Source: an uncultured Armatimonadetes bacterium (lineage in GTDB: Bacteria; Armatimonadota; Hebobacteria; Hebobacterales; Hebobacteraceae). From it: a DNA stretch of 64,000 nt. The position numbers were made by a program, and so were the translations under genes. This document shows, piece after piece, positions 1 to 64,000 of this stretch; position 1 is the stretch's first letter, and every line of letters begins with the position of its first letter. The notes beneath the pieces were generated by a model. It was not told the DNA's origin. It saw only the letters and a list, made by a program, of their open reading frames with translations, and did not search any database. The stretch is from the NCBI GenBank assembly GCA_963716175.1, contig OY970296.1, forward strand, positions 2,848,001 to 2,912,000, in the 5' to 3' direction.

Positions 1-2
1 TC

Positions 3-713
3 CTGGCAAGTGGCCGCTGTTGCTTCGAGATGGCGCCACTGCTGGGGGCGCGGGCGCGCATCGCGGCCGAGCCGGAGCCGCAGGCCCTTTCCCATCTCTC
101 GGATGAGGAGGGGAATCCCATCAGCCTGTCACCGGCGCGGCTGCTGGTGTGGCGCCAGCCGGAGCAGGGGAAGGAGTATGTGATCGGTGCCGATGTGGGG
201 GAGGGCCTGGCCCATGGCGATCCCTCCGCCGCCTGTGTGCTGGACAGGGAGACAGGGGAGCAGGTGGCGGAGCTGCACGGGCGCATTGCCCCGGGGAGGT
301 TCGCCCGGTTGCTGGCGGCGCTCGGGATGCTCTACCTTGGGGCGGAGCTGGCGGTGGAGTCCAACAACCACGGCCATGCCACCCTGGACGCGCTCCACAA
401 CACCCTCAACTACTCGCCCCTGCACCGCTACCGGCGCTATGACCAATCGGGGCTGGCCGGGGAGGCGCTGGGCTGGCCCACCAACGCCCGCACCAAGCCG
501 CTGATGATCGACGAGCTGGCGGAGGCAATTGCGGAGGGGCACCTGCTGATCCATTCAGAGGGGCTGGTGGATGAATGTCTCACCTTCATCACCACCGACA
601 GCGGATCGCGGGAAGCCCAGCCCGGCAAACACGATGACCGGGTGATGGCAGCAGCCATCGCCTGGCAGGTGAGAAAGCGACCGTGGCCTCAGGTGTGGGG
701 CTTTCAGGTGTAG
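3..713 (+). CDS. Phage terminase large subunit, C-terminal nuclease part (5'-truncated by window edge)
   Basis: RNase H-like TerL motifs YVIGADVGEG, ESNNHG, GWPT, HDDRVMA. The frame is open to position 3 (LASGRCCF) and aligns with the full paralog at 32631-34220. Confidence 0.85.
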   Translation: MASGRCCFEMAPLLGARARIAAEPEPQALSHLSDEEGNPISLSPARLLVWRQPEQGKEYVIGADVGEGLAHGDPSAACVLDRETGEQVAELHGRIAPGRFARLLAALGMLYLGAELAVESNNHGHATLDALHNTLNYSPLHRYRRYDQSGLAGEALGWPTNARTKPLMIDELAEAIAEGHLLIHSEGLVDECLTFITTDSGSREAQPGKHDDRVMAAAIAWQVRKRPWPQVWGFQV

Positions 714-739
714 CCGCCAGCGGCGGGAAGTGCCGACCC

Positions 740-767
740 CGCGCGTGCCCGGCAATGGGCACGCGCG
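740..767 (+). terminator. 11-bp GC hairpin downstream of terL (terminator/REP-like)
   Basis: CGCGCGTGCCC-ggcaat-GGGCACGCGCG; only a weak T-tract follows. Confidence 0.45.
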
Positions 768-768
768 C

Positions 769-885
769 TTGTGGCGTCAGAAGATGCTATACCCTCTGCC
801 AAGCGGCCTGGGCCCGAACCGGCGTTTGTGGCGCGAGAAGATGCTATGGCATTTGTCAAGCGGCCTGAGGCACCGAACTGCGTGT
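769..885. repeat. Imperfect 57-bp tandem duplication spanning the IS110 right end and flank
   Basis: TTGTGGCG..AGAAGATGCTAT........CAAGCGGCCTG at 769 and again at 826. Confidence 0.8.
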
Positions 886-2055
886 CATGAGATGGTTGGC
901 TTCGTAGTCCGGATCAAAGGGCCGGCCCGTCTTGAGGAGGGCGAAGATGATCCGGAGCAGCTTGCTCATGCAGGCGATGATTGCTGCCTTGGGACGCTTG
1001 CCCTCGGCCAGTTTCCGAAGGTAGTACTGTCGCAGGACGGGGTTGCGATTGCGTACCGAGAGGGCGGCCAGGCAGAGGGCATGACGCAGGGCAGCAGGCC
1101 CACACTTGGATAGCTTGACCTTCCCCGCGAAGCGCCCTGACTGCCGGAACCGGGGATTGAGGCCAGCGAAAGCGATTGCTCGGGTGTCCGTATCCAGCTG
1201 CTCGACGGGGAGCTCAGCCAGGATCACTGGGACGGTGGCGGCGCCCAGGCCCTCGATGGTGAAGAGCAGATTCCCCTGCACTTGCTCCGCGATGGTGTTC
1301 TCCAGCGCCGCGAGACTGCGCTGCAGCTGGCGGATCGCCGCCACCAGCTGCCGCACCACCACGGCGTCGGTTGTGGTACCTTGCTCTCCTGGGATCGATC
1401 TGGCTGACGCCACCAGACGGTCGGCCCGCAGCTTTCCCACCCGGCGGGTGTTCGCTTTCAGCTGTGCCGCTCTGTCTGGCCGCGCCCGTGCCAGCATGCC
1501 TCCGGTGGGGTATCGATCGAGCACCGCCAACGCGCCGTAGCAGTCAAGGCGGTAGAACCCGCGCTCCACACTGGGGTTGACGCGCTCCAGCAAGCTGTGG
1601 AGCAGGTTCACCTGAGCCACCAGACTCGTCAGCAACGTGTGGCGGCTGCGAGTGAGCCGGGCCAGAGCTGCTTGCTCTGCAGCCACCGTTGCGCGAGGTC
1701 GGAGGGCTCGGCAGTAGCGAGCCAAGACGACGGCATCCACCCGATCGGTCTTCGTGCGCGCCATCAACACCTTGGCGAAGTGATGGCTGGAGCGAGCATT
1801 GACCACGCTCACCGTAAAGCCGGGCCGGGAGCGCAGGAACGCTGCCAGCCGGTGACCGTAGTTGCCGGTGGCTTCCAGGCAGACATGCAGCTCGCGGCCG
1901 TCGGGCAGCTTCGCCAGTGTGGTCAGCAGGCTCTCATAGCCAGCCGCATCATCGGTGAATTCGAAATCCTTCGTCCGCAGCTCGCCGTCTCCGTCCACCA
2001 CCGCCGCCATATGGCGGCCCTTGCTCACGTCGATCCCCACGAAGTACTGGCGCAT
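856..2055 (-). CDS. IS110 family transposase (DEDD recombinase)
   Basis: VGIDVSK, CLEATGNY, KTDRVDA, AGLNPRFRQSG motifs; ATG at 2055 preceded by GGAGGCAAGGAGA. Confidence 0.95.
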   Translation of the reverse strand: MRQYFVGIDVSKGRHMAAVVDGDGELRTKDFEFTDDAAGYESLLTTLAKLPDGRELHVCLEATGNYGHRLAAFLRSRPGFTVSVVNARSSHHFAKVLMARTKTDRVDAVVLARYCRALRPRATVAAEQAALARLTRSRHTLLTSLVAQVNLLHSLLERVNPSVERGFYRLDCYGALAVLDRYPTGGMLARARPDRAAQLKANTRRVGKLRADRLVASARSIPGEQGTTTDAVVVRQLVAAIRQLQRSLAALENTIAEQVQGNLLFTIEGLGAATVPVILAELPVEQLDTDTRAIAFAGLNPRFRQSGRFAGKVKLSKCGPAALRHALCLAALSVRNRNPVLRQYYLRKLAEGKRPKAAIIACMSKLLRIIFALLKTGRPFDPDYEANHLMTRSSVPQAA

Positions 2056-2099
2056 TCTCCTTGCCTCCACTATCATGGACGTGCGGTGGCCGGGGCCTC

Positions 2100-2300
2100 C
2101 TGGCTGCTCAGTCCTAACCCTCACTCGGCTCAATGTGTGGTCGTCTGCCACAAGATGCTTGATCTGGGCTTGAGGCTGGGCCGGGAGCGACGTTCTTCTC
2201 GGTTGGGTCAAGGCCCGAGTCGGAATAGTGTCGTCTCCCGGCTCACCGCCTCCCCCAACTTGCCTAACGGCCACTCCCCAATCCTGCATGAAGCCACCAC
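2100..2300 (-). ncRNA. Putative IS110 bridge RNA in the left non-coding end
   Basis: Target loop closed by GCCGGGAG-ACGAC/GTCG-CTCCCGGC with guides ATTCCGACT and CGAGAAG. Donor loop has AGCATCT and inner stem TGTGG/CCACA. Guides match the flanks and ends; boundaries approximate. Confidence 0.75.
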
Positions 2301-2476
2301 CATCCATGATACGAGTCGGATTCGCGCGGCCGGCGATGCCGAAGTGATACTCTCGGGGTGATCTTACCGTGGGCTGACAGGCATAGGTTGCTTTGCCACC
2401 GGGATGGACGGTCGCGGAGAAGGCTCTCGACCGAGGTCCGTCTGCTGCTGCGGTGGGCCGCTGTCGATCGCTGCGG

Positions 2477-4057
2477 CTAGTGAAGAGAGAAACCGGGTGC
2501 CGCCCGCGACGACACCGGGTTCAGAATATGAGGCGATTCTGTGGACTGGCCCGACCGCGCGTCGAAGTCTGCCAGTTCGCCATGTTCCCAGAGGTCGGTC
2601 AGCGCTTCCACGACAGTGGGATCGAACTGGGTGCCAGCCAGAGCCTGGATCTGCAGAACTGCTGCCAGAGGGATTGCCCCGCGCCGGTAAGGCCGGTTGG
2701 AGACGATGGCGTGGAAAGCATCTGCCACGGTAACCACGCGCGCCAGGAGGGGTATCTCCTCACCTTTCAGCCCGTCCGGATAGCCGCTGCCATCCCACCA
2801 CTCGTGGTGGCTGCGGATCATGGCGAGGGCCGAGGGACCAGGATTCAGGGGCTGGACAATGTCCTGGCCGATCAGCGTGTGCTGGTGGCAGGTATCAAGC
2901 TCTTCCTCCGTCAGAGGCCCCCGCTTCAGGAGCACGGCATCAGCGATCCCGATCTTGCCCAGATCGTGCAGAGGGCAGTAGGCCTCCAGGGCCTCGGCGG
3001 CACGCTCTCCCAGACCGAGCCTCTCGGCCAAGCGGAGCGCCAGCCAGGTGACGGCCTCCCCGTGGGCGGCGCTGTAGAAATCGCGGGCGGCGAGCGAACG
3101 CACCAGCGCGTGTAGGGTTCTGAAATAGGATTGCCTCAACTGCTGGTGAAGCTCCGCGCTCTCGATGGCTTTGCTGGCCATGTTGGCCAGGGTGGTGAGC
3201 AGGTTCAGGTCCTCGGTATCGAAGGTCGCCTGTCGGGTCGCTGCCAGGGAGCCGCTCACGACATCGGAGACCTTCATCGGGGCGGAGATAGTGGCGCGGA
3301 TCTGATCCCAGGTTCGCAGTCGGTGCCCGATCTCGGGTGCGTCATGCAGACAGCGGGGCGACGGGCCTGTCTTGGCCGCAGCCTTGGCGGCCGCAACCGG
3401 GTCGTCGGGACCTCCGTCGCTTGGGCCGAGCAGGCCCGCGCTGCGCGTGTGAATGCACTCGCCTTTCGAGTTGTCCAGCAGCACGAGCGAGGCGGCATCG
3501 GCCTGCACCTGGGCTACCAGGGCCTCCACTACCAGCTCCGAGATGCGCTCGATATCTAGTGTCCCGGCCAGATGAACGCTGGTTTCGCAGAGCTTGTTGA
3601 GGCGGCTGATCCGGGCATCGAGGGCCCGGGCAGTGTCGTGGAGTTGGTCGATCAGGCTGCGGTTCTGGGCGCGCTGCTCGCGTTCCTTATCGGCGAAATA
3701 GGCAACGGTGCAAGCGAGAAATGCCAGCAGGCCGATGAGCAGCAGCGGCTCGGAGTAGTCGGCCGTCGTGATCTCCTGCCCATAGGCGACCAGGAGCACG
3801 AAAGCCAGGCCCAGCACCCCCACCAAGCAGAGGGCCACCCATAGGAGCTGCTGCCTGCGCCGGTCCGGGGTGTAATCCCCCTGCCGGGCCAGCGACATCA
3901 GGCCTGCCAGGCTGTCTTGTGCAGCGCCCAACTCTGCCCCCCTTTCACCGGTGGCCGCGGGAGCGCCCACCTGGCCGCTCCAAGGAGCAGGCGACCGACG
4001 ATCTCGCCAGAGCTGGTCCCGGACAGGCGGTTCTATGCCCTTGTGGCGTACCCGCAC
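2477..4057 (-). CDS. Membrane-anchored GAF + HD-GYP phosphodiesterase (start uncertain, possibly 3898)
   Basis: Two TM segments, GAF-like region, HDLGK and HHEWWDGSGYPDGL motifs. Confidence 0.9.
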   Translation of the reverse strand: MRVRHKGIEPPVRDQLWRDRRSPAPWSGQVGAPAATGERGAELGAAQDSLAGLMSLARQGDYTPDRRRQQLLWVALCLVGVLGLAFVLLVAYGQEITTADYSEPLLLIGLLAFLACTVAYFADKEREQRAQNRSLIDQLHDTARALDARISRLNKLCETSVHLAGTLDIERISELVVEALVAQVQADAASLVLLDNSKGECIHTRSAGLLGPSDGGPDDPVAAAKAAAKTGPSPRCLHDAPEIGHRLRTWDQIRATISAPMKVSDVVSGSLAATRQATFDTEDLNLLTTLANMASKAIESAELHQQLRQSYFRTLHALVRSLAARDFYSAAHGEAVTWLALRLAERLGLGERAAEALEAYCPLHDLGKIGIADAVLLKRGPLTEEELDTCHQHTLIGQDIVQPLNPGPSALAMIRSHHEWWDGSGYPDGLKGEEIPLLARVVTVADAFHAIVSNRPYRRGAIPLAAVLQIQALAGTQFDPTVVEALTDLWEHGELADFDARSGQSTESPHILNPVSSRAAPGFSLH

Positions 4058-4110
4058 TCCGCGAGAGAGTCGCTTCCGTCAGTGTGGCCTTCGCGCGGCA
4101 GTCCGGAATG

Positions 4111-4145
4111 AGATTGGACGCCCAGCGAGACTGGGCGTCCAATCT
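4111..4145. repeat. Perfect 15-bp inverted repeat upstream of the HD-GYP gene
   Basis: AGATTGGACGCCCAG-cgaga-CTGGGCGTCCAATCT. Confidence 0.8.
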
Positions 4146-4980
4146 TCGCGCGAGAGCAAGCAGTCTTACCGACACATATCTTATTCCATAGCTCACACCT
4201 AATGTATAAACGGCCGTATATTGCGGAGTCATCTCGTGACTGGCGCACTACTTCGGGGCCCCCTGGGAGTACCGCGTCAACGTCAGACCGCACGCAGCTG
4301 TCGGGCGCCGCCGAGACCCCTCGTGGCGGTCAAGAGGTGGCCAGGATCTCCTGGCAAGGCAGGGGGTCTGACTAGCCCCGTCGCATAGATCACTGCGTGG
4401 ACGCGGCGCTAAGCCGAGACGCCAGGGGCGTTGCGACATTGCTCCCGGCTGGCGCTGCTACCCTCACGACGGCCTCATCGGTAGCCAACAGGCATAGCCG
4501 GCTCCAGGGCGAGATGACTAGTACACTTGGTTTGCTTCGGAATCCGCGCGCGGTTTGGATCGGAATCAGTGTTCAGTTTCCCCCGGAATATCCAGAAGTA
4601 TCCAGATCTCGCCGAGCGCTATGCCCCTCGTTCAGCGGAGACAGGCGCCCCTTCTACAGGTCTCGACTGGAGTGCGGCGGCGATGACGGCAGTTGTCATC
4701 CTGGGCGAGGAGTGCAGACTGGTCGCGTAGAGACTCTGCACAGCGGCCGCAGACTGGCCGCCGTATGCCGCATGGAGGAGGACAGGTGGAGGCAGGTTCA
4801 GGAGTCCTGCTGCGCAGCCAGAAGTGTGGCGCGCTGTCAGGCCGCAGGGGCTGGACTAGCTCCCGCCGGTCGACACCAGGGTGTGCGGCACATGGCCAAT
4901 AGCCTGTCGAGTTGCTGCATCACGTGTGGTATATACATAGTGTAAGGGTTACGGAAGCATTCCAGTAGGAAAGGCAATCC

Positions 4981-5409
4981 ATGAACCGGCTCAAGAAAAC
5001 TCGAGGTCGGCCCAATATAGTGGGCATTGATAAAGGAGTCGGCCCGCTGGAGGCGCAGGTGATGCGGGCGATCTCCACACTCCCTCTGCCTGTTTCGGTT
5101 CGCGACGTTTGCGACGCCCTGGCCAAGGACGGGTACTTCGCTTACCAAGGCGTGCTGAACTGCATGAACCGCCTGGTGCGTAAGGGCATCCTGGAGCGCA
5201 CCAAGCATGGCAACCTATTCCAGTACCGCCCCCTGGTGAGTGCCGAGGAATTGTCCGCCCAAGTGGTCACCAACGTGCTAGATCACATGGGCGGAGAGCT
5301 CGACCGGGTGATCTGCCGGGTGCTCGATCTGGATCCAGATGTCGGGGCCGAGCAACTTGCCGAGTTGAGGCGCAGAGTGCAGGCCATGTCTCACCGAAAG
5401 AAGAGATGA
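4981..5409 (+). CDS. BlaI/MecI/CopY family transcriptional repressor
   Basis: GPLEAQVM...SVRDV...MNRLVRKGILERTK...FQYRP winged helix; RBS GGAAAGG; adjacent to an M56 gene. Confidence 0.9.
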   Translation: MNRLKKTRGRPNIVGIDKGVGPLEAQVMRAISTLPLPVSVRDVCDALAKDGYFAYQGVLNCMNRLVRKGILERTKHGNLFQYRPLVSAEELSAQVVTNVLDHMGGELDRVICRVLDLDPDVGAEQLAELRRRVQAMSHRKKR

Positions 5410-5413
5410 CCAC

Positions 5414-6493
5414 GTGTCGGTCTGGCAGTTGGTGACAGACCTGGTGGGACAGCATCTCATCCCCGCGCTTCTTGCCTCGGCTGCTATCTACCTGGCGCTA
5501 CGCCTGCTGTTTGCTGTCGGGCGACTCCGGAGGCCTCGCGACCAGGTGGTCTTCCTCCAGGCCTGCATGCTGAAGGCGCTGCTGGCTCTCTGGGCAGGAG
5601 CCAGCGTCTCCTGTTTGGCTAAAGGTGCCCCACTGTTCGGCTACTTCGCCGTTCGCCTGCCTAGCCCCTTACCGGATAGTCTGCCACTGGAATCCCGGAA
5701 GCTGGCAGCGGCATTGACCGATTCGACCCTCGCGGTGCCTGTGCTAGTAGTAGTGCTGATGCTGGCAGGGGGGTTGCTGTGTTACCGCTGGCTGCGCTTG
5801 GCTCCGGTCTACCGTGGTGTCTACACAACCCGGATGGCGGACCCGGCAGCATTTCGAGAGCTGGTCCGCCTTTTCGAAGATCTGGTGGCAAGGGCGTACC
5901 AGAGATGCCATTGGCTTCCACGCCCCAGGCTGATGCTGGTTGAGGAGGCGCCCTGTCCTGCCTTCACCATGGGCGTCCGCCCTCCCATCATCGTGCTGTC
6001 GGCCGCACTGGCTCAACGCCTCGGGCCGCGCGAACTCGCGGGGGTCCTCGCCCATGAGATCGCGCACGCCCGTCGGCTTGACTATCTCGGAAGATGGTTC
6101 GCTACAGTGCTGCGGGACATCATGATCTGGAACCCCTTCGTAGTGGCCTGGTACGAGCAATTGCTGCAGCGGCAGGAAGAGGCCAGTGACGACCACGCGG
6201 CCGAGCTGCTCGATGATCCAGTTGCGGTGGCAAGCGCCCTGGTGGAGGTCGGTGCATACGGACGGCACCGCCCTGCGATCTCGATGGGCCCATTGGCGGT
6301 CTGGCGAATGGGGAAGGATGTGCGGAGACTCAAGGAGCGACTGGATCGTCTCGAGCAGAGAGTGCTGGGGCTCTGCCTCCCCCGGTGGCCATCGTGCCTG
6401 CTGTACTCCGTTGTCGCGGTTTTCCTTGTGGCTCAGCCCTACGTGGGTCTGTCGCTCCCGAATCTGCTCCTGCTGTTGATGGTCGCCCACTGA
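5414..6493 (+). CDS. M56 (BlaR1/MecR1-like) membrane metallopeptidase without a penicillin-binding domain
   Basis: TM helices, PAFTMG..PIIVL, HEIAH (HExxH), WNPF, QEEASD. Confidence 0.9.
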   Translation: MSVWQLVTDLVGQHLIPALLASAAIYLALRLLFAVGRLRRPRDQVVFLQACMLKALLALWAGASVSCLAKGAPLFGYFAVRLPSPLPDSLPLESRKLAAALTDSTLAVPVLVVVLMLAGGLLCYRWLRLAPVYRGVYTTRMADPAAFRELVRLFEDLVARAYQRCHWLPRPRLMLVEEAPCPAFTMGVRPPIIVLSAALAQRLGPRELAGVLAHEIAHARRLDYLGRWFATVLRDIMIWNPFVVAWYEQLLQRQEEASDDHAAELLDDPVAVASALVEVGAYGRHRPAISMGPLAVWRMGKDVRRLKERLDRLEQRVLGLCLPRWPSCLLYSVVAVFLVAQPYVGLSLPNLLLLLMVAH

Positions 6494-6544
6494 GACGGCT
6501 CCAGGCCTCACGCTAAGCCTCTACGAGAGAGGTGCCTCGACCCC

Positions 6545-6573
6545 TTGACAGGATGTGCCGGCCCCGCTATGAT
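6545..6573 (+). promoter_or_regulatory. sigma70-type promoter for the precursor/rSAM operon
   Basis: TTGACA (6545-6550), 17 bp, TATGAT (6568-6573). Confidence 0.8.
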
Positions 6574-6594
6574 ATATCAGCTGGCGTATATATC
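6571..6594. promoter_or_regulatory. Palindromic operator candidate overlapping -10/TSS
   Basis: GATATAT-N10-ATATATC. 6576-6592 matches 4919-4935, upstream of the blaI-like gene, at 13/17. Confidence 0.5.
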
Positions 6595-6620
6595 TCAGTA
6601 TCCATAAGAGGCGGAAGACC

Positions 6621-6779
6621 ATGACAGCATTGAACCAGACGGCTGAGCTATGGACCAGTCAGCTCCTGCACCTTGCTGCGGCAGGGACGCTGCCGGGCGC
6701 AGGTGAGGCAGGCTCCGACCAGCCCGGGCCCGCCTGCTGCTACCTGCTCTGTCACATCTGCTGTTGGGTTGTCTGCTGA
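6621..6779 (+). CDS. Putative RiPP precursor peptide, 52 aa: MTALNQTAELWTSQLLHLAAAGTLPGAGEAGSDQPGPACCYLLCHICCWVVC
   Basis: Hand-translated, below the ORF-track cutoff. GAGG/GGAAG RBS, consensus promoter upstream, six Cys in the last 14 aa, directly before a SPASM enzyme. Confidence 0.85.
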   Translation: MTALNQTAELWTSQLLHLAAAGTLPGAGEAGSDQPGPACCYLLCHICCWVVC

Positions 6780-6807
6780 CTCGGAGGTTCCGGAACCCGG
6801 GAATCGG

Positions 6808-8202
6808 ATGCACCTTACGCGGCTCGCCAGTCTTCATCGGTTGAGTTCAGACGCGAGCCTACTGGTCAACGCCCTGTCGGGCGCGGTAGACTTGGTCAAC
6901 AACGCCATCAGGACCAAGCTACTGCAGATCAGCCTTGGTCAGCAACCGGCTCTTCCCGAACATGACCGCCAGGCCCTAACGGAGCGTGGTTACCTGTTTG
7001 AGAGCGAGGAGGCGGAGCGATCGACCTTGCAGGAAATGTACCGCGCCTATCAGCAGGCGACGGCCTCTCGACCCTTGCAGTTGGTTGTGTGTCCCACCTA
7101 TGGCTGCAACCTGGCCTGTAGCTACTGCTTTCAGGCCGCCGACATGCGGGCCAGACCTGAGGTGATGACAGAACGTCAGGTGCAGGACCTATTCGTCGCC
7201 TTGCCACACCTTCTCGCGTCCAGGCCGAGCAAGTCCTCCCAGATCGTGCTCTTTGGGGGAGAGCCTCTGCTGCCCGCTACGGAGCTGGCGGTGGCCGCAA
7301 TCTTGGCAAGGGCAGAGGCCAGTGGCAGTAAGGTCCAGATCGTCACGAATGGCTTCCACTTGGAGCGATTCGCCGCCCTGCTGAAGCGGCACCGAGCGAT
7401 TCTCCAAGGCGTGCAGATCACTCTGGATGGGCCAGCAGCTGTCCATGACACGCGCCGCAAGCGTACCAACGGGCAGGGCTCGTTCGAGAGAGTGGTGCGA
7501 GCGGTCGGGATCTGCCTAGACCTGGGCCTGGGCGTCAACCTGAGAGTCAACTTGGATGCCCAGAATCTCGGTTCGCTGGAAGAGCTGGTTCAGTTGCTGC
7601 AGGAGCAGGGCTGGATCGGCCGCGAACGGTTCCGGTGCCAACTCGCGCCTGTAACCGACCACTTGGGTACGAGCACCTACCCTTTCCTGATGAGGGAAGA
7701 CGAACTAGTGGAGCCGGTGCTGGGGCTGTGGCGTCGCCGGCCTGAACTCAGGGACGCGCTTGATTTCCAGCTGTTCCGCGTGCTTCACCATCTGATCGCG
7801 GTGATGGAGCCCGGGCAGAGGGCGAGAACGTTCCCCCGGTTCCATTACTGCGAGGCCGCTCGCGGTGAGATGCTTGCCTTCGGCCCCGACGGACTGGTCT
7901 ACGTTTGCCCGGAGTCAATGGGGACGGCGCGCTGGGCAATCGGCACCTACTCCCCGCGCTACCGCCTGTGGTCTCGACGGCTGCGTCAGTGGGAGGCAAG
8001 AAGCGTGCTGGATCTGCCCGAGTGCCAGGACTGCACCCTGGCTACCTTCTGTGGCGGCGGATGCGCCTATGCCGCGCTGCGGCGGTTCGGCAGCCCGGGG
8101 CATGGTATGTGTGAGGGAGCACCGGAGGTGACGAGGGCTTACATAGGGTTGTTGGGAGAACGGATGAGCCGATCAGGCTTGCCGAAAGCGGCTACCGCTT
8201 AG
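6808..8202 (+). CDS. Radical SAM/SPASM peptide maturase with N-terminal RRE-like domain
   Basis: LLVNALSGAVD-type N-domain, CNLACSYC, FGGEP, and SPASM Cys set C..YVC..CQDC..FCGGGC..C. The ATG at 6808 is preferred because the longer ORF overlaps the precursor. Confidence 0.9.
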   Translation: MHLTRLASLHRLSSDASLLVNALSGAVDLVNNAIRTKLLQISLGQQPALPEHDRQALTERGYLFESEEAERSTLQEMYRAYQQATASRPLQLVVCPTYGCNLACSYCFQAADMRARPEVMTERQVQDLFVALPHLLASRPSKSSQIVLFGGEPLLPATELAVAAILARAEASGSKVQIVTNGFHLERFAALLKRHRAILQGVQITLDGPAAVHDTRRKRTNGQGSFERVVRAVGICLDLGLGVNLRVNLDAQNLGSLEELVQLLQEQGWIGRERFRCQLAPVTDHLGTSTYPFLMREDELVEPVLGLWRRRPELRDALDFQLFRVLHHLIAVMEPGQRARTFPRFHYCEAARGEMLAFGPDGLVYVCPESMGTARWAIGTYSPRYRLWSRRLRQWEARSVLDLPECQDCTLATFCGGGCAYAALRRFGSPGHGMCEGAPEVTRAYIGLLGERMSRSGLPKAATA

Positions 8203-8303
8203 CCTCCTTAGTTGATGGAGCTCAGTTTCTGCCTTGCTTCTCAGCGGGACCTGCTCAAGGCCGGTTTGGCCTAGGAGTTCGGGGTGCCAGGAAGGACAAG
8301 CGA

Positions 8304-8447
8304 ATGATGGCAGATGCTGCCAGCACAAGTTCTGCGGCCTGTCCTACACCTTCCGAGGATCTGGACTGGCGGCCTGAAGCACTTGTTCGTGGCTGCGCTA
8401 CGACGACCTGCCAACTGCCGGCGAGAGTTCATGGCCGTGGATGCTGA
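8304..8447 (+). CDS. Possible second small Cys-containing peptide, 47 aa
   Basis: MMADAASTSSAACPTPSEDLDWRPEALVRGCATTTCQLPARVHGRGC, with AGGAAGGA RBS; overlaps the start of rSAM2. Confidence 0.35.
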   Translation: MMADAASTSSAACPTPSEDLDWRPEALVRGCATTTCQLPARVHGRGC

Positions 8448-10347
8448 TCACAAGAGCGCCCGGCACTCGCTCACGGGAACGCTTCAGGGGGCCGGTGATG
8501 AGTCGCAAGCTGTACTCGCCCGCGGAGTGGTTCCATCCACGGGGATGTCGCCCACTGTGCATCGACAGAAGTTGCTGCCTTCTGTCGAGTTGAGCGTTAC
8601 TCATCGCTGTACCATGCGCTGTCGCTACTGCTACTCGGGCCACGATAAGGCTTCGCGAGGTGGGCCGCTGGACATGGCGGACGAGGTCATCGAGGCTGCC
8701 CTGGACTGGGCTGTGAATGACTTCGCACGGGATTGCCCTCGCCTCCATGTCACCACTGGTATCACCGGCGAGGGTCTGCACCGCATCGACGCCTACGAGC
8801 GCATTCGCCGCCGCGCTGAGGAACTCCAGGCAGAGACCGGAAAGCATATCACCTGCGCCATAGGGAACACCAACCTGACCCTGGCTGCCTACCAGGGACG
8901 CTGGGCGCTGCTGACTAGCCCGGCCTCCCACGTATCCAGCATCAGCATTGACGGCCCTCGCCACATCCATGACGCCATGCGCGTTTTCCCCGACGGCCGC
9001 GGTACCTATGACACGATCGCGCCTTCCATTGCTGGACTCGTTGCGAGGGGCGCGCAGCTATCCGCACAGGCCGTCATCACCGGCCAGTACCCGAACGTCA
9101 CGGAGGTCTTCCTCCACCTGTGCGAGCTGGGATTCCGGGCGATCGAACTGCGGCCGGTCCGCGCGCCACACGATCAGCCGTTTGCGATCAGCCCGCGGAC
9201 TGTCGACGCGGTGAAGCAGGGGTTCAGCGAGTTCGCTGACTTCCTATTCTCTCAGGAGGATCGCCTCCTGCTCGCCTACCTCGCAAAGATATGGCACATC
9301 GAGGACTGCCTGGGACGCTTCCTGGTGCGCGTGGCATCGGGTCACCAGGTCAACTACCGCTGCCCGGCCGGCAAAGACGGCGTTTGCGTCGACACCGATG
9401 GGGGGGTATATCCCTGCCCTGGCATGGTCGGTGTGCCTGAGCTTCGTATGGGTTCGATCTACCGTGGAATCGACGAGGGCGCCTACAGATTGTACTACGA
9501 GGACCTGCTGGTGACCAGCAAGTCGGTCTGCAAAGACTGCGCGATCCGCCACCTCTGTGGTGGCGGGTGCTACCACGCGGCCTTCCTGGCAAACGGCCGG
9601 GTTGACACGCCGGATCCCTGCGACTGTGAGCTCACGCGCCACCTGGTCGAGCTCGCCGCGGGCATGGTAGCGCGCCTGAGGGAGGAACGGCCAGCTGTGT
9701 TCGCCGCTATCCGCCATCCCCTTGGGGGAAGGGTGCATCCTTCCAGCCAGCTGCTCTGCATCGCCACTAAAGGTCCACTCTCACTCGACGGACCCGCGGC
9801 GGAGTGGCGCTCCCGCGCGCCGCTGCGGTTCAACCGAGCTGAGCAGTTGAAATGGATGATCTGGGGAGGACCCTCCGAGATCTCAGGTGAGATTCACATG
9901 CGTTGGGATTCCCGACAGTTGTACGTGATGGCCGAACTCGCAGGTTGCCTGGTCGCACGGCACCTGGCAGGACGCCTCCTGGAGATCTACCTGGTTTCAC
10001 TCAGGGACCTCAGCGATGGGTTGATCCCAGAGTGGTGGAAGCTGTTCGCTAACTACCACCTCTTGGCGTATACCCCGGCCGAGCCGGCCGCAGCAGTTCG
10101 CACTGGCGGAGGTGCTGTTGCGCGGGACCAGGTTGGTGTAAGGGTCGCGACCCGTGTAGAGCACCAGGGCGAGGCGATGCGCGTGCGCATGATCATCCCG
10201 TGGTCGGCGCTTCCCCTGTTGGACGTCCGCCGTGACGAGTATCTGGCTGTCAATGCATTCATCTATCCGTTTGGTGGGCACAGCGAAGAGGGCGCGATGG
10301 TGTGGCTGCCCGGCCAGCCGTTCGGAATGCTTCGGCTGGAGAGGTAG
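8431..10347 (+). CDS. Radical SAM/SPASM protein fused to a C-terminal CBM9/DOMON-like domain (start uncertain, ORF open from 8314)
   Basis: CTMRCRYC, SIDGPRHIHD, SPASM YRC..YPC..CKDC..CGGGC..C. C-terminal LDG..EW, MRWDSRQLYV, IPWSAL. Confidence 0.85.
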   Translation: MAVDADHKSARHSLTGTLQGAGDESQAVLARGVVPSTGMSPTVHRQKLLPSVELSVTHRCTMRCRYCYSGHDKASRGGPLDMADEVIEAALDWAVNDFARDCPRLHVTTGITGEGLHRIDAYERIRRRAEELQAETGKHITCAIGNTNLTLAAYQGRWALLTSPASHVSSISIDGPRHIHDAMRVFPDGRGTYDTIAPSIAGLVARGAQLSAQAVITGQYPNVTEVFLHLCELGFRAIELRPVRAPHDQPFAISPRTVDAVKQGFSEFADFLFSQEDRLLLAYLAKIWHIEDCLGRFLVRVASGHQVNYRCPAGKDGVCVDTDGGVYPCPGMVGVPELRMGSIYRGIDEGAYRLYYEDLLVTSKSVCKDCAIRHLCGGGCYHAAFLANGRVDTPDPCDCELTRHLVELAAGMVARLREERPAVFAAIRHPLGGRVHPSSQLLCIATKGPLSLDGPAAEWRSRAPLRFNRAEQLKWMIWGGPSEISGEIHMRWDSRQLYVMAELAGCLVARHLAGRLLEIYLVSLRDLSDGLIPEWWKLFANYHLLAYTPAEPAAAVRTGGGAVARDQVGVRVATRVEHQGEAMRVRMIIPWSALPLLDVRRDEYLAVNAFIYPFGGHSEEGAMVWLPGQPFGMLRLER

Positions 10348-10588
10348 CCTCGTACTGCTCCCAACACGGGAGTCGCGGGCAGGGCCTCGCGCATGGGGCG
10401 ACTGTGAGGCGGATTGCCAAGTGGGTGCTATCGGTCGAGCGGACTGCTCTCGCAGACAGAGTGTACGACCCGGCCCCGGACAGTGCGCAAGCTGGGGCGC
10501 TGAAGAGGGGGCCTGCGCCACGTGCCGGGGCCGGGCATCTCTGCGGGCTTGGGCAGAGGCTGAGAAGGGTCCAGATAGCCATTCGCCC

Positions 10589-10712
10589 TGTCACCGGTCG
10601 GTTCAAAACCAGCCAGTTAGTTATCCTTCTTAGCCTTGCTGTGTTCCTGCTTGCTTGAAGGTCTTGTCGCCGCTTCTTGGGGTGTGTCTTTGAGCCGGTA
10701 GCTGCGGCCAGC
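10589..10712 (-). pseudogene. IS21 right end and istB C-terminal remnant
   Basis: TGTCACCGGTCGGTTCAAAACCAGCCA terminus; minus-strand GRSYRLKD...stop at 10617. Confidence 0.6.
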
Positions 10713-12200
10713 TGTGGTGGTCACTTCGCCGTAGAACCGCGCCAGCCTTGCTCTGAGGAGGCTTTCTGCTGTATCGTGGGCGCTCCATTTCGGCGGAGGA
10801 TGCACCCACGTGGAAGCAGCTGGGACCTCTGTTTGTCTGGTGATGAAAGCAGTGCTGCTGAGTGCCCGCTGGGCGGGACGGACACGGCGGCTGGCGCTGG
10901 AGCAGGCAGCGAAGGCTGCCGGTGATGGAGCGCAGGCGCAACCCGAAAACGTCATGCTTCGGGACACCATCGAGCTGCTGGTTGAGCAGCTCGCCTGCGC
11001 GCAGCGCCGCCTGAAGGCAGCCAACATCCGAATGCCCTACTCCCCGGCAGAACGGCTCCATATCCTGTGGTGCATCCACTACTTCCGCATCCCCCGGCGG
11101 CAGATCCCGAAGCACTTCGGTGTGGCGCGCTCCACCGTCTGGCGATGGCTCCGCCGACTGCAGGATGGCATTGGGCTCTGCGGCAGGAAGTGCCAGGCCT
11201 CGGTGCGCCGGACCTCGGAGGCACTGGAGGGGCTGGTGTGGGAGATGGCATCGGCCAATGCTGACTGGGGTCGACGCCACATTGCCCTGGTGCTGGGAAC
11301 CTTGGGCATCTTCCTGGCGGCCTCTACGGTCCGCAACATCTTGCTCAGGCCGAAACCCCGGCCAGCAGGTACGCCCGCTACTGCGGCCGGGAAGCCGGAA
11401 GAGAAGAAGCCGCGCCAGATCGTCGCCCGTTATCCCAACCATGTGTGGAGCGCGGATCGCACTCGGGTCTGGAGATGGCGCATCTGGCCCACCTGGGCGC
11501 TGGTTGCCATCGATCACTTCTCCCGCAAGGTGGTCGCCTGCTGTCACCTGGAGGGCCCCAATGCCGGCTGGGTGGTGGAAGCTCTGGAGGAGGCGTTCCT
11601 GCGCTACGGACCGCCGAAACACATCATCACCGATCAAGAGGGCGTGTTCACCTCTGATGTGTTCCGTGACCTGCTCTGGCGATGGCACGTGAAGCAGCGA
11701 TTCGGTGCGGTGGGAAAGCACGGATCGATTGCCGTGACCGAACGCGTCATCCGGACGCTGAAGTACGAGTGGCTGCGGCGCGTACCGGTGATCCGGGGGC
11801 TGGATCACCTGGAGATGCTGCTGGCCGACTTCGCCTGCTACTACAACTGCTGGCGGCCCCACACCACCCTTAACGGCGCGGTCCCGGAGCTCATTCACGC
11901 TGGGCAGCAATGGGCGGTCCCGCCGAAGACGGCGAAGACCATTCCTGCTCACATCGAGCACCGTTTCTTCCCCGAGACTCGCGTCACAGGCTTCCGTCTC
12001 GCGGCCTAGCTGCCTCGACTGGTTGCCCTCTGTTCCTCCCTCGCGCTCAGCCGCGCACTGTACGCGCACACCACCGCAGGCCATGTCGCCATCATCTTGC
12101 CGCCGTCGCGGTCTCAGTCGGCAATATCCAGTGTCATCCCCAGCGCTGACAGCTCCCGAGAGAGCGGCTCAGGCGGTTCTACGGCGAAGTGACCACTTCA
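10713..12200 (+). mobile_element. IS481-like (rve) insertion sequence, copy 1
   Basis: Perfect 24-bp IR GTGGTCACTTCGCCGTAGAACCGC (10717-10740 / 12173-12196); TG...CA termini; no clear TSD. Confidence 0.85.
10810..12009 (+). CDS. DDE integrase-core (rve) transposase
   Basis: HTH (GVARSTVWRW), HVWSAD, IDHFSR, IITDQEG, TERVIRTLK. Confidence 0.9.
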   Translation: MEAAGTSVCLVMKAVLLSARWAGRTRRLALEQAAKAAGDGAQAQPENVMLRDTIELLVEQLACAQRRLKAANIRMPYSPAERLHILWCIHYFRIPRRQIPKHFGVARSTVWRWLRRLQDGIGLCGRKCQASVRRTSEALEGLVWEMASANADWGRRHIALVLGTLGIFLAASTVRNILLRPKPRPAGTPATAAGKPEEKKPRQIVARYPNHVWSADRTRVWRWRIWPTWALVAIDHFSRKVVACCHLEGPNAGWVVEALEEAFLRYGPPKHIITDQEGVFTSDVFRDLLWRWHVKQRFGAVGKHGSIAVTERVIRTLKYEWLRRVPVIRGLDHLEMLLADFACYYNCWRPHTTLNGAVPELIHAGQQWAVPPKTAKTIPAHIEHRFFPETRVTGFRLAA

Positions 12201-12403
12201 GCCGGCCCCAACTGGGCCAGCACCTCCGCTGGCTCGGGGAAGGGCCCAGCGGAGTCCAGATAGCCTCTCATCTTCGCCAGATCCCGATAGCGGCGCACCG
12301 TCCCGCGGGAATGTCCCAGATCCCGACAGATCGCCCGTACGGACTGGCCGCGTCGTAACCGATACACGATGTCCACGATGAGATCCACGCTGAGTCGCTC
12401 CAT
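12201..12403 (-). pseudogene. IS21 istA N-terminal HTH fragment, cut by the IS481-like element
   Basis: MERL...YRLRRGQSVRAICRDLGHSRGTVRRY, ending at the IS end. Confidence 0.7.
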
Positions 12404-12473
12404 GTCTCCTCCTGACCGGTCTCTCAGGTCAGGAGGGAATGCCTTGTGGCAACGACCCAGCACCGCCTCAGGG

Positions 12474-12573
12474 GTGGTACCCACCCCCGACTATGGGGTG
12501 GTACATACCCCCGAACATCGGGTGGTACAGATGGGGCGACTACGCGTGGTACAGTCTAGCCCGGCGGCCGACA
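12474..12573 (-). repeat. IS21 left end with four 24-bp-periodic repeats
   Basis: GTGGTAC at 12474, 12498, 12522, 12546; terminus ...CCGACA. Confidence 0.75.
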
Positions 12574-12758
12574 CCGGCCGCGGAACCCCTTGGCTACCGG
12601 CAGCGCGTATGGATCACCACCGAGTGTTAGTCGGCGTGCCGGCATGACCCAGCCAGAGGCGAAATCGGCGTCGAGACTTGACCCACTGGACATGAGAGCC
12701 GGAGAATCAAGAGGAGGAATTCACGGACCAGACTGAACTGATCTCGCTAATCCAGGGC

Positions 12759-12808
12759 GGGTCAGTATTGGCCGCCGATGGTGGGTCAGTTTTGGATGCC
12801 GATTGACA
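12759..12808 (+). mobile_element. Isolated IS21-type end
   Basis: GGGTCAGT.TTGG..GCCGAT twice at 24-bp spacing, ending TTGACA. Confidence 0.6.
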
Positions 12809-13023
12809 GGTCAGCCTAACCGGCGTCCCCAGCTTGCTCTGCACGCACTCAATGCCCTACGGCAGGGGCAGGTGCTCCCTGCAGAGCCCCGGGCCTTCAC
12901 TATCGAGCACCCAGCATCTTCCGACGGCGAACGCCGGAAGAGCAACCACTGTGCCATCGCTGTAGATATCGAATCTGCAGTGCCCATGGCAAGGGACTGC
13001 CGCATAGAGACCCGCCGTAGCGA

Positions 13024-13794
13024 TCATGTCATTGCCGATGGCTTCGAGGAGTTCCGGGGTTCCCAACGTCCCACCAAGGATGATGCTTTGACCATCGGGC
13101 ACATGTTGGTGCAATACACCTCGACGGGCTTCCCAGATGCGGCGATGTGCTCAATGACCTGGGGACTGGGCAACGCATAGGCCCCTGGGCCGCCACCTGC
13201 CGATATCACGATGATACTCCCTTCGTCGCGCAGTATCTTCGCCCACAGCGCCGCTGACGACCCGGTCGCGGAGCCATGGTGGCTCACTTTGACAAGGTGC
13301 GACGCGATCGGTCGACCGACTATACTGGCCGCGAACACCTCATACGCGGCCAGCGCCTCCTCAAGAGCCGTCGTTGTGCTGTCTCCGAGCAACAGGATAG
13401 ACACTGGCCCAACGAGTAACCAGACGACACAGGAGATGGCGTTTGGACTGATTGGCTCCGGTGCTTCTCCCTCAAGGAGAGAGTCTATGAACGCGTCCCA
13501 CACGGTCGCCTCGTGCTGATCCGCGACGTGACTAGTCGGACCCAGCGCGTATACGTCCAGCCACTCTTCCAGGCGGATGACGTGTGACGGAGAGCTGATC
13601 CGCCAATATGGATAGGGCGCGCTTTCCCACTGCCCTTGGACTTGCAGGAAGCTGTCATAGATCCGACCAAACTCTTGGTGCCTATCACCAACGGTGGCGT
13701 ACAGGGACGCCATCAGTTCTCGGGTCTTCTCATCCTGCATCGCGTCGTCGGCCGATGTCGCGCGCAGCTCCTCAAGCCGCCCAGCAAGGCGCGA
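13024..13794 (-). pseudogene. ComEC/Rec2-like metallo-beta-lactamase-fold protein, 5'-truncated by IS
   Basis: LLLGD, VKVSHHGS, VISAG motifs; the frame stays open to the IS end at 13795 and HxHxDH is missing. Confidence 0.7.
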
Positions 13795-15222
13795 CCCGTC
13801 GTGTCCAGAAACTCATCTGCCCCACAGGATGCTCCTGGAGCCTCTCTCGTGATATCCTCGGCACTCGCTGATACCCCCGTTGCGGGAGGCTACCGAGGAT
13901 GGAGAGGGATGCTGAGCGAGGAGTGGACTGGGTCCACCTCCCCGTGATCGCCACCGTGGCCCGGCTGCTGTGCCGGGAACTGACACTGCAGAACGAGTAC
14001 CTGCTGTTGGAGAACCGGACGCTCAAGTCCAAGGTCCCGGGCCGGCTGCGCTTCACCGATGAGGAACGTCGCTCTCTCACCGAAGCCGCGCTGGCGATGG
14101 GCCGGTCGCTGATGAAGGAAGTGGTCAGCATCGTCAAGCCGGAGACGATCCTGGCTTGGCAGCGCCGCCTGGAGCGGAAGAAATGGGACTACAGCGCGCG
14201 GCGAACTCGCGGACCGGGCCGGCCCCGGACAGCGGATGCCATTGCGGCCCTGGTCTGTCGGCTGGCACGGGAGAACCTTTGGGGGTATCAGCGCCTCCGC
14301 GGGGAGCTGCTCAAGCTCCGCGTCATTCTCTCCAAGGGCTGCATCGCGGATATCCTGCGCCGGAACGGACTGCCTCCCGCCCCGCAGCGCGCCGGGCTCA
14401 CCTGGCAGCAGTTCCTCTCCCGCCATGCGGAGGTGCTGGTCTGTGCCGACCTGTTCACCAAGGAGGTGTGGACGCTGTCTGGCCTGAAGACGGCCTATGT
14501 GCTGTTCGTGCTGCACCTGGGTACCCGCCGCATCTTACTCGCCGAGGCCACCTTCTTTCCTCACGGACAGTGGATGGGCCAGATGGCGCGCAACCTGCTG
14601 ATGGCGTGCGAGGACGCTGGGGTCCCGCCTCGCTTCGTCCTGCATGATCGGGACAAGCTCCTGATCTGGGACTTCGATGCGGTCCTCACCGGGGCCGAGG
14701 CGAAGGTGGTGAAGACGCCCTTCCGCGCACCCGACGCGAATGCCCATGCGGAACGCTGGGTGCGCAGCGTGACGGAGGAGTGCCTGAACCACCTCGTTCT
14801 CTTTGGCCTGGGCAGTCTTCAGCGGGCGCTGCGGATCTACCGGGACTTCTTCAACGGCCATCGTCCCCATCAGGGGATCGGCAATCGGATACCGGGGCGC
14901 CGTGCGTCAGAGGAGATGTCGCGGGATTGCGCTGGCGCGATGACGGATGGGGATCTTACGGTGGAGTGCCAGCAGTTCCTGGGCGGACTGCTTAACTCGT
15001 ACTACCGCAAGGCCGCGTAGTCAGCACGGGAGGCGTTTGGCCGACGTGAACGCCGGGCACGCATCGCCACCGGCGCTCTCGGTCGCGCGGCCAGGGCCTC
15101 TGAAAGCCACCCCAGCCCCTGCCTCCGAAGCCGGATGCTGCCACTCCATTGGCCATCACCCTGTCATCGAATCGGTCCGCATGCCTCCCGGGCAGCGCCG
15201 ATGAGTTATTGGACATGACGGG
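13795..15222 (+). mobile_element. rve-integrase insertion sequence (second family)
   Basis: 23-bp imperfect IR CCCGTCGTGTCCAGAAACTCATC / GATGAGTTATTGGACATGACGGG; no TSD. Confidence 0.8.
13899..15020 (+). CDS. Integrase core domain transposase
   Basis: VKPETILAW, WGYQRLRGEL, CADLF, HDRD, ANAHAERWV, RPHQGI. Confidence 0.9.
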   Translation: MERDAERGVDWVHLPVIATVARLLCRELTLQNEYLLLENRTLKSKVPGRLRFTDEERRSLTEAALAMGRSLMKEVVSIVKPETILAWQRRLERKKWDYSARRTRGPGRPRTADAIAALVCRLARENLWGYQRLRGELLKLRVILSKGCIADILRRNGLPPAPQRAGLTWQQFLSRHAEVLVCADLFTKEVWTLSGLKTAYVLFVLHLGTRRILLAEATFFPHGQWMGQMARNLLMACEDAGVPPRFVLHDRDKLLIWDFDAVLTGAEAKVVKTPFRAPDANAHAERWVRSVTEECLNHLVLFGLGSLQRALRIYRDFFNGHRPHQGIGNRIPGRRASEEMSRDCAGAMTDGDLTVECQQFLGGLLNSYYRKAA

Positions 15223-15236
15223 CTACCCTCACGGAC

Positions 15237-16106
15237 GTGATGGCGAGCTCAGCGGGCGAAGTGAACGGGGCCTTCGCCGCCTTGCGGCTGGCCGACCTCT
15301 ACAAGTACGAGATCGACGACTGTGAGACCGGGAGAGGGATCTACGAGGCTGTGCGCGACGCCTATCCGGGGACAGCATTCATGCGAGAGGCGGAGCTGGG
15401 CATTGCCGAGTGCATATCGTGGGGTCCCCTGGCCGACCAGGGAGAAGCGCTTCGGATGTTCACAGAAGTGGCGGAGAACGGGGTCGAGTATCGCTTCCAG
15501 TTGCGGGCGGTGTTCGAGGTGGGCCATACCCTGTTCGTGACGGGGGAACTGCCCACCGCGCTGGCGGTGTTCGCCCAGATCATGCAGCACTATCCGGGGA
15601 CCTGTTTCTGGGACTACTCCGAACTCGAGAGCGCTTTCTGCCACGAGCGGTTGCAGCAGCCCGAGGTCGCTTTCGTGGAGGTCACCGACTACCTGTCCCG
15701 GGACCACGATGAGCCGTTCTACCTGGGCTGGGCGCACTATCTTCGGGGATCGCTCTGCGTCCGGCGCCAGGACTTCGAGACTGCTGAAACCGAGTTCCGC
15801 GCCGTGCTGGCGAACCGCAAGGCCGAAGCAGCAGCCAGGACCCTCTCTTACCGCGGGCTGGCCCAGTGCCTGAGGGGTAAGAGCGACCTGAAGGGCGCGC
15901 TCGAGGCCTTGCTGGCAGGGGCCGACACCGCGGCTAACTCGGGCGATAAGGCGCTGCTGCTCTATCTGGCAGTATCCTGCGCCAGGCGGATGGGCGACCA
16001 GGCAACTGCCGACGCGCTCATCGGGCGGATGGTGGCCGAGGTGCCGGGAAGCCACCTCACCACACGCCTGGTGGGGCACCAAGTGCTGCCACCTCCGGAA
16101 ATCTGA
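15237..16106 (+). CDS. Tetratricopeptide repeat protein (probably 5'-truncated by IS)
   Basis: Repeated helical units with YPGT turns; begins right after the IS end. Confidence 0.7.
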   Translation: MMASSAGEVNGAFAALRLADLYKYEIDDCETGRGIYEAVRDAYPGTAFMREAELGIAECISWGPLADQGEALRMFTEVAENGVEYRFQLRAVFEVGHTLFVTGELPTALAVFAQIMQHYPGTCFWDYSELESAFCHERLQQPEVAFVEVTDYLSRDHDEPFYLGWAHYLRGSLCVRRQDFETAETEFRAVLANRKAEAAARTLSYRGLAQCLRGKSDLKGALEALLAGADTAANSGDKALLLYLAVSCARRMGDQATADALIGRMVAEVPGSHLTTRLVGHQVLPPPEI

Positions 16107-16147
16107 GGCGCGCGATGGCACGAGCAGGAGCAGAGGGAGGAACTGAG

Positions 16148-19100
16148 ATGCTCAGCGGTCATGTGTGGCGGAGGGCTGTCCCCTGGGTGATGGCCGCGCT
16201 GCTGGTGGGCGGGGCGATGCCCCTGTTCGCCTGGCCGAGCGGCCGGCCTACGAACCCCACCGGGGGGCCAGGTCCTGCCCGAAGTTGTGGGGCCAGCAAT
16301 CCCGGACTCGCGGGCGGAGACGAGTGTGGAGGCAAGCCGGTAGACAGCATCAATACCTATACTGGGAACCTGACCATCAGTGATATGCCGGTTTGGTATT
16401 ACAGCGTGGGGGATGCCATACCGTTTGTGATCAGCTTCAACTCGAAAAGCGGGCGAACGGGAGGACCGCTGGGGGCCAAATGGACCCACAGTTACGATGT
16501 CCGGATCGTGGACGAATCCCCGAACGGGGCCTGGGTGATGGAGGGGAACGGGTGGGAGAACTACTTCTGGCTGAACCCCGACACTGGCTTCTATGACTCG
16601 CAACAGAACGTATTCGACAAGCTGGAGGCCGAGGGGTCAGGCTGGAAGCTGACCCGGCCCGATCAGCACAAGCTTCACTTCGACTCGACCGGGAAGTTGA
16701 CAAGCATTCAGGATGCAGACGGCCTCACCTGGACCCTGGCGTACAGCGGCAGCGTGCTCAGCACAGTCACTGACCCGAAGAACGGTCAGACCACTTTTGC
16801 CTACACGCGCGCCCGGCTAACTCAGGTGATGATGCCGGGGGGCATACATGCCGATTTCACCTACGACTCCAGCAAGCGGCTCTCGACCGCCAAGGACGCC
16901 GCAGGGCATACTTACACCTTCTACTATAGCGGCACGGACACCAAGGTCGCCAGCTTGAGAGACCCGTCGGACCGCCTGGTGCGCTACTACTACAACGGGG
17001 GGCAGGTGTACTACACCGAGATCGTCAGTCCATCCGGGTTGGCCGTTCACTATGACTTCTACCTGCCTGGCATCGGGCCCAACCCGGCCGGCAGCGGGCA
17101 GCTGTATGTGGATATCACCGAGACTAAGGATGGCGCCGACCGGATCACCCGACACATCTACGAGAACACCGACGACCCGGGCAATGGGCGCTACTTCGGG
17201 ACGCTGCTCTCCGTGATCAAGGACGTGGGCGGGGTGGCGGCCACTCAGGCCTACGCCTACGATTCCGAGCTGCGCCTGGTCAGGTACCGAGACAGCTATC
17301 AGCCCGAGACCGGCGGTAAGTCGCATCGCCATTTCTTCTACTACGATGATCTCGACAATCCGAGCCTGGTTACCAAGTACATTGACCCACAGAACTCTGA
17401 TGCTAGCCCCAGTGACACCGGCACGCCATCTCCTACCTGCCCGGGGTGGAAGTTCGAGTACGACAATAACGGGGACGGCGCCCACCTCGGCCGTCTCACC
17501 AAGATCACCCACCCGGAGTACCCAGCAGCTCGGTACACGACGTTCTCCTACTTCTCCAGCACCAGTCGGCTGTACTCGGTCACGGTGAACGACCTGGACC
17601 GGAACGGCCTTCCCTATGAGCATACCACTTGGTTCAACTGGGGGCCGGACTACCAACTCAGCTACATCTGTGACGCGCTCGGCAATGAGACCAGGATCTA
17701 CTACGACAGCAATGGGTACCTGGATTACGTGGACCTGCCGGGCGGGAATGTCCCGCCGGCCAAGGACCGGGATTTCACGGCCGACGCGGCGGGCAACATC
17801 ACCGCGGTCACCGATGGCAATGGAAATACCACCAGCTACCAGTACGATGGCCTCCACCGGCTGCTCCAGATCACCTATCCCGACGTCGGCAGCGGGCAGA
17901 AGACGAAGACGTTCACCTGGAACTGCTGCGGGCTAGACCTGGTGACAGATGAGAACGGGGTGCAGACCAAGTACGAGTACGACCAGTACACCAAGCGCCT
18001 GTGGAAGGTCCACGAGGACTACACCGCCCTCAACTACGTTACTGAATACGGCTACGACGAGGTGGGCAATCTGAAGACGGTGAAGGATGCTCGTTCCAAG
18101 ACTACCACTTACTTCTACGATGGCGCGGACCGCAGGTATCACGCGGATTACCCCGACTCCACCCATGAGAGCTGGACTTACCGGGACGACGGCCGGGTTT
18201 ACAGCCACACCGATGCCCGGGGCCGGCAGACCGTCTACCGCTACGACGCCGACGACCGGCTCTGGGGGCCGGCCGGATCGGGGTATGTGGCGATCAACTA
18301 CCCCAATGACACCGATGTCAGCATCAGCCGGGATGCCGACGGGCTGGTGACCAGCTTCAGCGATGCCAGCGGGACGACTGCGATCAGCTACTACCCCAGC
18401 GGCTGGGTGAAGCAGGTGACGAATGGGTACGGGCGGACAGTGACCTATGACTACAATGATGTAGGCGATGCCGCCAAGGTCTGGAGCCAGCTCAGCCCGG
18501 AGCGGTCGTACGCTTATACCTACACCAGCCGCAACCAGACCGAGACCGTGACCGACTGGACCGGGGCGCTGGTAAGTAGCTTCCTCTACGACAATGGCGG
18601 GCGTTTGACGCGGATCACCCGGCCGGGGAGCTATGTCGCCTACGAGTACAATGCCCGGGATTGGGTGACGCGGGTGAACAACCACACCACCGGCGGGGTG
18701 CAGATTCACGATGTGCGGTATCTGTACACCTGGGGCAGCAACCCGGGCCACACCGGCAATCCGGGGCTGAAGCTGGAGTACATGCCCGGGGTGCTGCACG
18801 GCTACAACACCATCTACGAGCACGACGCCCTGGGGCGACTGACCCGGGACACCAAGGGGCTGTGCTGCGGGGCCACCCAGTACTCGGAGAACTTCACCTA
18901 TGACGGGGTGGGCAATCGCCTCACCCGGCCCATGTGGGGCGGGACCAGTGTCACCTACACCTATGATAACAACAACAAGCTGGTCTCGGCCTCAGGGGAT
19001 GGCCTGAGCGCGAGTTTCGGCTATGACAGCAACGGCAACGTGAGCAGCGTTTCCGGGAGCATGTTCGGGAATTGGAGCTTCACCCACAACGACGAGAATC

Positions 19101-20095
19101 GGCTGGTGTCGGTGACCTCGGCCGGGGGCACGGACAGCTATCTGTACAACGCTCTGGGGCAGCGGATGCGCATGGCGCGGGGCAACGGGCTCACCTGGCG
19201 CTTCCAGTACAACGGGGAGCGGACCGTGGGGGAGACCAATGATGCCAATGTACCCCTGGTGTACCGGGCCACCGTGAACGGGAGCTACTATGCGCCCTCG
19301 CTGCGGAGCGCGACGGAGGGGAGTTGGTGTCCGAACTCGCCGCTGGTGAGGTACCCGGCGTACGATGCGGGGGGGAACTTTGTAGAGCTGGTGGACCCGA
19401 ACGGGAATGCCTGCGACCGGCATGCCTTCGACGCCTTTGGGGTACTGACTTCCGACCCTTCGCCGCAGCTTTACTCCTGGGGCGGGGCCTGGGGGTACAT
19501 GGAGGAGCGCCCGGGGAACGGATTGGTGCAGCTGGGCGCGAGGTGGTACTGGCCGGAGATCGGCCGGTTCCTGGAGCAGGACCCGGACGGGGATGGGGTC
19601 AACTGGTACGCCTACGCCGACAACAACCCCCTGACCGGGATTGACCCGGAGGGCCAGCAAATATACGCGCCCTGGAATCCCGAGTCCACTTGGTACCACG
19701 TCTTCAGTAACGACGAGGGGGCTTGGTCCGAATTCCCGAAGGGCGCAGCGGCGGCTGCCGACTTCGCATATCCCTTCGGCGATCCCTTCGCTGCCAGAGG
19801 GGTCTACAATCCGTGTGAGCAATGGGTGCCCGGCACGCGAATCATGACGGGCATTGCTATCGCAGCGGCAGGTTCGGCGGCTGCGATTGCGGGGGCAGAG
19901 GCTGCGGGCGTTCTCAGATTTCCAGAACACGTTGGCGGCTTTGAATTGAACCTTGGTAGAAACCTGCGGATCGGATGGCACCGTTTGCCCACCAAAGGAA
20001 GCTGGCGGGTAGCTTGGGCGCGGGGTAGAAGCCTGCTCCATGCGCATTTGAGAGCGTTTGGTCGGGGCATCGGCAGACACTGGCCATGGCAATAG
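16148..20095 (+). CDS. RHS/YD-repeat polymorphic toxin with Sec signal peptide
   Basis: Signal peptide, many YxYD..G repeats, core RWYWPEIGRFLEQDP...YADNNPLTGIDPEG, ~145-aa C-terminal tip; GGAGG RBS. Confidence 0.92.
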   Translation: MLSGHVWRRAVPWVMAALLVGGAMPLFAWPSGRPTNPTGGPGPARSCGASNPGLAGGDECGGKPVDSINTYTGNLTISDMPVWYYSVGDAIPFVISFNSKSGRTGGPLGAKWTHSYDVRIVDESPNGAWVMEGNGWENYFWLNPDTGFYDSQQNVFDKLEAEGSGWKLTRPDQHKLHFDSTGKLTSIQDADGLTWTLAYSGSVLSTVTDPKNGQTTFAYTRARLTQVMMPGGIHADFTYDSSKRLSTAKDAAGHTYTFYYSGTDTKVASLRDPSDRLVRYYYNGGQVYYTEIVSPSGLAVHYDFYLPGIGPNPAGSGQLYVDITETKDGADRITRHIYENTDDPGNGRYFGTLLSVIKDVGGVAATQAYAYDSELRLVRYRDSYQPETGGKSHRHFFYYDDLDNPSLVTKYIDPQNSDASPSDTGTPSPTCPGWKFEYDNNGDGAHLGRLTKITHPEYPAARYTTFSYFSSTSRLYSVTVNDLDRNGLPYEHTTWFNWGPDYQLSYICDALGNETRIYYDSNGYLDYVDLPGGNVPPAKDRDFTADAAGNITAVTDGNGNTTSYQYDGLHRLLQITYPDVGSGQKTKTFTWNCCGLDLVTDENGVQTKYEYDQYTKRLWKVHEDYTALNYVTEYGYDEVGNLKTVKDARSKTTTYFYDGADRRYHADYPDSTHESWTYRDDGRVYSHTDARGRQTVYRYDADDRLWGPAGSGYVAINYPNDTDVSISRDADGLVTSFSDASGTTAISYYPSGWVKQVTNGYGRTVTYDYNDVGDAAKVWSQLSPERSYAYTYTSRNQTETVTDWTGALVSSFLYDNGGRLTRITRPGSYVAYEYNARDWVTRVNNHTTGGVQIHDVRYLYTWGSNPGHTGNPGLKLEYMPGVLHGYNTIYEHDALGRLTRDTKGLCCGATQYSENFTYDGVGNRLTRPMWGGTSVTYTYDNNNKLVSASGDGLSASFGYDSNGNVSSVSGSMFGNWSFTHNDENRLVSVTSAGGTDSYLYNALGQRMRMARGNGLTWRFQYNGERTVGETNDANVPLVYRATVNGSYYAPSLRSATEGSWCPNSPLVRYPAYDAGGNFVELVDPNGNACDRHAFDAFGVLTSDPSPQLYSWGGAWGYMEERPGNGLVQLGARWYWPEIGRFLEQDPDGDGVNWYAYADNNPLTGIDPEGQQIYAPWNPESTWYHVFSNDEGAWSEFPKGAAAAADFAYPFGDPFAARGVYNPCEQWVPGTRIMTGIAIAAAGSAAAIAGAEAAGVLRFPEHVGGFELNLGRNLRIGWHRLPTKGSWRVAWARGRSLLHAHLRAFGRGIGRHWPWQ

Positions 20096-20106
20096 TGGAG
20101 AGACGG

Positions 20107-20484
20107 ATGGCGGTCCAGTTCCCTCTATTCGTATACGAGCCGGGCGATCCCACATCACTCTATGTAGTCCAGTCGCTCGATGCTGCAGAACGCGGAGAGA
20201 TCGAGCAGCTCGATGTTGAACATGAGAACTTCGTGTTTTGGGACGCGACCGGCGTAAGAGTACGCGCTGCGGTGAGGCGTGCTGGCGACCACTGGCTGGA
20301 ACTGACGGCTACTGGGCCGGAGGACATGCCGGGCTTGCGCCGAGCGATCGTGGATTATGCTCTGAGTGTTGGAGTCCCGCCCGAGGATGTGTTGGCATTA
20401 GCCCCCTCAGATGCGGTGAACAAGCTAGAGGAGGCCGCAGCACGGCGCGGTGGTCCGCGCCGTTGGTACCAGTTCTGGCGCTAA
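20107..20484 (+). CDS. Putative cognate immunity protein
   Basis: Small acidic ORF directly after the RHS stop, GGAGA RBS. Confidence 0.65.
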   Translation: MAVQFPLFVYEPGDPTSLYVVQSLDAAERGEIEQLDVEHENFVFWDATGVRVRAAVRRAGDHWLELTATGPEDMPGLRRAIVDYALSVGVPPEDVLALAPSDAVNKLEEAAARRGGPRRWYQFWR

Positions 20485-20571
20485 GCGCTGATACACCAGA
20501 TCGCCGGGGCCTGCGGGTATCTGCGTGACCCCTCGGACCTGCTGTGGCGGTCAGCCGACTCTGAGACCGCC

Positions 20572-22063
20572 TGCAGTGGTTACTTCGCCGTAGAACCGCC
20601 CCAGCCTTGCTCTGACGGCATCCCATGGTGTATCGTGGGCACTCCATTTCCCTGGAGGGTGAACCCACGTGGAAGCAGCTGAAACTGCGGTCTGCCCGGT
20701 GATGAAGGCGGTGTTGTTGAGTGGTCGGTGGGCGGGCCGGAGCAGGCAGCTGGGCCTGGAGCAAGCGGCGAAGGCTTCGGGCGATGGGGCGGAGGTGTAG
20801 GCCGAGAACGCCATACTCCGGGACACCATCGAATTTCTGGTTGAGCGGCTTGCCCGTGCGGAGCGGCGCCTGAAGGCCGCCCACATCCGGAAGCCCTACT
20901 CCCTGGCAGAGCGGCTCCATATCCTGTGGTGTATCGAGTACTTCGGCATCTCCCGGCGGCAGATTCCCAAGTGCTTCGGCGTGGCGCGTTCCACGGTCTG
21001 GCGCTGGCTGCGACGGCTGCAGGATGGGATCGGCTTGTGCGGGCGGAAGTCTCAGGCTTCGGTGCGCCGGACGTCTGAGGCACTGGAGGGGCTGGTATGG
21101 GAGCTGGCATCGGCGAATCCTGGCTGGGGGCGGCGCCGTATCTCCTTGGTGCTGGGGACACTGGGCATCTTCCTGGCGGCGTCCACGGTGCGCAACATCT
21201 TGCTCCGTCCTCGACCGCGACCCGAAGGCACACCCGCGGCGGCCGGAACGCCTGAAGAGAAGCAGCCGCGCCAGATCATCGCCCGCTATCCGAACCACGT
21301 GTGGAGCGTGGATCGCACTCGGGTGTGGTGCTGGCGCATCTGGCCCACCTGGGCGTTGGTGGCGATCGATCACTTCTCCCGAAAGGTCGTCGCCAGTTGT
21401 CACCTGGAGGGCCCGAATGCCGACTGGGTGGTGGAGGCGCTGGAGGAGGCGTTTCTGCGTCATGGAGCGCCCAAGCACATCATCACCGATCAGGAAGGCG
21501 TGCTCACCTCCGAGGTGTTCCGTGACTTGCTCTGGCGATGGGAGGTGAAGCAGCGATTCGGCGCAGTGGGCAGGCATGGCTCCATCGCGGTGACCGAACG
21601 GGTCATTCGGACATTGGAGTACGAGTGGTTGCGTCGCGTACCGGTGATCAAGGGGCTGGCTCACCTGGAGATCCTGCTGGCCGAGTTCGCCTGCTACTAC
21701 AACTCCTGGCGGCCGCACACGACCTTGGAGGGCGCGGTGCCAGAGCGTATCCACGCCGGAGAGCACTGGCAGAAGCCGGCGCGGACGGCGAAGGCCGTCC
21801 CCGCTCACACCGAGCGGCACTTCTCCCCCGAGACCCGCGTCACCGCATTCCGCCTCGCGGCCTAGCTGACTCCATAACCCCTGCCGTGGCACCGCGCTCG
21901 CCTTTGTCTCCGCAGCCCAGGAGCAGGGCCGCTATTGCGCACGGCTCCGTCCCCCAACCCAAGCTGAACAACGGTCTCACCTGGCGGACCATGGGACAGA
22001 CGCAGGACGCGAGGCCACCGCCGCAGAAGCCCGGAGCGGTACTACAGCAACGTGACCACTACA
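20572..22063 (+). mobile_element. IS481-like element, copy 2
   Basis: Left TGCAGTGGTTACTTCGCCGTAGAACCGC; right GCGGTACTACAGCAACGTGACCACTACA. Confidence 0.8.
20669..21865 (+). pseudogene. rve transposase with in-frame TAG at 20798
   Basis: Colinear with 10810-12009; a Gln codon has become TAG. Confidence 0.85.
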
Positions 22064-22167
22064 ACCGGTCCCGGATCATACGAAAGGCAGTCAGCTGGGA
22101 CCCGCCCAGCGCGGTCCTACGGGCCCTTGACATACGCACCAGGAACATCCCTTTCTGCCGCGGAACG

Positions 22168-23007
22168 TCATTCGGGTCTGGCGCTCCATCCGCAGATCAC
22201 GAAGTGGCCGAGTCCAGAGCTGTCGCGGACTGTCACATGCACTTTGCCAGACGCGGTTCTCGGGCTGTCAAAGGTCCCTTCTACGGGTGCCTGTGCGCTT
22301 CCGAATTTCCCCCTGTTGATGGCCAGTTCATCAGGAACTGAGAATACGGCTGACTCTTTCACCATATCCACCCCTCTTGGGGTGATCCACTCAGAGATCC
22401 CGGCGATACTTCTCACGGCTTTGCCGCCTTTGACCACTACAAAATGGATTGTCACGCCAGAGTAGAGTAGACTTCCGCTTCCGACCCAGCCTCCACTCAC
22501 AGGTGCTTCGGGGGCCATCGCTCTTGTTCTCCAAGAGTCGCGCTTTGTTGGCCCGGTCTCTGATCGAGCAGGGAGCGCAAGCCTTTCACCTGAACCAGGA
22601 TGGGCGATTATTGCCCTTTGATTCGCAGCGTCCCACTGCACTTGTGCGCCGAGGGCCTCACCGACAAATCGCAGGGGTACATAGGTCACTCCACTGCGCT
22701 CGATAGCCGGGCTGGACAGCATAGTCGGTGCATCGTTTATGAATGCTTGTTTTGCCCCTAAGTGTAGGCGTATCGATTTCCCCCTCAGAGCAAGAGTCAT
22801 GGAATTCTCCCTCGCGTTGAAGTCCACTTGCGCTCCCAGCCATTCCGCGATGTATCGTAAGGGTACAAGCGTGCTTCCGTGGAGCGTGATGGCTCTTACC
22901 GGTGGCGGTGTGGCACTAGCGCCCAGACTCGGGGTTAGGAACAGAGCCAATCCCAAGACAACGGGCCCGCTCAACCAGCTTGGCACTGTGGAAGAACCCA
23001 CCCGCAT
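22168..23007 (-). CDS. Secreted copper-amine-oxidase N-terminal (stalk) domain protein
   Basis: Signal peptide; TLVPLRYIAEWLGAQV and TYVPLRFVGEALGAQV. Confidence 0.85.
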   Translation of the reverse strand: MRVGSSTVPSWLSGPVVLGLALFLTPSLGASATPPPVRAITLHGSTLVPLRYIAEWLGAQVDFNARENSMTLALRGKSIRLHLGAKQAFINDAPTMLSSPAIERSGVTYVPLRFVGEALGAQVQWDAANQRAIIAHPGSGERLALPARSETGPTKRDSWRTRAMAPEAPVSGGWVGSGSLLYSGVTIHFVVVKGGKAVRSIAGISEWITPRGVDMVKESAVFSVPDELAINRGKFGSAQAPVEGTFDSPRTASGKVHVTVRDSSGLGHFVICGWSARPE

Positions 23008-23098
23008 TTCTCTTCCTCCTCATTAGTGTGGATTGTCTCGCCGGAAGGGGCCCCGCCTAGACGCGGACTGTGCCCCAAGCCCTGGCCGCCCTGGCTCG

Positions 23099-24643
23099 CT
23101 ACTGCAACCGCGCTTCCACCGCCAGGAACTGCCTGCCGCGGAAGCCTATTGCCCGGACCGCCTGCGGATCATCTTCCGCGAAGCGCAGTCGGCACGTGCC
23201 CAGGAAGCCGTCGTATGGCAGTGTGCTTTGCGAATCCACAACCAGGGACTCGCCGCTGCCCTGCATTACAACATACGCGACGTGACGGCTGTCCGGGCTG
23301 AAGACAGGCGATCTGAGGCCGTCGTGCCGTTGTCCCTCCTTGCCATCGACAACTAAGAACGACTTCCCGCCGGCCCGTGTTCCGTACCCAAGGTGCTGGC
23401 TATCGGGGCTGAACGCCACCTCGTAGATGCCGTCGTATGGCTGTCCTGCCGCGCCGTCCAGAACGATCTGCCACCTCCCGGAGCTCTTGGCTCCATATGC
23501 CAAGTGCTTGCTGTCCGGACTGAACACTGGTTTCCCGATGGCCTCGTATCGGGTCCCCTCTTTTCCGTCTGCGACCAACAGCATCTTCCCTCCGTCTTGC
23601 ACTGCCCAAGCCACACGCGAGCCGTCGGGGCTGAAAACCGGATCAGTATAGCCTTCGTAGCCCCTGCTTCCACTCACCCCATCCAAGATTGGAAACCACC
23701 TGCCTCGTCGGTATGCCGCATAGGCAACGTGCCTGGAGTCCGGGCTGAAGACGGGATCACTGACACCCTCGTGGCGGTCGCCCTCCTGTCCATTTACCAC
23801 CATGAACCGCTGTCCCCCCTGTACGGCCGCGTAGCCGACGCGTGCGCCGTCAGGGCTGATGACCGGCGCCCTCAGACCGGCATAGTGCTTGCCCTCGACG
23901 CCAGTCCCAGTTGCCACGAACCACTGGCCGCCTTCGACGACGGGATACGCCAAGCGACGTCCGTCCGGAGACAACACGGGAGCGCCCACCCCGTCGTACC
24001 CCTTGCCTTCTTGCCCGTTCATGACGATGAAACACTTGTCACCAGCCTTTGCTCGGTAGGCAAGACAGAGGCCATTCTGGCTGAACGCGAGAGAGCCGAC
24101 GGCGTCATACGGTGTCTGCTCCTGGCCGTCGCTGACCACCAGCATCTTGCCGCCTCTGGTCGCTCCGTAGCCCAAGTGCTTGCTGTCGGGGCTAAACACA
24201 GGGGCTGGCCCCACCACATCATAGGTGCTGCCGTCCCGCCCATCGCTCACCACTAGCATCTTCCCACCTCTCTCAACGGAAAACGCGAGATGGCGGTTAT
24301 CCGGGCTGCAAGCGTAGTAATACTCGACATCGAAGCGTGATTCGTCAATGGTCCGTGAGAGAGTCTGCGAGAGTACGGGCCCAAGGCTTGCCTGCTCTGG
24401 CGGAGCGCCAATGGTCAACCTGTGAGTACCTGACAGGGCGAGCGTGGGATTGGCAGTCTTGTCCACTGGGACCAGCTCGTCTCTGGTGCTCGCGATGGCC
24501 GTGATCATCCCGGTCTCGACTCGGCCGAGAAAAGACTCCTTCACATCGACGCGGCTGCTGCCTCCCGCTGGCAGACCCGAGAACAGCACAGGCAACAAAG
24601 CGACAGCGAGCATGGTACGCCGCAGGAACCGCCAGACCGTCAT
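23099..24643 (-). CDS. Secreted WD40/PD40-like beta-propeller repeat protein
   Basis: About ten ~38-aa repeats of PVFSPDSxHxAY; signal peptide. Confidence 0.85.
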   Translation of the reverse strand: MTVWRFLRRTMLAVALLPVLFSGLPAGGSSRVDVKESFLGRVETGMITAIASTRDELVPVDKTANPTLALSGTHRLTIGAPPEQASLGPVLSQTLSRTIDESRFDVEYYYACSPDNRHLAFSVERGGKMLVVSDGRDGSTYDVVGPAPVFSPDSKHLGYGATRGGKMLVVSDGQEQTPYDAVGSLAFSQNGLCLAYRAKAGDKCFIVMNGQEGKGYDGVGAPVLSPDGRRLAYPVVEGGQWFVATGTGVEGKHYAGLRAPVISPDGARVGYAAVQGGQRFMVVNGQEGDRHEGVSDPVFSPDSRHVAYAAYRRGRWFPILDGVSGSRGYEGYTDPVFSPDGSRVAWAVQDGGKMLLVADGKEGTRYEAIGKPVFSPDSKHLAYGAKSSGRWQIVLDGAAGQPYDGIYEVAFSPDSQHLGYGTRAGGKSFLVVDGKEGQRHDGLRSPVFSPDSRHVAYVVMQGSGESLVVDSQSTLPYDGFLGTCRLRFAEDDPQAVRAIGFRGRQFLAVEARLQ

Positions 24644-25207
24644 GGTGCAGCCCTCCCTTCCAGGCCTGTTTCCCTCCCGTCGCTCCGGAACTGCGCTGCC
24701 GAAGCCCTGCTGACCGGACGATATAGAGTGTTGTAGAGCGTCAGCGAAGGTGGGACAAAAGGGGGTGCTGGGTTAGCTACACCTCCGGCGTTCCAGCGCT
24801 GATGCTCTCGCATCTCCCCCTCCGCCTTCGGTAGCACTCCCGGCGCGCGACCAGGCTGCGGATCTACAATCCTTTCGCCGGGCTAGAATCTCCTCCCTTC
24901 TCCCAAACCAGACAGCGTCCGGGGTGACCCTGTGGAGCGCTTCGTGGTAGGGGTGCCGGCCTCTCTGCAGAGGCCTTCACACAGCCGCTTGTGCTCGTAA
25001 CATTGGTTCGCGGTGGACTCCGGACTTGAGCTCAGGCGCCCCAAAGGCGGTGCCACCGCTGTTTCGCAGGTGCAGTCTGTCTCACAGTCGCCGAAGACGT
25101 ACAGCAGCTGGTAGAATCATCCGTGCCCATGTTAAATGGCGGTGGGACACCGCTGACAGCCCCGTAGGCTTGTCTGCGAGCCTGAGACATTCTATCATAT
25201 AGGACCT

Positions 25208-26437
25208 TTGGGGCGGCGCCTTCGGGCGCCGTTCCCCTTTTTGGAGCGTGATGCTGTGGAGGTCTTGCGAACAGCCGCTGCCCTGATGGTTCGATCCCTG
25301 GTGTTGAGTGCCCAGTCTGCAGGCCACCAGCGGCTGCTCTGGCTCCAGCAGAGCGCCGCCGTGGGCGGAGACGTGGGTGAGGTGGCCCGGCTGCGGGATG
25401 AGAATCGCCAGCTGCAGTGGGAGAACCGCCTCCTCAAGGCACGCCACGCTGACGTTCCCTGCCGGAAGCGCTACTCTCCCCTGCAGCGGCTCCACATCCT
25501 ATGGCACATGGCCTACTACCGCATTCCCAGGAGCCGGGTGAAGGAGCACTTCCTGATTGCCAACTCGACTCTGTATCGCTGGCTGCATGCGGCCCAGGAG
25601 GGCGATCTGGGTGAGCGCAAGAGCAAGCTAGAGAGCCCCAGGAAGACGCCCGCCGAGCTCGCCCGGATGATCTGGGACGTTTTCGAAGCGGATCCGCACT
25701 TTGGCCGCAAGCGTATTGCCAACACCCTCTGGTTGCTGGGTGTGTTCGTGGCGGCCTCGACGGTCAGGAATGTGCTGCTGCAACCCAAGCCCAAGACCGC
25801 GCCGGCCGCGGCAAAGGCCCAGGAGGCGCCCGCCGTGCCCCGCCAGATTGTTGCCCGCTACCCGAACCACGTGTGGAGCGTGGACCGCACGCGGGTGCTC
25901 CGCTGGGGACTCTGGCCCACTTGGGTGCTGGTCGCCATTGATCACTTCTCCCGCGCGGTGATGGTCGTGGTGCCTCTGGAAGGACCTAACGCAGGCTGGG
26001 TAGTGGAGGCGATGGAGGAGGCCTTCGTCCAGCACGGAGCTCCTCGGCACCTCGTCAGCGACCAGGAGAAAGTCTTCATCTCCGAGGTGCTCGCTGACCT
26101 CCTCTATCAGTGGAATGTCAAGCACCGCCTCGGTGCGGTGGGCAAACGCGGTTCTATCGCGGTCACCGAGCGCGTCATCCTGACCCTGAAGTACGAATGG
26201 CTCAAGCGCGTTCCCGTCATCCGCGGACTCGATCACCTGGACCGATTATTGCGCGACTTCGCTCTCTACTACAACGACTGCCGCGGGCATACCACGCTGG
26301 GGGGCGCGGTCCCCACAGTGAGGTATCGGGGTGAGCGCTGGGATAAGCCGGAGAAGTCAGCCAAGAGACTGCCGACCAACCTGGAGCGCCGCCTCTTCCC
26401 CGATACTCAGATCACCGCCTACCGACTCGCGGCCTGA
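25208..26437 (+). CDS. rve transposase, IS481-like copy 3 (diverged; start uncertain)
   Basis: Same motifs as copy 1: HVWSVDRT, SDQE, TERVILTLK, ending YRLAA. Confidence 0.88.
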   Translation: MGRRLRAPFPFLERDAVEVLRTAAALMVRSLVLSAQSAGHQRLLWLQQSAAVGGDVGEVARLRDENRQLQWENRLLKARHADVPCRKRYSPLQRLHILWHMAYYRIPRSRVKEHFLIANSTLYRWLHAAQEGDLGERKSKLESPRKTPAELARMIWDVFEADPHFGRKRIANTLWLLGVFVAASTVRNVLLQPKPKTAPAAAKAQEAPAVPRQIVARYPNHVWSVDRTRVLRWGLWPTWVLVAIDHFSRAVMVVVPLEGPNAGWVVEAMEEAFVQHGAPRHLVSDQEKVFISEVLADLLYQWNVKHRLGAVGKRGSIAVTERVILTLKYEWLKRVPVIRGLDHLDRLLRDFALYYNDCRGHTTLGGAVPTVRYRGERWDKPEKSAKRLPTNLERRLFPDTQITAYRLAA

Positions 26438-27062
26438 GCTCTCTGCCGACCGCGGCCGGTGTCGCTTCGCCGTCGGACGTGCGCGCCTTCGCGGTCACTT
26501 GCCGTCCCACCGGATGCCGCGATGGCCCAGCCATGTCCCATCGTCGTGGTCACGCGCTCCGCCGCCCCGCCACCCCTGGGGGCCGGAGCCGGCCTGGGCT
26601 ATCCAAGTGGTGTCCCACGCCCACCTAACACCCACACAGTCTTGCATGCTCTGCCAGCGCTCGAACCACTCGAGCCAGTTCACCTGTGTATCTGCAGTCC
26701 CCATTGCCCCTAGTTCCTGCGTGCCTTACGGGGAATCCCGCGGGCGGGGCGATCATACCAGAAGCCAGGGAGGGCAGGCAATGTCACTGTCCGCGAACGC
26801 GCGCTGTCAGCGCTGGCAGAGATGTGCCATCCAGGCCTCACTCCCCGTCGTCTGGAGCTTGCCCGAGTGGAGCCAGCTGTGATGGTCAAACGGGGATGCC
26901 TAGTCCTTGGGTGCCTCGTGGGGGCAATACGGCCCGAGGATCGTTCGGCGTGTGCGCAGAAGAACACAGCCATAGATCCGGGGAATCACTCCATTGGCTT
27001 AGCAGGGCCTGGCCTGGGGGGCGGGAGTGGTTCTGCCCAGTGGGCGGTTCAAGGAGGCCGGC

Positions 27063-27545
27063 ATGGGAAGGCTGGAAGAGGCGGTTCGTTCTGAGATCCT
27101 GCGCTTGGTGAGGAGGGAGCTGCGAGGCGTGGTGCTCCCTCTTGGCAAGGAGGTACGCCAGCTGAAGCGGGGCCTGGGGCGGCTCACCAAGGGCGTTGCC
27201 AGGTTGGAGCGAGTGGTGGCGGCGCAAGTACGAGAGGCCGAGGCCAGGAAGGATCGTCTGGAGCTCTCTGAGGAGGAAGCAAGAAGGGCTCGGCTGTCGG
27301 GGCGTCTGATCCGGGCACTTCGCACCCGGTTGGGGATCACTCAAGGTCAGCTGGCTGTGCTTGTGGGGGTGAGCACGCGCGGGGTGACGCGGTGGGAACA
27401 GGGAGAGATCTCGCCGCGGGGTCAGAACCGGGCGACGCTGGTGGCACTGCGCAAGCTGGGCCGGCGCGATGTCAGGCGGATGCTGGCACAGAAGGCCGCG
27501 GCCCTACCCAGCAAGAGACGACCGCGCAGAGGCAAAGGCGGCTGA
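27063..27545 (+). CDS. XRE-family HTH protein with N-terminal coiled coil
   Basis: LRTRLGITQGQLAVLVGVS...RWEQGEISP; AGGAGG RBS. Confidence 0.85.
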   Translation: MGRLEEAVRSEILRLVRRELRGVVLPLGKEVRQLKRGLGRLTKGVARLERVVAAQVREAEARKDRLELSEEEARRARLSGRLIRALRTRLGITQGQLAVLVGVSTRGVTRWEQGEISPRGQNRATLVALRKLGRRDVRRMLAQKAAALPSKRRPRRGKGG

Positions 27546-27752
27546 GCACGCTGGGACAGGGGCTACCAGTGAGAGAAGAGCGGCCCCTGCGCCCCTGCGC
27601 GGCAAGGGCCGGTGGTCCGGCCTAACGGCGAAGGTGGGCACCCCGGGGAGGCCGGTCAAGACTGCGGTTCGGGACCCACGTTGTGCGGACAGGGCAGGCG
27701 CTGAGGAAGGCCCGACCGCCCGGGTCGTTCCAGGCGGTCGTGGAGGAGGCGA

Positions 27753-27779
27753 AGGGTTCACCCTGATTGAGCTGGTGGT
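27753..27779 (+). other. Orphan prepilin N-methylation motif (GFTLIELVV), candidate att site
   Basis: AGGGTTCACCCTGATTGAGCTG is identical in reverse complement to 40941-40962 and abuts the integrase stop codon. Confidence 0.5.
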
Positions 27780-28792
27780 CAGGCTATACCCGCGGGTGTG
27801 TCCGGACGATGGAGGGCATGGGAAACTTCCGTGGCGGTATCCGGCTGAGGCAGTGGCTCTGGTCGGCTCGGCTCTGTTCCCAGGAGCCCGTTCAGCTTCC
27901 CCACTGCCGCCTGCTTCGTCCGCGTGTCCGAGTGCAGGTACTTTGCGGTGGTTTCCAGCTCGGAATGCCCCAGTAGCTCCTGCACGGTGCGGATGTCCAC
28001 GCCGTTGCGGATGAGGTGGGTGGCGAAGGTGTGCCGCAGCTTGTGAGGCGTGATTCCTTGGCCGGCTAGGCCGGCCTTCTGGATCACGATCTTCAGCATG
28101 CGGTTGATGCAGCGGCCGTGAATGGGACGGCCTTGCCAGGCGCTCACGAACAGGTGTCGGCTCTGGGTCTTGGTGCGGTTGGGCAGGTAGGCCTGGATGG
28201 CTTCCACGGCCTGGTCGGTGAGCGGGACCACCCGCTCCTTGTCCCCCTTGCCCCGGATGAGGAGCTGGCGGTTCTCCAGGTCGATGTCGTCCAAGGTGAT
28301 GCCCACCGCCTCCGATCTGCGGATGCCGGTAGACAGCAACAGCACCACCGCGCACTTGGTCCAGGGCGAGTCGGCGGCCGCGATCAGTTGCTGGGCCATC
28401 TCCTCGCTCAGGAACACCGGCACGTACTCAGAGACCCGGGGCAGGGGGAGTCGCCGGGCGGGGTTGCCCTGGAGGTATCCCATGTCCTGCAGGAACCCGT
28501 AGAGGGAGGAGAGGCAGGCGTACTTGCGCCGCAGGGTGAGCGGGGCTGAGCCCTTCCGGCTGACCCCAAACTGGATGATCTGCTCCCGCCTGATCTCTGC
28601 CGGAGGGGGGACCCGGCCCAGTCGGCTCTCCAGGAACTCCCGGAACATGCGCAGATCCGCGGCGTAGCCGCGTACGGTCAAGGGGGAGTAGCTGCGGTAG
28701 TGAGTGAGGTAGTCCAGGAACTCCTTGACCGCCTGATCGTAGCTGATGGCGGCCGCAACTTCTTCAGGCTCTGCTGTTGGTGAGCTGGTCAT
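27779..28792 (-). CDS. XerC/D-like tyrosine recombinase/integrase
   Basis: TGIRRSE, GKGDKER, HKLRH, LGH, TTAKY; N-terminal SAM-like domain; GGAGG RBS. Confidence 0.93.
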   Translation of the reverse strand: MTSSPTAEPEEVAAAISYDQAVKEFLDYLTHYRSYSPLTVRGYAADLRMFREFLESRLGRVPPPAEIRREQIIQFGVSRKGSAPLTLRRKYACLSSLYGFLQDMGYLQGNPARRLPLPRVSEYVPVFLSEEMAQQLIAAADSPWTKCAVVLLLSTGIRRSEAVGITLDDIDLENRQLLIRGKGDKERVVPLTDQAVEAIQAYLPNRTKTQSRHLFVSAWQGRPIHGRCINRMLKIVIQKAGLAGQGITPHKLRHTFATHLIRNGVDIRTVQELLGHSELETTAKYLHSDTRTKQAAVGKLNGLLGTEPSRPEPLPQPDTATEVSHALHRPDTPAGIA

Positions 28793-29126
28793 ACTGACGC
28801 CTCCCATGGCGCGTGTGCTGGGTGATTCATCACTTGGAGGCCGCCAACAAGTCCAGGCCTTGAGTGGGCTCTTTTTCCCTGCTTATGTGACACTTTGCAG
28901 ACGAGGCCGAAGGGGCGAAAGAGCTCGCAAATCGCTGGCTTTTCTGGCTCTCGGAAGAGGCACGGCGAGCAAGCGCCAACAGGGGTAACGCGAGGCACCG
29001 GCCGGGTTCACCGGACACCTCGATGAGCGCCAGAAAAGCTAGCAATCATCGAGCTTTCTCAGGGATAGGGGAGGAGAGAGGAAAAGAGGTGGAGTGGGCC
29101 GATAAGCCGAGGTCGCGATTGACTGG

Positions 29127-29381
29127 AGTAGCGGAACGGTAGCGGTTCGGTGGCGCTTTTGCGGGCTGCGCGCTGTTTTCGGGTTTCTTGAGGGCCCGAA
29201 GCGCGTACTGGCGAATAGGCGCTGACGGCACCAGGACGCTCTCTAAAGCACCTCCGTGGCTCGCGAGGTCGCGTCGGGGCGACGTCGCACGCGGTGGCGG
29301 TTTGGTGGCGGATCGGTAGCGTTTTGGTGGCGGTCGCGCACCCCCAAGAGTGTACACTTGGTAGCGGATCGGTGGCGGTCG
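29127..29381. repeat. Nine 11-bp-phased GGTRGCG repeats in three clusters
   Basis: 29127-29159 (3), 29293-29336 (4), 29360-29381 (2); palindrome AGTGTACACT at 29349-29358. Confidence 0.75.
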
Positions 29382-29513
29382 CGGCCTCCGCGAGCGCTGC
29401 CAGCGCGTCTCCACGGCTCTCCGCGCTGAGACGCGTAGAGAGCGGAGAGGTAAGGGCATGGCTATGGCGAACAGGCGTTTTGCTGAAGCCGATGTCGGAG
29501 ATAAGAGGGAGCC

Positions 29514-30545
29514 ATGACCACCACAGACGGAGAGGCGGGCCAACCGCCGCCGGTTCCTGGCGAGGAGGCGACGAGGCGAGACGCGCGCTCGCCCGCCCCG
29601 TTGCCCGACTGGCTGCGTGACCTCACCCAGTACGCCAGCCAATTGGGGAGCATGTTGCCCCCCGCCTTGGCATGGCTCACCCCACTGCTGGAATCGCTTC
29701 GGCCGCTTGCGGCGCGAATGCAGGCCGCGGTCGAAGCGTGGCAGCGGGCGCTCGACAGCCCGCAAGCTCGCAAGCTTCTCCAGGGCCTTGTCGCATTGGC
29801 CGAAGTGATAGAGGCTGCTCCCGCTTACTGCGCCCCCTACAACCAGCAGATCGCCGAGCTGGGTCTGACGCCGCTGAGCAAGGATGAGGAGCGGGACTTC
29901 GCGGTGATGGCCGCGCTCATCGGCCGAGAGGACGAGCTCGGGACCGGGCGACGCGTACCCCTCGTGCAGGTCGCTCTGGCGGGGAACCGATCGGATATCG
30001 CGCTGGCGCTGATGCTCCAGCGGGGGCTGGGGCAGACGGCCATTCGCAGCGTGCAGGTGGCCGATGCTGACCGACGGGATGACCTCGACGGAGAGGCCGT
30101 CGTGGCGCTGGGCGAGGAGATCCTGCCCGACTTCGAGCGGCGCCTGAAGGAGATCCGGCTCTCCGAGGCCAGGGCCCGCTTGGGCCCACTCCTCCGAGAT
30201 GTCACCAAGGACGCCTACCTCGTCACCGCCATCCGCCGGGAGTTGGTGCGCTATCTGGTGAAGGAGCAGCAGCGTGCCAGCCGGGAGCATCTCGCGGAGC
30301 CGGCGGAAATCGCGGTGCGCGTGGAAGCGTTGTCAATAGACGCCCTGCAGGTGAAGAAGCTCATCTCGCGATTCGCCCATCGGGGTGGTGCCAAGCCAAT
30401 CGACGCCCAGCTCGTCGCCGCCCTCTGCGATGACTCCACGCGCAGCATGGCCTCTCTTGCCCGGGAGCTGGGCGTGGCCGAACGGACGCTGCGGCATCGC
30501 CGGAGGTTGCTGAGGGAGTTCATCAGCGAGCACCTGGTGGAATAG
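29514..30545 (+). CDS. Hypothetical protein with C-terminal HTH (sigma region 4-like)
   Basis: SMASLARELGVAERTLRHRR; AGGGAG RBS. Confidence 0.65.
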   Translation: MTTTDGEAGQPPPVPGEEATRRDARSPAPLPDWLRDLTQYASQLGSMLPPALAWLTPLLESLRPLAARMQAAVEAWQRALDSPQARKLLQGLVALAEVIEAAPAYCAPYNQQIAELGLTPLSKDEERDFAVMAALIGREDELGTGRRVPLVQVALAGNRSDIALALMLQRGLGQTAIRSVQVADADRRDDLDGEAVVALGEEILPDFERRLKEIRLSEARARLGPLLRDVTKDAYLVTAIRRELVRYLVKEQQRASREHLAEPAEIAVRVEALSIDALQVKKLISRFAHRGGAKPIDAQLVAALCDDSTRSMASLARELGVAERTLRHRRRLLREFISEHLVE

Positions 30546-30696
30546 GCGCGAAAGATAACTTGCCGATTCCGTCCCCGGCTCTCCTTATAGAGAGTGTATC
30601 GGGGCGGAGCGTGTGACAGGGCCCGCCGCCGAGGTGGGCCCTGTTGTTCTCCGGGTGACTCGGCGCCTCCGCCCCCACTTGAGAAGGGAGACGTCG

Positions 30697-31269
30697 ATGA
30701 CCGACAACAGGACGGACCCGCCGCCCTGGGCGAGAGGGCCCGACGAATCACCGGTGGCCCACGCCGCTTTCTTGGCGTATCGCGACCTGGGCCAGGGGCG
30801 CAGCTTCGTGGGTGCCGGCCGGGCGGTGGGCAAGAGCGACTCCTTGATTCGGCGCTGGGCACTGCGGCATCGCTGGAAGGCGCGCGCCTGGGCCTGGGAT
30901 GTCGCCCAGTCACAACAGGACGAGGCGGTGGCGCGTCGGGAGCGGGATGACACAGTACGGCAGCTGATGGACGACGCGTCGCGCCTATGGCGGGCGGCGA
31001 TGGCGTATTTCTGGTCCCTCATCGACCGCGATCCGGAAACCGGCAAGCCAGTATTCGGTCCCAAGTTCACGCCCGTGGTGGCGTTGAGATTCTGCGAACT
31101 CGCACTCAGGGTGCAGACGGGCCTGGCGGAACGCCGCGATCCGGCCGAGTCGGACCAGCCGGCCGACCCCTTCCAGCTCACCAACTCGGAGCTCAAAGAA
31201 CTCGTCGGCCTGGCGAGAGAGTTGACGCAGGGAAAGGAGCCAACAGATGAAGACACTCACCAACAGTAG
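30697..31269 (+). CDS. Putative terminase small subunit-like HTH protein
   Basis: W...ES..A..AF..YRDLG..RS...GKS...I.RW....W..RA.AWD signature; lies upstream of MTase and TerL. Confidence 0.7.
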   Translation: MTDNRTDPPPWARGPDESPVAHAAFLAYRDLGQGRSFVGAGRAVGKSDSLIRRWALRHRWKARAWAWDVAQSQQDEAVARRERDDTVRQLMDDASRLWRAAMAYFWSLIDRDPETGKPVFGPKFTPVVALRFCELALRVQTGLAERRDPAESDQPADPFQLTNSELKELVGLARELTQGKEPTDEDTHQQ

Positions 31270-32572
31270 CAGCACGCGCGCCTCAGGCAAACAGCCGAAT
31301 CGCCCGCTCCACGCCGCCCGGCCCGGGCAGTCCAACACCGCCCGGGTGCGGGTCGAACACGTTCCCGTCGACAGCATCCATCCATGGGAGGCCAATCCCC
31401 GCCACATGCCACCGGGGGAGATGGAGAGCCTCCAGCGATCGGTCGCTCAGTGGGGATTGGTGCAGCCCTTGCTGGTGCGCCGCGCCGACAACACCATCAT
31501 CGCCGGGCACCAGCGACTGGAGGCGGCCATGGCGCTGGGGCTCAAGACCGTGCCGGTCGTGTTTGTCGACATCTCGGCGGAGGAGGCGACGGCGCTGAAC
31601 CTGGCCCTCAACCGCATCTCCGGTGAGTGGGATGTGGCGAAACTCGGCGAGCTGCTGGAGGAACTGCAGCGCCTACCCGGCATCGACGAAACGCTCACCG
31701 GCTTCTCTACCGATGAGATCAATGACATCCTGGCCGAGCTTGAACGGCAGAAGGCGCCGGACCCGCGGGAAGAGAGCTTCCCGCTTGCGGCCGAGGCGCT
31801 GCAGCAGTGGATGGAGCAGGCTCCCACCCGAGTAAGCAAAGGAGAGCTGTGGATCCTGGGTCGTCACCGGCTGCTCTGCGGTGACAGCTTGGCCAACGGC
31901 ATGCTCGACCGGCTGTGTGAGACCAACCGAGTTGACTTGGTACTGACGGATCCGCCATACGGCATCGGCTATCAGTCATCCCAGCCCGGCCCCGGTCGGC
32001 GCAAGCGCAGGATCGCCAACGACGGCGCGAACGACTTCGAGACGTTTCTGGCGAGAGCACTGCCGGCCATCAAGTCAGTGATGAAGCGCGGGTCGGCGCT
32101 GTACTGGTTCGCGGGAGGCGGTGGCAGCGAGCCGGTGCTCGCGAAAGCGCTGCTGGCGATCAGCGAGCATCTCGATCTCCAGAACGTCCTGGTCTGGGAT
32201 AAGATTGACCCAGGCCTGGGCTGGCGCTGGCGGCGATCGTGGGAGGCGATTGTGGAGGCCTCTTACGGCCAGCCCAAGGTCTGGCACGGAGGCACCGACA
32301 GACGGAACGTTCTCCGCTTCCCCAAGGCCATCCCGCAGGCCGATGACCATCCCACTCCGAAGCCGGTGCCGTTGCTGGAGGAGATCATCCGTGCGGCCGC
32401 CCCGGCGCAGGGCCGGGTGCTCGATCCCTTCGCCGGCTCGGGCTCGACTCTCATCGCGGCGGAGCGGACCGGCCGGACCTGCCTGGCGGTCGAGCTCGAA
32501 CCCCGCTACTGCGACATCGTGCTGGCCCGCTGGGAGGCGCTGACTCAGGCTAAGGCAGCGCGAGCCGGGTGA
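31247..32572 (+). CDS. ParB N-terminal domain + DNA N6/N4-methyltransferase (phage type)
   Basis: NPR, IIAGHQRL (ParB-N); LGRHRLLCGD, TDPPY, HPTPKP, VLDPFAGSGST. Confidence 0.92.
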   Translation: MKTLTNSSSTRASGKQPNRPLHAARPGQSNTARVRVEHVPVDSIHPWEANPRHMPPGEMESLQRSVAQWGLVQPLLVRRADNTIIAGHQRLEAAMALGLKTVPVVFVDISAEEATALNLALNRISGEWDVAKLGELLEELQRLPGIDETLTGFSTDEINDILAELERQKAPDPREESFPLAAEALQQWMEQAPTRVSKGELWILGRHRLLCGDSLANGMLDRLCETNRVDLVLTDPPYGIGYQSSQPGPGRRKRRIANDGANDFETFLARALPAIKSVMKRGSALYWFAGGGGSEPVLAKALLAISEHLDLQNVLVWDKIDPGLGWRWRRSWEAIVEASYGQPKVWHGGTDRRNVLRFPKAIPQADDHPTPKPVPLLEEIIRAAAPAQGRVLDPFAGSGSTLIAAERTGRTCLAVELEPRYCDIVLARWEALTQAKAARAG

Positions 32573-32630
32573 TGTGCTGCCTCAGGGGAAACGCAGACGC
32601 AGCAGTACAGACCATGAATGGAGCAGACCG

Positions 32631-34220
32631 ATGGCACAAGCGACACGACCAGCCGAGGAGGCGAAGCTCCGGAAGCTGCGCGAGTATGCACGAAGGGCGC
32701 AGGCGATCCTCGCACTGCGCGCCGATCCCCGGCGCTGGATCGAGGACAACCTGTTCATCCGGACCAAGGACCAGCGGCTGATACCGCTGGCGCTGAACGC
32801 CGTGCAGGCCGACTACTACACTCGGCGAGGGCTTCGGGATCTGATCCTGAAGCCGCGGCAATTGGGGTTCACGACGCTGATCTGCGCGCTCTTCTTCGCC
32901 GACACGGGGCTGCATCCCAATACCGCATCGGTGATCGTCGCCCACGACGCGGACTCGGCCCGGCGGATCTTCGCCATCGTCCGGCTGTTCTGGGAACGGC
33001 TGCCCGAAACCGAGAAGCGGCGGATGGGGAAGCCCCAGATCCTGAACCGCCAGGAGATGTATTGGCCCAAGCTCAACTCTCGCTTCTACGTGGGCACTGC
33101 TGGCGCATTCACCTTCGGCCGGGGGCAAACCATCAGTAACCTTCATTGCTCGGAGTTCGCCTTCTGGCCCAAGCCGGAGGAGGCACTCATTGCGATCTCA
33201 CAGGCGGTGCCGTCCGGGGGTCGGATCGTGATCGAGTCCAGCGCGAACGGGATGGCCAACTTCCTCTGTGAACTCTGGTCCCAGACCAAAGAGGGCGCCA
33301 CCGGCTACACTCCACATTTCTACCGCTGGTGGCAGGATCCGACCTACCAGCTTCCGGGGGAGCCACTCCAAGGGCTGAGCGAGGAGGAGGTCCATCTCCA
33401 GAGTGCCTATCGCCTGAGCGATGAGCAGCTACGGTGGCGGCGGGCGAAGCAGCAGGAGTTGCGGATGCGCTTCCTCCAGGAGTACCCGGAGGATGATGTC
33501 ACCTGTTTCCTGGCGACCGGGCGCTGCTGCTTCGACACCCGCGCGCTGCTCGCGGCCCAACAGCGCATCGCGGCGGAGCCCGAGCCGGTGCTACTGGCCT
33601 CGCTGCCCGATGCGGAAGGAGGGGCCCTGGCAATCGCGCCAGCGACGCTCGCCATCTACCGCGCGCCGGAGCAGGGCAAGGAGTACGTCGTCGGGGCCGA
33701 CATCGGAGAGGGGCTGGCCCACGGGGATGCCTCCGCGGCCTGCGTGCTGGAATACGAGTCGGGCGAGCAGGTGGCTGAGCTACATGGGCGCGTCTCGCCG
33801 GAGCGCTTCGCCAGGTTGCTGGATGCGCTGAGCAGATACTACGGCACCGCCAGGCTGGGGGTTGAAAGGAATCAGCACGGTCATTCCACGCTCAACACGC
33901 TCTACAACACGCTCCACTATCCCCGCCTCTACCAGCACTCCCGCTACGACCAGCACGATGCCGAGACGACGACCCTGGGCTGGCCCACCGATGTCTCCAC
34001 CAAGCCGATCCTCGTGGATGACTTCGCGGCCGCGATCGCCGAGGGTCACCTGCGGATGCATTCGTCGGGGTTGGTGGAGGAGTGCCTCTCCTTCGTCACC
34101 ACCGACACGGGCTCCCAGGAGGCGGGGCCCGGCCATCACGACGACCGGGTCATCGCCGGCGGCATCGCTTGGCAAATCCGGAAGAGACGAGAGCCGGAGG
34201 TAGGGGGCTTCCAGGCGTAG
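32631..34220 (+). CDS. Phage terminase large subunit
   Basis: LKPRQLGFTT (Walker A), LHCSEFAFW (Walker B), IESSANG, VGADIGEG, HDDRV. Confidence 0.92.
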   Translation: MAQATRPAEEAKLRKLREYARRAQAILALRADPRRWIEDNLFIRTKDQRLIPLALNAVQADYYTRRGLRDLILKPRQLGFTTLICALFFADTGLHPNTASVIVAHDADSARRIFAIVRLFWERLPETEKRRMGKPQILNRQEMYWPKLNSRFYVGTAGAFTFGRGQTISNLHCSEFAFWPKPEEALIAISQAVPSGGRIVIESSANGMANFLCELWSQTKEGATGYTPHFYRWWQDPTYQLPGEPLQGLSEEEVHLQSAYRLSDEQLRWRRAKQQELRMRFLQEYPEDDVTCFLATGRCCFDTRALLAAQQRIAAEPEPVLLASLPDAEGGALAIAPATLAIYRAPEQGKEYVVGADIGEGLAHGDASAACVLEYESGEQVAELHGRVSPERFARLLDALSRYYGTARLGVERNQHGHSTLNTLYNTLHYPRLYQHSRYDQHDAETTTLGWPTDVSTKPILVDDFAAAIAEGHLRMHSSGLVEECLSFVTTDTGSQEAGPGHHDDRVIAGGIAWQIRKRREPEVGGFQA

Positions 34221-34233
34221 TGCGAAGAGCAGG

Positions 34234-34378
34234 GGCTGGGCCGGGAGCGACGTTCTTATCAGTTGGGTCAAGGCCCGAGTCGGATTCCTGTCGTCTCCCG
34301 GCTCACCGCCTCCTCTCACTTGCCTGCCGGCCACTCCTCAATCCTGCATGAGGCCACCACCACTATCCATGATACGAG
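34234..34378 (-). mobile_element. Orphan IS110 left end (bridge RNA 5' part and target loop only)
   Basis: Close homolog of 2174-2315 including TATCAT and the CT core; donor loop and transposase absent. Confidence 0.85.
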
Positions 34379-34560
34379 TCGGAATATCGTCCGATTCCCA
34401 AGGGCTTCCGGGCCGGCTCCGCGGGCGCATTACGGACAGCGTGTGCCAGCAGGAGGACCGCTTCGCGACGAAGCCGTCCAGAGGTATCCGTGGCGCCACG
34501 AAGAACAGGAGCACTGCCCACGGTGCGGCGCCGCCCGGCAGGCCGGAAGAGGATAGCTGA

Positions 34561-35580
34561 GTGACTCACGCCGACACTGGAAAGAATGATGCCTGTCCTT
34601 GCGGCAGTGGCCGGACCTATGGGGAGTGTTGCCTCGGACGGCAGGAAGCCCCGACTACCTCTCCCGTTATTGCGGATGCCATCGCGGGGCTGCGCCAGGC
34701 GCTCGCGGGCAGGGAGTTCTCCTCGGAGCAGGATCTCCAAGCCTACGTGCGTAGCCTCAGTGACCAGCGCAATCAGAGACCGCTCAATGACTTCTGCGGC
34801 CTGTCGGCCCATCAGATGCACCGGTTTCTTCACTTCCCCTTTGACTCTCCGCAGCTGGTGACCTTCCCCCCTTGCCTCGCAGTCACCCCGCGGGCACCGC
34901 TGCTCACCCTGTTTCGGCTGCTTGCGGAAGCTCTCGGTGAGCAAGGGCTGAAGGCGACGGCCAAAGGAAACCTCCCGCGGAAGTTCGTCCAGGAGGCGGC
35001 CCTGGCGTTCGAAAGGCAAGGACGTCATGAGAGATACGCTCCCGTCGCCATTCGTACGGAGGAGGACTTCTACGAACTGCACGTTACCCGGCTGGTCGCC
35101 GGGCTGAGCGGGCTGGTCCACAAGACCAAGGGGCGGTTCTTGCTGAGCCCCGCCGGCCGCACGGTGCTCACGGACGAGGGCTTGGCCGGCCTCTACCCCA
35201 GACTCTCTCTGACCTATGTGCGGGACTTCAACTGGAGCTATTGGGATCGGTATCCGGAGCTTCCCTTCATCCAGCAGTCCTTCCTCTTCACGCTCTACCT
35301 TCTCCGCTGCTACGGCGACCAGTGGCGCCCCAGCACCTTCTATGAGGACGCCTTCCTGAAGGCCTTCCCCAAGCTCCTGCAGGAGGTGGAGCCCCTGCCC
35401 TACAGCTCGCCGGAGCAAACTGTGCGCCGCTGCTACTCCTGGCGCTGCCTGGAACGGTTTGCCGGCTTCCTCAGTCTGATAGAAGTCGAGAGAGAATCGA
35501 ACCGACTCCTGGACCGGAGCTTCCGACTGAGGAGCACGCCTCTGCTGAAGGCAGCGGTCGAGTTCAGGGCTGGTCTCTGA
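34561..35580 (+). CDS. SEC-C metal-binding motif protein
   Basis: GKNDACPCGSGRTYGECC at the N-terminus; GTG start with GAGGA RBS. Confidence 0.8.
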   Translation: MTHADTGKNDACPCGSGRTYGECCLGRQEAPTTSPVIADAIAGLRQALAGREFSSEQDLQAYVRSLSDQRNQRPLNDFCGLSAHQMHRFLHFPFDSPQLVTFPPCLAVTPRAPLLTLFRLLAEALGEQGLKATAKGNLPRKFVQEAALAFERQGRHERYAPVAIRTEEDFYELHVTRLVAGLSGLVHKTKGRFLLSPAGRTVLTDEGLAGLYPRLSLTYVRDFNWSYWDRYPELPFIQQSFLFTLYLLRCYGDQWRPSTFYEDAFLKAFPKLLQEVEPLPYSSPEQTVRRCYSWRCLERFAGFLSLIEVERESNRLLDRSFRLRSTPLLKAAVEFRAGL

Positions 35581-35604
35581 GTCGTCGCCCCGGACTCGAT
35601 GCGG

Positions 35605-35947
35605 TTCACAAGTGGGCCTGGGACAGCAACTGAGGGACTCAGACCGGCTCCGGCCTCCAGGGGTGGCGGTGCGACAGCGCGCGTGACGACGACGATGGGA
35701 CATGGATGAGTCGTGACAGGCATCGGGTGGGGTGGAAGAGGGTCGCGAACCCGCGGTGAGACGCGCCGGAGCGGGAGGTTACACCGACCGCGGTGGGCAG
35801 AGGAGTCAGGCGGCGAGTCGGTAGGCGGTGATCCGGGTGTCGGGGAAGACGCGGCGCTCCAGGTTGGTCGGCAGTGTCTTGGCTGACTTCCCCGGCTTAT
35901 CCCACCGCTCACCCCGATACCTCACTGTGGGGACCGCGCCCCCCAGC
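35605..35947 (-). pseudogene. 3' fragment and trailer of an IS481-like transposase, inverted relative to copy 3
   Basis: Reverse complement of ~26296-26620 (LGGAVPTVRY...YRLAA); left boundary approximate. Confidence 0.8.
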
Positions 35948-36321
35948 CTAGCGCGCGTGCCGCATGCCTTCTCGCCGCGGTCGATGAGGGCCAGGACTCA
36001 CTTGGACCGCTCGAGTGGCGGCCCGAGCCCCAGACGCTGCGCATCAACGTCGGGACCGGCGCTCCAGACAAGCCCGGAGAGGTCAGGATTCGTGAGCTGA
36101 GCATCGGACGGCCGCAGGAGCCTGCTACTTGCCTCCCGGGGGGACAAGCGAGGGGCCGACGGCTCTGGCGTGCGCCCCGGTTCATGCCATTCCGTGACTG
36201 GGCTACACGGCCTGCCGCGCGTCTTGTACCATGCCAGCCCTTAGTGCTATCTTCAGCTAGTGCGCCATCTGCGGCCAACCATGCGGTGAGCCCAGGTGTG
36301 GCTTCGCAACGGAGGAGCGAG

Positions 36322-37704
36322 ATGCGTATCTTCGTCTGTCTGCTGATCGGGGCCCTGCCTTCCTGGGGATCCGCCGCTGCTGCTGTCTCCCAGCCCGCCC
36401 CAGTCCCGACTGACACCGTCTCCGCGAGTTCGGGTAACCTCGTCCCCACCCCCGGATTCGAGGAGATCGCGGACGGCCTGCCTGTGGGCTGGACGACACA
36501 TGCGCCTCGCCCTGAGATCGCCCCTGCTTTCGCCTCGGACAGCGAAGTCGCGCGGTCTGGCCGGCGTTCTCTCCGCCTTTCGGGAGATGGGAAGATGGGG
36601 GTGGTAGGGTGGGTCACGGGCAGCTGCTCAGGCATCCGGGCGGGAAGCACGTACGAGCTGGTCGCGCACTTCCGGGCGGAAGGGATTCCCAGCTCCCAGG
36701 AGTCGGTGTGGGTGAACCTGACCTGGCGGCGCGACGCCTCCGACCCCAGGCCGCGGGTAGCCTACCTCTCTGCGGTAACGCGGGAAGGGGACTGGTGGCA
36801 GGTATCAGGCCGACTCCGGGCCCCGGAGAGCGCCACCATCGCCGACATCTCCCTCGGCCTTCGCCAGGCTCCTGACGGGCGGCTGTGGTGGGACGACGTT
36901 TCGCTCCGGGAGGTGCCGGCCGGCCCGCCCCGTCGTATCCGGCTGGCCACCACACTTGTGCCGCGAGCGGAGCACAATCCCGCGGGATGGCGGAAGGCGA
37001 TCGAGCGGGCCGGGGACGGAAAGGCTGATGTGGTCTGCTTGGGCGAACTCCCCCCGATCGTTGTTCCTGACCCGGGGACTCGTCCGACTATCCCGGGGGC
37101 GGCCACTGCAGTCCTGGCCGAACTCGCCCGGAAGTACCACATGCTGATTATTGTCAGTCTTCCCGAATGGAAGGGAGACGTGTTCTACAACACGGCCGTG
37201 ATCATAGGCCGTGACGGCGACGTCCTGGGAACATATCGCAAGAGCCATCTCCCCGAAGTAGAGGTGGAGCGAGGCAGCACGCCCGGCTCGGAACTCCCGG
37301 TTTTCGACACCGACATCGGCCGCATCGGCCTCCAGATCTGCTACGACCACTTCTTCCCCGAGGTCGCTCGCGTGCTGGCGCTGAAGGGCGCGGAGATCAT
37401 CTTCACTCCCATCGCCGCGGATGAGCGTGCGGCCTACAGAGAGGTGGCCGTGGCGCGGGCCGTTGACAACAGTGTGTTCTACGTCACCTCCACCCGCGGT
37501 GACCCCAGCAGCCTGATAGTGGACCCATCTGGCCGTGTCCTGGCAGAGGCCACGGGCAACCCGGAGGTGGTCTTCGCGGATGTGGATCTCGACGCACCTC
37601 ACTATGAGTTCGAACTGTCGGTCGAGGGCGAGGCCGAGTTCCGGCACCTGTGGCCCAAGGAGCGGCGCCCTTCTCTCTATCGCGAGCTAACTGAGGAGCG
37701 GTGA
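36322..37704 (+). CDS. Secreted carbon-nitrogen hydrolase (nitrilase family) with N-terminal CBM4/9-like domain
   Basis: Signal peptide, NLV..PGFE, WWDDVSL; catalytic LGE, YRKSHL, ICYD. Confidence 0.88.
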   Translation: MRIFVCLLIGALPSWGSAAAAVSQPAPVPTDTVSASSGNLVPTPGFEEIADGLPVGWTTHAPRPEIAPAFASDSEVARSGRRSLRLSGDGKMGVVGWVTGSCSGIRAGSTYELVAHFRAEGIPSSQESVWVNLTWRRDASDPRPRVAYLSAVTREGDWWQVSGRLRAPESATIADISLGLRQAPDGRLWWDDVSLREVPAGPPRRIRLATTLVPRAEHNPAGWRKAIERAGDGKADVVCLGELPPIVVPDPGTRPTIPGAATAVLAELARKYHMLIIVSLPEWKGDVFYNTAVIIGRDGDVLGTYRKSHLPEVEVERGSTPGSELPVFDTDIGRIGLQICYDHFFPEVARVLALKGAEIIFTPIAADERAAYREVAVARAVDNSVFYVTSTRGDPSSLIVDPSGRVLAEATGNPEVVFADVDLDAPHYEFELSVEGEAEFRHLWPKERRPSLYRELTEER

Positions 37705-37719
37705 CCGCTTTGTCTCCTG

Positions 37720-39777
37720 CTAGGCCCAGGGGGAAAGCTGCATGTGCAGGCCCAGCAGTGGGTCTATGGCGCTGCGCAGCCCGATGATCACGAAGTGGCC
37801 CAGGGCCATGCCCACGAAGGCCGGACGCATGGTGGTGTAGAGGCGAAGCCCGCCGAAGCGGCGCAGCAGCGAGACCAGCAGCCAGGCGATGAAGGCGTTG
37901 CTCCAGATGCGGCTGTTCATGGCGCCCGTTCCCCCCATGATGAACCCAATCGGGCTGAGGCCCCACCAGACGAAGCGGGAGTGAAGCCAGTCGAGGCCGT
38001 ACATCGCCGCCGCACCACACACCAGCGCCAGAGTGAGATAAGGGGTGCGGCCTTCGGGGCTCTGCAGGCTAGCGGCGAGTTCGCCGAACTGCCAGTTCCC
38101 GCTGTCCCGGAACTGCCAGGTGTCGAAGTTGAGAGCTGCGTGACGGTAGGCCGCATTGATGTTCACCCAGGGCACGATGGCCATCATCAAGACTACCGCC
38201 AGCAACAGCATCAGCAGGCTGGTGCGGCCGGACACCCGCCCAACATGAAGGAGCTTGAAGTCGTTGACGGTGTAGCTGAGGAAGTTTACTTTCCATTGCA
38301 GCATGAAGGTGTGCTGAAGCAGGGTGACCATGGTGAGAGAAGCCGGGGAGAAGGCGCTGGCGCCCGTGAGGCCCACCAGCACGTCGCGAGGAGCCATGCT
38401 GATGGCGGGTGTGTAAATTCCGCCCGCGGCCACCAGGCGAGCCGTAGCAAGAGAGAAGGTGTAGAAGATAGCCATTAGAGCCACCACCACCCAGAGTTCC
38501 ATGCCAGCACGAAAGGACCAGATACCGACTAAGATAGCGCTGATTGCCAGGCCGATCGCGGCGCCCCGAGGGGAAAGGGGGGCAAGCGGATCGGGAGGCA
38601 AGCCGGGACGGCCATAGAGACTCCGGAGCGCTGCCGCGAGAGAGCGGCGGGACTGCCAGAGGACCAGCAGAGCCAGCATGAAGCAGCCGCCAGTCTCCTG
38701 ATAGGCGATGAAGGCCGAGGGGCTGAAGAGACTGGCGCCCACGGCTTCCTGCCCATAGCCCAGAGCAGCGAAGGTCAGCACTTGGGTGCGATTGGCGAGG
38801 AAGAACAACCATAGGCTCAAGGAGACCTCGGCCGGCAAGAGCGCCAAGATACCGATGGTCTCGAAGCCGATGTAGACATAGGTGTAGAGCAGCGAACTCA
38901 TGGGCCCGGATTGACCGAACCATCGCCCCACCTGCCAGTACATGGATGAGTAGGGCACGGAGGGTGCGAAGGAATGCGCCATCTGGAACAGGGACTGGCC
39001 GACCGGGAGAGCGAAGCCGGCCCAGAGATAGGGGTTGCGAAAGAAGGCAGTCGGGGCCGTGGAACCGTTTCCGGTCATCTCGATGGGCAGAACCGCGAGA
39101 GGGAAAGAGAGGCGCTGGGATTCGATCCAGTCTCGCCGTATCAGGCAGGCCAGCGAGAACAGGCCCAGGTAGAGTGCGAACGCGATCAGGGACCAGTTCC
39201 AGATGGGGGCCAGCCATTCCACCCAGGGGAGGTGAGCGCCGGCCGGCGCGCCTTCGAAGAACCAGCGCACGGCCTCGGGGCTGGTGACCTGGAGCCAGGG
39301 GGGGACGTTCGGGAGCAAGATCTGGGTCCAGCGATTCTCGGGGCTGGCGTAGTACTGCGGTTGGACGGAATTGACCATGACGTAGACGTAGAGCCCCTCA
39401 CCGGCGAAGGCCGCGCAGATCGCCATCATCGCGTACATGAGGAGGAGTTCCGGCCGGGTGAAGGCCAGGTCGGGGCGGAGACGGCGCAGCAGGGCGTTCA
39501 CCGGCCAGACCAGCAGAAAGAGGAGGAAGACCGGGCCCACCCCGAGGGGACGGAAGGCCCAGTCAAACTTGTTGAGCGACAGGTTGAAGTAGGGGATCAG
39601 GAAAGCCAGGGCGATGACGAGGCCGGCGCCCACGGACAGGGCCCAGCCGCGGGGCAGGCGCAGCCGGCGTTGCTCATCAGCAGGGAGGTCGGACATCATA
39701 GCACCGGGTCGGTCGCTGGCAAGAGATTCGATGGCGATGGGCCGGCTCCCCGCCGAAGAATCGCGATCCCTCGCCAT
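37720..39777 (-). CDS. Polytopic membrane protein, DUF6785/DUF6784 putative peptide-transporter-like
   Basis: Many TM helices, ELLLMYAM, W...QRLSFPL, WWGLSPIGF. Confidence 0.75.
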   Translation of the reverse strand: MARDRDSSAGSRPIAIESLASDRPGAMMSDLPADEQRRLRLPRGWALSVGAGLVIALAFLIPYFNLSLNKFDWAFRPLGVGPVFLLFLLVWPVNALLRRLRPDLAFTRPELLLMYAMMAICAAFAGEGLYVYVMVNSVQPQYYASPENRWTQILLPNVPPWLQVTSPEAVRWFFEGAPAGAHLPWVEWLAPIWNWSLIAFALYLGLFSLACLIRRDWIESQRLSFPLAVLPIEMTGNGSTAPTAFFRNPYLWAGFALPVGQSLFQMAHSFAPSVPYSSMYWQVGRWFGQSGPMSSLLYTYVYIGFETIGILALLPAEVSLSLWLFFLANRTQVLTFAALGYGQEAVGASLFSPSAFIAYQETGGCFMLALLVLWQSRRSLAAALRSLYGRPGLPPDPLAPLSPRGAAIGLAISAILVGIWSFRAGMELWVVVALMAIFYTFSLATARLVAAGGIYTPAISMAPRDVLVGLTGASAFSPASLTMVTLLQHTFMLQWKVNFLSYTVNDFKLLHVGRVSGRTSLLMLLLAVVLMMAIVPWVNINAAYRHAALNFDTWQFRDSGNWQFGELAASLQSPEGRTPYLTLALVCGAAAMYGLDWLHSRFVWWGLSPIGFIMGGTGAMNSRIWSNAFIAWLLVSLLRRFGGLRLYTTMRPAFVGMALGHFVIIGLRSAIDPLLGLHMQLSPWA

Positions 39778-39941
39778 GGTGCCAGTCCGTCCGCGGGTGC
39801 GGCAGCGCTGTTGGGCAGGGCACGCGAGACTCGCGGCGTGTCACACTGGCGTGGGAAGGCAATGGGCGGAGGCGCTGCGGTGGCTCCGCCCATTGCGTCT
39901 TCCAGTGGTCGCGCGGAACTCCGTCTGTTGTGCGCCGACTG

Positions 39942-40994
39942 CTACGCCGCCGGCTGGCCGCAGAAGCCCCTGATGTTGCCCTCGTAGTGGTAGACCATGT
40001 CGCTGTAGCCGGTCTCGTCAGCGCAGCACTCGCAGTGAGGCGTGTTCGCCATCAACGCTTCGGCGTTCATCCAGCTGGCATGCCCGTCCGCGAAGCCCAG
40101 GTTGCTGCCGCCCAGGTGCCGGGTGTACTTGGCGCGGAAGGTGGGGTCGGTCGCGAATTTGGGGTACAAGTCCGGGGGCAGCGCGCACGTCTGGGTCCAC
40201 GGGCAGTCCTCCCAGTTCGCGCAGCCCCCTCGGAAGCCGCAGATCTGGTAGGCCACAGTCTCGACGTTCTCTATCACCGACAGGACGCCCAGGTCGGCAC
40301 AGACCATGTACAGTGCGGGATCGGGTATCGCCGAGGTCTTCAGATCAGCGTTCTCTCGCTCGGCGAAGCCGATGCCGGGGTCAAAGGCACCTGCGGTAGC
40401 CGTGGTTGGACCGGTGACCCAGGGGAAGGCCCCGGGCGTTGCCAGTTGCTGCTGGGCCACGGAATCTGTGACCGTGCCTCCCCATCCCGGTGGGTAGGCA
40501 TAGGCGCAGGGGCTGACCACCAGGCCAGTTCCCCATTGGCCCTCACGAGCCTGGAGATACTGCCACCAGCCGTAGCCGTAGTCGGGTACGATGAAGAATG
40601 CTCCCACCTCGAACCGGGCGCTAGGGCAGCGCCAGACATCGCGGTTCCTCACGTACTCGTCCAGGACCACAGCCCAACGCAAGAACGGGTTCGCATTCAG
40701 GGCGCGGCCGCAGTTATCCCTTGGGCCGCCTCCGCCTGGCCCGGTGTCGAAGTAGGCCTGGGCCGCCGGATCGTGAAATCCGGGCGGAAACCGGTCATAG
40801 TCAGTGAGGTACATCTGGACCGCCAGGGCGATGTTCTTCACATTCGACAGGCACTGGATCTTGCGCGCTGACTCCCTGGCCCGGGCGAAGACCGGGAACA
40901 GCATGGCCGCCAGGATCGCGATAATCGCGATCACCACCAACAGCTCAATCAGGGTGAACCCTCTGCATCTCCGACGCAGCATGGAACTTTGCAC
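39942..40994 (-). CDS. Prepilin-type N-methylation / DUF1559 protein with H-X9-DG motif
   Basis: [46 protein letters not shown]. Confidence 0.92.
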
Positions 40995-41228
40995 CTCCTC
41001 AGGCTGGGTAACCGCATACTGCTCACAAATGCTCGGGCCGAATCACAAAGCCAACCGCTGGAACCGCACAGTGCGCCGAAGGCAACACCTCCCTTCTGAT
41101 CGCCGACGCCGCCCCCGTTGTTCCGCCTGTATAAGCGTCCTGCCTATGGGGATCGGAGCCACTAGGCCGCTACGTCATATTGTAGCGTCACAGCCCAGGG
41201 TTCGTCACTGGACAAACTTCCTGCGTTC

Positions 41229-42134
41229 TTGTACATTCTTACTCGCGCGAGGTCCGAACCCATAGCGAGTGGCGCCTCCAAGTCTCTCACATCAGTTGAC
41301 AAAGGGCTGACGCCCAGCAACCCGGTCCGCGTTCTCGCCTTGGCTCAGCCGTACCCAGATCCGCCTGCCCGCCACATACACTCGACTTTCGAGATTGGCG
41401 TTCTCCTGACCGGGCAGACAGACAGGTACCTCGAGGACTTGCTGGTCCGGCTGAGGACTGGCGATCTCTACTTGAGTCCGACATGTGAGTCCCACGGGTG
41501 GAGCACCGTTGCTCCCGGCAGCGTGCTGCTGGTAATCTACTTCCTACCACAGTTCCTCGGAGAGGAGACCTTCGAGGGGATACTGTGGATCAACCTGTTT
41601 GCCAGACCTCCGAGCGAGCGCCCGCGTGTCACCAACCCCGAAATGAGGGAAAAGGTCCTCGAGATCGCGCATGAGCTGGAGGAGGAGAGCCGGCACCAGC
41701 GGCCAGGATGGCGGACGGCAGTGCGGCTGGGCATAGTGAAGCTGCTGTTCACCATCAGTCGTGGCTGGCAGCCCGCGAGCCAGGGAGAGCGCCAGCGTGG
41801 CGCGCACTCCAGCGATCTGCTTCGAGTCATGCCCGCGATTAGGCTGATGCAGTCCGACCCCGAGCGCCGGGTAGGCTTGGCCGAGGCGTCGGCAGCATGC
41901 TCGCTCAGCCCTTCACGATTCTCGCTGATCTTTCGCCGGGCCATGGGCGGCAGCTTCGGGAGACTCGCATTGCGATCTCGTGTGGGCAGCGCCGCCGAGC
42001 TTCTCCTGACTAGCGAGCTGTCGGTAGCAGCAGTGGCAGAGAGGTTTGGGTTCGCGGATGCCAGCCATTTGCACCGTGCCTTCTCCAAGCTCTACAGACG
42101 CACTCCGACCGATTACCGACGTGAGGCGCAGTAG
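41229..42134 (+). CDS. AraC family transcriptional regulator (start uncertain)
   Basis: Cupin HIH..FE; LSPSRFSLIF, VAERFGFADASHLHRAF..TPTDYR. Confidence 0.9.
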   Translation: MYILTRARSEPIASGASKSLTSVDKGLTPSNPVRVLALAQPYPDPPARHIHSTFEIGVLLTGQTDRYLEDLLVRLRTGDLYLSPTCESHGWSTVAPGSVLLVIYFLPQFLGEETFEGILWINLFARPPSERPRVTNPEMREKVLEIAHELEEESRHQRPGWRTAVRLGIVKLLFTISRGWQPASQGERQRGAHSSDLLRVMPAIRLMQSDPERRVGLAEASAACSLSPSRFSLIFRRAMGGSFGRLALRSRVGSAAELLLTSELSVAAVAERFGFADASHLHRAFSKLYRRTPTDYRREAQ

Positions 42135-42445
42135 CTGCCCTGTCTTCGGCCATTGCCTACATTCGCAGCCGTCCCCGGTATCGTGCCACCATGCCTCAGA
42201 CTGAAGCGCGTTGCCTGCGTCGCCCAACGGGTGTCCCAGATGCCCATGCCGAGAAGCAGCACGGCAAGTGCTATTCCGACCTGGCCGCCAACGTGGAAGC
42301 GCGTCGGGTCTTCACGCATGACCGGCCGGTGACATAGCCCTGCCCCAACTGCGGGTATGTGCACGAGGCAACAGAAGCACCCAAGGTGTGTCACGCCTGT
42401 GCCCATCTGTCCTTGTCAAGGCCTCGTGAAGCCGGCTGTGGCTGT

Positions 42446-43740
42446 TCCTATAAGACGGCACGTCAAGACTCCCCCCGTGCAGTTTCCCGACGACCATCTT
42501 GTGGTCTCTAATGAGACATGTCCCTATCGGCGTTAACAGCGCGCACGCTATCGTCGGTTTCGGGGGCCTCTCAGGTCAAGCGAGGGCGCTAACTTCGGCC
42601 AAACAGCCTACGGGAGAGTGCCCCCATATTGGGCAACAGCTTTGCGGGCTCGGGGTGCCCTGTAATCCTCCTCTTTCTTGAGCATGTAGTAGACCAGATC
42701 CAGCAGGCGTCGCGCCACTGCGATCTTTGCTGGGTTGCGTCCGTGGCGGAAGGCGACCGAGAGGAAGAGGCGCTTCAGGCGCGGATCGGGCTCCTTCATC
42801 TGCCCGATCCGCTGCGCCGCTAGCACCGCGGCATACCGCAGCCACTTGTTGCCGGCCTTGGTGAGCGGGCCCCGAGCGTCCTTGTCTCCGGTCTGGTAGA
42901 CCGCCGGTACCAGCCCGGAGTAGCCCCGCAGCTGCGCCCGTCCCGGGAAGCGGTTGATGTCGCCGATCTCCACCGCCAAAGCAAGACTAAGGAAGGGACC
43001 GATCCCAGGGATCGTTCGCAGGCGCCGCGCCATCGGATGCTTCGCTGAGGTGTGCTCAACCATGCGCTCGAAGTCATCCACTTTGGCTTGCACAACAACC
43101 AGAATCTCTCGTAAGCCGGCCAGCATCTGCCCCGCGTGGCCTTCCAGCTCCACCTCCTCCAGCCACAGCTGTCCGCGTTCGCTCATCAGGTCTCGATGCG
43201 GACACTCATGACCGTGACGCGCCAACAGCATTCGGATCATCGTCCGCACCTGGGTCGACATACGAGTCAGCGCGGTCTTGCCTCGGGTCAGCTCTCTCAG
43301 ATCCATCGTCTGCCCATCCGGTCGCCACTGTGGCTTCAGTACGCCCTTTGCAGCCCACCACGCCAAGGCGGCCGCATCCCGCCGATCGGTCTTCGAAATC
43401 GTGTGCTGCAACCTTCGGACCTCTCCTAGGTCTACGATCCACACCTCCTCCGCCATCGACTCCAGCAGGCCCGCCATGTGGTAGCTGCTCCGTCCGGCTT
43501 CCAGCACCACCGTCTTCGGACAGGGCAGCCCCTCCAGCGTCTCCTCCAGGGCTGATGCCTCGTTGCTCACCGACCCCAGATCGTGTACCTCTCCGGTCGC
43601 AGGATCGAAGCACCCCATCCGAGAAAAGCGCTGGTGTACGTCCAGTCCAATCCAGATCATCGTCGGTCTCCTCCTGATGAGAGTGTTTGTGCTTCGAGCA
43701 CCTTTCAACACTTACAGGGGGAGACCGTCTTATGATAGTC
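42446..43740 (-). mobile_element. IS110/IS1111-group element
   Basis: Subterminal IR ATAAGACGG (42450) / CCGTCTTAT (43725); TTGACG at the right end and TATCAT at the left end; ~160-bp non-coding right end. Exact core uncertain. Confidence 0.7.
42608..43660 (-). CDS. IS110 family transposase
   Basis: WIGLDVH, VLEAG, KTDRRDA, TIPGIG, YSGLVP...TG; AGGAGG RBS. Confidence 0.93.
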   Translation of the reverse strand: MIWIGLDVHQRFSRMGCFDPATGEVHDLGSVSNEASALEETLEGLPCPKTVVLEAGRSSYHMAGLLESMAEEVWIVDLGEVRRLQHTISKTDRRDAAALAWWAAKGVLKPQWRPDGQTMDLRELTRGKTALTRMSTQVRTMIRMLLARHGHECPHRDLMSERGQLWLEEVELEGHAGQMLAGLREILVVVQAKVDDFERMVEHTSAKHPMARRLRTIPGIGPFLSLALAVEIGDINRFPGRAQLRGYSGLVPAVYQTGDKDARGPLTKAGNKWLRYAAVLAAQRIGQMKEPDPRLKRLFLSVAFRHGRNPAKIAVARRLLDLVYYMLKKEEDYRAPRARKAVAQYGGTLP

Positions 43741-44075
43741 AAGGGCCGCTGGAACCGTCTCATACTGGGCCCAGACGTGCCGTTACGTGCCAGGATTAGT
43801 GAGCCCGCCGCGGGTGGCGGCCTTCAGAGCGGCTTCCTCGCGGCGATGACGGCCTCTTCCAGATCCTGCCAGACTACATCAACCAGCTCGAAGCTACACT
43901 GGCGCCACTCAGCGATATGTAATCCGCTCGGACATACACCAGGCACCCACATGCAGGCTGCTGAACATGACCGCGGCAACGGACCTGCGGAGCCAAACGG
44001 CTGGCCCTGCGCGTTCCCCCGCGAAGCCACTCTAGTGGCTCATGCCTGCAGGATGAACCTGTTGGCGCTGTGGAG

Positions 44076-46448
44076 TCACTTCGGCGCAACCCTCTCATCT
44101 ACGCCCAGATGCGGCGTAATCAGAATCGTCAGGACATTTTCGTCCACCCGGCGGTGGTTGGAGCGGAAGAGCTGACCAAGTAGCGGAAGGTCGCCGAGCA
44201 ATGGCGTCTTGCTCGTCGCCTGCGTCTCCTGCCTGAGCACCAGCCCGCCAATGACGATGGTCTCGCCGTCCTTGAGCACGACGCTCGTCGTCGCCTGTCG
44301 TGCCGTGACATCCGGCAGGCTGCTCGTAGCCGTGAACGTGAAGTTGCCGACCATCACCTCCACATCCACTTGCACATTGCCCGCGCCCAGCACCCGCGGC
44401 GTGATCTTGCCTCCGATGTCCGCGGAGATGTCGCTCTGCTGAATGATGGGGCGGCCGAACTGGTCGTAGCCCTGCGTATAGAAGTAGTACTTCGTCCGCC
44501 GGATGTTCATGGTGGCGGTCTTGCCGCTCACCGCGGTCAGCCGCGGGTTGGCGCGAATGGTCACCTCGCCTTTCTCCTCCAGCGCGTTGAGCGAGACGAA
44601 GAACTTGTCATCTAGCCGCTGCACGCCCTGGTAGAAGACCTGGCCCGGCCCGAAGTCACCGATAGGTAACCGACCGCCCAGGTGCCCCTTGGCATAGGCC
44701 CAATCCAGGCCCAGGTCGCGGCTCGCCGTCTTGGACATCTCGGTCACTAGCACATCCATCACCACCTGCGGGGCCGGCGTGTCGATCGGCTTGAGGTAGT
44801 CTCGGATCCGCTGTGCGGCATCGGGTGGGCCGTTCACAATGAGGAGGTTCCGCTCGGGGTTGATGACCACATACGCCTTGTCTCCGGCGGGCAGCGAATC
44901 CAGCGCCTGCTGTGCGGTCATGTTCACCGGCTGGATCAGTGCGTAGCCCAGCGCAGCCGCCGTCGCAGCAGGAGCCGCCGGCCCGGCATTCAGAGCGGCG
45001 GCAGAGGCCGGAGGTGTCGGGGCGGGAGCCGCAGCCTCAGCTGAAGCCGATGACGCGGGCGCCGACGACCTGCTTTCCCCCGGCACCTCGAGCACGTAGA
45101 GGTCGGGCTCGTACTCCTGCTTCTCCCAACTGATGACCTTCGACTGGCACAGGAGAATACGCCTACCATCCGGCGCCCAAGACGCGGCATCATTATGCAA
45201 GTAGACAGGATCCTTCTGTCGGCGGTAGTAGAGCAGCTCCGTGGCCGTCCCCGTCGGCACGTCGTAGATCGCGAAGTCGTCGCCGGGGTCGGTCTCCTGC
45301 TCATTGCCCGCGCCCCGCACCACGTAGGTGATTCCGTGACGGAAGACCTTCTTGGAGTCCGGCGAAATCGTCCAGTCGTGCTGGTCGCTGTGCTCTCGCG
45401 ACCCCATCTGGGTGCCCATGATGCGCCGCCACTGGCGCGACTTCCAGTGGATGAGGAACGTGCCCTGATACCCGCGGCCGGAGGCATCTGCCTGTACGCC
45501 GTGGCAGATGATGAAGCTGCCGTCCGGCGACCAGGAGGGATGGACGAAAGTGCCCCGTCCATCGCTCGACTGGCTTCGGCCCGAGATGAGTGTCTGCTCA
45601 TCGCTGCCATCCGGCCGAATCACCAGAATGTCCCAGTTCCAGCCGTTGCGCGCTTCATCGGGGTACCGATCCTTGGCCGAGAAGAACACGATCCACTGCC
45701 CATCCGGCGACCACTTCGGCTCGCCGCAGTCGCGCCGGTCGTTTGTGATCTGCTTGAGCGTCATGCCATCGCTGCTGGCCACCCAGAGCTCGGGCTGCGC
45801 GTCCTTTGAGGGAAGTGCGTTGAACACGATCCGCGTGCTGTCCGGCGACCATGATCCCAACGTCTCGAACGGCTTCGTGGTGGCCAGGTTCGCTCCCAGT
45901 CGCACCGGGGCCGATCCGTCTATCGGGAAGACCGTGACGAAGGTGCCGTCGCGCTGCCGGTCATAGACCTGATAAGCCAAGTGCTGAGAGTCAGGAGCCC
46001 AGATCGGCGGCGCGCTGTCGGCCGCGCCGAAGTCGCCCCGACGATAGCCGCCGCTGGTTCTCTTTGTCTCTCCGCCAGCCAGGGTGTAGACGCACACCGT
46101 CGCCCCGCTGGCATCCTCGTTCTTGCTGGCGAAGACGTAGCCGATCCTCTTGCCATCGGGCGCCCAAGCGCACAGCATCGGCCAGCCCACTGGGCTGATG
46201 GCCTGGCCCTCACTTCCGTCTCCGCGCATGAGCCAAAGCTGGCGGTCGGTCTTGCTGACGGCCTTGTAGAAGACGATCTGGTCCCCGACCGGGGCGAAGC
46301 CAGCGCCACGCTCAGTGGAAGACTTGCCGTCATTCGTGGTCCGGTGGATAACCAGTCCCGGCGCCACTGTCTGTGCCGTGGCCGGTCCACACACGTGGAT
46401 GGAGAGCACCAGACACAGCAGGACAAGCTTCAGGGAATGCTTGAGCAT
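44076..46448 (-). CDS. TolB/PD40 beta-propeller fused to a type II/III secretin domain
   Basis: Signal peptide, WSPDG repeats, Ala/Pro linker, N3-like domain, PQVVMDV, ANPRL, LKDGETIVIGGL, PLLGDLPLLGQLF, ILITP. Confidence 0.88.
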   Translation of the reverse strand: MLKHSLKLVLLCLVLSIHVCGPATAQTVAPGLVIHRTTNDGKSSTERGAGFAPVGDQIVFYKAVSKTDRQLWLMRGDGSEGQAISPVGWPMLCAWAPDGKRIGYVFASKNEDASGATVCVYTLAGGETKRTSGGYRRGDFGAADSAPPIWAPDSQHLAYQVYDRQRDGTFVTVFPIDGSAPVRLGANLATTKPFETLGSWSPDSTRIVFNALPSKDAQPELWVASSDGMTLKQITNDRRDCGEPKWSPDGQWIVFFSAKDRYPDEARNGWNWDILVIRPDGSDEQTLISGRSQSSDGRGTFVHPSWSPDGSFIICHGVQADASGRGYQGTFLIHWKSRQWRRIMGTQMGSREHSDQHDWTISPDSKKVFRHGITYVVRGAGNEQETDPGDDFAIYDVPTGTATELLYYRRQKDPVYLHNDAASWAPDGRRILLCQSKVISWEKQEYEPDLYVLEVPGESRSSAPASSASAEAAAPAPTPPASAAALNAGPAAPAATAAALGYALIQPVNMTAQQALDSLPAGDKAYVVINPERNLLIVNGPPDAAQRIRDYLKPIDTPAPQVVMDVLVTEMSKTASRDLGLDWAYAKGHLGGRLPIGDFGPGQVFYQGVQRLDDKFFVSLNALEEKGEVTIRANPRLTAVSGKTATMNIRRTKYYFYTQGYDQFGRPIIQQSDISADIGGKITPRVLGAGNVQVDVEVMVGNFTFTATSSLPDVTARQATTSVVLKDGETIVIGGLVLRQETQATSKTPLLGDLPLLGQLFRSNHRRVDENVLTILITPHLGVDERVAPK

Positions 46449-46509
46449 GCGATTTCCTTGTTCACGGGTTCGTCCGCGCCATCAAAGGAACGGTTGGTCG
46501 GCCACGCCG

Positions 46510-46911
46510 CTACAGCCATTCCCTCAGCACTGCTCTGACTTGGTCTGGCGATTCCCCGCTGCCAAGTACAATGCAATGCGGTGTACCGCTCAGGTCAAGC
46601 TGCGTGCTATGGACTTCCCTGCCAGCGAGGTCGACCAGACGATTCCGGGCGGACTCCACCAACAGGCGCGTGAGTTCCGGATCCGCTGGCCTGGCAGCCG
46701 CAGTGGCTTCGCCAAGCGCACTCGGGAGCTTCTGAGGCTCCTGAGCGGGAACGACCACTTCCTTGAGCTGCCCAGTGCCGAGATGAACACGTAGCTCGTA
46801 GCCGGCGGCCGGCTGACGGGCAGCCTCTACCTTCACCGGGCCGTCGAAGTGGCCGGTCAACGTGACCTGTCGGCCGATCAGTGTGCTGGCGGCATCATCC
46901 ACGTCGCACAC
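46510..46911 (-). pseudogene. N-terminal remnant resembling SNF2-type helicase leaders
   Basis: GHFD..V..E.AR....YE.RV...G...E, then LLVESAR.RL, then degenerates; recalled similarity only. Confidence 0.45.
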
Positions 46912-47913
46912 CCCTCATCGCGACTGGTTCTAGCTCTTGGGCGCGAAGGCGTCAACCCCTGGGAGAGCGGCACGGGCGGAGGCACCGTCTGGGCCTCGCC
47001 GTGGCCGCGACTCGCCTGTGCGTACGTTCGACGAGGGCAGGCATGGCGCCTGCTACTGAGGGTAGCGCCCGGGCGGGGCAGATGGGATTGGGAGGGGCGC
47101 CTCAGAATCGCCATTCACCGCGGCAGAGTCGCAGGAGCAAGGCCCATGCCCACCGCTCGCCAGCGGTGGGCACTATCCGTTCATCCTGCACCCACTTGCC
47201 CACCCTGCCCTCGGCCCCCCTCGCCGAGTCCCACAATGGGTTATACCTGGAAAGCGGCCGTCTCCTAGACTCGGGCGCGATCGCCCCACCCCTCCACCCC
47301 AGTACGGCCTCGAACCGTCCCTCTCAGCCCCACGTGTGGAGCCATTTTCGGGCGAATCCCGCCGTACCCGCCCTGGAGGCGCTTTCCCCCCTGGCGCCGG
47401 CGATCGGCAGCGTCTCACGGTCCCGTAGTATGCCAGAACTCATCCGTAGGCTCCAGAGACCGAGTCTCGGTTTCGGCCGTCTGTGAGACCGCTGCCCTGG
47501 GCCCATAGGTCGGATGCTGTGGCCACACGGACAGCACAGCCCAACCATCCGGAATGGCCCGGCCTCTGAAGACAGTGCCTCACGATCTCACAGACTCTAC
47601 GTAGTGACACGGAGTTGAGCGCTTGGTCGGAGGTGTCCGCTGTCCTCCGGGCGCGACAAGAAACTCTGGGAGAGTCTTGACGAGACCCCGTGACGTGACA
47701 CAATCGGGCCATCGCAGCAAGGCCCGCGGCCTGGTGGCAGCCCTGCTTGGAGCAGAGCGAAGGCCCTCGGTAGGGGGGAGGATGGGTAGCCGAGGGGCGG
47801 GCAAGAATAAGGCTGGCAGCGACCTGGAGGTGGCGCCTGCTTCGTCCGATCAGACGGAGGGGCGCCTTTGTCTTTTTGGGCCTGGCGGGAGAGCGAGAAA
47901 GGAGGGTGAACAG

Positions 47914-48171
47914 ATGACCTTTGTGACTTTGGCGAAAGCAGTGCCGGGAAGGGCGAAGGAGGCGACGGAGGGCCTCAAGGGGCTGTCCTCGCTGCCGGGA
48001 GGGGCCAAGGTGGTCAGCTGCTATGTGACCTTCGGGCGCTATGATGCGGTGTGCATCTGGGAGGCTCCGGACCTGGCCAGCGCCAATCGCGTGATGCGGG
48101 CCTTGGTGGAGAAAGGGCTGGTCACCACGGAGACCATGGTGGCCCAGTCTCCGGAGGAGTTCCTGAAGTAG
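47914..48171 (+). CDS. GYD domain protein
   Basis: YVTFGRYDAVCIWEAPD...TTETMVA; AGGAGG RBS. Confidence 0.85.
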   Translation: MTFVTLAKAVPGRAKEATEGLKGLSSLPGGAKVVSCYVTFGRYDAVCIWEAPDLASANRVMRALVEKGLVTTETMVAQSPEEFLK

Positions 48172-48181
48172 GGGATAGCTC

Positions 48182-48580
48182 GTGGTCACAGCCCGGGAGA
48201 TCATGACCAAGGAGGTGATGAGCACTCGGCCCCACTGCAGGGTGGCGGAGGTGATCCGGGTTCTCTACCACCACGGGATAAGCGGCCTGCCGGTACTGGA
48301 CGAGGAGAAGCACGTGATCGGGATGGTGACGGAGGCCGATATTCTGGACCTGAAGAGCGGGCAGGAGCTAGTCCAAGATATTATGTCGGCGCCGGTCTGC
48401 GCGGTATGCGAGGATATGCCGCTGGAGGAGATCGCGGCCCTGCTCAGGGAGAAGAAGATCAAGCGGGTGCCGGTGGTGAGGGAGGGCAAGCTGGTGGGGA
48501 TTGTCTCCCGGGCGGATGTGGTGAGAGCGCTGGCGATGGTGAAGTGGGGGGAGCATGGTGGGCGGGGAGATGTGGGATAG
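48182..48580 (+). CDS. CBS domain pair protein
   Basis: AREIMT, ISGLPV, GMVTEADI, IKRVPV, GIVSRADV. Confidence 0.92.
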   Translation: MVTAREIMTKEVMSTRPHCRVAEVIRVLYHHGISGLPVLDEEKHVIGMVTEADILDLKSGQELVQDIMSAPVCAVCEDMPLEEIAALLREKKIKRVPVVREGKLVGIVSRADVVRALAMVKWGEHGGRGDVG

Positions 48581-48590
48581 GAGACGGGGG

Positions 48591-48703
48591 ATGGCGCCAC
48601 GGGCGAGAGACATCATGACCAAGGGGGTGCCTGTGCTCCGGGAAGGGAAGCTGGTGGGGTTGTCTCCCGGGCGGAGGTGGTGAGAGCGATTGCGGGCAGG
48701 TGA
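48591..48703 (+). pseudogene. Internally deleted duplicate of the CBS gene
   Basis: ARDIMTK joined directly to VPVLREGKLVG, followed by a frameshift. Confidence 0.7.
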
Positions 48704-48884
48704 CGTCCCCCTAGGCCTGCCCGGCCCAGGACCCTGCAGCCCATAGCAGTCGAGCCGCAGGGCCTGGCGGGGGCGGGGACTGGCAGAGGCAAGAAGAGTT
48801 GGGCCACAGCTTCTCGAGCAGGACAGGGGTTCCAGCTGTGGTTCGGTCCCCGCCCTCCCTTCCTGTGGCGGCACAAAGAGAGCG

Positions 48885-49193
48885 GTGACAAGGATGGTTA
48901 TCTGCAGCCGCTGCGGCAAGGCCCTTCCCAAAGTCCCCTGCTATCCTGGCGGGGCCGTTAAAGAGCGCGGCCAGTTCCAGTGCTGGCAGTGCTTCTTCGC
49001 GGGCAAGAACCTGACCCCGCCCAGGCCCTATGTCGCCTCTCCTTTCGCTCATTGCCTCGAGCGTGTTGGCGAGCTGGAGGCTTGGCTCTGGGTTGCGGCC
49101 TTGGAGACAGCGGGGGAGGAGCGAGAAGGGACAGTGGTGGCCGAGGCAGCCGGAGGGCCGCTGGAGAGAAGCCGCCAGAAAGTGGCGGCATGA
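48885..49193 (+). CDS. Small Zn-ribbon-like hypothetical protein
   Basis: CSRC and CWQC pairs. Confidence 0.4.
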   Translation: MTRMVICSRCGKALPKVPCYPGGAVKERGQFQCWQCFFAGKNLTPPRPYVASPFAHCLERVGELEAWLWVAALETAGEEREGTVVAEAAGGPLERSRQKVAA

Positions 49194-49375
49194 GCCCGGC
49201 CGGCAGGAACGGCTGTGTGTCACGGCCACGAGGCCGACCAAAGACCCAGAGAGCGACAGTTAGACCGGAGGGGCGGCCTCAACACGTCTCAGACGTAGGT
49301 GAGAAGTGCCAGACCCTGGCGTCGCAGGGGCAGAGGGCGCTTGATCGGAGCACTGCGATCCCGGGGAGGTGGGAG

Positions 49376-49912
49376 ATGCGGAAGCTGCGGTGGAGTCGGC
49401 TGGGTCCCGGGTTGGCGCTGGCCGCGGGTGGGGCGGAGCTGCTGTGGTATGCCTGGACAGTGGAACATGTCGGCTGGTGGTGGGTGGCCACCATCGCGCT
49501 GGTGTCCGGCCTGCTGCTGATTCGCGCTGGTATCTACGTTCCTGCTCGCCCCTCCAAGCGTCTGGGCGAACTGCTGCTGGAGAAGGGGTGGACCAGCGAG
49601 GGACAGCTGGGGGAGGCGCTGGCCCGGCAGCATCACACCAAGCAGCGGCTGGGGCAGATCCTGGTGGAGATGGGGGCGATCACCCGCTTCCAGCTGGTGG
49701 AGGCGCTGCAAGAGCAGGCCCGGTACCTGGACAAGCCCAAGCCCTCGCCCGGAGGTATCGGGATCTCATCGGCCCGCGATCTTGCGCGAGGTCGAGAAGC
49801 AGGGCTGGTGGGCCTGATCCCCAAGGTGCTGGCGTGGCTGGAGCAGGGGGAGGAACCCAAGGGCGTGCTCTACTGGCTGCTAGTAGTGCTGAGTGAGACA
49901 TTCTCAGTGTGA
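49376..49912 (+). CDS. Membrane protein with MshEN-type c-di-GMP-binding tandem motif
   Basis: Two TM helices, then RLGELLLEKG...L...L..Q and RLGQILVEMG...L...L..Q. Confidence 0.75.
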   Translation: MRKLRWSRLGPGLALAAGGAELLWYAWTVEHVGWWWVATIALVSGLLLIRAGIYVPARPSKRLGELLLEKGWTSEGQLGEALARQHHTKQRLGQILVEMGAITRFQLVEALQEQARYLDKPKPSPGGIGISSARDLARGREAGLVGLIPKVLAWLEQGEEPKGVLYWLLVVLSETFSV

Positions 49913-50402
49913 GTCAGTGGGCATCCGCTGGCAGGCGGGGGAGGGCTGCCCCTACTATGTCACCCGGGGCTTCAGCCCTGACTTCGTGCGGCAGGAGGGG
50001 TGGCTGTGCGACCGGGATGCGGGTGGGCAGATCCTGCGGCACCCAGACGGCCGGCCCTGCCTCGCTTGCCTGTGCGGGGCGGTGGTGGAGGGGAAGACGG
50101 ATCGGGTGCAGCCCTGCTTCACGGAGGGCGGCAGCTTCTGGACGAATGACATGACAGAGCTGTTGCGCAGCACGCCTCCCCGCGCCGCCGGGATCAGCAT
50201 GCGCAGCCACTGTCACCGGGAAGGCTATGAGTCGGTGGGGCTGGTGCCCCTGCGGGCCCAGGGGCAGAGCTACGGACTGCTGCAGTTGAACAGCCGAACC
50301 CCGGGGCGGTTCACGGCAGGCCAGATGGCTTTCTACGAGGCGCTGGCGGAAGAGGTGGCGGCCGGGGCGGCGGAACGGATCGGGCAGTTGCCGGCAGCGT
50401 GA
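49893..50402 (+). CDS. GAF domain, probably the frameshifted continuation of the upstream ORF
   Basis: CESVGIR, PYY..RGF, C.CGAV, GSFWTN, GYESVGLVPL, GLLQLN. Confidence 0.65.
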   Translation: MRHSQCESVGIRWQAGEGCPYYVTRGFSPDFVRQEGWLCDRDAGGQILRHPDGRPCLACLCGAVVEGKTDRVQPCFTEGGSFWTNDMTELLRSTPPRAAGISMRSHCHREGYESVGLVPLRAQGQSYGLLQLNSRTPGRFTAGQMAFYEALAEEVAAGAAERIGQLPAA

Positions 50403-50643
50403 GGCGGGCGGAGAGGATCCGACTGAGCAGCGCGGTACGCTCTAGTGTTCAAGCTCCGGACTGTACCCCGGTCGCGCCAGGAGAAGGGCGGAGGGGGAAG
50501 GGCAATGCACCTCAACATCTGGGTGTTAGTGCTTGCGGTCCTCTGTGCGCTGCTGGTGGGAGGGGCCGTGGTCTATGTCGCGTGCTGCCTCAGGAAGTAG
50601 CTCGGGTCCGGGAAGATCGGGCCTGGGCGGAGAGGAGAGAGCG

Positions 50644-50937
50644 GTGACGGAGCCAGTGGCAGAGGTGGTCAGGGGGAAGCGGTTTGAGCTGGTAGACGGC
50701 GAAGGAAGAGTGCGGGCCGCCTTGGTGCTTCACGAAGACGGGACCCCTGGACTGGACCTGTGGGATGACAATGGGAATGTGCGCGCTACCTTAGTACTGA
50801 GCAGAGACGGGATACCGCGTTTGAACCTGCTGGGGAAGACGGGGGAGGTCCGGGCTGCTTTGGGATTCGGTACTGACTGGAGGGTAGGGCTTGTGCTCAG
50901 TGACCCGCACGGGCAGGTGCTCTGGTCGGCGCCGTAG
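50644..50937 (+). CDS. Hypothetical protein with D..G.VRA.L repeats
   Basis: Three internal repeats; AGGAG RBS before GTG. Confidence 0.65.
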   Translation: MTEPVAEVVRGKRFELVDGEGRVRAALVLHEDGTPGLDLWDDNGNVRATLVLSRDGIPRLNLLGKTGEVRAALGFGTDWRVGLVLSDPHGQVLWSAP

Positions 50938-51120
50938 GGGCGCTGCGGCGCAAAGGCAGAAGTTCCCAGCAGGTCGCGGCCGCCTGCCACGGTCAGCGAG
51001 CCCCGGGCCGGCTGCGCTGGGCCGCTAAGCCGGATGCTGTCGCCCCAGGGCTTCTGGCCCGTTCTGACGGTGCAGATCAGTTTCGGAAGACTGCCTGCAC
51101 ATCCTTGCGCTCTGACCCCC

Positions 51121-51432
51121 TCAGAGCAACTCCCGCGCCGGGAGGCTGAACACCTTCAGGCCCAGAGTGTGTTGCTGCCGGCTGCTATGCAGCGCCGTCA
51201 GCGTCTCCAGTACGGGCCCGACCTGCACTTGGTGAACGCACGAGTAGATCATGGTGCAGTCCCCTGGCCAGACCGGTGTCCCTTCGTGCCGTCCGGTCTC
51301 TCCGCATCCGGTGACCCCCCGATGGATCGTATAGCGGTCCACGCCCGCGGCCTGGATGCGTCGGAGCACTTCATTGCACGTTCCGCTCTCGCAGATGATG
51401 ATCAGGAACTCCCTGTCTCTATCCTCTGGCAT
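51121..51432 (-). CDS. P-II-like (PG0541-type) protein
   Basis: YT..RGVTG.G..G..EGT.VWPG motif. Confidence 0.7.
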   Translation of the reverse strand: MPEDRDREFLIIICESGTCNEVLRRIQAAGVDRYTIHRGVTGCGETGRHEGTPVWPGDCTMIYSCVHQVQVGPVLETLTALHSSRQQHTLGLKVFSLPARELL

Positions 51433-51668
51433 CTTCTCTCGCCTCCCTGGCGTCGGCGCTGCCGGCCAGCCGCTCTTTCCCAGACTGAAGCGCGAGCCGC
51501 CAAGCAATGTGACGCTCAGCGACCGTACCGTCTGAAGTGTCCAAGAGGCGCTGAGGCCATGCTTCTGGGCCCGCAGCACTCGTCTCGGCGATTCTGCGGC
51601 AGGAACGCGGCCGCTTTCGACTCCGGTTCACAGCATGAAGAGCGACGCGCCCTTCGGCCCCCGCCGGC

Positions 51669-51908
51669 CTAAGCGGGCGGGGGGTTGGCGGGCGCGTAGC
51701 TGCGGCAATAGGTGCTTGCGGATGCGTAGGTCGGGTAGTGAGATTCGCCCGGCGCGATTGGCCGGTTGACGGCTTTGCAGAGCGAGACCCTAACGTCGTA
51801 GTGGGCGCAGTCCGCGCAGCGCCGCAGCACCGTCCGATAGCTGGGGCAGGTGGCAGTCTTCTCGTCCGCGCTCTGCACCTCTTTGCACTTCGGGCAGGTG
51901 ATCCTCAT
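51669..51908 (-). CDS. Small Cys-rich protein
   Basis: CPKC, CADC and further Cys; GAGG RBS. Confidence 0.6.
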   Translation of the reverse strand: MRITCPKCKEVQSADEKTATCPSYRTVLRRCADCAHYDVRVSLCKAVNRPIAPGESHYPTYASASTYCRSYAPANPPPA

Positions 51909-52499
51909 CTGCTCTCACCTCTCTCTCATCGCATGGGCTGGTTACATCGAATCGGCACTGTCATTCTCCCAGGCCTTAAGCAGAGACTCGGTCCTTACCA
52001 TGCCACGCCCGCAGTCCAGGAAGGCGGGTTCCCGCAGCCGAGCGACGAGTGTGCCAGTACCTCGGTATCAAGCCGCCCAGGGGCAACTCGGTTGCTGACG
52101 AGCCTTGGGGGCCGACGGGAGTGCAGAAGGGCGACGCGTCCCTGACCCGGCTGCCGTGCAGGTCTCATGCCACGTCTCCAAGGATAGGCTGGCCTGCTCA
52201 GCGAGGTGACTCAGAGGTTCGATAGAACGACGTGCAAGCGCCCTTAGTGTACCAGAAATAGGCCGTGGCACAAGCGGCATTCCCTGGTGTACGGTCGGCT
52301 TCGATGCCGCAGGAGGGTGAGCCCACGTGCCGCGGTCAAGAACCGCCTAGACCAGCGAAGTGGAACCCAGAACATTGGTTCTGGCTGCATTCTCTCGGCC
52401 GTGTCCGGAAGAATGGCAAACACCACGAGCACTGGACCCTAGCGCTTGCGAGCCGACTCAATTGGGAAAGCGTCGCCACTTGCCGACGTGGGATGGGGA

Positions 52500-55127
52500 T
52501 CAGTCCGTGGCGATCTCGTACCAGAGACTGTGGTAGCCGGGCGAGATGGTGAATGTCAGGCGGCCGTTCGCCAGCGAGGACGCGACCGGCATGATGCGCC
52601 TGCCAGTGGCGTCGAGTGCGTAGACCGATGCGGTGCGCGCTTCAGTTGGCACGGTGATGGTGGCGGTGACAGTCTCAGCCATAGTCGGCCCGCTGGCCCA
52701 TGAGTTCTTTGCGAAGGTGCGGTCAGCGTTCCACTCCAGGCCCTGGTTCTCGACCTCATCCACGACGGTCAGCAGCAGTGACCGTGACTTGGTCATCGCC
52801 TTCGCGTCCATGCTGGCGAGCACGAGGGAGACGAAGTTGCGCTGGGTCAGCTCCATCGCCACAGTCACGCCGTCCAGGTCCACCGACTTGCCGCCGAGGA
52901 AGCCCACGACGGTTTTCGCGCATTGGGAGTCTACGGTGAACAGGGCTTCGGCCGGCTTCTCACTTGACCACTGGAGTGAGGGCGCGCCGGTGCCGCCTCG
53001 CCGCTCGATCTGGATCGGTCCGGCCCCGCTCGCGAAGCGGACGGCGGTGCGGCGGGCGATCATGTCACGGGCGGAAACAGGCGTGCCCTGCGCGGCCTGC
53101 CAGAAGCCGTAGTCCGTGCGCTGGGTGACGACCTCGGCGATCCTGTCTGCGGGAACGACGAGGATTTGCTCAGCAGGGGCTGGAGCAACGCAGCCGCGGA
53201 GGAAGATCTCAGCGGCCGCAGGCAGGAAGGCGAGCTTGCCCGGGTGCGCGGACTGATCGAAGAAGCCGTCGATATGGTCGCGGTCCCATCCCTTCGCCTC
53301 GCCATGGTACGCGAAGAGGAATACTCCGTCCCAGTCCTGCCAGGCGGCGTAGGCGAAGAGCATGGGCACAGCCTCAGAGGCATACTCATTGGGCGCGGGC
53401 TCGTCGTATTCGCTCACGGTGAACGGCATGCCCGCGACGCGATGCATCGCCAGACCTGCGAGCGTGCCGCCGCCCTGATCGCGAACCATCGGCGTGTTCT
53501 CGATGAGGTAGTCCTCGGAGTCCCAGTCCTGGTGCGGGAAGCTGGGGTGCTGCCAGTAGGCGTGCATGTCGATCCAGTCCATGTGTGACTCGCGCCAGAC
53601 GCCGCCGAGTCCGCCGTAGCTGGCCTGAGTGCAGGTGACGGGCGCCTTCGCGCCGAGGGTGCGCTGGATGTAGTCGCGCATGCCCCGGGTGAAATCGCGC
53701 TCGACCTGGATGAGGTAGGTGACGTAGTCCCGGCCCTCCGGGCTCTCGGCGACCACCGGGAGGGAGATGCTGGCACCCTTGAGGGACTCGCCGGGAGCCA
53801 ACTCGACCGCTCCGCCGCCCGGACGCACGGCGACGTCGGCGAGGAAGACGTCGCCGGCCTCGCCGCCGAAGACGAAAGAGAGGCGCGTGTGGTTGGAGAC
53901 AGTGGTTCGGGCGATGAAGCTGAAGCTGCAGCGCTGCCACTGGGGCTTGAGGGCAACGCGTGCGTCGAGGCCGACATTGCGCCACGGATCCTCGTCCAGC
54001 AGCACGCCGACGCTGATGGAGCGCGGGACAACGGAGCGGCCTGCGAAGGAGACAGTGTAGGTTTCGCCGTCCTCTAGGTTCAGACCGAGCTGATGGAACT
54101 GGAGGTGCCAATCGGTGCCGTCCAGCCGCAGCTTCGCCAGTCGCAGAGCGCGGCCGGCCGGCGCGCCGGCGTCCTGCGGGATTGGCTCCAAGGTTGTCTC
54201 AGCGCTTGTTCCCTCGTGCTGCTCGAGCGTCCAACCTTCCGTGCCGCCGACGAATCTCGGATTGCGCAGCAGGTTCGCGCCGAGGGGCTTGGCACGCGCG
54301 TTCCAGGCCGCGAGCATCTTCTCGGTCGTGCCGTACTTGCGGGAGAGGAACTGATTCCAGCCGGCGGCGAGGATGTTGCGATAGTAATCGGGCAGGCCGG
54401 GCACCACGTCGGCCGAGGCGAGGAGGGAGTCTTCGTTGGTGATCTCGATCAGGGCGACGGTCGGCTCATCGGCATACGTCGACTTCGTGTAGGGATTGAG
54501 GTGGGTGAGGAGCTGCTGGGCGTAGAGCTTCTGGCGCTCGATCATACCAGGCACGAAGTAGCCGACGACCTTGCCCATCTCATCGATCTTATCGGTGTCA
54601 CGGAACCCGTCAGCCTGGTTGAAGCCGCGAGAGACGTGCAGGTTCATGTCCACGTAGATCCCGTGGAGCTTGAACTGATAGATGAGGTAGTCGAGGCGGT
54701 CGAGGCTTTGCGGGTCGAGCCGGTCGGTCTTCTTGCCATATGAGCCGCCGGAGATGAAGAACATGTTGGGCTCGGCCCAGGTGGCATCCATGTGGTGCAG
54801 GCGAACGCAGTTGAAGCCGAGCTTATGCATCCTGGCGGCGATCTGCGGCGCGTCCTCTTTCGCGGGGAAGCACGCCCCGGCGGCCAGGTTCGTGCCGACG
54901 AAGCGCACGCGGCGTCCCGTTCCATCGAAGAAGTGGCCGTCCTTGATGACGACGCGACGGCTCTCATCGATGGGGGCGGGGTTCAGCGCAGAGACGTCGA
55001 CAACGGTCTTCGAAGCATCGTTCCAGGGCATGACGAAGGGGAACTGCTTGGGCGCACTGAGTGCCGCCTGAGCCAGAGTCGCGGCCAGCAACAACGCTCC
55101 GGCGGCAATCACCACGGATTTCGTCAT
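52500..55127 (-). CDS. Secreted clan GH-A (GH5-like) glycoside hydrolase with inserted CBM4/9 domain
   Basis: RVRFVGTN, VRLHHMD, EITNEDS (acid/base), HAYWQHP, TVSEY (nucleophile); insert NLLRNPRF...WHLQF. Confidence 0.88.
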   Translation of the reverse strand: MTKSVVIAAGALLLAATLAQAALSAPKQFPFVMPWNDASKTVVDVSALNPAPIDESRRVVIKDGHFFDGTGRRVRFVGTNLAAGACFPAKEDAPQIAARMHKLGFNCVRLHHMDATWAEPNMFFISGGSYGKKTDRLDPQSLDRLDYLIYQFKLHGIYVDMNLHVSRGFNQADGFRDTDKIDEMGKVVGYFVPGMIERQKLYAQQLLTHLNPYTKSTYADEPTVALIEITNEDSLLASADVVPGLPDYYRNILAAGWNQFLSRKYGTTEKMLAAWNARAKPLGANLLRNPRFVGGTEGWTLEQHEGTSAETTLEPIPQDAGAPAGRALRLAKLRLDGTDWHLQFHQLGLNLEDGETYTVSFAGRSVVPRSISVGVLLDEDPWRNVGLDARVALKPQWQRCSFSFIARTTVSNHTRLSFVFGGEAGDVFLADVAVRPGGGAVELAPGESLKGASISLPVVAESPEGRDYVTYLIQVERDFTRGMRDYIQRTLGAKAPVTCTQASYGGLGGVWRESHMDWIDMHAYWQHPSFPHQDWDSEDYLIENTPMVRDQGGGTLAGLAMHRVAGMPFTVSEYDEPAPNEYASEAVPMLFAYAAWQDWDGVFLFAYHGEAKGWDRDHIDGFFDQSAHPGKLAFLPAAAEIFLRGCVAPAPAEQILVVPADRIAEVVTQRTDYGFWQAAQGTPVSARDMIARRTAVRFASGAGPIQIERRGGTGAPSLQWSSEKPAEALFTVDSQCAKTVVGFLGGKSVDLDGVTVAMELTQRNFVSLVLASMDAKAMTKSRSLLLTVVDEVENQGLEWNADRTFAKNSWASGPTMAETVTATITVPTEARTASVYALDATGRRIMPVASSLANGRLTFTISPGYHSLWYEIATD

Positions 55128-55404
55128 CTCCTCCACTCCTGAGACCTCACGGGGACTCTAGCAAACCGATGATGCTTTGAGCGGCCGCCAGCCAAACCGA
55201 CACTGGTTTCGCTCGTCGCGCCGGACATGCCTGCCAGCAATAGCGCTGTTCAAGAGCCTGGCAGATACCAACGCCCGTTTGTGGCGACGAAACGGAAGTT
55301 CTGGGTAACCCCCCATTCCCTTGCTGGGCGCCTTGACAGCGGTCTCATTGGTGGTTGACGAGTACTGGCGGCCTTGCAGGCGCTTAGCATGGATAGGAGG
55401 CGCC

Positions 55405-56541
55405 TCACTTCGCGTTGTTGCGCGGCGCGGGCTGTGCCGCCACGGGTCCGCGGCGTGCGCTGCCCCTGTGACTGCCCGGCCAGCACGAACAGAGGCCCTC
55501 GAGCTTCGGATCGGCGAAGGGCTCGACGCTCGTCACCAGCCAGTCGGATGGGCACCACTTCGCATGTCCGTCGAGGAAACCGATGTTGCTGCCGCCGTCG
55601 TGCCGTGTGAACGTCTTCCGGTAGGCCTCATCTTTCATCACGCGCGGCAGCGCGTCCGCGCTCAGGCCGCACTCCCGCGTGAAGGGGCAATTCACCCAGT
55701 CCGCGAGCGCGCACGTGCTTGCGCTGTCCCTGCTCCCCGGCTCCGCGCCTATCCCGTTGAGCTTGCAGGTGTCGGGGAAGGCCACGGACTCCATACGATC
55801 GATCTCTGTCTGTCTGCTGTCGTCTCCGCAGGTGACGTACCGTGCAGGCTCGGGTACCGAGGCCAGCTTCAGTCCGCGCAGATGGCTGTTGACCGCCAGG
55901 GCCTGCTGGAAGCCGGCCCGATGCTGCTGATGCGGGCTGGGAGGGCCCATCCCCGGCGCTACCGCGGCGCGGCCTTGTGCGAACGAATCCGTTAAATCGC
56001 CGCCCCACCCTGACGGCCAGGCTGTACAGCACGGCCCTGCACCGCCCGTCTGCTGGCAGTTCGCATTCACACGCCCCCACCTGCCCTGGTGATCTTGGTA
56101 GGCGCGCACCCAGTCGCGGTCCGGGCCCAGCGGCAGGATGAAAGAGGCGGGGTTGCGCATCTTCGCGTTGGGACAGTCCCAGACCCTGCGATCCTCCGTG
56201 TACTTGTCGAGCAGCACAGCCGGACGCAGATATGGGTTGGCAGCGAGGAGGTGGGGGCACTCACTAACATCGGCACGCGTCTGGCCGCCCCCCGGGGCGC
56301 GGCTGAAATAGTCGACGGCTCCCGGGCTATGCTCGTCCGGAAAGAGCGCCCCCCAGTCGTGCTGGTACATCGTGATGGCCAGGGCGATAGTCCGCACGTT
56401 GGACAGGCATTGCTCGTCCCCCGCCGTCTGCCTGGCGCGACCGAACACGGGCAGCAGCACGCTCGCCGGCACCCCAATGATCGCGAGCGTGACCAGCAGT
56501 TCAATAAACGTGAACCCAGTGCCTTTCCCAGGCTCGGCCAT
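55405..56541 (-). CDS. Prepilin-type / DUF1559 H-X9-DG protein (paralog of 39942-40994)
   Basis: GFTFIELLV, CLSNVR, GWGG..TDS.AQ, RHDGGSNIGFLDGHA. Confidence 0.88.
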   Translation of the reverse strand: MAEPGKGTGFTFIELLVTLAIIGVPASVLLPVFGRARQTAGDEQCLSNVRTIALAITMYQHDWGALFPDEHSPGAVDYFSRAPGGGQTRADVSECPHLLAANPYLRPAVLLDKYTEDRRVWDCPNAKMRNPASFILPLGPDRDWVRAYQDHQGRWGRVNANCQQTGGAGPCCTAWPSGWGGDLTDSFAQGRAAVAPGMGPPSPHQQHRAGFQQALAVNSHLRGLKLASVPEPARYVTCGDDSRQTEIDRMESVAFPDTCKLNGIGAEPGSRDSASTCALADWVNCPFTRECGLSADALPRVMKDEAYRKTFTRHDGGSNIGFLDGHAKWCPSDWLVTSVEPFADPKLEGLCSCWPGSHRGSARRGPVAAQPAPRNNAK

Positions 56542-56983
56542 CTCTATTCCCCTTTGCTCCGAGGCGTGACGCGAGCGTACCAAGCCGCACCTCAGCCGTC
56601 AACGTGCAGAAGGCCCCTGTCCACCGCAAAAGCCACACCTGGAGCGGATCGGGTGTACTCAGCAGCCTTGTCTCACGAGGAATGCCCACCTTGTCGGGCA
56701 GTGGCTTCGTAAGATTGGGTAGCCACGTGCTCACGTGCGCCACAGGGCGGACGTTGCGCTGGCGCTCGGCTGCGCCAGCGCTCCTCAGAGCGCCGGGGCA
56801 ATGCTCTTCCGGAGGACTGGGGTCTGTTTCCTGCCTATCGGGAGCAATCTTGTGTCGGCTATGAGAGGCGGTAGAGCGCCCGAGGGGAATATGCTCTTTG
56901 CCTGGGGCGCCATCACGCCACTTGCTGCTGGCCATCCCGATTGTACCGGCACATTTCCACGCGCCCACGGCCGGTAGGTAAGC

Positions 56984-57568
56984 TTGCCACGCTACGACAG
57001 GGACGCGGCGCTGGTCGGTAGCTTCCTGCAAGGGGACCTAAGCGCTTTCGACGCGTTAGTGGCGAGGCACCGAGGACACGTGTATGGCGTAGCCTATCGG
57101 ATGACACGGGACAGAGAGGCGGCAGAGGATATCACTGTCGAGGCCTTCTGCGAAGCCTATCGCGGCTTGCCTCGCTTCCGGCCCCAGGCGAGGTTCTCTA
57201 CCTGGCTGCACCGGATCACGGTCAATGTGTGCTTAGAGCATCTCCGCCATGCTCGACGCAAACGACAAGTGGAGGAAGTGGCACTGGAGGATGACCTGCC
57301 CGCACCCACCGATGCGGCCGAGACAGTCATCACCAGAGACTTGGCGTGCCGCATCGTGCGAGCCATTGAGGAACTGCCCCCAGCCCAACAGGAAGCGATC
57401 AGGATGTTCTACTTCGAGCAGCGATCCTGTGCCGAGATCGCGCAAGCGCTCAAGATTCCTCGCAACACCGTGAAGACCCGCCTTTTCTACGGCACAAAGG
57501 CGCTCAGAGATCGTTTCGAGGCAGAGGCGGTTCTCGAATCGGAGGGGGAGCTTCATGTCGAGATGTAA
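56984..57568 (+). CDS. ECF sigma-70 factor
   Basis: AEDI..EAF, FSTWLHRI..N, EIA..L.IP.NTVKTRL. Confidence 0.92.
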   Translation: MPRYDRDAALVGSFLQGDLSAFDALVARHRGHVYGVAYRMTRDREAAEDITVEAFCEAYRGLPRFRPQARFSTWLHRITVNVCLEHLRHARRKRQVEEVALEDDLPAPTDAAETVITRDLACRIVRAIEELPPAQQEAIRMFYFEQRSCAEIAQALKIPRNTVKTRLFYGTKALRDRFEAEAVLESEGELHVEM

Positions 57569-59888
57569 GTGGGTGAGACCACGGCTGACGGCATTCCTTC
57601 TGGGGGAACTCTCGCAAAGGGGTACTCAGAGAGTGGCCTCCCATCTGGGCGCCTGCCCAGAGTGTCTCCAGGCACTTGACGGGCTACGCCAGGCGGTCGG
57701 CGTGCTGGAACAACTGGCGGAACAGGAGCGGAGTGCTTCCACAGTCGTGGCGAAGGCGGGGACCCATGAGGCCGTCTTCCCACCGGTTGATGTGCACAGG
57801 ATACGAGCGTTGGTGGCGCCCGTCAGAAGCAGGCGGCTCGTAGCCTGGGCGCTCGCGGCCTCCGCTGCAGTAGTCCTGGCGGGGATGGCCTGGTGGACTC
57901 GTGGCTTCCTGCCGCAGCATCAGCGCGTAGTTGGGGAGGTCATCCGCGTGTTGGGCCATCCCCAGGTGAGCATACAGCCGCATGGTGAGCCGAGGGGGAC
58001 ACGTGTTGGCGAACTCATAGGATCGGGTGCTCGACTCAGCACAGGGGAGACAGACAGGCTGGAGCTGCAGTTGCAGGATGGCTCGCGGGTCCGCCTCGAC
58101 TTCAACACCTCGGCGACGGTGAGCAATGCCCGGCACAGAGGTGTCACCGCAGGCCGGGCCGATCTGAACCTCCAGCGCGGACGTCTCTGGGTGCTGGTGA
58201 CGTCGGGACAGATCGGCCTCACCGTGCACACTCCGGCAGGAACGGCCGAGGCGGTGGGAACCTTGTTCGAGGTTAACGCCAGCGGCGGCCCGCCTGGAAA
58301 GCCAAGAGCCGGCGTGCCACAGCCCGAGCCCACCGCCCGGACGACGGTTACGGTGTTCCGGGGCAAAGTCAGATTCGGCAACCGGCACGGTACAGTGGTC
58401 GCAGATGCCGGCATGACCGCAGATGCGACTGAGGCACGCGCCCCGCAGGCACCGCGGCCAGTCACGCGCTTGGAGACGATTCGGAGTCAGGCTCCTTGGG
58501 GGCAGACTAACTATGAGGTGTGGGTACTGCCTCCGCTGGGCCTCGGCGAGGTAGCAAAGAGACTGGTCGGTGTCCGGAGTTGGCTCGGGCTGGAGGTGAC
58601 GCCTGCGCCGATGACGCTAGACGGGAGGGCTCTCACGGGACCGGGCGCGGCGGTGGTGCGCGTCGTGCCCAGGTTGCCGGCCCAAGCTGTCGGTATGAAC
58701 ACCGCCGATGTCCTGCTGGCGGTGGGCGGGGTCGCGATCTCCGGCGCCTCCGATCTCTGGCGCACAGAACTGCTTTTCTCGCCCGGCCAGTCGGTAGAGG
58801 TGGTCTCCGATCGCGCTGGTAGGCAGTACCGCTATCAGGTAGCTCTCGCCCGTCGCCGGGAACGAGTCACATCCAGATACACAGCGGCTCTGGCGGCCGG
58901 CAACTCCAGCCTAGTAGCCGGTCGGGTTGCGCAAGCGAAGGAACGCTATCTCGCCATTGGGTCGGCTGCGGACGGAGCCGTGTACAATAACCTTGGGGTG
59001 GTGGCTGAACTCGAGGGTCGGATCGAACGTTCCGAGGAGCTGTATAGAAGAGCCGCGGATGCAGCACCCGATCAGCCGCAGTACCACTCCAACTGGGCGG
59101 TGGCGCTGTGCCGTATCGGGAACCTGCCCAGCGCCGCTCGCGAGCTTGAGGCGACCCTCAGGCTGGACCCGCAGTTCCCTGACGCTGCCTTCATGCTTGG
59201 CAAGACGTACGCGTTCCTGGGAAACCTCAAGGGTGTCGAGGGAGAGGTTCAGCGGTTGCTCGCGACCCCCGATACCAAGGCTCAAGGGCTCTGCCTCGCG
59301 GGCGAGATCGCGTGGCTGCAGGACGATCTGAGGGGGGCAGTGTCCTGGTACCTCAAGGCGGCTGCGGCCGGTCCGTTCTACGACAATCCTCCTACCTACC
59401 TGGGAGGGGCCTACTTTGGCCTGGGCAATCTGGACGAGGCGGAGAAGTGGACTAAGCGGGCGCTAGTCCTGGATCCGAACTCGGTTCGCGCCCTCAACCG
59501 CCTGGGGTTGATCCGCTACCGCCAGGGACGCCTGGGAGAGGCCGAGCAGGCCTTTATGCGAGCGGAGTCCGAGCACCCCGGCTATGCGGTCGTCTACAGC
59601 AACCTGGCCGCGGTCTATCTGAAGCAGGGCAATGTCGCCGCCGCCACGGCCGCCTATGGCAAGAGCATAGCCGCGGATCCCGATAGTGTATATGCCCACC
59701 TGGGCCTCGCCATGGCGCTCGAGCGGAACGGGGAGTTTGCTGCGGCCAAGCGGGAGTATCAGACTGCTCTGGCGATAGACCCCACCTACAGCGAGGCCTA
59801 TCAGAGGCTTGCTGCTTTGCATCGTCAGCTCGGCGAGGTGGAGCTCGCACGAAACGTGCTCGCTTCTGCCAAGCGCTACGGCCTGTAG
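57555..59888 (+). CDS. Anti-sigma factor: zf-HC2, TM, FecR, PDZ, TPR
   Basis: HLGACPEC, TM helix, DGSRVRL/TPAG..AVGT.F, WLGL..PA..G...DV, TPR array. Confidence 0.88.
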   Translation: MSRCKWVRPRLTAFLLGELSQRGTQRVASHLGACPECLQALDGLRQAVGVLEQLAEQERSASTVVAKAGTHEAVFPPVDVHRIRALVAPVRSRRLVAWALAASAAVVLAGMAWWTRGFLPQHQRVVGEVIRVLGHPQVSIQPHGEPRGTRVGELIGSGARLSTGETDRLELQLQDGSRVRLDFNTSATVSNARHRGVTAGRADLNLQRGRLWVLVTSGQIGLTVHTPAGTAEAVGTLFEVNASGGPPGKPRAGVPQPEPTARTTVTVFRGKVRFGNRHGTVVADAGMTADATEARAPQAPRPVTRLETIRSQAPWGQTNYEVWVLPPLGLGEVAKRLVGVRSWLGLEVTPAPMTLDGRALTGPGAAVVRVVPRLPAQAVGMNTADVLLAVGGVAISGASDLWRTELLFSPGQSVEVVSDRAGRQYRYQVALARRRERVTSRYTAALAAGNSSLVAGRVAQAKERYLAIGSAADGAVYNNLGVVAELEGRIERSEELYRRAADAAPDQPQYHSNWAVALCRIGNLPSAARELEATLRLDPQFPDAAFMLGKTYAFLGNLKGVEGEVQRLLATPDTKAQGLCLAGEIAWLQDDLRGAVSWYLKAAAAGPFYDNPPTYLGGAYFGLGNLDEAEKWTKRALVLDPNSVRALNRLGLIRYRQGRLGEAEQAFMRAESEHPGYAVVYSNLAAVYLKQGNVAAATAAYGKSIAADPDSVYAHLGLAMALERNGEFAAAKREYQTALAIDPTYSEAYQRLAALHRQLGEVELARNVLASAKRYGL

Positions 59889-60044
59889 CTGATGCCGCGT
59901 TGGTTGCCAGGGCCTCCCTTGACTTCGGCAGCGGTGCGGCCCAGGGGCGTGACCACAGGGAATCCCCTGCGGTGCCTGGCTGAACCACCCACTCCTTTCC
60001 TGCAATAAACCTAATGAGGGTAAAGGCGGGAAAGGAGGCTGAGG

Positions 60045-60428
60045 ATGAAGCGGTTCGTGTGCATCGTGGTCCTGGCCGCAGCGGTTGCGCTCGGACTAGT
60101 ATTCGCGATTGCTCATGCGTGTGATCCGCCGATCGGCGGCATCCACGGGATCCCCCAGAACGCCGCGGTCTCCGGCAAGATCACGGTTGAGGTCGAAGTC
60201 AAGAGGGTTGAGACTACGATCAGGGGGGTTGATCTGTACGCTGACGGGAACTTGGTAGAGAGCATGAACCAGGCTCCTTACCGACAAGACGTGGATACCA
60301 CCAAGTTCAAAGACGGAGACCACAAAGTCTACGCCAAGGTGCGTGCCCTCGACCGCCCCGACGGGATGTCGCCCACCATTTCTTTTACGGTGAGCAACGG
60401 CCCTGAGGCGCCGAAAGAGCACGAGTAG
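60045..60428 (+). CDS. Secreted Ig-like domain protein
   Basis: Signal peptide; VSG.I, V..Y.DG, APY...DTT...DG.H; AGGAGG RBS. Confidence 0.8.
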   Translation: MKRFVCIVVLAAAVALGLVFAIAHACDPPIGGIHGIPQNAAVSGKITVEVEVKRVETTIRGVDLYADGNLVESMNQAPYRQDVDTTKFKDGDHKVYAKVRALDRPDGMSPTISFTVSNGPEAPKEHE

Positions 60429-60623
60429 TCAAGGCCCGCCGGCAGAGGGGGAGAGGGGGATAGTGCGTAGTGGGCGCCAGCGAATTGTGCCGGCGCCCAC
60501 TACCAGGCGGCAACAGTCTGCCTACAGTGATGACTGAACGAGGAAAACCAACGGAATAGCGTCGTCCGAGGGGAACACCCGGCGAGGCTTGGTCACAGCA
60601 GATACCCCAACGAGGTAAAGGCG

Positions 60624-61262
60624 ATGCCGCCCGCGACCCCGACGAGATCCGAGGGCATCTCGCCGACCTCTCCACAGGACCAGTTTAGGCAAACCGAGCA
60701 CGCTCTGCTGCGGGTGCTGCAGCAAGGCCAGAATGTCAGCCTCGTCGGCCCTGCTGGTTGCGGAAAGACCCATCTGCTAAGAACCGTCGCTCGCAAAGGG
60801 TCACTCCATATCCCCGATGCGCCGCTGCTGGTCTACCTCGACCTGAGACCCCTCGCGGATGCGACTCAGGAGGAATGCTTCGCGTGCCTGGCTGAGGCGC
60901 TTATCCGCGCGCTTCGCCGCGCTGGCTCGGCTGAGGACTCCAGACGGGCGGGACTTCGCATCTGCAACCTCGTCTCTTCACACTTGCTGGCCGTGCTCGG
61001 GAAGTTCACCCTGCGCGGTGTGCGCGTCTGTTACGCGTTGGACCACTTTGAGTACGCGGCCTGCAACACGCGCCTGAGTCCGGCTTTCTTCGGCGCACTG
61101 CGGAGCCTTTGCAGCGAGCCCGAAGTCTCCATCATCTCCGCCACCCGAGTCCCGCTTTGGCAGTTCGAGAGACTTGCCTCTTGCCTCAGCTCCCCGTTTC
61201 CGAACGTGTTTCTAACCTGGGGAATGAGTGCTGGTGAGAGGGTGTCGGGGATCCGTTGCTGA
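60624..61262 (+). CDS. Short P-loop (AAA/STAND-like) NTPase, possibly truncated
   Basis: GPAGCGKT Walker A, ALDHFE Walker B-like, FF..LRSL, SPF.N.F. Confidence 0.7.
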   Translation: MPPATPTRSEGISPTSPQDQFRQTEHALLRVLQQGQNVSLVGPAGCGKTHLLRTVARKGSLHIPDAPLLVYLDLRPLADATQEECFACLAEALIRALRRAGSAEDSRRAGLRICNLVSSHLLAVLGKFTLRGVRVCYALDHFEYAACNTRLSPAFFGALRSLCSEPEVSIISATRVPLWQFERLASCLSSPFPNVFLTWGMSAGERVSGIRC

Positions 61263-61934
61263 TCGCAGCACGGCAGCAACTGGCCGGCCGTTCGGGCGCG
61301 ACCGTCAACGGCCCATGGAGTGGGGCTGAGGCTGGAAGTTGGGCCGGCAAGAACTGACACTGGATGGCGCGCGCCGGCTCATGGAATAACCCCTTAGGTG
61401 AGCAGGTCACGCCGGCCCCTGCAGCAGGTCTAGAACAGCAGGGGCCGGCGTCTTTGATGTGGCAGGGGCCGTGATCTGAAACGGTTGCATCGCGGGGGCA
61501 GCGCTGCTGGGATGATGCCTCGTCCAGGCGCAAGATGAGCAAGTGGTTCTCGAGCCTCGGCCGCCTCTTCCTGACCTCCCACCCAGACCAACTCTCCCGT
61601 ATCCCCACCCACGGCAGCGCCCTGTCCTAAGCAGATCAGCCCCTCCCGAGTGGCCGACTGCACGCCTGGCACCATGGAGTGCTGGATCAGAGACACGGTA
61701 ACTCGCAGGACATGCAGTTTGGCCGATTCCTCGGAAGGAATCCGGGCCGGAGGCCCCGCAGACCGCTCTCATAGGATAGAACGCTCTGGGGTCACAGGCG
61801 AGCCCTGTGGGCTGCCGGCTCTGTCTCCTCCTGTGTTGGCGCGTGCAGACTGCCTGGCGACCCAGCAGGTCAACACTCCGATTCGGCCTGGGCCGAACCG
61901 CGGTGTCGTGTCTACGTCCCGGGTCGAGCCGCCC

Positions 61935-62156
61935 TCACAGCCCTCTGAAGAGGTCGGAGATCGAGGTACCCAATCCCCTCGCGATGGCTCGGACGTTGAT
62001 CAGCGACACATTCCGGCGGCCCCGCTCAATGCCGCTGATATACGTCCGGTCAAGTCCGCATTCCGCGGCAAAGTCCTCTTGCGAGAGGCCCTTCGCCTTC
62101 CTCAACTCCCGGACTCGACGGCCGAACCTGATCAGGATGTCACTGGACTTGCGCAT
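61935..62156 (-). CDS. XRE HTH resembling restriction-modification controller (C) proteins
   Basis: FG.RVRELR...GLSQE..A...[19 protein letters not shown]. Confidence 0.85.
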
Positions 62157-62163
62157 CGCCGGT

Positions 62164-62207
62164 ATGCTAGGGCCGCTGGGACAATGGGTCTACGGACTAT
62201 CGGTCAC
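62164..62207 (-). promoter_or_regulatory. Tandem C-box-like operators and a leaderless-type -10
   Basis: Minus strand GT-GACCGATAGTC-CGTA-GACCCATTGTC; TAGCAT 7 nt before the ATG. Confidence 0.65.
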
Positions 62208-62275
62208 AGGAAGACGTGGTGCGCAAGCCGGGGGCTGGTGGCGCCAGGTGGGCTCCAGTCGGGATTCTGCCGGAC

Positions 62276-62307
62276 TTGACATTAGATGGAATGTGACCTA
62301 ATGTCAA
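62276..62307. promoter_or_regulatory. Perfect 10-bp inverted repeat forming symmetric promoter-like elements
   Basis: TTGACATTAG-N12-CTAATGTCAA; reads TTGACA-N17-TAATGT on both strands. Confidence 0.6.
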
Positions 62308-62362
62308 CAGCCGCCAAGCCCCGTCGGCAGGATGATCCTTTGGGGCGCGACGGAAGGTAAGC

Positions 62363-63931
62363 GTGACCGGACCTTCTGAGGACGGCGAGCAGTCCGAACG
62401 AGCGACCACGCGTGCTCGGGCTGTAGCATACGCCAGGATGTCTACCGAGCATCAGCAGTACTCGGTCGACAACCAATGCGACGTGATGCGGGAGTACGCC
62501 TCCCGGCACGCCATGGAGATAGTGCGTGTGTACGCCGACGAGGGAAAGAGCGGGCTGCGGCTCAGCGGCAGGGACTCGCTGAAGCGACTCATTGCTGATG
62601 TGAGCAGCCCGACTAGGGACTTCAGCGCCATCCTCGTCTACGATGTCAGCCGGTGGGGCCGGTTCCAGGACGTCGACGAGAGCGCGTACTACGAGTACGC
62701 GTGCCGACGTGCAGGCGTCGATGTGCACTACTGCGCAGAGCAGTTTGCCAACGACGGCAGTCCGGTCTCTACCATCGTGAAGGGCATAAAGCGGGCGATG
62801 GCCGCAGAGTACAGCCGAGAGCTGTCTGCCAAGGTCTTCAGGGGCCAGTCCCGACTGGTTCAGCTTGGGTTCAGGCAAGGGGGCCGTGTCGGCTATGGCC
62901 TCCGCAGGGTACTCGTTGACCAGGAGGGCAACGTTAAGGGCTTGCTCTCCGAGGGCGAGCACAAGAGCATCGCGACCGACAGAGTGGTATTGCAGCCAGG
63001 GCCCCCGGAGGAGCTGGCGATCATCCGATGGATGTTCCTGCAATTCGCCGTTGAGAGGAGAACCGAACCGCAGATTGCTGAGACCCTCAATGCGGAGGAG
63101 ATCGTTGCCCACTCCGGGGGCCCTTGGACACGGGCGATGGTCCACTACGTTTTGACGAACGAGAATTACATAGGCAACAACGTCTACAATCGGACGAGCT
63201 GCAAGCTGAGGAAGAAACGCGTGCACAACACCCCGGATATGTACGTTCGCGCCAATGGGGTGTTCGAGCGAATCGTTGATCTGGACTTGTTCGCCCGAGC
63301 GCAGGAGATCATGGCGGAGCGATGGCGGAAGCGGCCCGATGCGGAGTTGGTGAAGGGGCTGAAGCAGCTCTTGCAGCGGCACCGTCATCTCTCGGTCCGG
63401 ATCATCAACGCGTATGACAAAGGCCCATCGGCCTCAACCTACACCAGGCGGTTTGGCAATTTGCTGCCAGCCTACCGGATGGCCGGCTATGTGCCGAGGC
63501 GCGACTTCGCGTACCTGGAGATCAACAGGCAACTCAGGAAGCTGCATCCCCAGGTAGTGCTGCAGATCAGAACCGGCATGGTGGCCCAAGGCGCGGTGGT
63601 CACGTATGATGAGGAAGCTGACCTGCTAACGGTTAACAGCGAGTTCACGGTGTCAGCAGTGATCGCCAGGTGCCTCCAGACACGTTGTGGCGCGTGCCGG
63701 TGGGTGGTCCGTCTGGACACAAGGCTGAAGTCTGACATCACGGTCGCTGTTCGCATGGATCACGACAATATCGGCCCCATGGACTACTACCTGCTCCCCA
63801 CCACGGACATGCCGGGTGAAGAGCTCCGGCTAGGCGAGACCAACGGGCTGCTGGTCGACCGGTACAAGTTCCAGGATCTCGACTACTTGGCGCGGATGGC
63901 ACGTCGAGCTCATATCCAGGAGGTGATCTAG
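62363..63931 (+). CDS. Large serine recombinase (resolvase + recombinase domains)
   Basis: AVAYARMST, YADEGKSG, YDVSRWGR, EYSRELS, GYGLRR, NENYIG. Confidence 0.93.
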   Translation: MTGPSEDGEQSERATTRARAVAYARMSTEHQQYSVDNQCDVMREYASRHAMEIVRVYADEGKSGLRLSGRDSLKRLIADVSSPTRDFSAILVYDVSRWGRFQDVDESAYYEYACRRAGVDVHYCAEQFANDGSPVSTIVKGIKRAMAAEYSRELSAKVFRGQSRLVQLGFRQGGRVGYGLRRVLVDQEGNVKGLLSEGEHKSIATDRVVLQPGPPEELAIIRWMFLQFAVERRTEPQIAETLNAEEIVAHSGGPWTRAMVHYVLTNENYIGNNVYNRTSCKLRKKRVHNTPDMYVRANGVFERIVDLDLFARAQEIMAERWRKRPDAELVKGLKQLLQRHRHLSVRIINAYDKGPSASTYTRRFGNLLPAYRMAGYVPRRDFAYLEINRQLRKLHPQVVLQIRTGMVAQGAVVTYDEEADLLTVNSEFTVSAVIARCLQTRCGACRWVVRLDTRLKSDITVAVRMDHDNIGPMDYYLLPTTDMPGEELRLGETNGLLVDRYKFQDLDYLARMARRAHIQEVI

Positions 63932-64000
63932 GTGAGGGAAGACCACGACGACGGATACGAGATGGAGCAGGATCAAGCGGTTTCGGGAGAGACGCATGCC

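What the first reader, a model, noticed from the sequence alone, without database searches (positions are those of the whole stretch)
834..2323. IS110 with a directly readable bridge-RNA code and circle-junction promoter
Seen (minus strand): the right end TTGACAaatgccatagcatCT joined to the left end cgTATCAT gives a 17-bp promoter. The reconstructed target is AATCCGA-CT-TCTCG, inside a GCGCGA/TCGCGC hairpin. The left target guide ATTCCGACT (2218-2226) matches at 8/9. The right guide CGAGAAG (2195-2201) is complementary to CTTCTCG at 7/7. The donor guide AGCATCT (2153-2159) equals the right-end terminus. Established: this is the IS621 bridge-RNA architecture. Inference: an intact programmable recombinase with an extended 7-nt right-target match.
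Basis: partly seen in the sequence, partly recalled or inferred. Interest (0 to 1): 0.7.

Follow-up and report, generated by a model that had tools for sequence, protein, structure and literature searches.

The report
IS110 insertion sequence with bridge RNA
This is a complete IS110-type jumping gene whose left end encodes a guide ("bridge") RNA that spells out both its own ends and its insertion site; it is a well-understood kind of element, so the find is correct but ordinary.

Summary
On the minus strand, a 1,475-bp IS110-group element runs from 2313 to 839. The dinucleotide CT flanks it on both sides (2315-2314 and 840-839). It encodes an intact 399-aa DEDD/Tnp recombinase (2055-856) and has a 258-nt non-coding left end.

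I also found a right donor guide at 2132-2124. Joining the right end to the left end gives TTGACA-17-TATCAT; the integrated locus has no such promoter.

Comparison gives stronger evidence than the single-copy matches. I used a second full copy, two fragments in the same genome, and 10 related metagenome copies. The right target guide occurs in five alleles, and each sits beside a matching right flank: 60 of 63 positions pair, and 96 of 362,880 permutations do as well.

Some points are weaker. Stem covariation is weak because the clade is too conserved. The "hairpin" around the target is not general. This copy's own left guide carries the one mismatch.

Side observations: most copies sit in a conserved ~30-bp target motif, and a diverged second right end plus flank follows this copy.

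Verdict: a new member of a known kind (IS621-type bridge-RNA element). No RNA or activity data exist.

The parts
2314..2322 (-). Left target half (AATCCGA + core CT at 2315-2314), host DNA
   Evidence: The same ..TCCGACT precedes the left end in copy B, fragment C and 9 of 10 metagenome copies.
2056..2313 (-). Non-coding left end (258 nt), starts CGTATCAT
   Evidence: Similarity to copy B begins here, plus 8 nt of target.
2306..2311 (-). -10 box TATCAT of the junction promoter
   Evidence: The same hexamer is called in the natural right-end/left-end junction of L017.
2109..2299 (-). Predicted bridge RNA. The start is inferred as about 7 nt after the -10 box; the end is taken as the end of the donor-binding stem-loop. 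Both ends are inferred.
   Evidence: No RNA data.
2180..2242 (-). Target-binding stem-loop: 7 bp + bulge + 4 bp outer stem, 13-nt internal loops, 3-bp inner stem
   Evidence: Predicted by single-sequence MFE and RNAalifold. 15 pairs, 99-100% paired in 12 copies. Similar stem-loops with compensatory changes occur in distant loci L030 and L052.
2218..2226 (-). Left target guide ATTCCGACT
   Evidence: Matches the flank at 8/9.
2195..2201 (-). Right target guide CGAGAAG
   Evidence: 7/7 complementary to CT+TCTCG. Covaries with the flank across copies.
2109..2178 (-). Donor-binding stem-loop (my model: 5-bp base stem, 5-bp second stem, internal loops, 4-bp distal stem)
   Evidence: Drawn after local folds, so it is post hoc. 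14 pairs, 93-100% paired, almost no variation. RNAalifold on the whole left end drew it differently.
2153..2159 (-). Left donor guide AGCATCT
   Evidence: Identical to the last 7 nt of the right end including CT. Invariant in 12 copies.
2124..2132 (-).
   Evidence: Complementary to CTCGTATCA (core plus left-end start) at 7 of 9, with two central mismatches. A discontiguous pairing of this kind is described for IS621 (passage in PMC11208160).
856..2055 (-). Recombinase gene, 399 aa, stop TGA at 858-856 inside the -35 box
   Evidence: Pfam PF01548 (E 9.5e-31) and PF02371 (E 2.8e-17). PDB ISCro4 E 1.9e-35, IS621 E 1e-32.
854..859 (-). -35 box TTGACA of the junction promoter
   Evidence: Conserved in 13 of the 14 right ends (the diverged relic has TTGGCA) and in L018 and L020; L022-L024 have TTGATG.
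839..847 (-). Right-end terminus ATAGCAT + core CT (left donor half)
834..838 (-). Right target half TCTCG, host DNA
815..838 (-). Conserved target motif beyond the guide-paired bases (CGCSACAAAC-N4-GTT)
   Evidence: Present in 10 of 17 distinct right flanks. Also present at IS-free sites of the genome.
765..878 (-). 57-bp tandem repeat, 2.0 copies, 82% matches. The second unit holds a diverged right-end relic (810-782, ending CT) and flank TCTGACGCCACAAG (781-768).
   Evidence: TRF.
34234..34376 (-). Left-end fragment C of a sibling copy: target-binding loop only, guides AATCCGACT / TGATAAG, flank ATTCCGACT

Best explanation
A complete IS110-group insertion sequence of 1,475 bp sits in a short conserved host motif.

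The inferred cycle, by analogy with IS621:
1. The element leaves as a circle, or sits in tandem, so that its right end joins its left end at one CT.
2. That joint creates a sigma-70-type promoter: the -35 box lies in the right end and overlaps the recombinase stop codon, and the -10 box lies in the left end.
3. The promoter drives a ~190-nt bridge RNA from the left end.
4. [quoted passage not shown]
5. A second loop pairs with the element's own joined ends: AGCATCT with the right end, and TGAGCCGAG with CT-CGTATCA.
6. The DEDD/Ser recombinase exchanges strands at CT.

What is shown and what is inferred:
- Shown here: boundaries, domains, guide matches, guide-flank covariation, and that the promoter exists only in the joined form.
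- Inferred: transcription, RNA ends, protein-RNA binding, activity of this particular copy.
For: Boundaries:
- Copy B is 94% identical. Similarity to it starts 8 nt before CGTATCAT and runs to the right end.
- Left-end fragment C and right-end fragment D end at the same CT.

Protein:
- Both IS110 Pfam domains are present.
- It matches the solved IS621 and ISCro4 recombinases.
- D9, E61, D104, D107 and S306-G307 are invariant in 15 aligned relatives. They lie in the motifs that align to the ISCro4 structure. The catalytic set D11/E60/D102/D105/S241 of IS621 comes from passages of PMC11208158.

Promoter:
- The scan finds TTGACA-17-TATCAT (11/12) at a natural right-end/left-end joint in contig L017; shuffles give a mean of 0.0.
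- The same scan finds 0 sites in window 700-2500.

Guides:
- Right guide against right flank: 60 of 63 positions pair in 9 copies that carry five guide alleles.
  - CGAGAAG with TCTCG
  - TGATAAG with TATCA
  - TCAGAAG with TCTGA
  - ACCGAAG with TCGGT
  - CTAGAAG with TCTGG (6/7)
- 96 of 362,880 permutations of flanks do as well. With the 7 distinct guide-flank pairs, 12 of 5,040 do.
- The most distant copy, L018, changed 7 positions of the left flank, and its left guide followed at 6 of them.
- Shuffle controls gave 0/20,000 and 6/20,000.

Structure:
- The target-binding stem-loop is predicted by MFE and by RNAalifold.
- 97.9% of cells are paired in my 32-pair model, against 28-43% when the partners are slid.
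- A covariance model finds only copies A, B and C in the 4.56-Mb genome.
- It also finds target-loop-like hairpins with compensatory stem changes upstream of two recombinase genes of 30% and 38% identity (L030 E 0.011; L052 E 0.36).
Against: - There is no thermodynamic signal: MFE -75.2 kcal/mol against -74.9 for shuffles, z = -0.06.
- Stem covariation is thin. 23 of 32 pairs never vary, and only 2 have a change on both sides, both in a small 5' hairpin.
- The donor-binding loop was drawn post hoc; RNAalifold on the whole left end paired it otherwise.
- No Rfam family matched.
- Left-guide covariation alone is weak (permutation 0.05, carried by one locus).
- Positions 1-2 of the left target do not track the guide.
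- Copies are related, so the permutation figures overstate independence.
- This copy has two private changes in guide regions: ATT for AAT in the left target guide, and A for G two bases before the left donor guide. It may therefore be slightly impaired.
Confidence: 0.88

Rival explanations
1. The element is of this kind, but copy A is a resting or decaying copy that no longer moves. On this view its guides are a fossil record of an insertion made by a sibling RNA (AAT... left guide), possibly acting in trans.
For: - A's left guide mismatches its own flank, while the guide of copy B, fragment C and 9 of the 10 metagenome copies matches that flank 9/9.
- A has a private A-for-G change next to the left donor guide.
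- The genome holds only 2 full copies and 3 relics.
- No exact free target exists in the genome: 0 exact and 5 one-mismatch matches of the 13-nt target.
Against: - The ORF is open and all catalytic motifs are kept.
- The right end and the junction promoter are identical to those of the other copies.
- Positions 1-2 of the left target are mismatched in 8 of 13 copies, so a mismatch there appears tolerated.
Confidence: 0.3
2. Site choice is made mainly by something other than the RNA guides. A protein or a DNA structure would recognise the conserved motif next to the target (CGCSACAAAC-N4-GTTT), and guide-flank matches would be secondary.
For: - 10 of 17 distinct right flanks carry the motif beyond the 5 guide-paired bases.
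- The AAAC/GTTT arms stay fixed while the centre varies.
- A structure-gated second requirement is claimed for ISPpu10 (abstract of 10.64898/2026.03.19.712850).
Against: - 6 of 17 right flanks lack the motif yet still pair with the guide where the guide is known (L015 6/7, L018 7/7).
- The five guide alleles track the 5 flank bases, which motif recognition alone would not produce.
- The motif also occurs at IS-free sites, so it may simply be the host repeat in which cognate 14-mers are found.
Confidence: 0.12
3. The true right end lies about 25 nt further out. On this view the conserved flank belongs to the element and CT at 840-839 is not the crossover point.
For: - The flank is conserved in most copies regardless of the left flank.
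- Similarity between copies A and B continues for 24 nt past CT.
Against: - L017 joins ...ATAGCATCT directly to CGTATCAT.
- Fragment D and loci L015, L019, L047 and L018 diverge 0-5 nt after CT.
- IS-free sites carry left-target-like and motif halves side by side (C1:147917 and C1:2966596).
- The flank bases covary with the right guide.
Confidence: 0.03

Closest known systems
IS621 (E. coli), the reference bridge-RNA IS110 element (PMC11208160, PMC11208158; passages read)
   Same: - DEDD RuvC-like domain plus Tnp domain with a catalytic Ser (PDB 8wt6 matched at E 1e-32).
- CT core.
- Long left end and short right end.
- Promoter rebuilt across the joined ends.
- Two stem-loops with internal loops.
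- The left guides have top-strand sense and the right guides are complementary.
- 9-nt left target guide including the core.
- Discontiguous right donor guide.
   Different: - The protein is 399 aa against 326 aa. About 70 extra residues (166-239) lie between the matched RuvC and Tnp stretches.
- The right target guide pairs 7 nt (core + 5), against 4 in wild-type IS621. The paper says some orthologues naturally have longer ones.
- Different target motif.
- No Rfam or other curated RNA model links them.
ISCro4 transposase (PDB 9t56)
   Same: Best solved-structure match, E 1.9e-35, over residues 4-165 and 240-383.
   Different: It has the same ~70-residue length difference.
ISPpu10 / ISPpu9 (Pseudomonas putida), IS110 elements that insert into repeated intergenic sequences (abstracts only: 10.64898/2026.03.19.712850; PMC12288879, search listing)
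   Same: Insertion into a conserved, repeated host motif. A palindromic feature sits beside the guide-paired target.
   Different: - There the hairpin is said to lie 5' of the target and to be required. Here the palindrome lies 3' of the target, is absent from 6 of 17 flanks, and its role is untested.
- Here the host motif is low-copy: about 5 free sites were found.

Membership tests
IS110 family (IS110 group) | DEDD RuvC-like N-terminal domain | tested here: met
   PF01548, E 9.5e-31, residues 6-161. D9, E61, D104 and D107 are invariant in 15 relatives.
IS110 family (IS110 group) | C-terminal Tnp domain with conserved Ser-Gly | tested here: met
   PF02371, E 2.8e-17, residues 262-345. S306-G307 is invariant. 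It aligns to the ...ESG... stretch of ISCro4.
IS110 family (IS110 group) | The same core dinucleotide on both sides of the element; crossover at the core | tested here: met
   CT at 2315-2314 and 840-839. The same holds in copy B and the metagenome copies. Whether typical inverted-repeat ends or a duplication are absent was judged by eye only.
IS110 family (IS110 group) | Left non-coding end much longer than the right | tested here: met
   258 nt on the left against 17 nt after the stop codon on the right.
Bridge-RNA element (IS621 type) | Promoter reconstituted across the joined right and left ends | tested here: met
   In silico only. TTGACA-17-TATCAT at a natural junction; none in the integrated locus.
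Bridge-RNA element (IS621 type) | ncRNA with a 5' hairpin and two stem-loops that have large internal loops | tested here: inconclusive
   The target-binding stem-loop is robust. The donor-binding loop is plausible but post hoc. The 5' hairpin is small. z = -0.06, and 23 of 32 pairs are invariant.
Bridge-RNA element (IS621 type) | Four guides complementary to target and donor halves, each including the core | tested here: met
   Matches of 8/9, 7/7, 7/7 and 7/9. Shuffles gave 0/20,000 and 6/20,000.
Bridge-RNA element (IS621 type) | Guides covary with flanks across orthologues | tested here: met
   Right guide: 60/63 positions, permutation 96/362,880. Left guide: 74/81 positions, permutation 0.05. 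Copies are related, so independence is overstated.
Bridge-RNA element (IS621 type) | RNA is made, binds the recombinase and directs recombination | not testable with these tools
   No RNA run holds the sequence. This is no evidence either way.
Rfam RNA families | Match to a curated covariance model | tested here: not met
   0 matches at E <= 1 in window 600-2600. None of the 4,227 models scored; whether any of them models bridge RNAs I did not check.

The most novel reading that the evidence does not exclude
The clade shows natural reprogramming. Five right-guide alleles each sit at a cognate variant of one low-copy host motif. The conserved palindrome (AAAC-N4-GTTT) lying 8-20 bp to the right of the crossover would then be a second, guide-independent requirement for insertion: a 3'-side counterpart of the 'dual-match' gate claimed for ISPpu10. 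The diverged right-end relic with flank TCTGA behind copy A would record an earlier visit to the same place by a sibling carrying the TCAGAAG guide.
Probability: 0.12. Interest if true: 0.5.

Novelty: new member of a known kind. Interest (0 to 1): 0.3.

Why it matters
It adds a GC-rich, environmental (sediment-associated) clade to the bridge-recombinase catalogue. This clade has a naturally long right target guide and a recombinase about 70 residues longer than IS621. It also gives a compact natural experiment: five guide alleles with their cognate flanks, which supports the RNA-guided model without bench work. It does not change what is known about the mechanism. The published survey already covered thousands of such RNA-target pairs (figure legend in PMC11208160). 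Its supplementary tables, which I could not open, may already list relatives of this element.

Tried and rejected
- **Close orthologues in genomes.** The search for related loci in genome contigs gave 1 locus at 43% identity. In the same family, 2 of 15 genomes had a match, counting this one; the other holds a broken fragment. In a phylum sample, 2 of 401 genomes had a match. So relatives had to come from metagenome contigs.
- **Sequencing runs.** No RNA holder is listed. I laid contigs of 4 sediment DNA runs. They hold relatives at about 90-95% likeness, but no piece spans the locus and no clean circle, tandem or empty-site joint was seen. The three joints listed are single contigs with short sides, and I give them no weight.
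- **The element's 3' interior as a third unit of the 57-bp repeat, or the conserved flank as a derivative of the element's interior.** Rejected. Local alignment of the interior against the flank beat shuffles clearly in only 1 of 12 loci.
- **The conserved flank as a high-copy REP-like repeat.** Not supported. Pattern searches found about 5 IS-free sites. A 13-nt target search gave 0 exact matches.
- **The target motif as a known RNA.** 0 Rfam matches in four 2-kb loci around IS-free sites.
- **Copy B's left flank.** It belongs to another repeat with 3 more copies in the genome. I did not pursue it.
- **My first donor-loop drawing (CCTCA/TGAGG stem).** Dropped because L013 and L018 break it; replaced by the model.
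Full report
**What is there.** Read on the minus strand, the region holds an open frame of 399 codons (2055-856). Before it lie 258 non-coding bases that begin CGTATCAT at 2313. After it lie 17 bases that end ...ATAGCATCT at 839. CT stands immediately outside the left end (2315-2314) and forms the last two bases on the right (840-839). The protein carries the two domains of IS110 transposases, PF01548 (E 9.5e-31) and PF02371 (E 2.8e-17). It matches the solved ISCro4 (9t56, E 1.9e-35) and IS621 (8wt6, E 1e-32) recombinases over residues 4-165 and 240-383. About 70 residues in between have no counterpart.

In an alignment with 14 relatives of 60-95% identity, D9, E61, D104, D107 and S306-G307 are invariant. 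They lie in the motifs GIDVSK, CLEAT, KTDxVDA and SG, which align to the ISCro4 structure. The catalytic set of IS621 (D11, E60, D102, D105, S241) is taken from passages of PMC11208158.

**Boundaries.** The window lies in a single-contig genome of 4.56 Mb and 66% G+C. That genome holds four related pieces:
- a second full copy B at C1:44977-46484, 94% identical in DNA and 93% in protein;
- a 143-nt left-end fragment C inside the window (34376-34234);
- a 176-nt right-end fragment D;
- copy A itself.

All left ends start at CGTATCAT after ..TCCGACT. All right ends stop at ATAGCATCT. The element is therefore 1,475 bp if one CT is counted. Seven other IS110-family genes of about 27-32% identity exist elsewhere in the genome; they are not part of this element.

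**Relatives.** Close relatives are rare in isolate and MAG genomes. They occur in 2 of 15 genomes of the family and 2 of 401 of a phylum sample, both counts including this genome. A protein search found 14 relatives of 399-401 aa at 62-95% identity, all from metagenomes. One scan of metagenome contigs returned 67 loci, ten of them (L009-L018) with a near-complete gene at 62-96%. These ten, with A and B, give 12 left ends. Together with partial loci they give 17 distinct right ends.

**The guides.**
- ATTCCGACT at 2226-2218, matching the flank at 8/9;
- CGAGAAG at 2201-2195, the exact complement of CT+TCTCG;
- AGCATCT at 2159-2153, equal to the right-end terminus.

I add a right donor guide, TGAGCCGAG at 2132-2124. 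It is complementary to CTCGTATCA at 7 of 9 positions with two central mismatches. A discontiguous pairing of this kind is described for IS621 (passage of PMC11208160). The strand senses agree with the published model: left guides pair with the bottom strand, right guides with the top strand, and the core is included in all four. In 20,000 shuffles of the left end, the target-guide arrangement never arose and the donor-guide arrangement arose 6 times.

**Natural covariation.** This is the strongest evidence. The right target guide has five alleles in the clade, and the five bases to the right of CT follow them:

| Right guide | Right flank | Loci | Match |
|---|---|---|---|
| CGAGAAG | TCTCG | A, B | 7/7 |
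| TGATAAG | TATCA | L010 | 7/7 |
| TCAGAAG | TCTGA | L014, L016 | 7/7 |
| TCAGAAG | TCTCA | L009 | 6/7 |
| TCAGAAG | TCTGG | L013 | 6/7 |
| CTAGAAG | TCTGG | L015 | 6/7 |
| ACCGAAG | TCGGT | L018 | 7/7 |

In all, 60 of 63 positions pair. Only 96 of 362,880 permutations of flanks among loci do as well, and 12 of 5,040 do when identical guide-flank pairs are collapsed.

On the left, L018 differs from the rest at seven flank positions, and its guide follows at six. Overall 74 of 81 positions match, but the permutation value is only 0.05 because one locus carries the signal. Positions 1-2 of the left target vary freely (AA, TA, AC, AT) without the guide following. The copies are related, so these figures overstate independence.

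**Copy A's own guide.** A's left guide (ATT...) mismatches its flank (AAT...). The guide of B, C and 9 of the 10 metagenome copies (AAT...) matches that flank 9/9. Conversely, A's guide equals the flank of fragment C. A also has a private A-for-G change two bases before the left donor guide. Either A changed after insertion or a sibling RNA acted in trans. I cannot tell which.

**Promoter.** TTGACA (859-854, overlapping the stop codon) and TATCAT (2311-2306) are 17 nt apart once the ends are joined at CT. Contig L017 contains such a joint in nature: a copy followed directly by a 70-nt left-end relic, so this is a tandem and not an assembled circle. There the scan calls exactly this promoter, 11 of 12, with shuffles at a mean of 0.0. 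The same scan finds nothing in the integrated locus, window 700-2500. Transcription itself is not shown. No RNA run holds the sequence, which says nothing either way.

**RNA structure.** The target-binding stem-loop (2242-2180) appears in the single-sequence fold and in RNAalifold. It has a 7+4-bp outer stem with one bulge, 13-nt loops on each side carrying the two guides, and a 3-bp inner stem. My full model has 32 pairs and is 97.9% paired across 12 copies, against 28-43% when partners are slid. However, 23 pairs never vary and only two show changes on both sides. The donor-binding loop was drawn after looking at local folds, and RNAalifold on the whole left end paired it differently. The fold energy is no better than that of shuffles (z = -0.06), and no Rfam family matches.

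A covariance model of the two loops finds only A, B and C in the genome on the right strand; it also gives two weak antisense hits at the same places. Among 59 more distant loci it finds target-loop-like hairpins upstream of two recombinase genes of 30% and 38% identity, with compensatory stem changes (L030 E 0.011; L052 E 0.36). So the architecture is supported for the target loop and plausible for the donor loop.

**The target.** 122 of 1,000 flank shuffles give an inverted repeat as long, and only 2 of 9 reconstructed targets have one of 6 bp or more.

What is conserved is a motif to the right of the guide-paired bases, CGCSACAAAC-N4-GTT(T). It is present in 10 of 17 distinct right flanks (A, the relic behind A, B, L009, L010, L013, L014, L016, L020, L035). 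It is absent from 6 (D, L015, L019, L047, L018, L022-24). One right end abuts a left-end relic instead. Related sequences without any element occur at about five places in the genome. Two of them have a left-target-like half directly beside the motif: C1:147917, which is one core base away from the target predicted for fragment C's guides, and C1:2966596.

The motif therefore belongs to the host target, not to the element. What it is I could not find out: there is no Rfam match and it is low-copy. Whether its AAAC/GTTT arms are a second recognition feature, as claimed for a 5' hairpin of ISPpu10 (abstract), is open.

**The repeat behind copy A.** TRF reports a 57-bp period, 2.0 copies, 82% matches at 765-878. 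The second unit is a diverged copy of the last 29 bases of the right end (5 differences) followed by TCTGACGCCACAAG. Its five flank bases, TCTGA, are the cognate of the commonest guide allele (TCAGAAG), not of A's own.

A recent duplication is unlikely. The first unit's right end is identical to the clade consensus while the second has drifted. An earlier visit by a sibling element is attractive, but I could not reconstruct a consistent order of events. A third, internal unit is not supported. This remains unexplained.

**Verdict.** The element is a new member of the IS621-type bridge-RNA IS110 group. Naturally long right target guides are already mentioned in print (passage of PMC11208160), and the mechanism is established. 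Interest is modest.

**Papers and what I saw of them:**
- PMC11208160 and PMC11208158: passages found by term.
- 10.64898/2026.03.19.712850 and 10.64898/2026.08.31.748434: abstract and outline.
- Other titles: search listing only.
- Supplements: not seen.

Noticed in passing
window 3-713 (+): A partial gene that runs off the window start matches phage terminase large-subunit families: phrog_38407 (E 3e-27), phrog_24361 'terminase' (E 9e-17) and phrog_2 (E 4e-6). It has no Pfam hit. Copy A sits just past its 3' end and a palindrome (about 745-770), so the element may lie at the edge of a prophage.
   Followed up: partly
window 765-878 (-): 57-bp tandem repeat across the right end/flank junction. 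The second unit is a drifted right-end relic whose flank (TCTGA) fits a different guide allele than copy A's. The order of events is unexplained.
   Followed up: partly
window 34234-34376 (-): 143-nt left-end fragment of a sibling copy. It has a different right target guide (TGATAAG) and is cut off after the target-binding loop. The predicted target of its guides is one core base away from an IS-free site at C1:147917.
   Followed up: partly
window 51031-51088 (-); also C1:2803560-2803615, C1:4505986-4506041 and the left flank of copy B (C1:46476-46560): Another repeat family of at least 120 nt that ends ...GGCGACAGCATC. Copies B and L015 of the IS110 element sit exactly at its end. In L015 and L019 the other flank is the start of an ORF on the opposite strand (MKEVVSIVKPETILAWQRRL...), possibly another transposase. 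Not identified.
   Followed up: no
window 55255-55290 (-), and C1:54720 (-): Two IS-free sites, ...ACTTCCGTTT..GCCACAAACG.., resemble the left flank of the distant copy L018 joined to the conserved motif. The first lies about 150 nt upstream of an 878-aa ORF (52500-55136, minus).
   Followed up: no
C1:2841521 and C1:3032110 (+), outside the window: Two sites share TTCTCGCGCCACAAAC followed by CTCGTATATTGG. The latter resembles the first 12 bases (core + left end) of the element at 10 of 12, but no further left-end similarity follows. Meaning unknown.
   Followed up: no
window 2477-4057 (-): The neighbouring gene encodes a 526-aa GAF + HD-GYP-type (HD_5) protein (Pfam). It converges on the terminase-like gene, and the element sits between the two 3' ends.
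   Followed up: no
L017 (metagenome contig, 1798 bp): A copy whose gene is out of frame (1,196 nt; only a 222-aa product is on record) stands head-to-tail before a 70-nt left-end relic. This gives a natural right-end/CT/left-end joint.
   Followed up: partly
copy B and most relatives, about 100 nt before the stop codon (window equivalent about 955-962): The left-end start word CGTATCAT recurs inside the gene (codons for L-R-I-I-F-A) in B and 7 of 10 metagenome copies. A has CGGATCAT there. Probably coincidence of a conserved peptide.
   Followed up: no

Follow-up and report, generated by a model that had tools for sequence, protein, structure and literature searches.

The window, by which we mean the whole stretch of 64,000 nt analysed here, contains a gene cassette built around a Cys- and Trp-rich peptide, which appears to represent a previously undescribed family of peptides modified by enzymes. 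Our favored reading, at a probability of roughly 60%, is of a RiPP cassette that is self-contained and moves horizontally, using radical-SAM thioether chemistry and BlaI/M56 control or processing. The conserved unit consists, in order, of a BlaI-like repressor, a sensorless M56 protease, the precursor and two radical SAM enzymes (rSAM1 and rSAM2), and nothing more (Table 1). All genes named in an earlier sequence-only reading were found in place, including the BlaI/M56 pair, the RRE-bearing rSAM/SPASM enzyme that begins 28 nt after the precursor's stop codon, and the second rSAM/SPASM enzyme.

Table 1 Features of the cassette and its surroundings (positions in the window)
Feature	Coordinates	Strand	Details
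GTATATAC palindrome, blaI-like promoter region	4929..4936	+	Candidate repressor box, or simply a -10 element
blaI-like repressor gene	4981..5409	+	142 aa; Penicillinase_R PF03965, 1.8e-19
M56 protease gene	5414..6493	+	359 aa; Peptidase_M56 PF05569, 3.3e-13
Sigma-70-like promoter, precursor/maturase operon	6545..6573	+	TTGACA, 17 nt, TATGAT
Two AT-rich palindromic boxes	6570..6594	+	Candidate BlaI operator; overlap the -10 element and lie just downstream
Precursor ORF	6621..6779	+	52 aa, ATG start
Precursor leader	6621..6734	+	Residues 1-38; alignment, synonymous variation, modelled RRE contacts
Precursor core	6735..6779	+	Residues 39-52 plus stop; Cys last
rSAM1	6808..8202	+	Radical_SAM 2.5e-19; RRE, radical SAM core and SPASM
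rSAM2, radical SAM/SPASM part	8314..9720	+	Radical_SAM 6.5e-06; TIGR04085 SPASM 1.3e-13
rSAM2 C-terminal beta-rich, CBM9-like domain	9721..10347	+	PF06452 in orthologues, AF2, protein atlas
rve-type transposase, outside the cassette	10810..12009	+	PF00665 4.8e-15

Conservation and distribution of the cassette

The BlaI-like gene is present in all 14 loci with at least 1.6 kb of upstream DNA and a full M56 gene in 13 of them, while rSAM2 occurs in 20 of the 21 loci whose downstream DNA extends for 1.5 kb or more. The genes flanking the cassette are different in every locus. The sequence-only reading had proposed that an IS21 relic cuts the locus at 10589. An IS21 relic is not demonstrated, as the transposase found there, an intact-looking ORF of 399 aa, scores best to IS481 (120 bits) and IS3 (119 bits) models, each below its cut-off. 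Nor is the cassette cut, as conservation ends with rSAM2 in the other loci too.

The distribution is patchy: the cassette occurs in 5 of 401 genomes of a phylum sample and, within the family, in 4 of 14 other genomes, and several loci have mobile-element neighbors. Four of 60 relatives have an rSAM1 orthologue, and these four alone have an M56 orthologue too. Among relatives, the BlaI-like repressor and the M56 protease are limited to those carrying rSAM1. A distant clade lacks rSAM2.

The precursor peptide

The 52-aa ORF stands as a real gene. It is preceded by an RBS-like AAGAGG (6606-6611), read directly 9 nt ahead of the ATG, and by a promoter with TTGACA at 6545-6550 and TATGAT at 6568-6573, matching 11 of 12 consensus positions. 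This promoter is the top sigma-70-like match in positions 4700-10800, where three sites occur compared with 1.0 ± 1.0 in shuffled sequences. In 13 of 15 loci examined, a TTGAC -35 element lies 71-94 nt ahead of the start codon of the precursor, and in another it lies 55 nt ahead. The precursor would have its own promoter, transcribing it jointly with the two maturases.

Collecting homologues and translating their upstream DNA, a check that had been suggested along with the ORF, was positive: Cys-rich peptides were found. An ORF of the precursor type lies upstream of the orthologous rSAM1 in 18 of 18 loci (those with at least 150 nt of upstream DNA), ending 21-34 nt before the rSAM1 gene except in one locus, where the distance is 223 nt. 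Moreover, codons vary synonymously at invariant residues, four different codons being used at each of two Leu positions and at one Gly and one Pro position of the alignment. Given this fixed position and these synonymous changes, the ORF is far beyond chance, and the pattern of substitutions indicates that the peptide family is conserved and under selection. When 1.84 billion representatives were searched with a profile of the family, 24 matches had E ≤ 1e-3; 22 of these are proteins of 39-73 aa, and 18 of the 20 matches that were fetched have the canonical ending.

The 16-sequence alignment has 12 invariant positions. The leader, which was correctly read as free of Cys, shares the motif N-x-T-x-x-L-W, has M1, N5, T7, L10, W11, L15 and G36 as invariant residues and terminates in G-P-(D/N/A). 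The final 14 residues of the precursor in the window contain six Cys arranged as two CC-aromatic-x-x-C units, and the family pattern is CC-aromatic-x-x-(C)-x-x-CC-aromatic-x-x-C, with C39, C40, C47, C48 and C52 invariant. The tandem CC-[Y/W]-x-x-C repeat perceived in the single sequence is therefore conserved as two CC-aromatic units, the second followed by x-x-C, but not as a strict repeat, since C44, the third Cys of the first unit, is absent in 5 of the 16 precursors. The precursor matches no Pfam or NCBIfam model, including the SCIFF-type precursor models of NCBIfam, and literature searches yielded no description of this peptide. These results agree with the initial impression that the core fits no recognized class.

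The BlaI-like repressor and the M56 protease

The repressor is a winged-helix protein of the BlaI/MecI family, whose best solved relatives are 2G9W and MecI (1OKR). It and the M56 protease are each the sole member of their family above cut-off in the genome. In the M56 protein, three hydrophobic segments at the N-terminus precede a protease domain, whose HExxH motif lies at residue 214. One more hydrophobic segment follows, and the protein ends there, with no C-terminal sensor domain; it scores 21.6 bits to blaR1_generic, whose cut-off is 400. As in BlaI/BlaR1 and MecI/MecR1, a PF03965 repressor and an HExxH membrane zinc protease are encoded by adjacent genes. However, the protease here lacks the penicillin-binding sensor domain, and the pair accompanies a RiPP operon, not a gene for a beta-lactamase or PBP. 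A sensorless BlaR is also present in Mycobacterium tuberculosis.

Of 15 precursor promoters, 11 have AT-rich boxes, compared with 2% of background windows. Boxes of the form TATA(T/C)A or ATATAT are found in 6 of 13 regions upstream of blaI, against 28 of 1395 (2%) background windows of 110 nt. On this sequence pattern, we infer that the boxes at both promoters are candidate BlaI sites, although those at blaI promoters overlap -10 elements and may be -10 elements only.

In our preferred reading, the repressor and the sensorless protease would form a dedicated control or processing module. A signal at the membrane, which may be the peptide itself, would prompt the M56 protease to lift repression by BlaI and perhaps also to cut the leader.

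Alternatively, the M56 protein could be mainly a leader peptidase, a self-protection protein or both, rather than a signal transducer. M56 would then be the site where the hydrophobic product passes into or through the membrane, and BlaI would be a plain autorepressor that the main clade gained. We regard this division of roles as possible, if doubtful. In two distant-clade loci (L052 and L055), the M56 gene adjoins the precursor despite a changed orientation and the lack of both BlaI and rSAM2; M56 without BlaI suits a role in processing more than one in regulation alone. The only distant locus without M56 (L053) has an ABC/FtsX exporter instead, and one genome (G005) keeps the BlaI-M56-precursor trio on one contig with the maturases on another. 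No further protease or exporter is conserved across the loci. Cleavage of BlaI by M56 is unsupported by sequence, because the residues aligned to N101-F102, the cleavage site of MecI, are C-R in this BlaI and are not conserved. On the other hand, the BlaI and M56 genes are only 4 nt apart, as in classical bla/mec operons, the protease domain is predicted to be cytoplasmic by analogy with BlaR1, and the distant-clade sample is small, with two M56-bearing loci that have a precursor. M56 protease domains of the BlaR1 type are known to cut only BlaI-type repressors.

The radical SAM enzymes and their product

rSAM1 has a CxxxCxxC motif (C100/C104/C107), a full seven-Cys SPASM pattern (C348, C367, C406, C409, C415, C419 and C435) and an RRE at about residues 1-90, modelled by AF2 as three strands and three helices. 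Its profile matches CteB over residues 6-422, including the RRE (3.3e-21), and its top Foldseek matches are CteB, TigE and SuiB. In rSAM2, the corresponding Cys are C99/C103/C106, with SPASM Cys at 350, 368, 406, 409, 415, 419 and 436/438. rSAM2 could start at 8314, 8431 or 8545; its first 86 residues are disordered in the model, and the window's copy shows no recognizable RRE. Its nearest families are nif11-type, PapB, QhpD and SCIFF, and it matches CteB at 1.1e-27. The assignment of its C-terminal domain comes from 8 of 11 long orthologues that match PF06452 (best E 3e-07; the window's own copy does not match), from a protein-atlas value of 0.96 to CBM9_1 clusters and from an AF2 model in which residues 474-676 are strand-rich.

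In a structural model of the rSAM1-precursor complex, the conserved leader lies on the RRE of the enzyme. The ipSAE is 0.77 (runs 0.73, 0.77 and 0.77) and the best of three controls reaches 0.00; 58 of 80 solved complexes attain the mark applied, as do 2 of 110 mismatched pairs, a calibration that is valid only roughly for our self-made alignments. The runs have at least 42% of their contacts in common, with a partner pLDDT of 51-52. Leader residues 1-22 contact rSAM1 residues 23-31, 53-61 and 73-84, a patch that includes the invariant L23, S24, G25, A26, D28, L57 and R60. The N-x-T-x-x-L-W leader would accordingly add to the RRE as an extra strand, although the favorable score may echo memory of solved RRE-leader complexes such as SuiB-SuiA (5V1T).

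Neither enzyme reaches the cut-off of any curated family, but both resemble the thioether-forming maturases CteB, Crp, PapB and QhpD. Among solved structures, CteB is the best relative of each. SCIFF/thermocellin systems (CteA-CteB, ScfA-ScfB; TIGR03974; PDB 5WGG/5WHY) share with the cassette a short precursor, a Cys-rich C-terminal core and an adjacent RRE-radical SAM-SPASM maturase. However, rSAM1 and rSAM2 score only 69 and 137 bits to the SCIFF maturase model (cut-off 425), and SCIFF loci have a single maturase and are not known to contain a BlaI/M56 pair. PapB (freyrasin), QhpD/QhpC and CefB (Cys-every-fifth), which are among the closest curated families, are also SPASM enzymes acting on Cys-rich peptides, and they link Cys to Asp or Glu carbons. 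The scores are 150 bits to PapB (cut-off 340) and 140 to QhpD (453) for rSAM2, and 123 to CefB (600) for rSAM1, and the cassette cores have neither regular Cys-x3-Asp nor every-fifth-Cys spacing. Thuricin CD, a sactibiotic of Bacillota, has two precursors and its own transporter, whereas the cassette has a single precursor and a CBM9-like domain on its second enzyme. Paired maturases are common to both, as TrnC and TrnD, the radical SAM enzymes that install the thioethers of thuricin CD, are likewise encoded side by side (PMC12093266).

The curated family nearest to rSAM1 is TIGR04463, the Crp family of methanogens (139.5 bits, cut-off 525), which is matched at model positions 9-274, including the N-terminal RRE region; none of 19 rSAM1 orthologues comes closer than E 8e-43. 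According to the passage on Crp in PMC13692751, the member CrpC installs ranthionine links on CrpA, a Cys-rich protein with a leader-like N-terminus. Crp substrates are described there as large proteins, CrpA having a 17-residue Cys motif repeated 10 times, and the passage names three Crp proteins, BlaI and M56 not among them. By contrast, the cassette precursors are peptides of 43-73 aa with CC-aromatic units.

In the pathway we propose, rSAM1, and then rSAM2, would join the Cys thiols of both CC-aromatic units and of the C-terminal Cys in intramolecular thioether bridges of the sactionine or ranthionine type, with carbons of adjacent hydrophobic or aromatic residues as acceptors. Cleavage of the leader near the G-P-(D/N) hinge would yield a compact, polycyclic and very hydrophobic peptide of 13-14 residues. 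The pattern of bridges is not deducible, because the five invariant Cys are an odd number and the middle Cys is dispensable. Two observations speak against thioethers. None of the known ranthionine acceptors (Asp, Glu, Thr and Asn) occupies an invariant position in the core, the D/N preceding the first CC being replaced by A or T in 3 of 14 loci. In addition, rSAM1 has scores to families that form C-C crosslinks (ryptide 110 bits, DynA 88, YhhB 81).

The same cassette might perform other chemistry, in which one or both enzymes act on aromatics to form a C-C cyclophane or a Cys-indole or Cys-aryl link, the aromatic after each CC pair being the reacting partner. The sequence-only reading had suggested that the pair could add Tyr/Trp crosslinks as well as thioethers. 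That residue is nearly invariant in 14 loci (W 12, Y 1 and F 1 after the first CC; W 13 and Y 1 after the second), and the cores of L052 and L055 remain CC-Trp-rich despite having lost other Cys. Scores of 70-110 bits link rSAM1 to ryptide, DynA, YhhB and FxsB maturases, and two distinct enzymes are retained together in nearly all loci. Nevertheless, we consider such chemistry unlikely: the top curated and solved relatives of both enzymes make thioethers, the interchange of W, Y and F argues against indole-specific chemistry, and the cyclophane family scores are far under their cut-offs (81 versus 445 and 70 versus 370).

The sequence-only reading saw no exporter, and indeed no exporter or immunity gene is conserved in main-clade loci, which is unusual for a secreted antimicrobial. 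This absence, together with the protease in the cassette, would suit a product that is not secreted but used inside the cell or membrane, either as a cell-bound thiol-rich or metal-binding peptide or as a peptide-derived cofactor with PQQ- or mycofactocin-like logic. The invariant C-terminal residues are also reminiscent of cofactor precursors, and the repressor's best NCBIfam match is the copper repressor CopY/TcrY (38 bits). However, this match is far from its cut-off of 122, the repressor lacks a Cys cluster at its C-terminus, the neighborhoods of the loci share no dependent oxidoreductase, and the patchy distribution and mobile-element neighbors fit an accessory trait better than a cofactor, making a non-secreted role quite improbable. 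We dismiss the possibility that the small ORF arose by chance or is an upstream regulatory ORF that yields no peptide: it is short and missing from the genome's called proteins in a 5.8-billion-protein collection, but its amino acids are conserved through synonymous changes, its profile matches peptides in unrelated metagenomes, it has a fixed place ahead of the RRE enzyme and its modelled fit to the RRE beats the controls.

Returning to the thioether reading, the cassette probably adds a new precursor and a new gene arrangement to the radical-SAM thioether RiPPs, one that would regulate itself via its BlaI/M56 pair.

A five-gene cassette and its precursor peptide

The loci compared share a five-gene unit of about 5.4 kb, consisting of a BlaI-like repressor, an M56 protease, a 52-aa precursor peptide and two radical SAM/SPASM enzymes, here called rSAM1 and rSAM2. 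Its content was established by tblastn with the five window proteins against loci that carry relatives of rSAM1.

Features of the cassette and of its neighborhood in the window
Feature	Position	Identification	Occurrence among rSAM1 loci (tblastn)
HD-GYP/GAF gene	2477-4057 (minus strand)		
Gap upstream of blaI	4058-4980	longest ORF 4397-4945	
BlaI-family repressor	4981-5409	PF03965, 1.8e-19	14/14 loci with at least 1.6 kb upstream of rSAM1
M56 protease	5414-6493	PF05569, 3.3e-13	full length in 13/14 loci with at least 1.6 kb upstream of rSAM1
Precursor promoter	6545-6573	TTGACA/17 nt/TATGAT	
Precursor gene	6621-6779 (+)	52 codons	
rSAM1	6808-8202	radical SAM/SPASM enzyme; Radical_SAM 2.5e-19	
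rSAM2	8314-10347	radical SAM/SPASM enzyme; Radical_SAM 6.5e-06, SPASM TIGR04085 1.3e-13	homologue in 20/21 loci with at least 1.5 kb downstream of rSAM1
First rve-type transposase gene	10630-12084		
HTH fragment	12179-12484		
Second rve-type transposase gene	13899-15020		
TPR protein	15237-16106		
RHS-repeat protein	16115-20095	1326 aa, DUF6531	

Orthologues of rSAM1 occur in 4 of the 60 relatives searched, all of the same family (58-63% identity, E<=1e-180). A metagenome scan with rSAM1 found 32 loci, and in 22 of these the identity is 56-72%. When the genome collection was scanned with rSAM1 as the sole query, the only match was a distant locus from Clostridia. The rSAM2 homologue lies directly downstream on the same strand in 18 cases, on the opposite strand in locus L029 and 3.7 kb away in L050; in L048, none was found within 5 kb. 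The repressor and the protease are the sole members of their Pfam families over cut-off in the 4.56-Mb genome. Moreover, M56 orthologues (E<=1e-80) are present in exactly the four relatives that carry rSAM1 and in none of the 56 others, where the remaining matches have E>=8e-12. Given that the pair is single-copy and co-occurs with rSAM1, it is part of the cassette and travels along with it.

Beyond the five genes, the flanks vary by locus and include transposases, serine recombinases, a GH2 glycosidase, Cas6 and methyltransferases, among others. The flanks of the compared loci share no exporter, no immunity gene and no second protease. In the window, the cassette is preceded by an HD-GYP protein and followed by two rve transposases and an RHS protein. 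The sequence-only reading held that the locus is cut by an IS21 relic. Truncation was rejected, as rSAM2 is the last conserved gene in all loci, and the IS21 label is not supported by the model scores, which are best for IS481/IS3. The GC content of the cassette (62-64%) compared with that of its flanks (61-67%) gives no clear island signal, and tRNA and Rfam scans around the cassette found no matches.

Several neighboring features were also noted. A 484-aa antisense ORF over the first rve transposase gene is probably spurious. The RHS-repeat protein and the TPR protein that precedes it may form a polymorphic toxin locus unrelated to the cassette. In the gap of about 900 nt between the HD-GYP/GAF gene and blaI, we found no Pfam family for the longest ORF, no tRNA (scan of 1-20000) and no Rfam match.

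The precursor gene exists as originally described, down to the promoter of its own. This promoter is the top consensus match in 4700-10800 (11 of 12 positions), a region with 3 promoter-like sites versus 1.0 +/- 1.0 in shuffles. An AAGAGG sequence lies 9 nt 5′ of the ATG, and 28 nt separate the stop codon from the start of rSAM1. The leader (residues 1-38) is free of Cys; the six Cys all fall within the last 14 residues, where they make up two CC-aromatic-x-x-C units. There is no second copy in the same genome, where the other seven matches have E>=0.29. A look for expression found no RNA run; the 15 runs listed are all DNA, and each contains at most 0.32 of the sampled words.

The sequence-only reading had proposed translating the DNA upstream of rSAM1 homologues. 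In a mechanical six-frame ORF listing, a Cys-rich ORF was present in 18 of 18 assessable loci of the main clade, i.e., close orthologues whose available sequence reaches 150 nt or more upstream, the window included; because of the near-duplicate pairs L037/L038, L042/L043 and L027/L036, these amount to about 14 independent examples. The ORF ends 21-34 nt 5′ of rSAM1 in this clade, and 223 nt in L029. A short precursor gene adjoining its maturase, a conserved leader and a patterned core are all present, as in RRE-dependent radical SAM/SPASM RiPP systems generally.

In an alignment of 16 precursors, M1, N5, T7, L10, W11, L15, G36, C39, C40, C47, C48 and C52 are invariant, and the aromatic residue following each CC pair is almost fixed. 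The two CC-aromatic units first noticed therefore stand, but they do not form a strict tandem repeat: the third Cys of the first unit (C44) is absent from 5 of the 16 sequences. The conserved signature is accordingly CC-aromatic, four or five residues, and CC-aromatic-x-x-C. Inspected by eye, loss of this Cys shows no correlation with the form of rSAM2. Codons for the invariant residues vary between loci, with two Leu columns, one Gly and one Pro column using four codons each, which shows that selection acts on the precursor peptide and not on the DNA. That the small ORF is a chance reading frame is practically excluded.

A profile of the precursor gave 24 matches at E<=1e-3 among 1.84 billion representative proteins, 22 of which are 39-73 aa long. 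Among 20 matches fetched, 18 have the canonical ending, one has an extra residue after the last Cys and one is divergent. Across the phylum, the profile matched 5 of 401 sampled genomes, all from one family. The suggestion that the peptide falls outside known classes was borne out, since the window's peptide matches no family in Pfam-A or NCBIfam 20.0 at E<=0.01, and an NCBIfam scan of seven precursors found none at E<=10.

Modelled leader recognition and the two radical SAM/SPASM enzymes

Both enzymes have the CxxxCxxC motif and a seven-Cys SPASM motif. In rSAM1 these are C100/104/107 and C348, 367, 406, 409, 415, 419 and 435, invariant in 19 sequences; in rSAM2 they are C99/103/106 and C350, 368, 406, 409, 415, 419 and 438, invariant in 11 sequences.

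The RRE-like character attributed to rSAM1 was upheld. Its profile matches CteB (5WGG/5WHY) at 3.3e-21 over residues 6-422, and since the alignment starts at residue 6, the match takes in the N-terminal RRE. In an AF2 model (mean pLDDT 70), residues 7-87 comprise three strands and three helices, the fold expected of a leader-binding RRE, and a Foldseek search with rSAM1 ranked CteB, TigE and SuiB at the top. Pfam searches with N-terminal pieces of rSAM1 and rSAM2 returned no family at E<=5.

We also predicted a complex of rSAM1 with the precursor, supplying both as our own alignments, a setting in which the calibration holds only roughly. The ipSAE was 0.77 (0.73, 0.77 and 0.77 in separate runs), whereas the best of three controls reached 0.00. 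Among solved complexes, 58 of 80 reach the mark applied to such models, as do 2 of 110 mismatched pairs; as solved RRE-leader complexes exist (SuiB-SuiA, 5V1T), the pass may partly reflect memory. The runs have at least 42% of contacts in common, with a partner pLDDT of 51-52. Confident contacts on the precursor fall in leader residues 1-22, chiefly 2-5, 7 and 10-12, which include the invariant N5, T7, L10 and W11. On rSAM1 they fall in 23-31, 53-61 and 73-84, which include the invariant L23, S24, G25, A26, D28, L57 and R60. In the model, the leader docks on the RRE of rSAM1 in the usual strand-addition mode, and the core has no confident placement.

A more distant relative of rSAM1 (32% identity, apparently frameshifted) occurs on a contig of a Clostridia MAG (L009, 798-2787). 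An 86-aa Cys-rich ORF precedes it, and its first residues carry the same leader motif, of the L-N-x-x-L-W type. This locus suggests that the pairing of leader and RRE is older than the CC-Trp family.

rSAM2 aligns with CteB from residue 81 (1.1e-27), and its residues 1-86 are disordered in the model. The RRE-like N-terminal segment is kept by the orthologues in L033 and L041, and is absent from the window copy. The start codon of rSAM2 is uncertain, with candidate ATGs at 8314, 8431 and 8545, none of which has a strong ribosome-binding site. In a public collection, the protein called for this genome (P0147, 557 aa) would begin beyond CxxxCxxC; this gene call is probably too short. An rSAM2 orthologue on a metagenome contig (L049, 704-2755) has an internal stop codon, which reflects a pseudogene or else a fault of assembly.

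The C-terminal 200 residues of rSAM2 form a strand-rich domain in the model. Pfam CBM9_1 matches this domain in 8 of 11 long orthologues (best E 3e-07), and a protein atlas likewise assigns CBM9_1 (0.96). The window's own diverged C-terminal piece matches no Pfam family even at E<=5, and a word-index search with the domain found its own genome's protein only. In five loci, rSAM2 has a short form (443-526 aa) without this domain.

Neither enzyme reaches the cut-off of a curated family. The closest one to rSAM1 is TIGR04463 (Crp), at 139.5 bits versus a cut-off of 525, followed by the CefB, geopeptide, ryptide and Clo7bot maturases. The rSAM1 orthologues are about equally far below the TIGR04463 cut-off (best E 8.2e-43), and 0 of 19 reach the cut-off of any curated maturase. 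The families closest to rSAM2 are the nif11-type, PapB, QhpD and SCIFF maturases, at 137-152 bits versus cut-offs of 340-519, and 0 of 11 orthologues reach any curated cut-off. Against the SCIFF maturases (TIGR03974, cut-off 425), rSAM1 scores 69 bits and rSAM2 136.9 bits, with a best E of 3.5e-49 among the rSAM2 orthologues; against the PapB-type ranthipeptide maturases (NF047865, cut-off 340), rSAM2 scores 150.4 bits and rSAM1 90.6 bits. Scores for maturases of three-residue cyclophanes (triceptides) are also far below their cut-offs, at 80.9 versus 445 bits for YhhB, 70.3 versus 370 for FxsB and 41.7 versus 310 for GrrM. The cassette probably works like the SCIFF/CteB, Crp, PapB and QhpD systems, yet it misses every curated cut-off tested.

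A recent paper (PMC13692751) reports that CrpC, which belongs to TIGR04463, installs ranthionine links in a Cys-rich substrate. Full-text searches of the literature and a term search within PMC10288494 turned up no account of a CC-Trp precursor, nor of M56/BlaI as part of a RiPP cluster; the supplementary tables of radical SAM compendia (PMC10288494 and the RiPP-RaS dataset that it cites) could contain the enzymes as uncommented entries. The general logic of an RRE, radical SAM/SPASM enzymes and a Cys-rich core is familiar; the link to a protease is unusual.

The sensorless M56 protease and its repressor

The repressor and the HExxH-containing protease resemble the BlaI/BlaR1 pair of beta-lactam sensing, but the sensor domain is absent. 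The M56 protein (359 aa) begins with three hydrophobic segments, continues with a soluble domain that contains HExxH (residue 214), and stops after one further hydrophobic segment; the C-terminal, extracellular penicillin-binding domain is lacking. It scores 21.6 bits with NF000326 (blaR1_generic) versus a cut-off of 400. Judged by its domain layout, the protein is a BlaR1 minus the sensor domain. The Asn-Phe scissile site of MecI/BlaI (N101-F102 in MecI) is opposite C-R in the window BlaI in a phmmer alignment with MecI (1OKR) that is weak, at 21 bits. A CopY-type copper repressor was rejected (38 bits versus 122, and no C-terminal Cys cluster).

The promoter of the precursor is conserved: a TTGAC element is located 71-94 nt 5′ of the precursor start in 13 of 15 loci, and at 55 nt in one more. 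Just 3′ of the -10 element, AT-rich palindromic boxes (TATA(T/C)A / ATATAT) occur in 11 of 15 precursor promoters. They are also found at the -10 region of 6 of 13 blaI promoters, compared with 2% of background windows (28/1395). These boxes are candidate BlaI operators; those at the blaI promoters may be only the -10 element itself. Whether BlaI/M56 acts as a regulatory switch is, in our estimate, an evenly balanced question.

The distant clade (rSAM1 36-41% identical) departs from this arrangement. In L052 and L055, the M56 gene is directly followed on the same strand by a precursor-like ORF that shares the leader motif and has a core rich in CC-Trp, this pair is divergent from rSAM1, and neither locus contains BlaI or rSAM2. 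For L052, L053, L055, L058 and L060, BlaI is absent as judged by tblastn over about 11 kb per locus. The precursor of L053 (4729-10900) comprises three CC-aromatic units. This locus lacks M56 and instead carries a MacB-like ABC/FtsX exporter, along with a 338-aa protein without a Pfam family; IS66 and recombinase genes lie upstream.

In one relative's genome (G005), the cassette is split. Contig C131 (L061, 464-2646) carries BlaI, M56 and a full precursor, then ORFs without a Pfam family. Contig C270 (L027, 3175-7270) carries both maturases together with a second BlaI, an M56 remnant of 48 residues and a precursor that is truncated, having lost its leader and last unit. The same truncated form occurs in the metagenome locus L036.

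Taken together, the order of genes in L052 and L055, the lack of M56 in L053 and the split in G005 suggest that M56 does more than cut BlaI. A reading in which M56 is mainly a leader peptidase or an immunity protein overlaps with the regulatory one, and we give it a minority share. CaaX-like processing through an M48-like fold was rejected, as the Cys is not at position -4.

Proposed mechanism and significance

The cassette stands on its parts, their co-inheritance, the selection on the peptide, the enzymes' folds and motifs and a modelled docking of the leader; the small ORF and the enzymes are very likely a RiPP precursor with its maturases. We propose that rSAM1 would bind the leader and, with rSAM2, would turn the terminal Cys and those in the CC-aromatic units into thioether bridges within the peptide. 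Cleavage of the leader would take place near the G-P-(D/N) hinge. BlaI would repress both promoters, and M56 would lift this repression, process the precursor or both. We assign this mechanism as a whole a probability of roughly 0.6.

In sactipeptides, the Cys sulfur is bonded to an alpha carbon, and in ranthipeptides to a non-alpha carbon, of another residue; the bond defines the class. Thioether chemistry by rSAM1 and rSAM2 is slightly favored. Crosslinks centered on the aromatic residues appear unlikely. More speculatively, the cassette could be a closed, peptide-sensing circuit of a new type. The sensorless M56 would itself recognize either the precursor or the crosslinked CC-Trp peptide that partitions into the membrane, and would both trim the leader and degrade BlaI; the modified peptide would thereby serve as product, as ligand and as inducer at once. 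Together, rSAM1 and rSAM2, the latter with a CBM9-like domain instead of an RRE, would form a kind of crosslink so far unseen in bacteria, e.g., Cys-aromatic within each CC-aromatic unit. We consider this version distinctly improbable. That the product is a cell-bound metal-binding peptide or a cofactor is more doubtful still.

New peptide chemistry and antibiotic leads come in large part from peptides modified by radical SAM/SPASM enzymes. To these, the cassette adds a well-defined, uncurated precursor family with CC-aromatic units and a C-terminal Cys, two uncurated maturase subfamilies and a radical SAM/SPASM enzyme fused to a CBM9-like domain. With only five genes, it is directly testable by co-expression and mass spectrometry. 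It also ties a RiPP operon tightly, and by co-inheritance, to a sensorless BlaI/M56 pair; this link, the first of its kind that we found, offers a handle on what sensorless BlaR1-like proteases sense.
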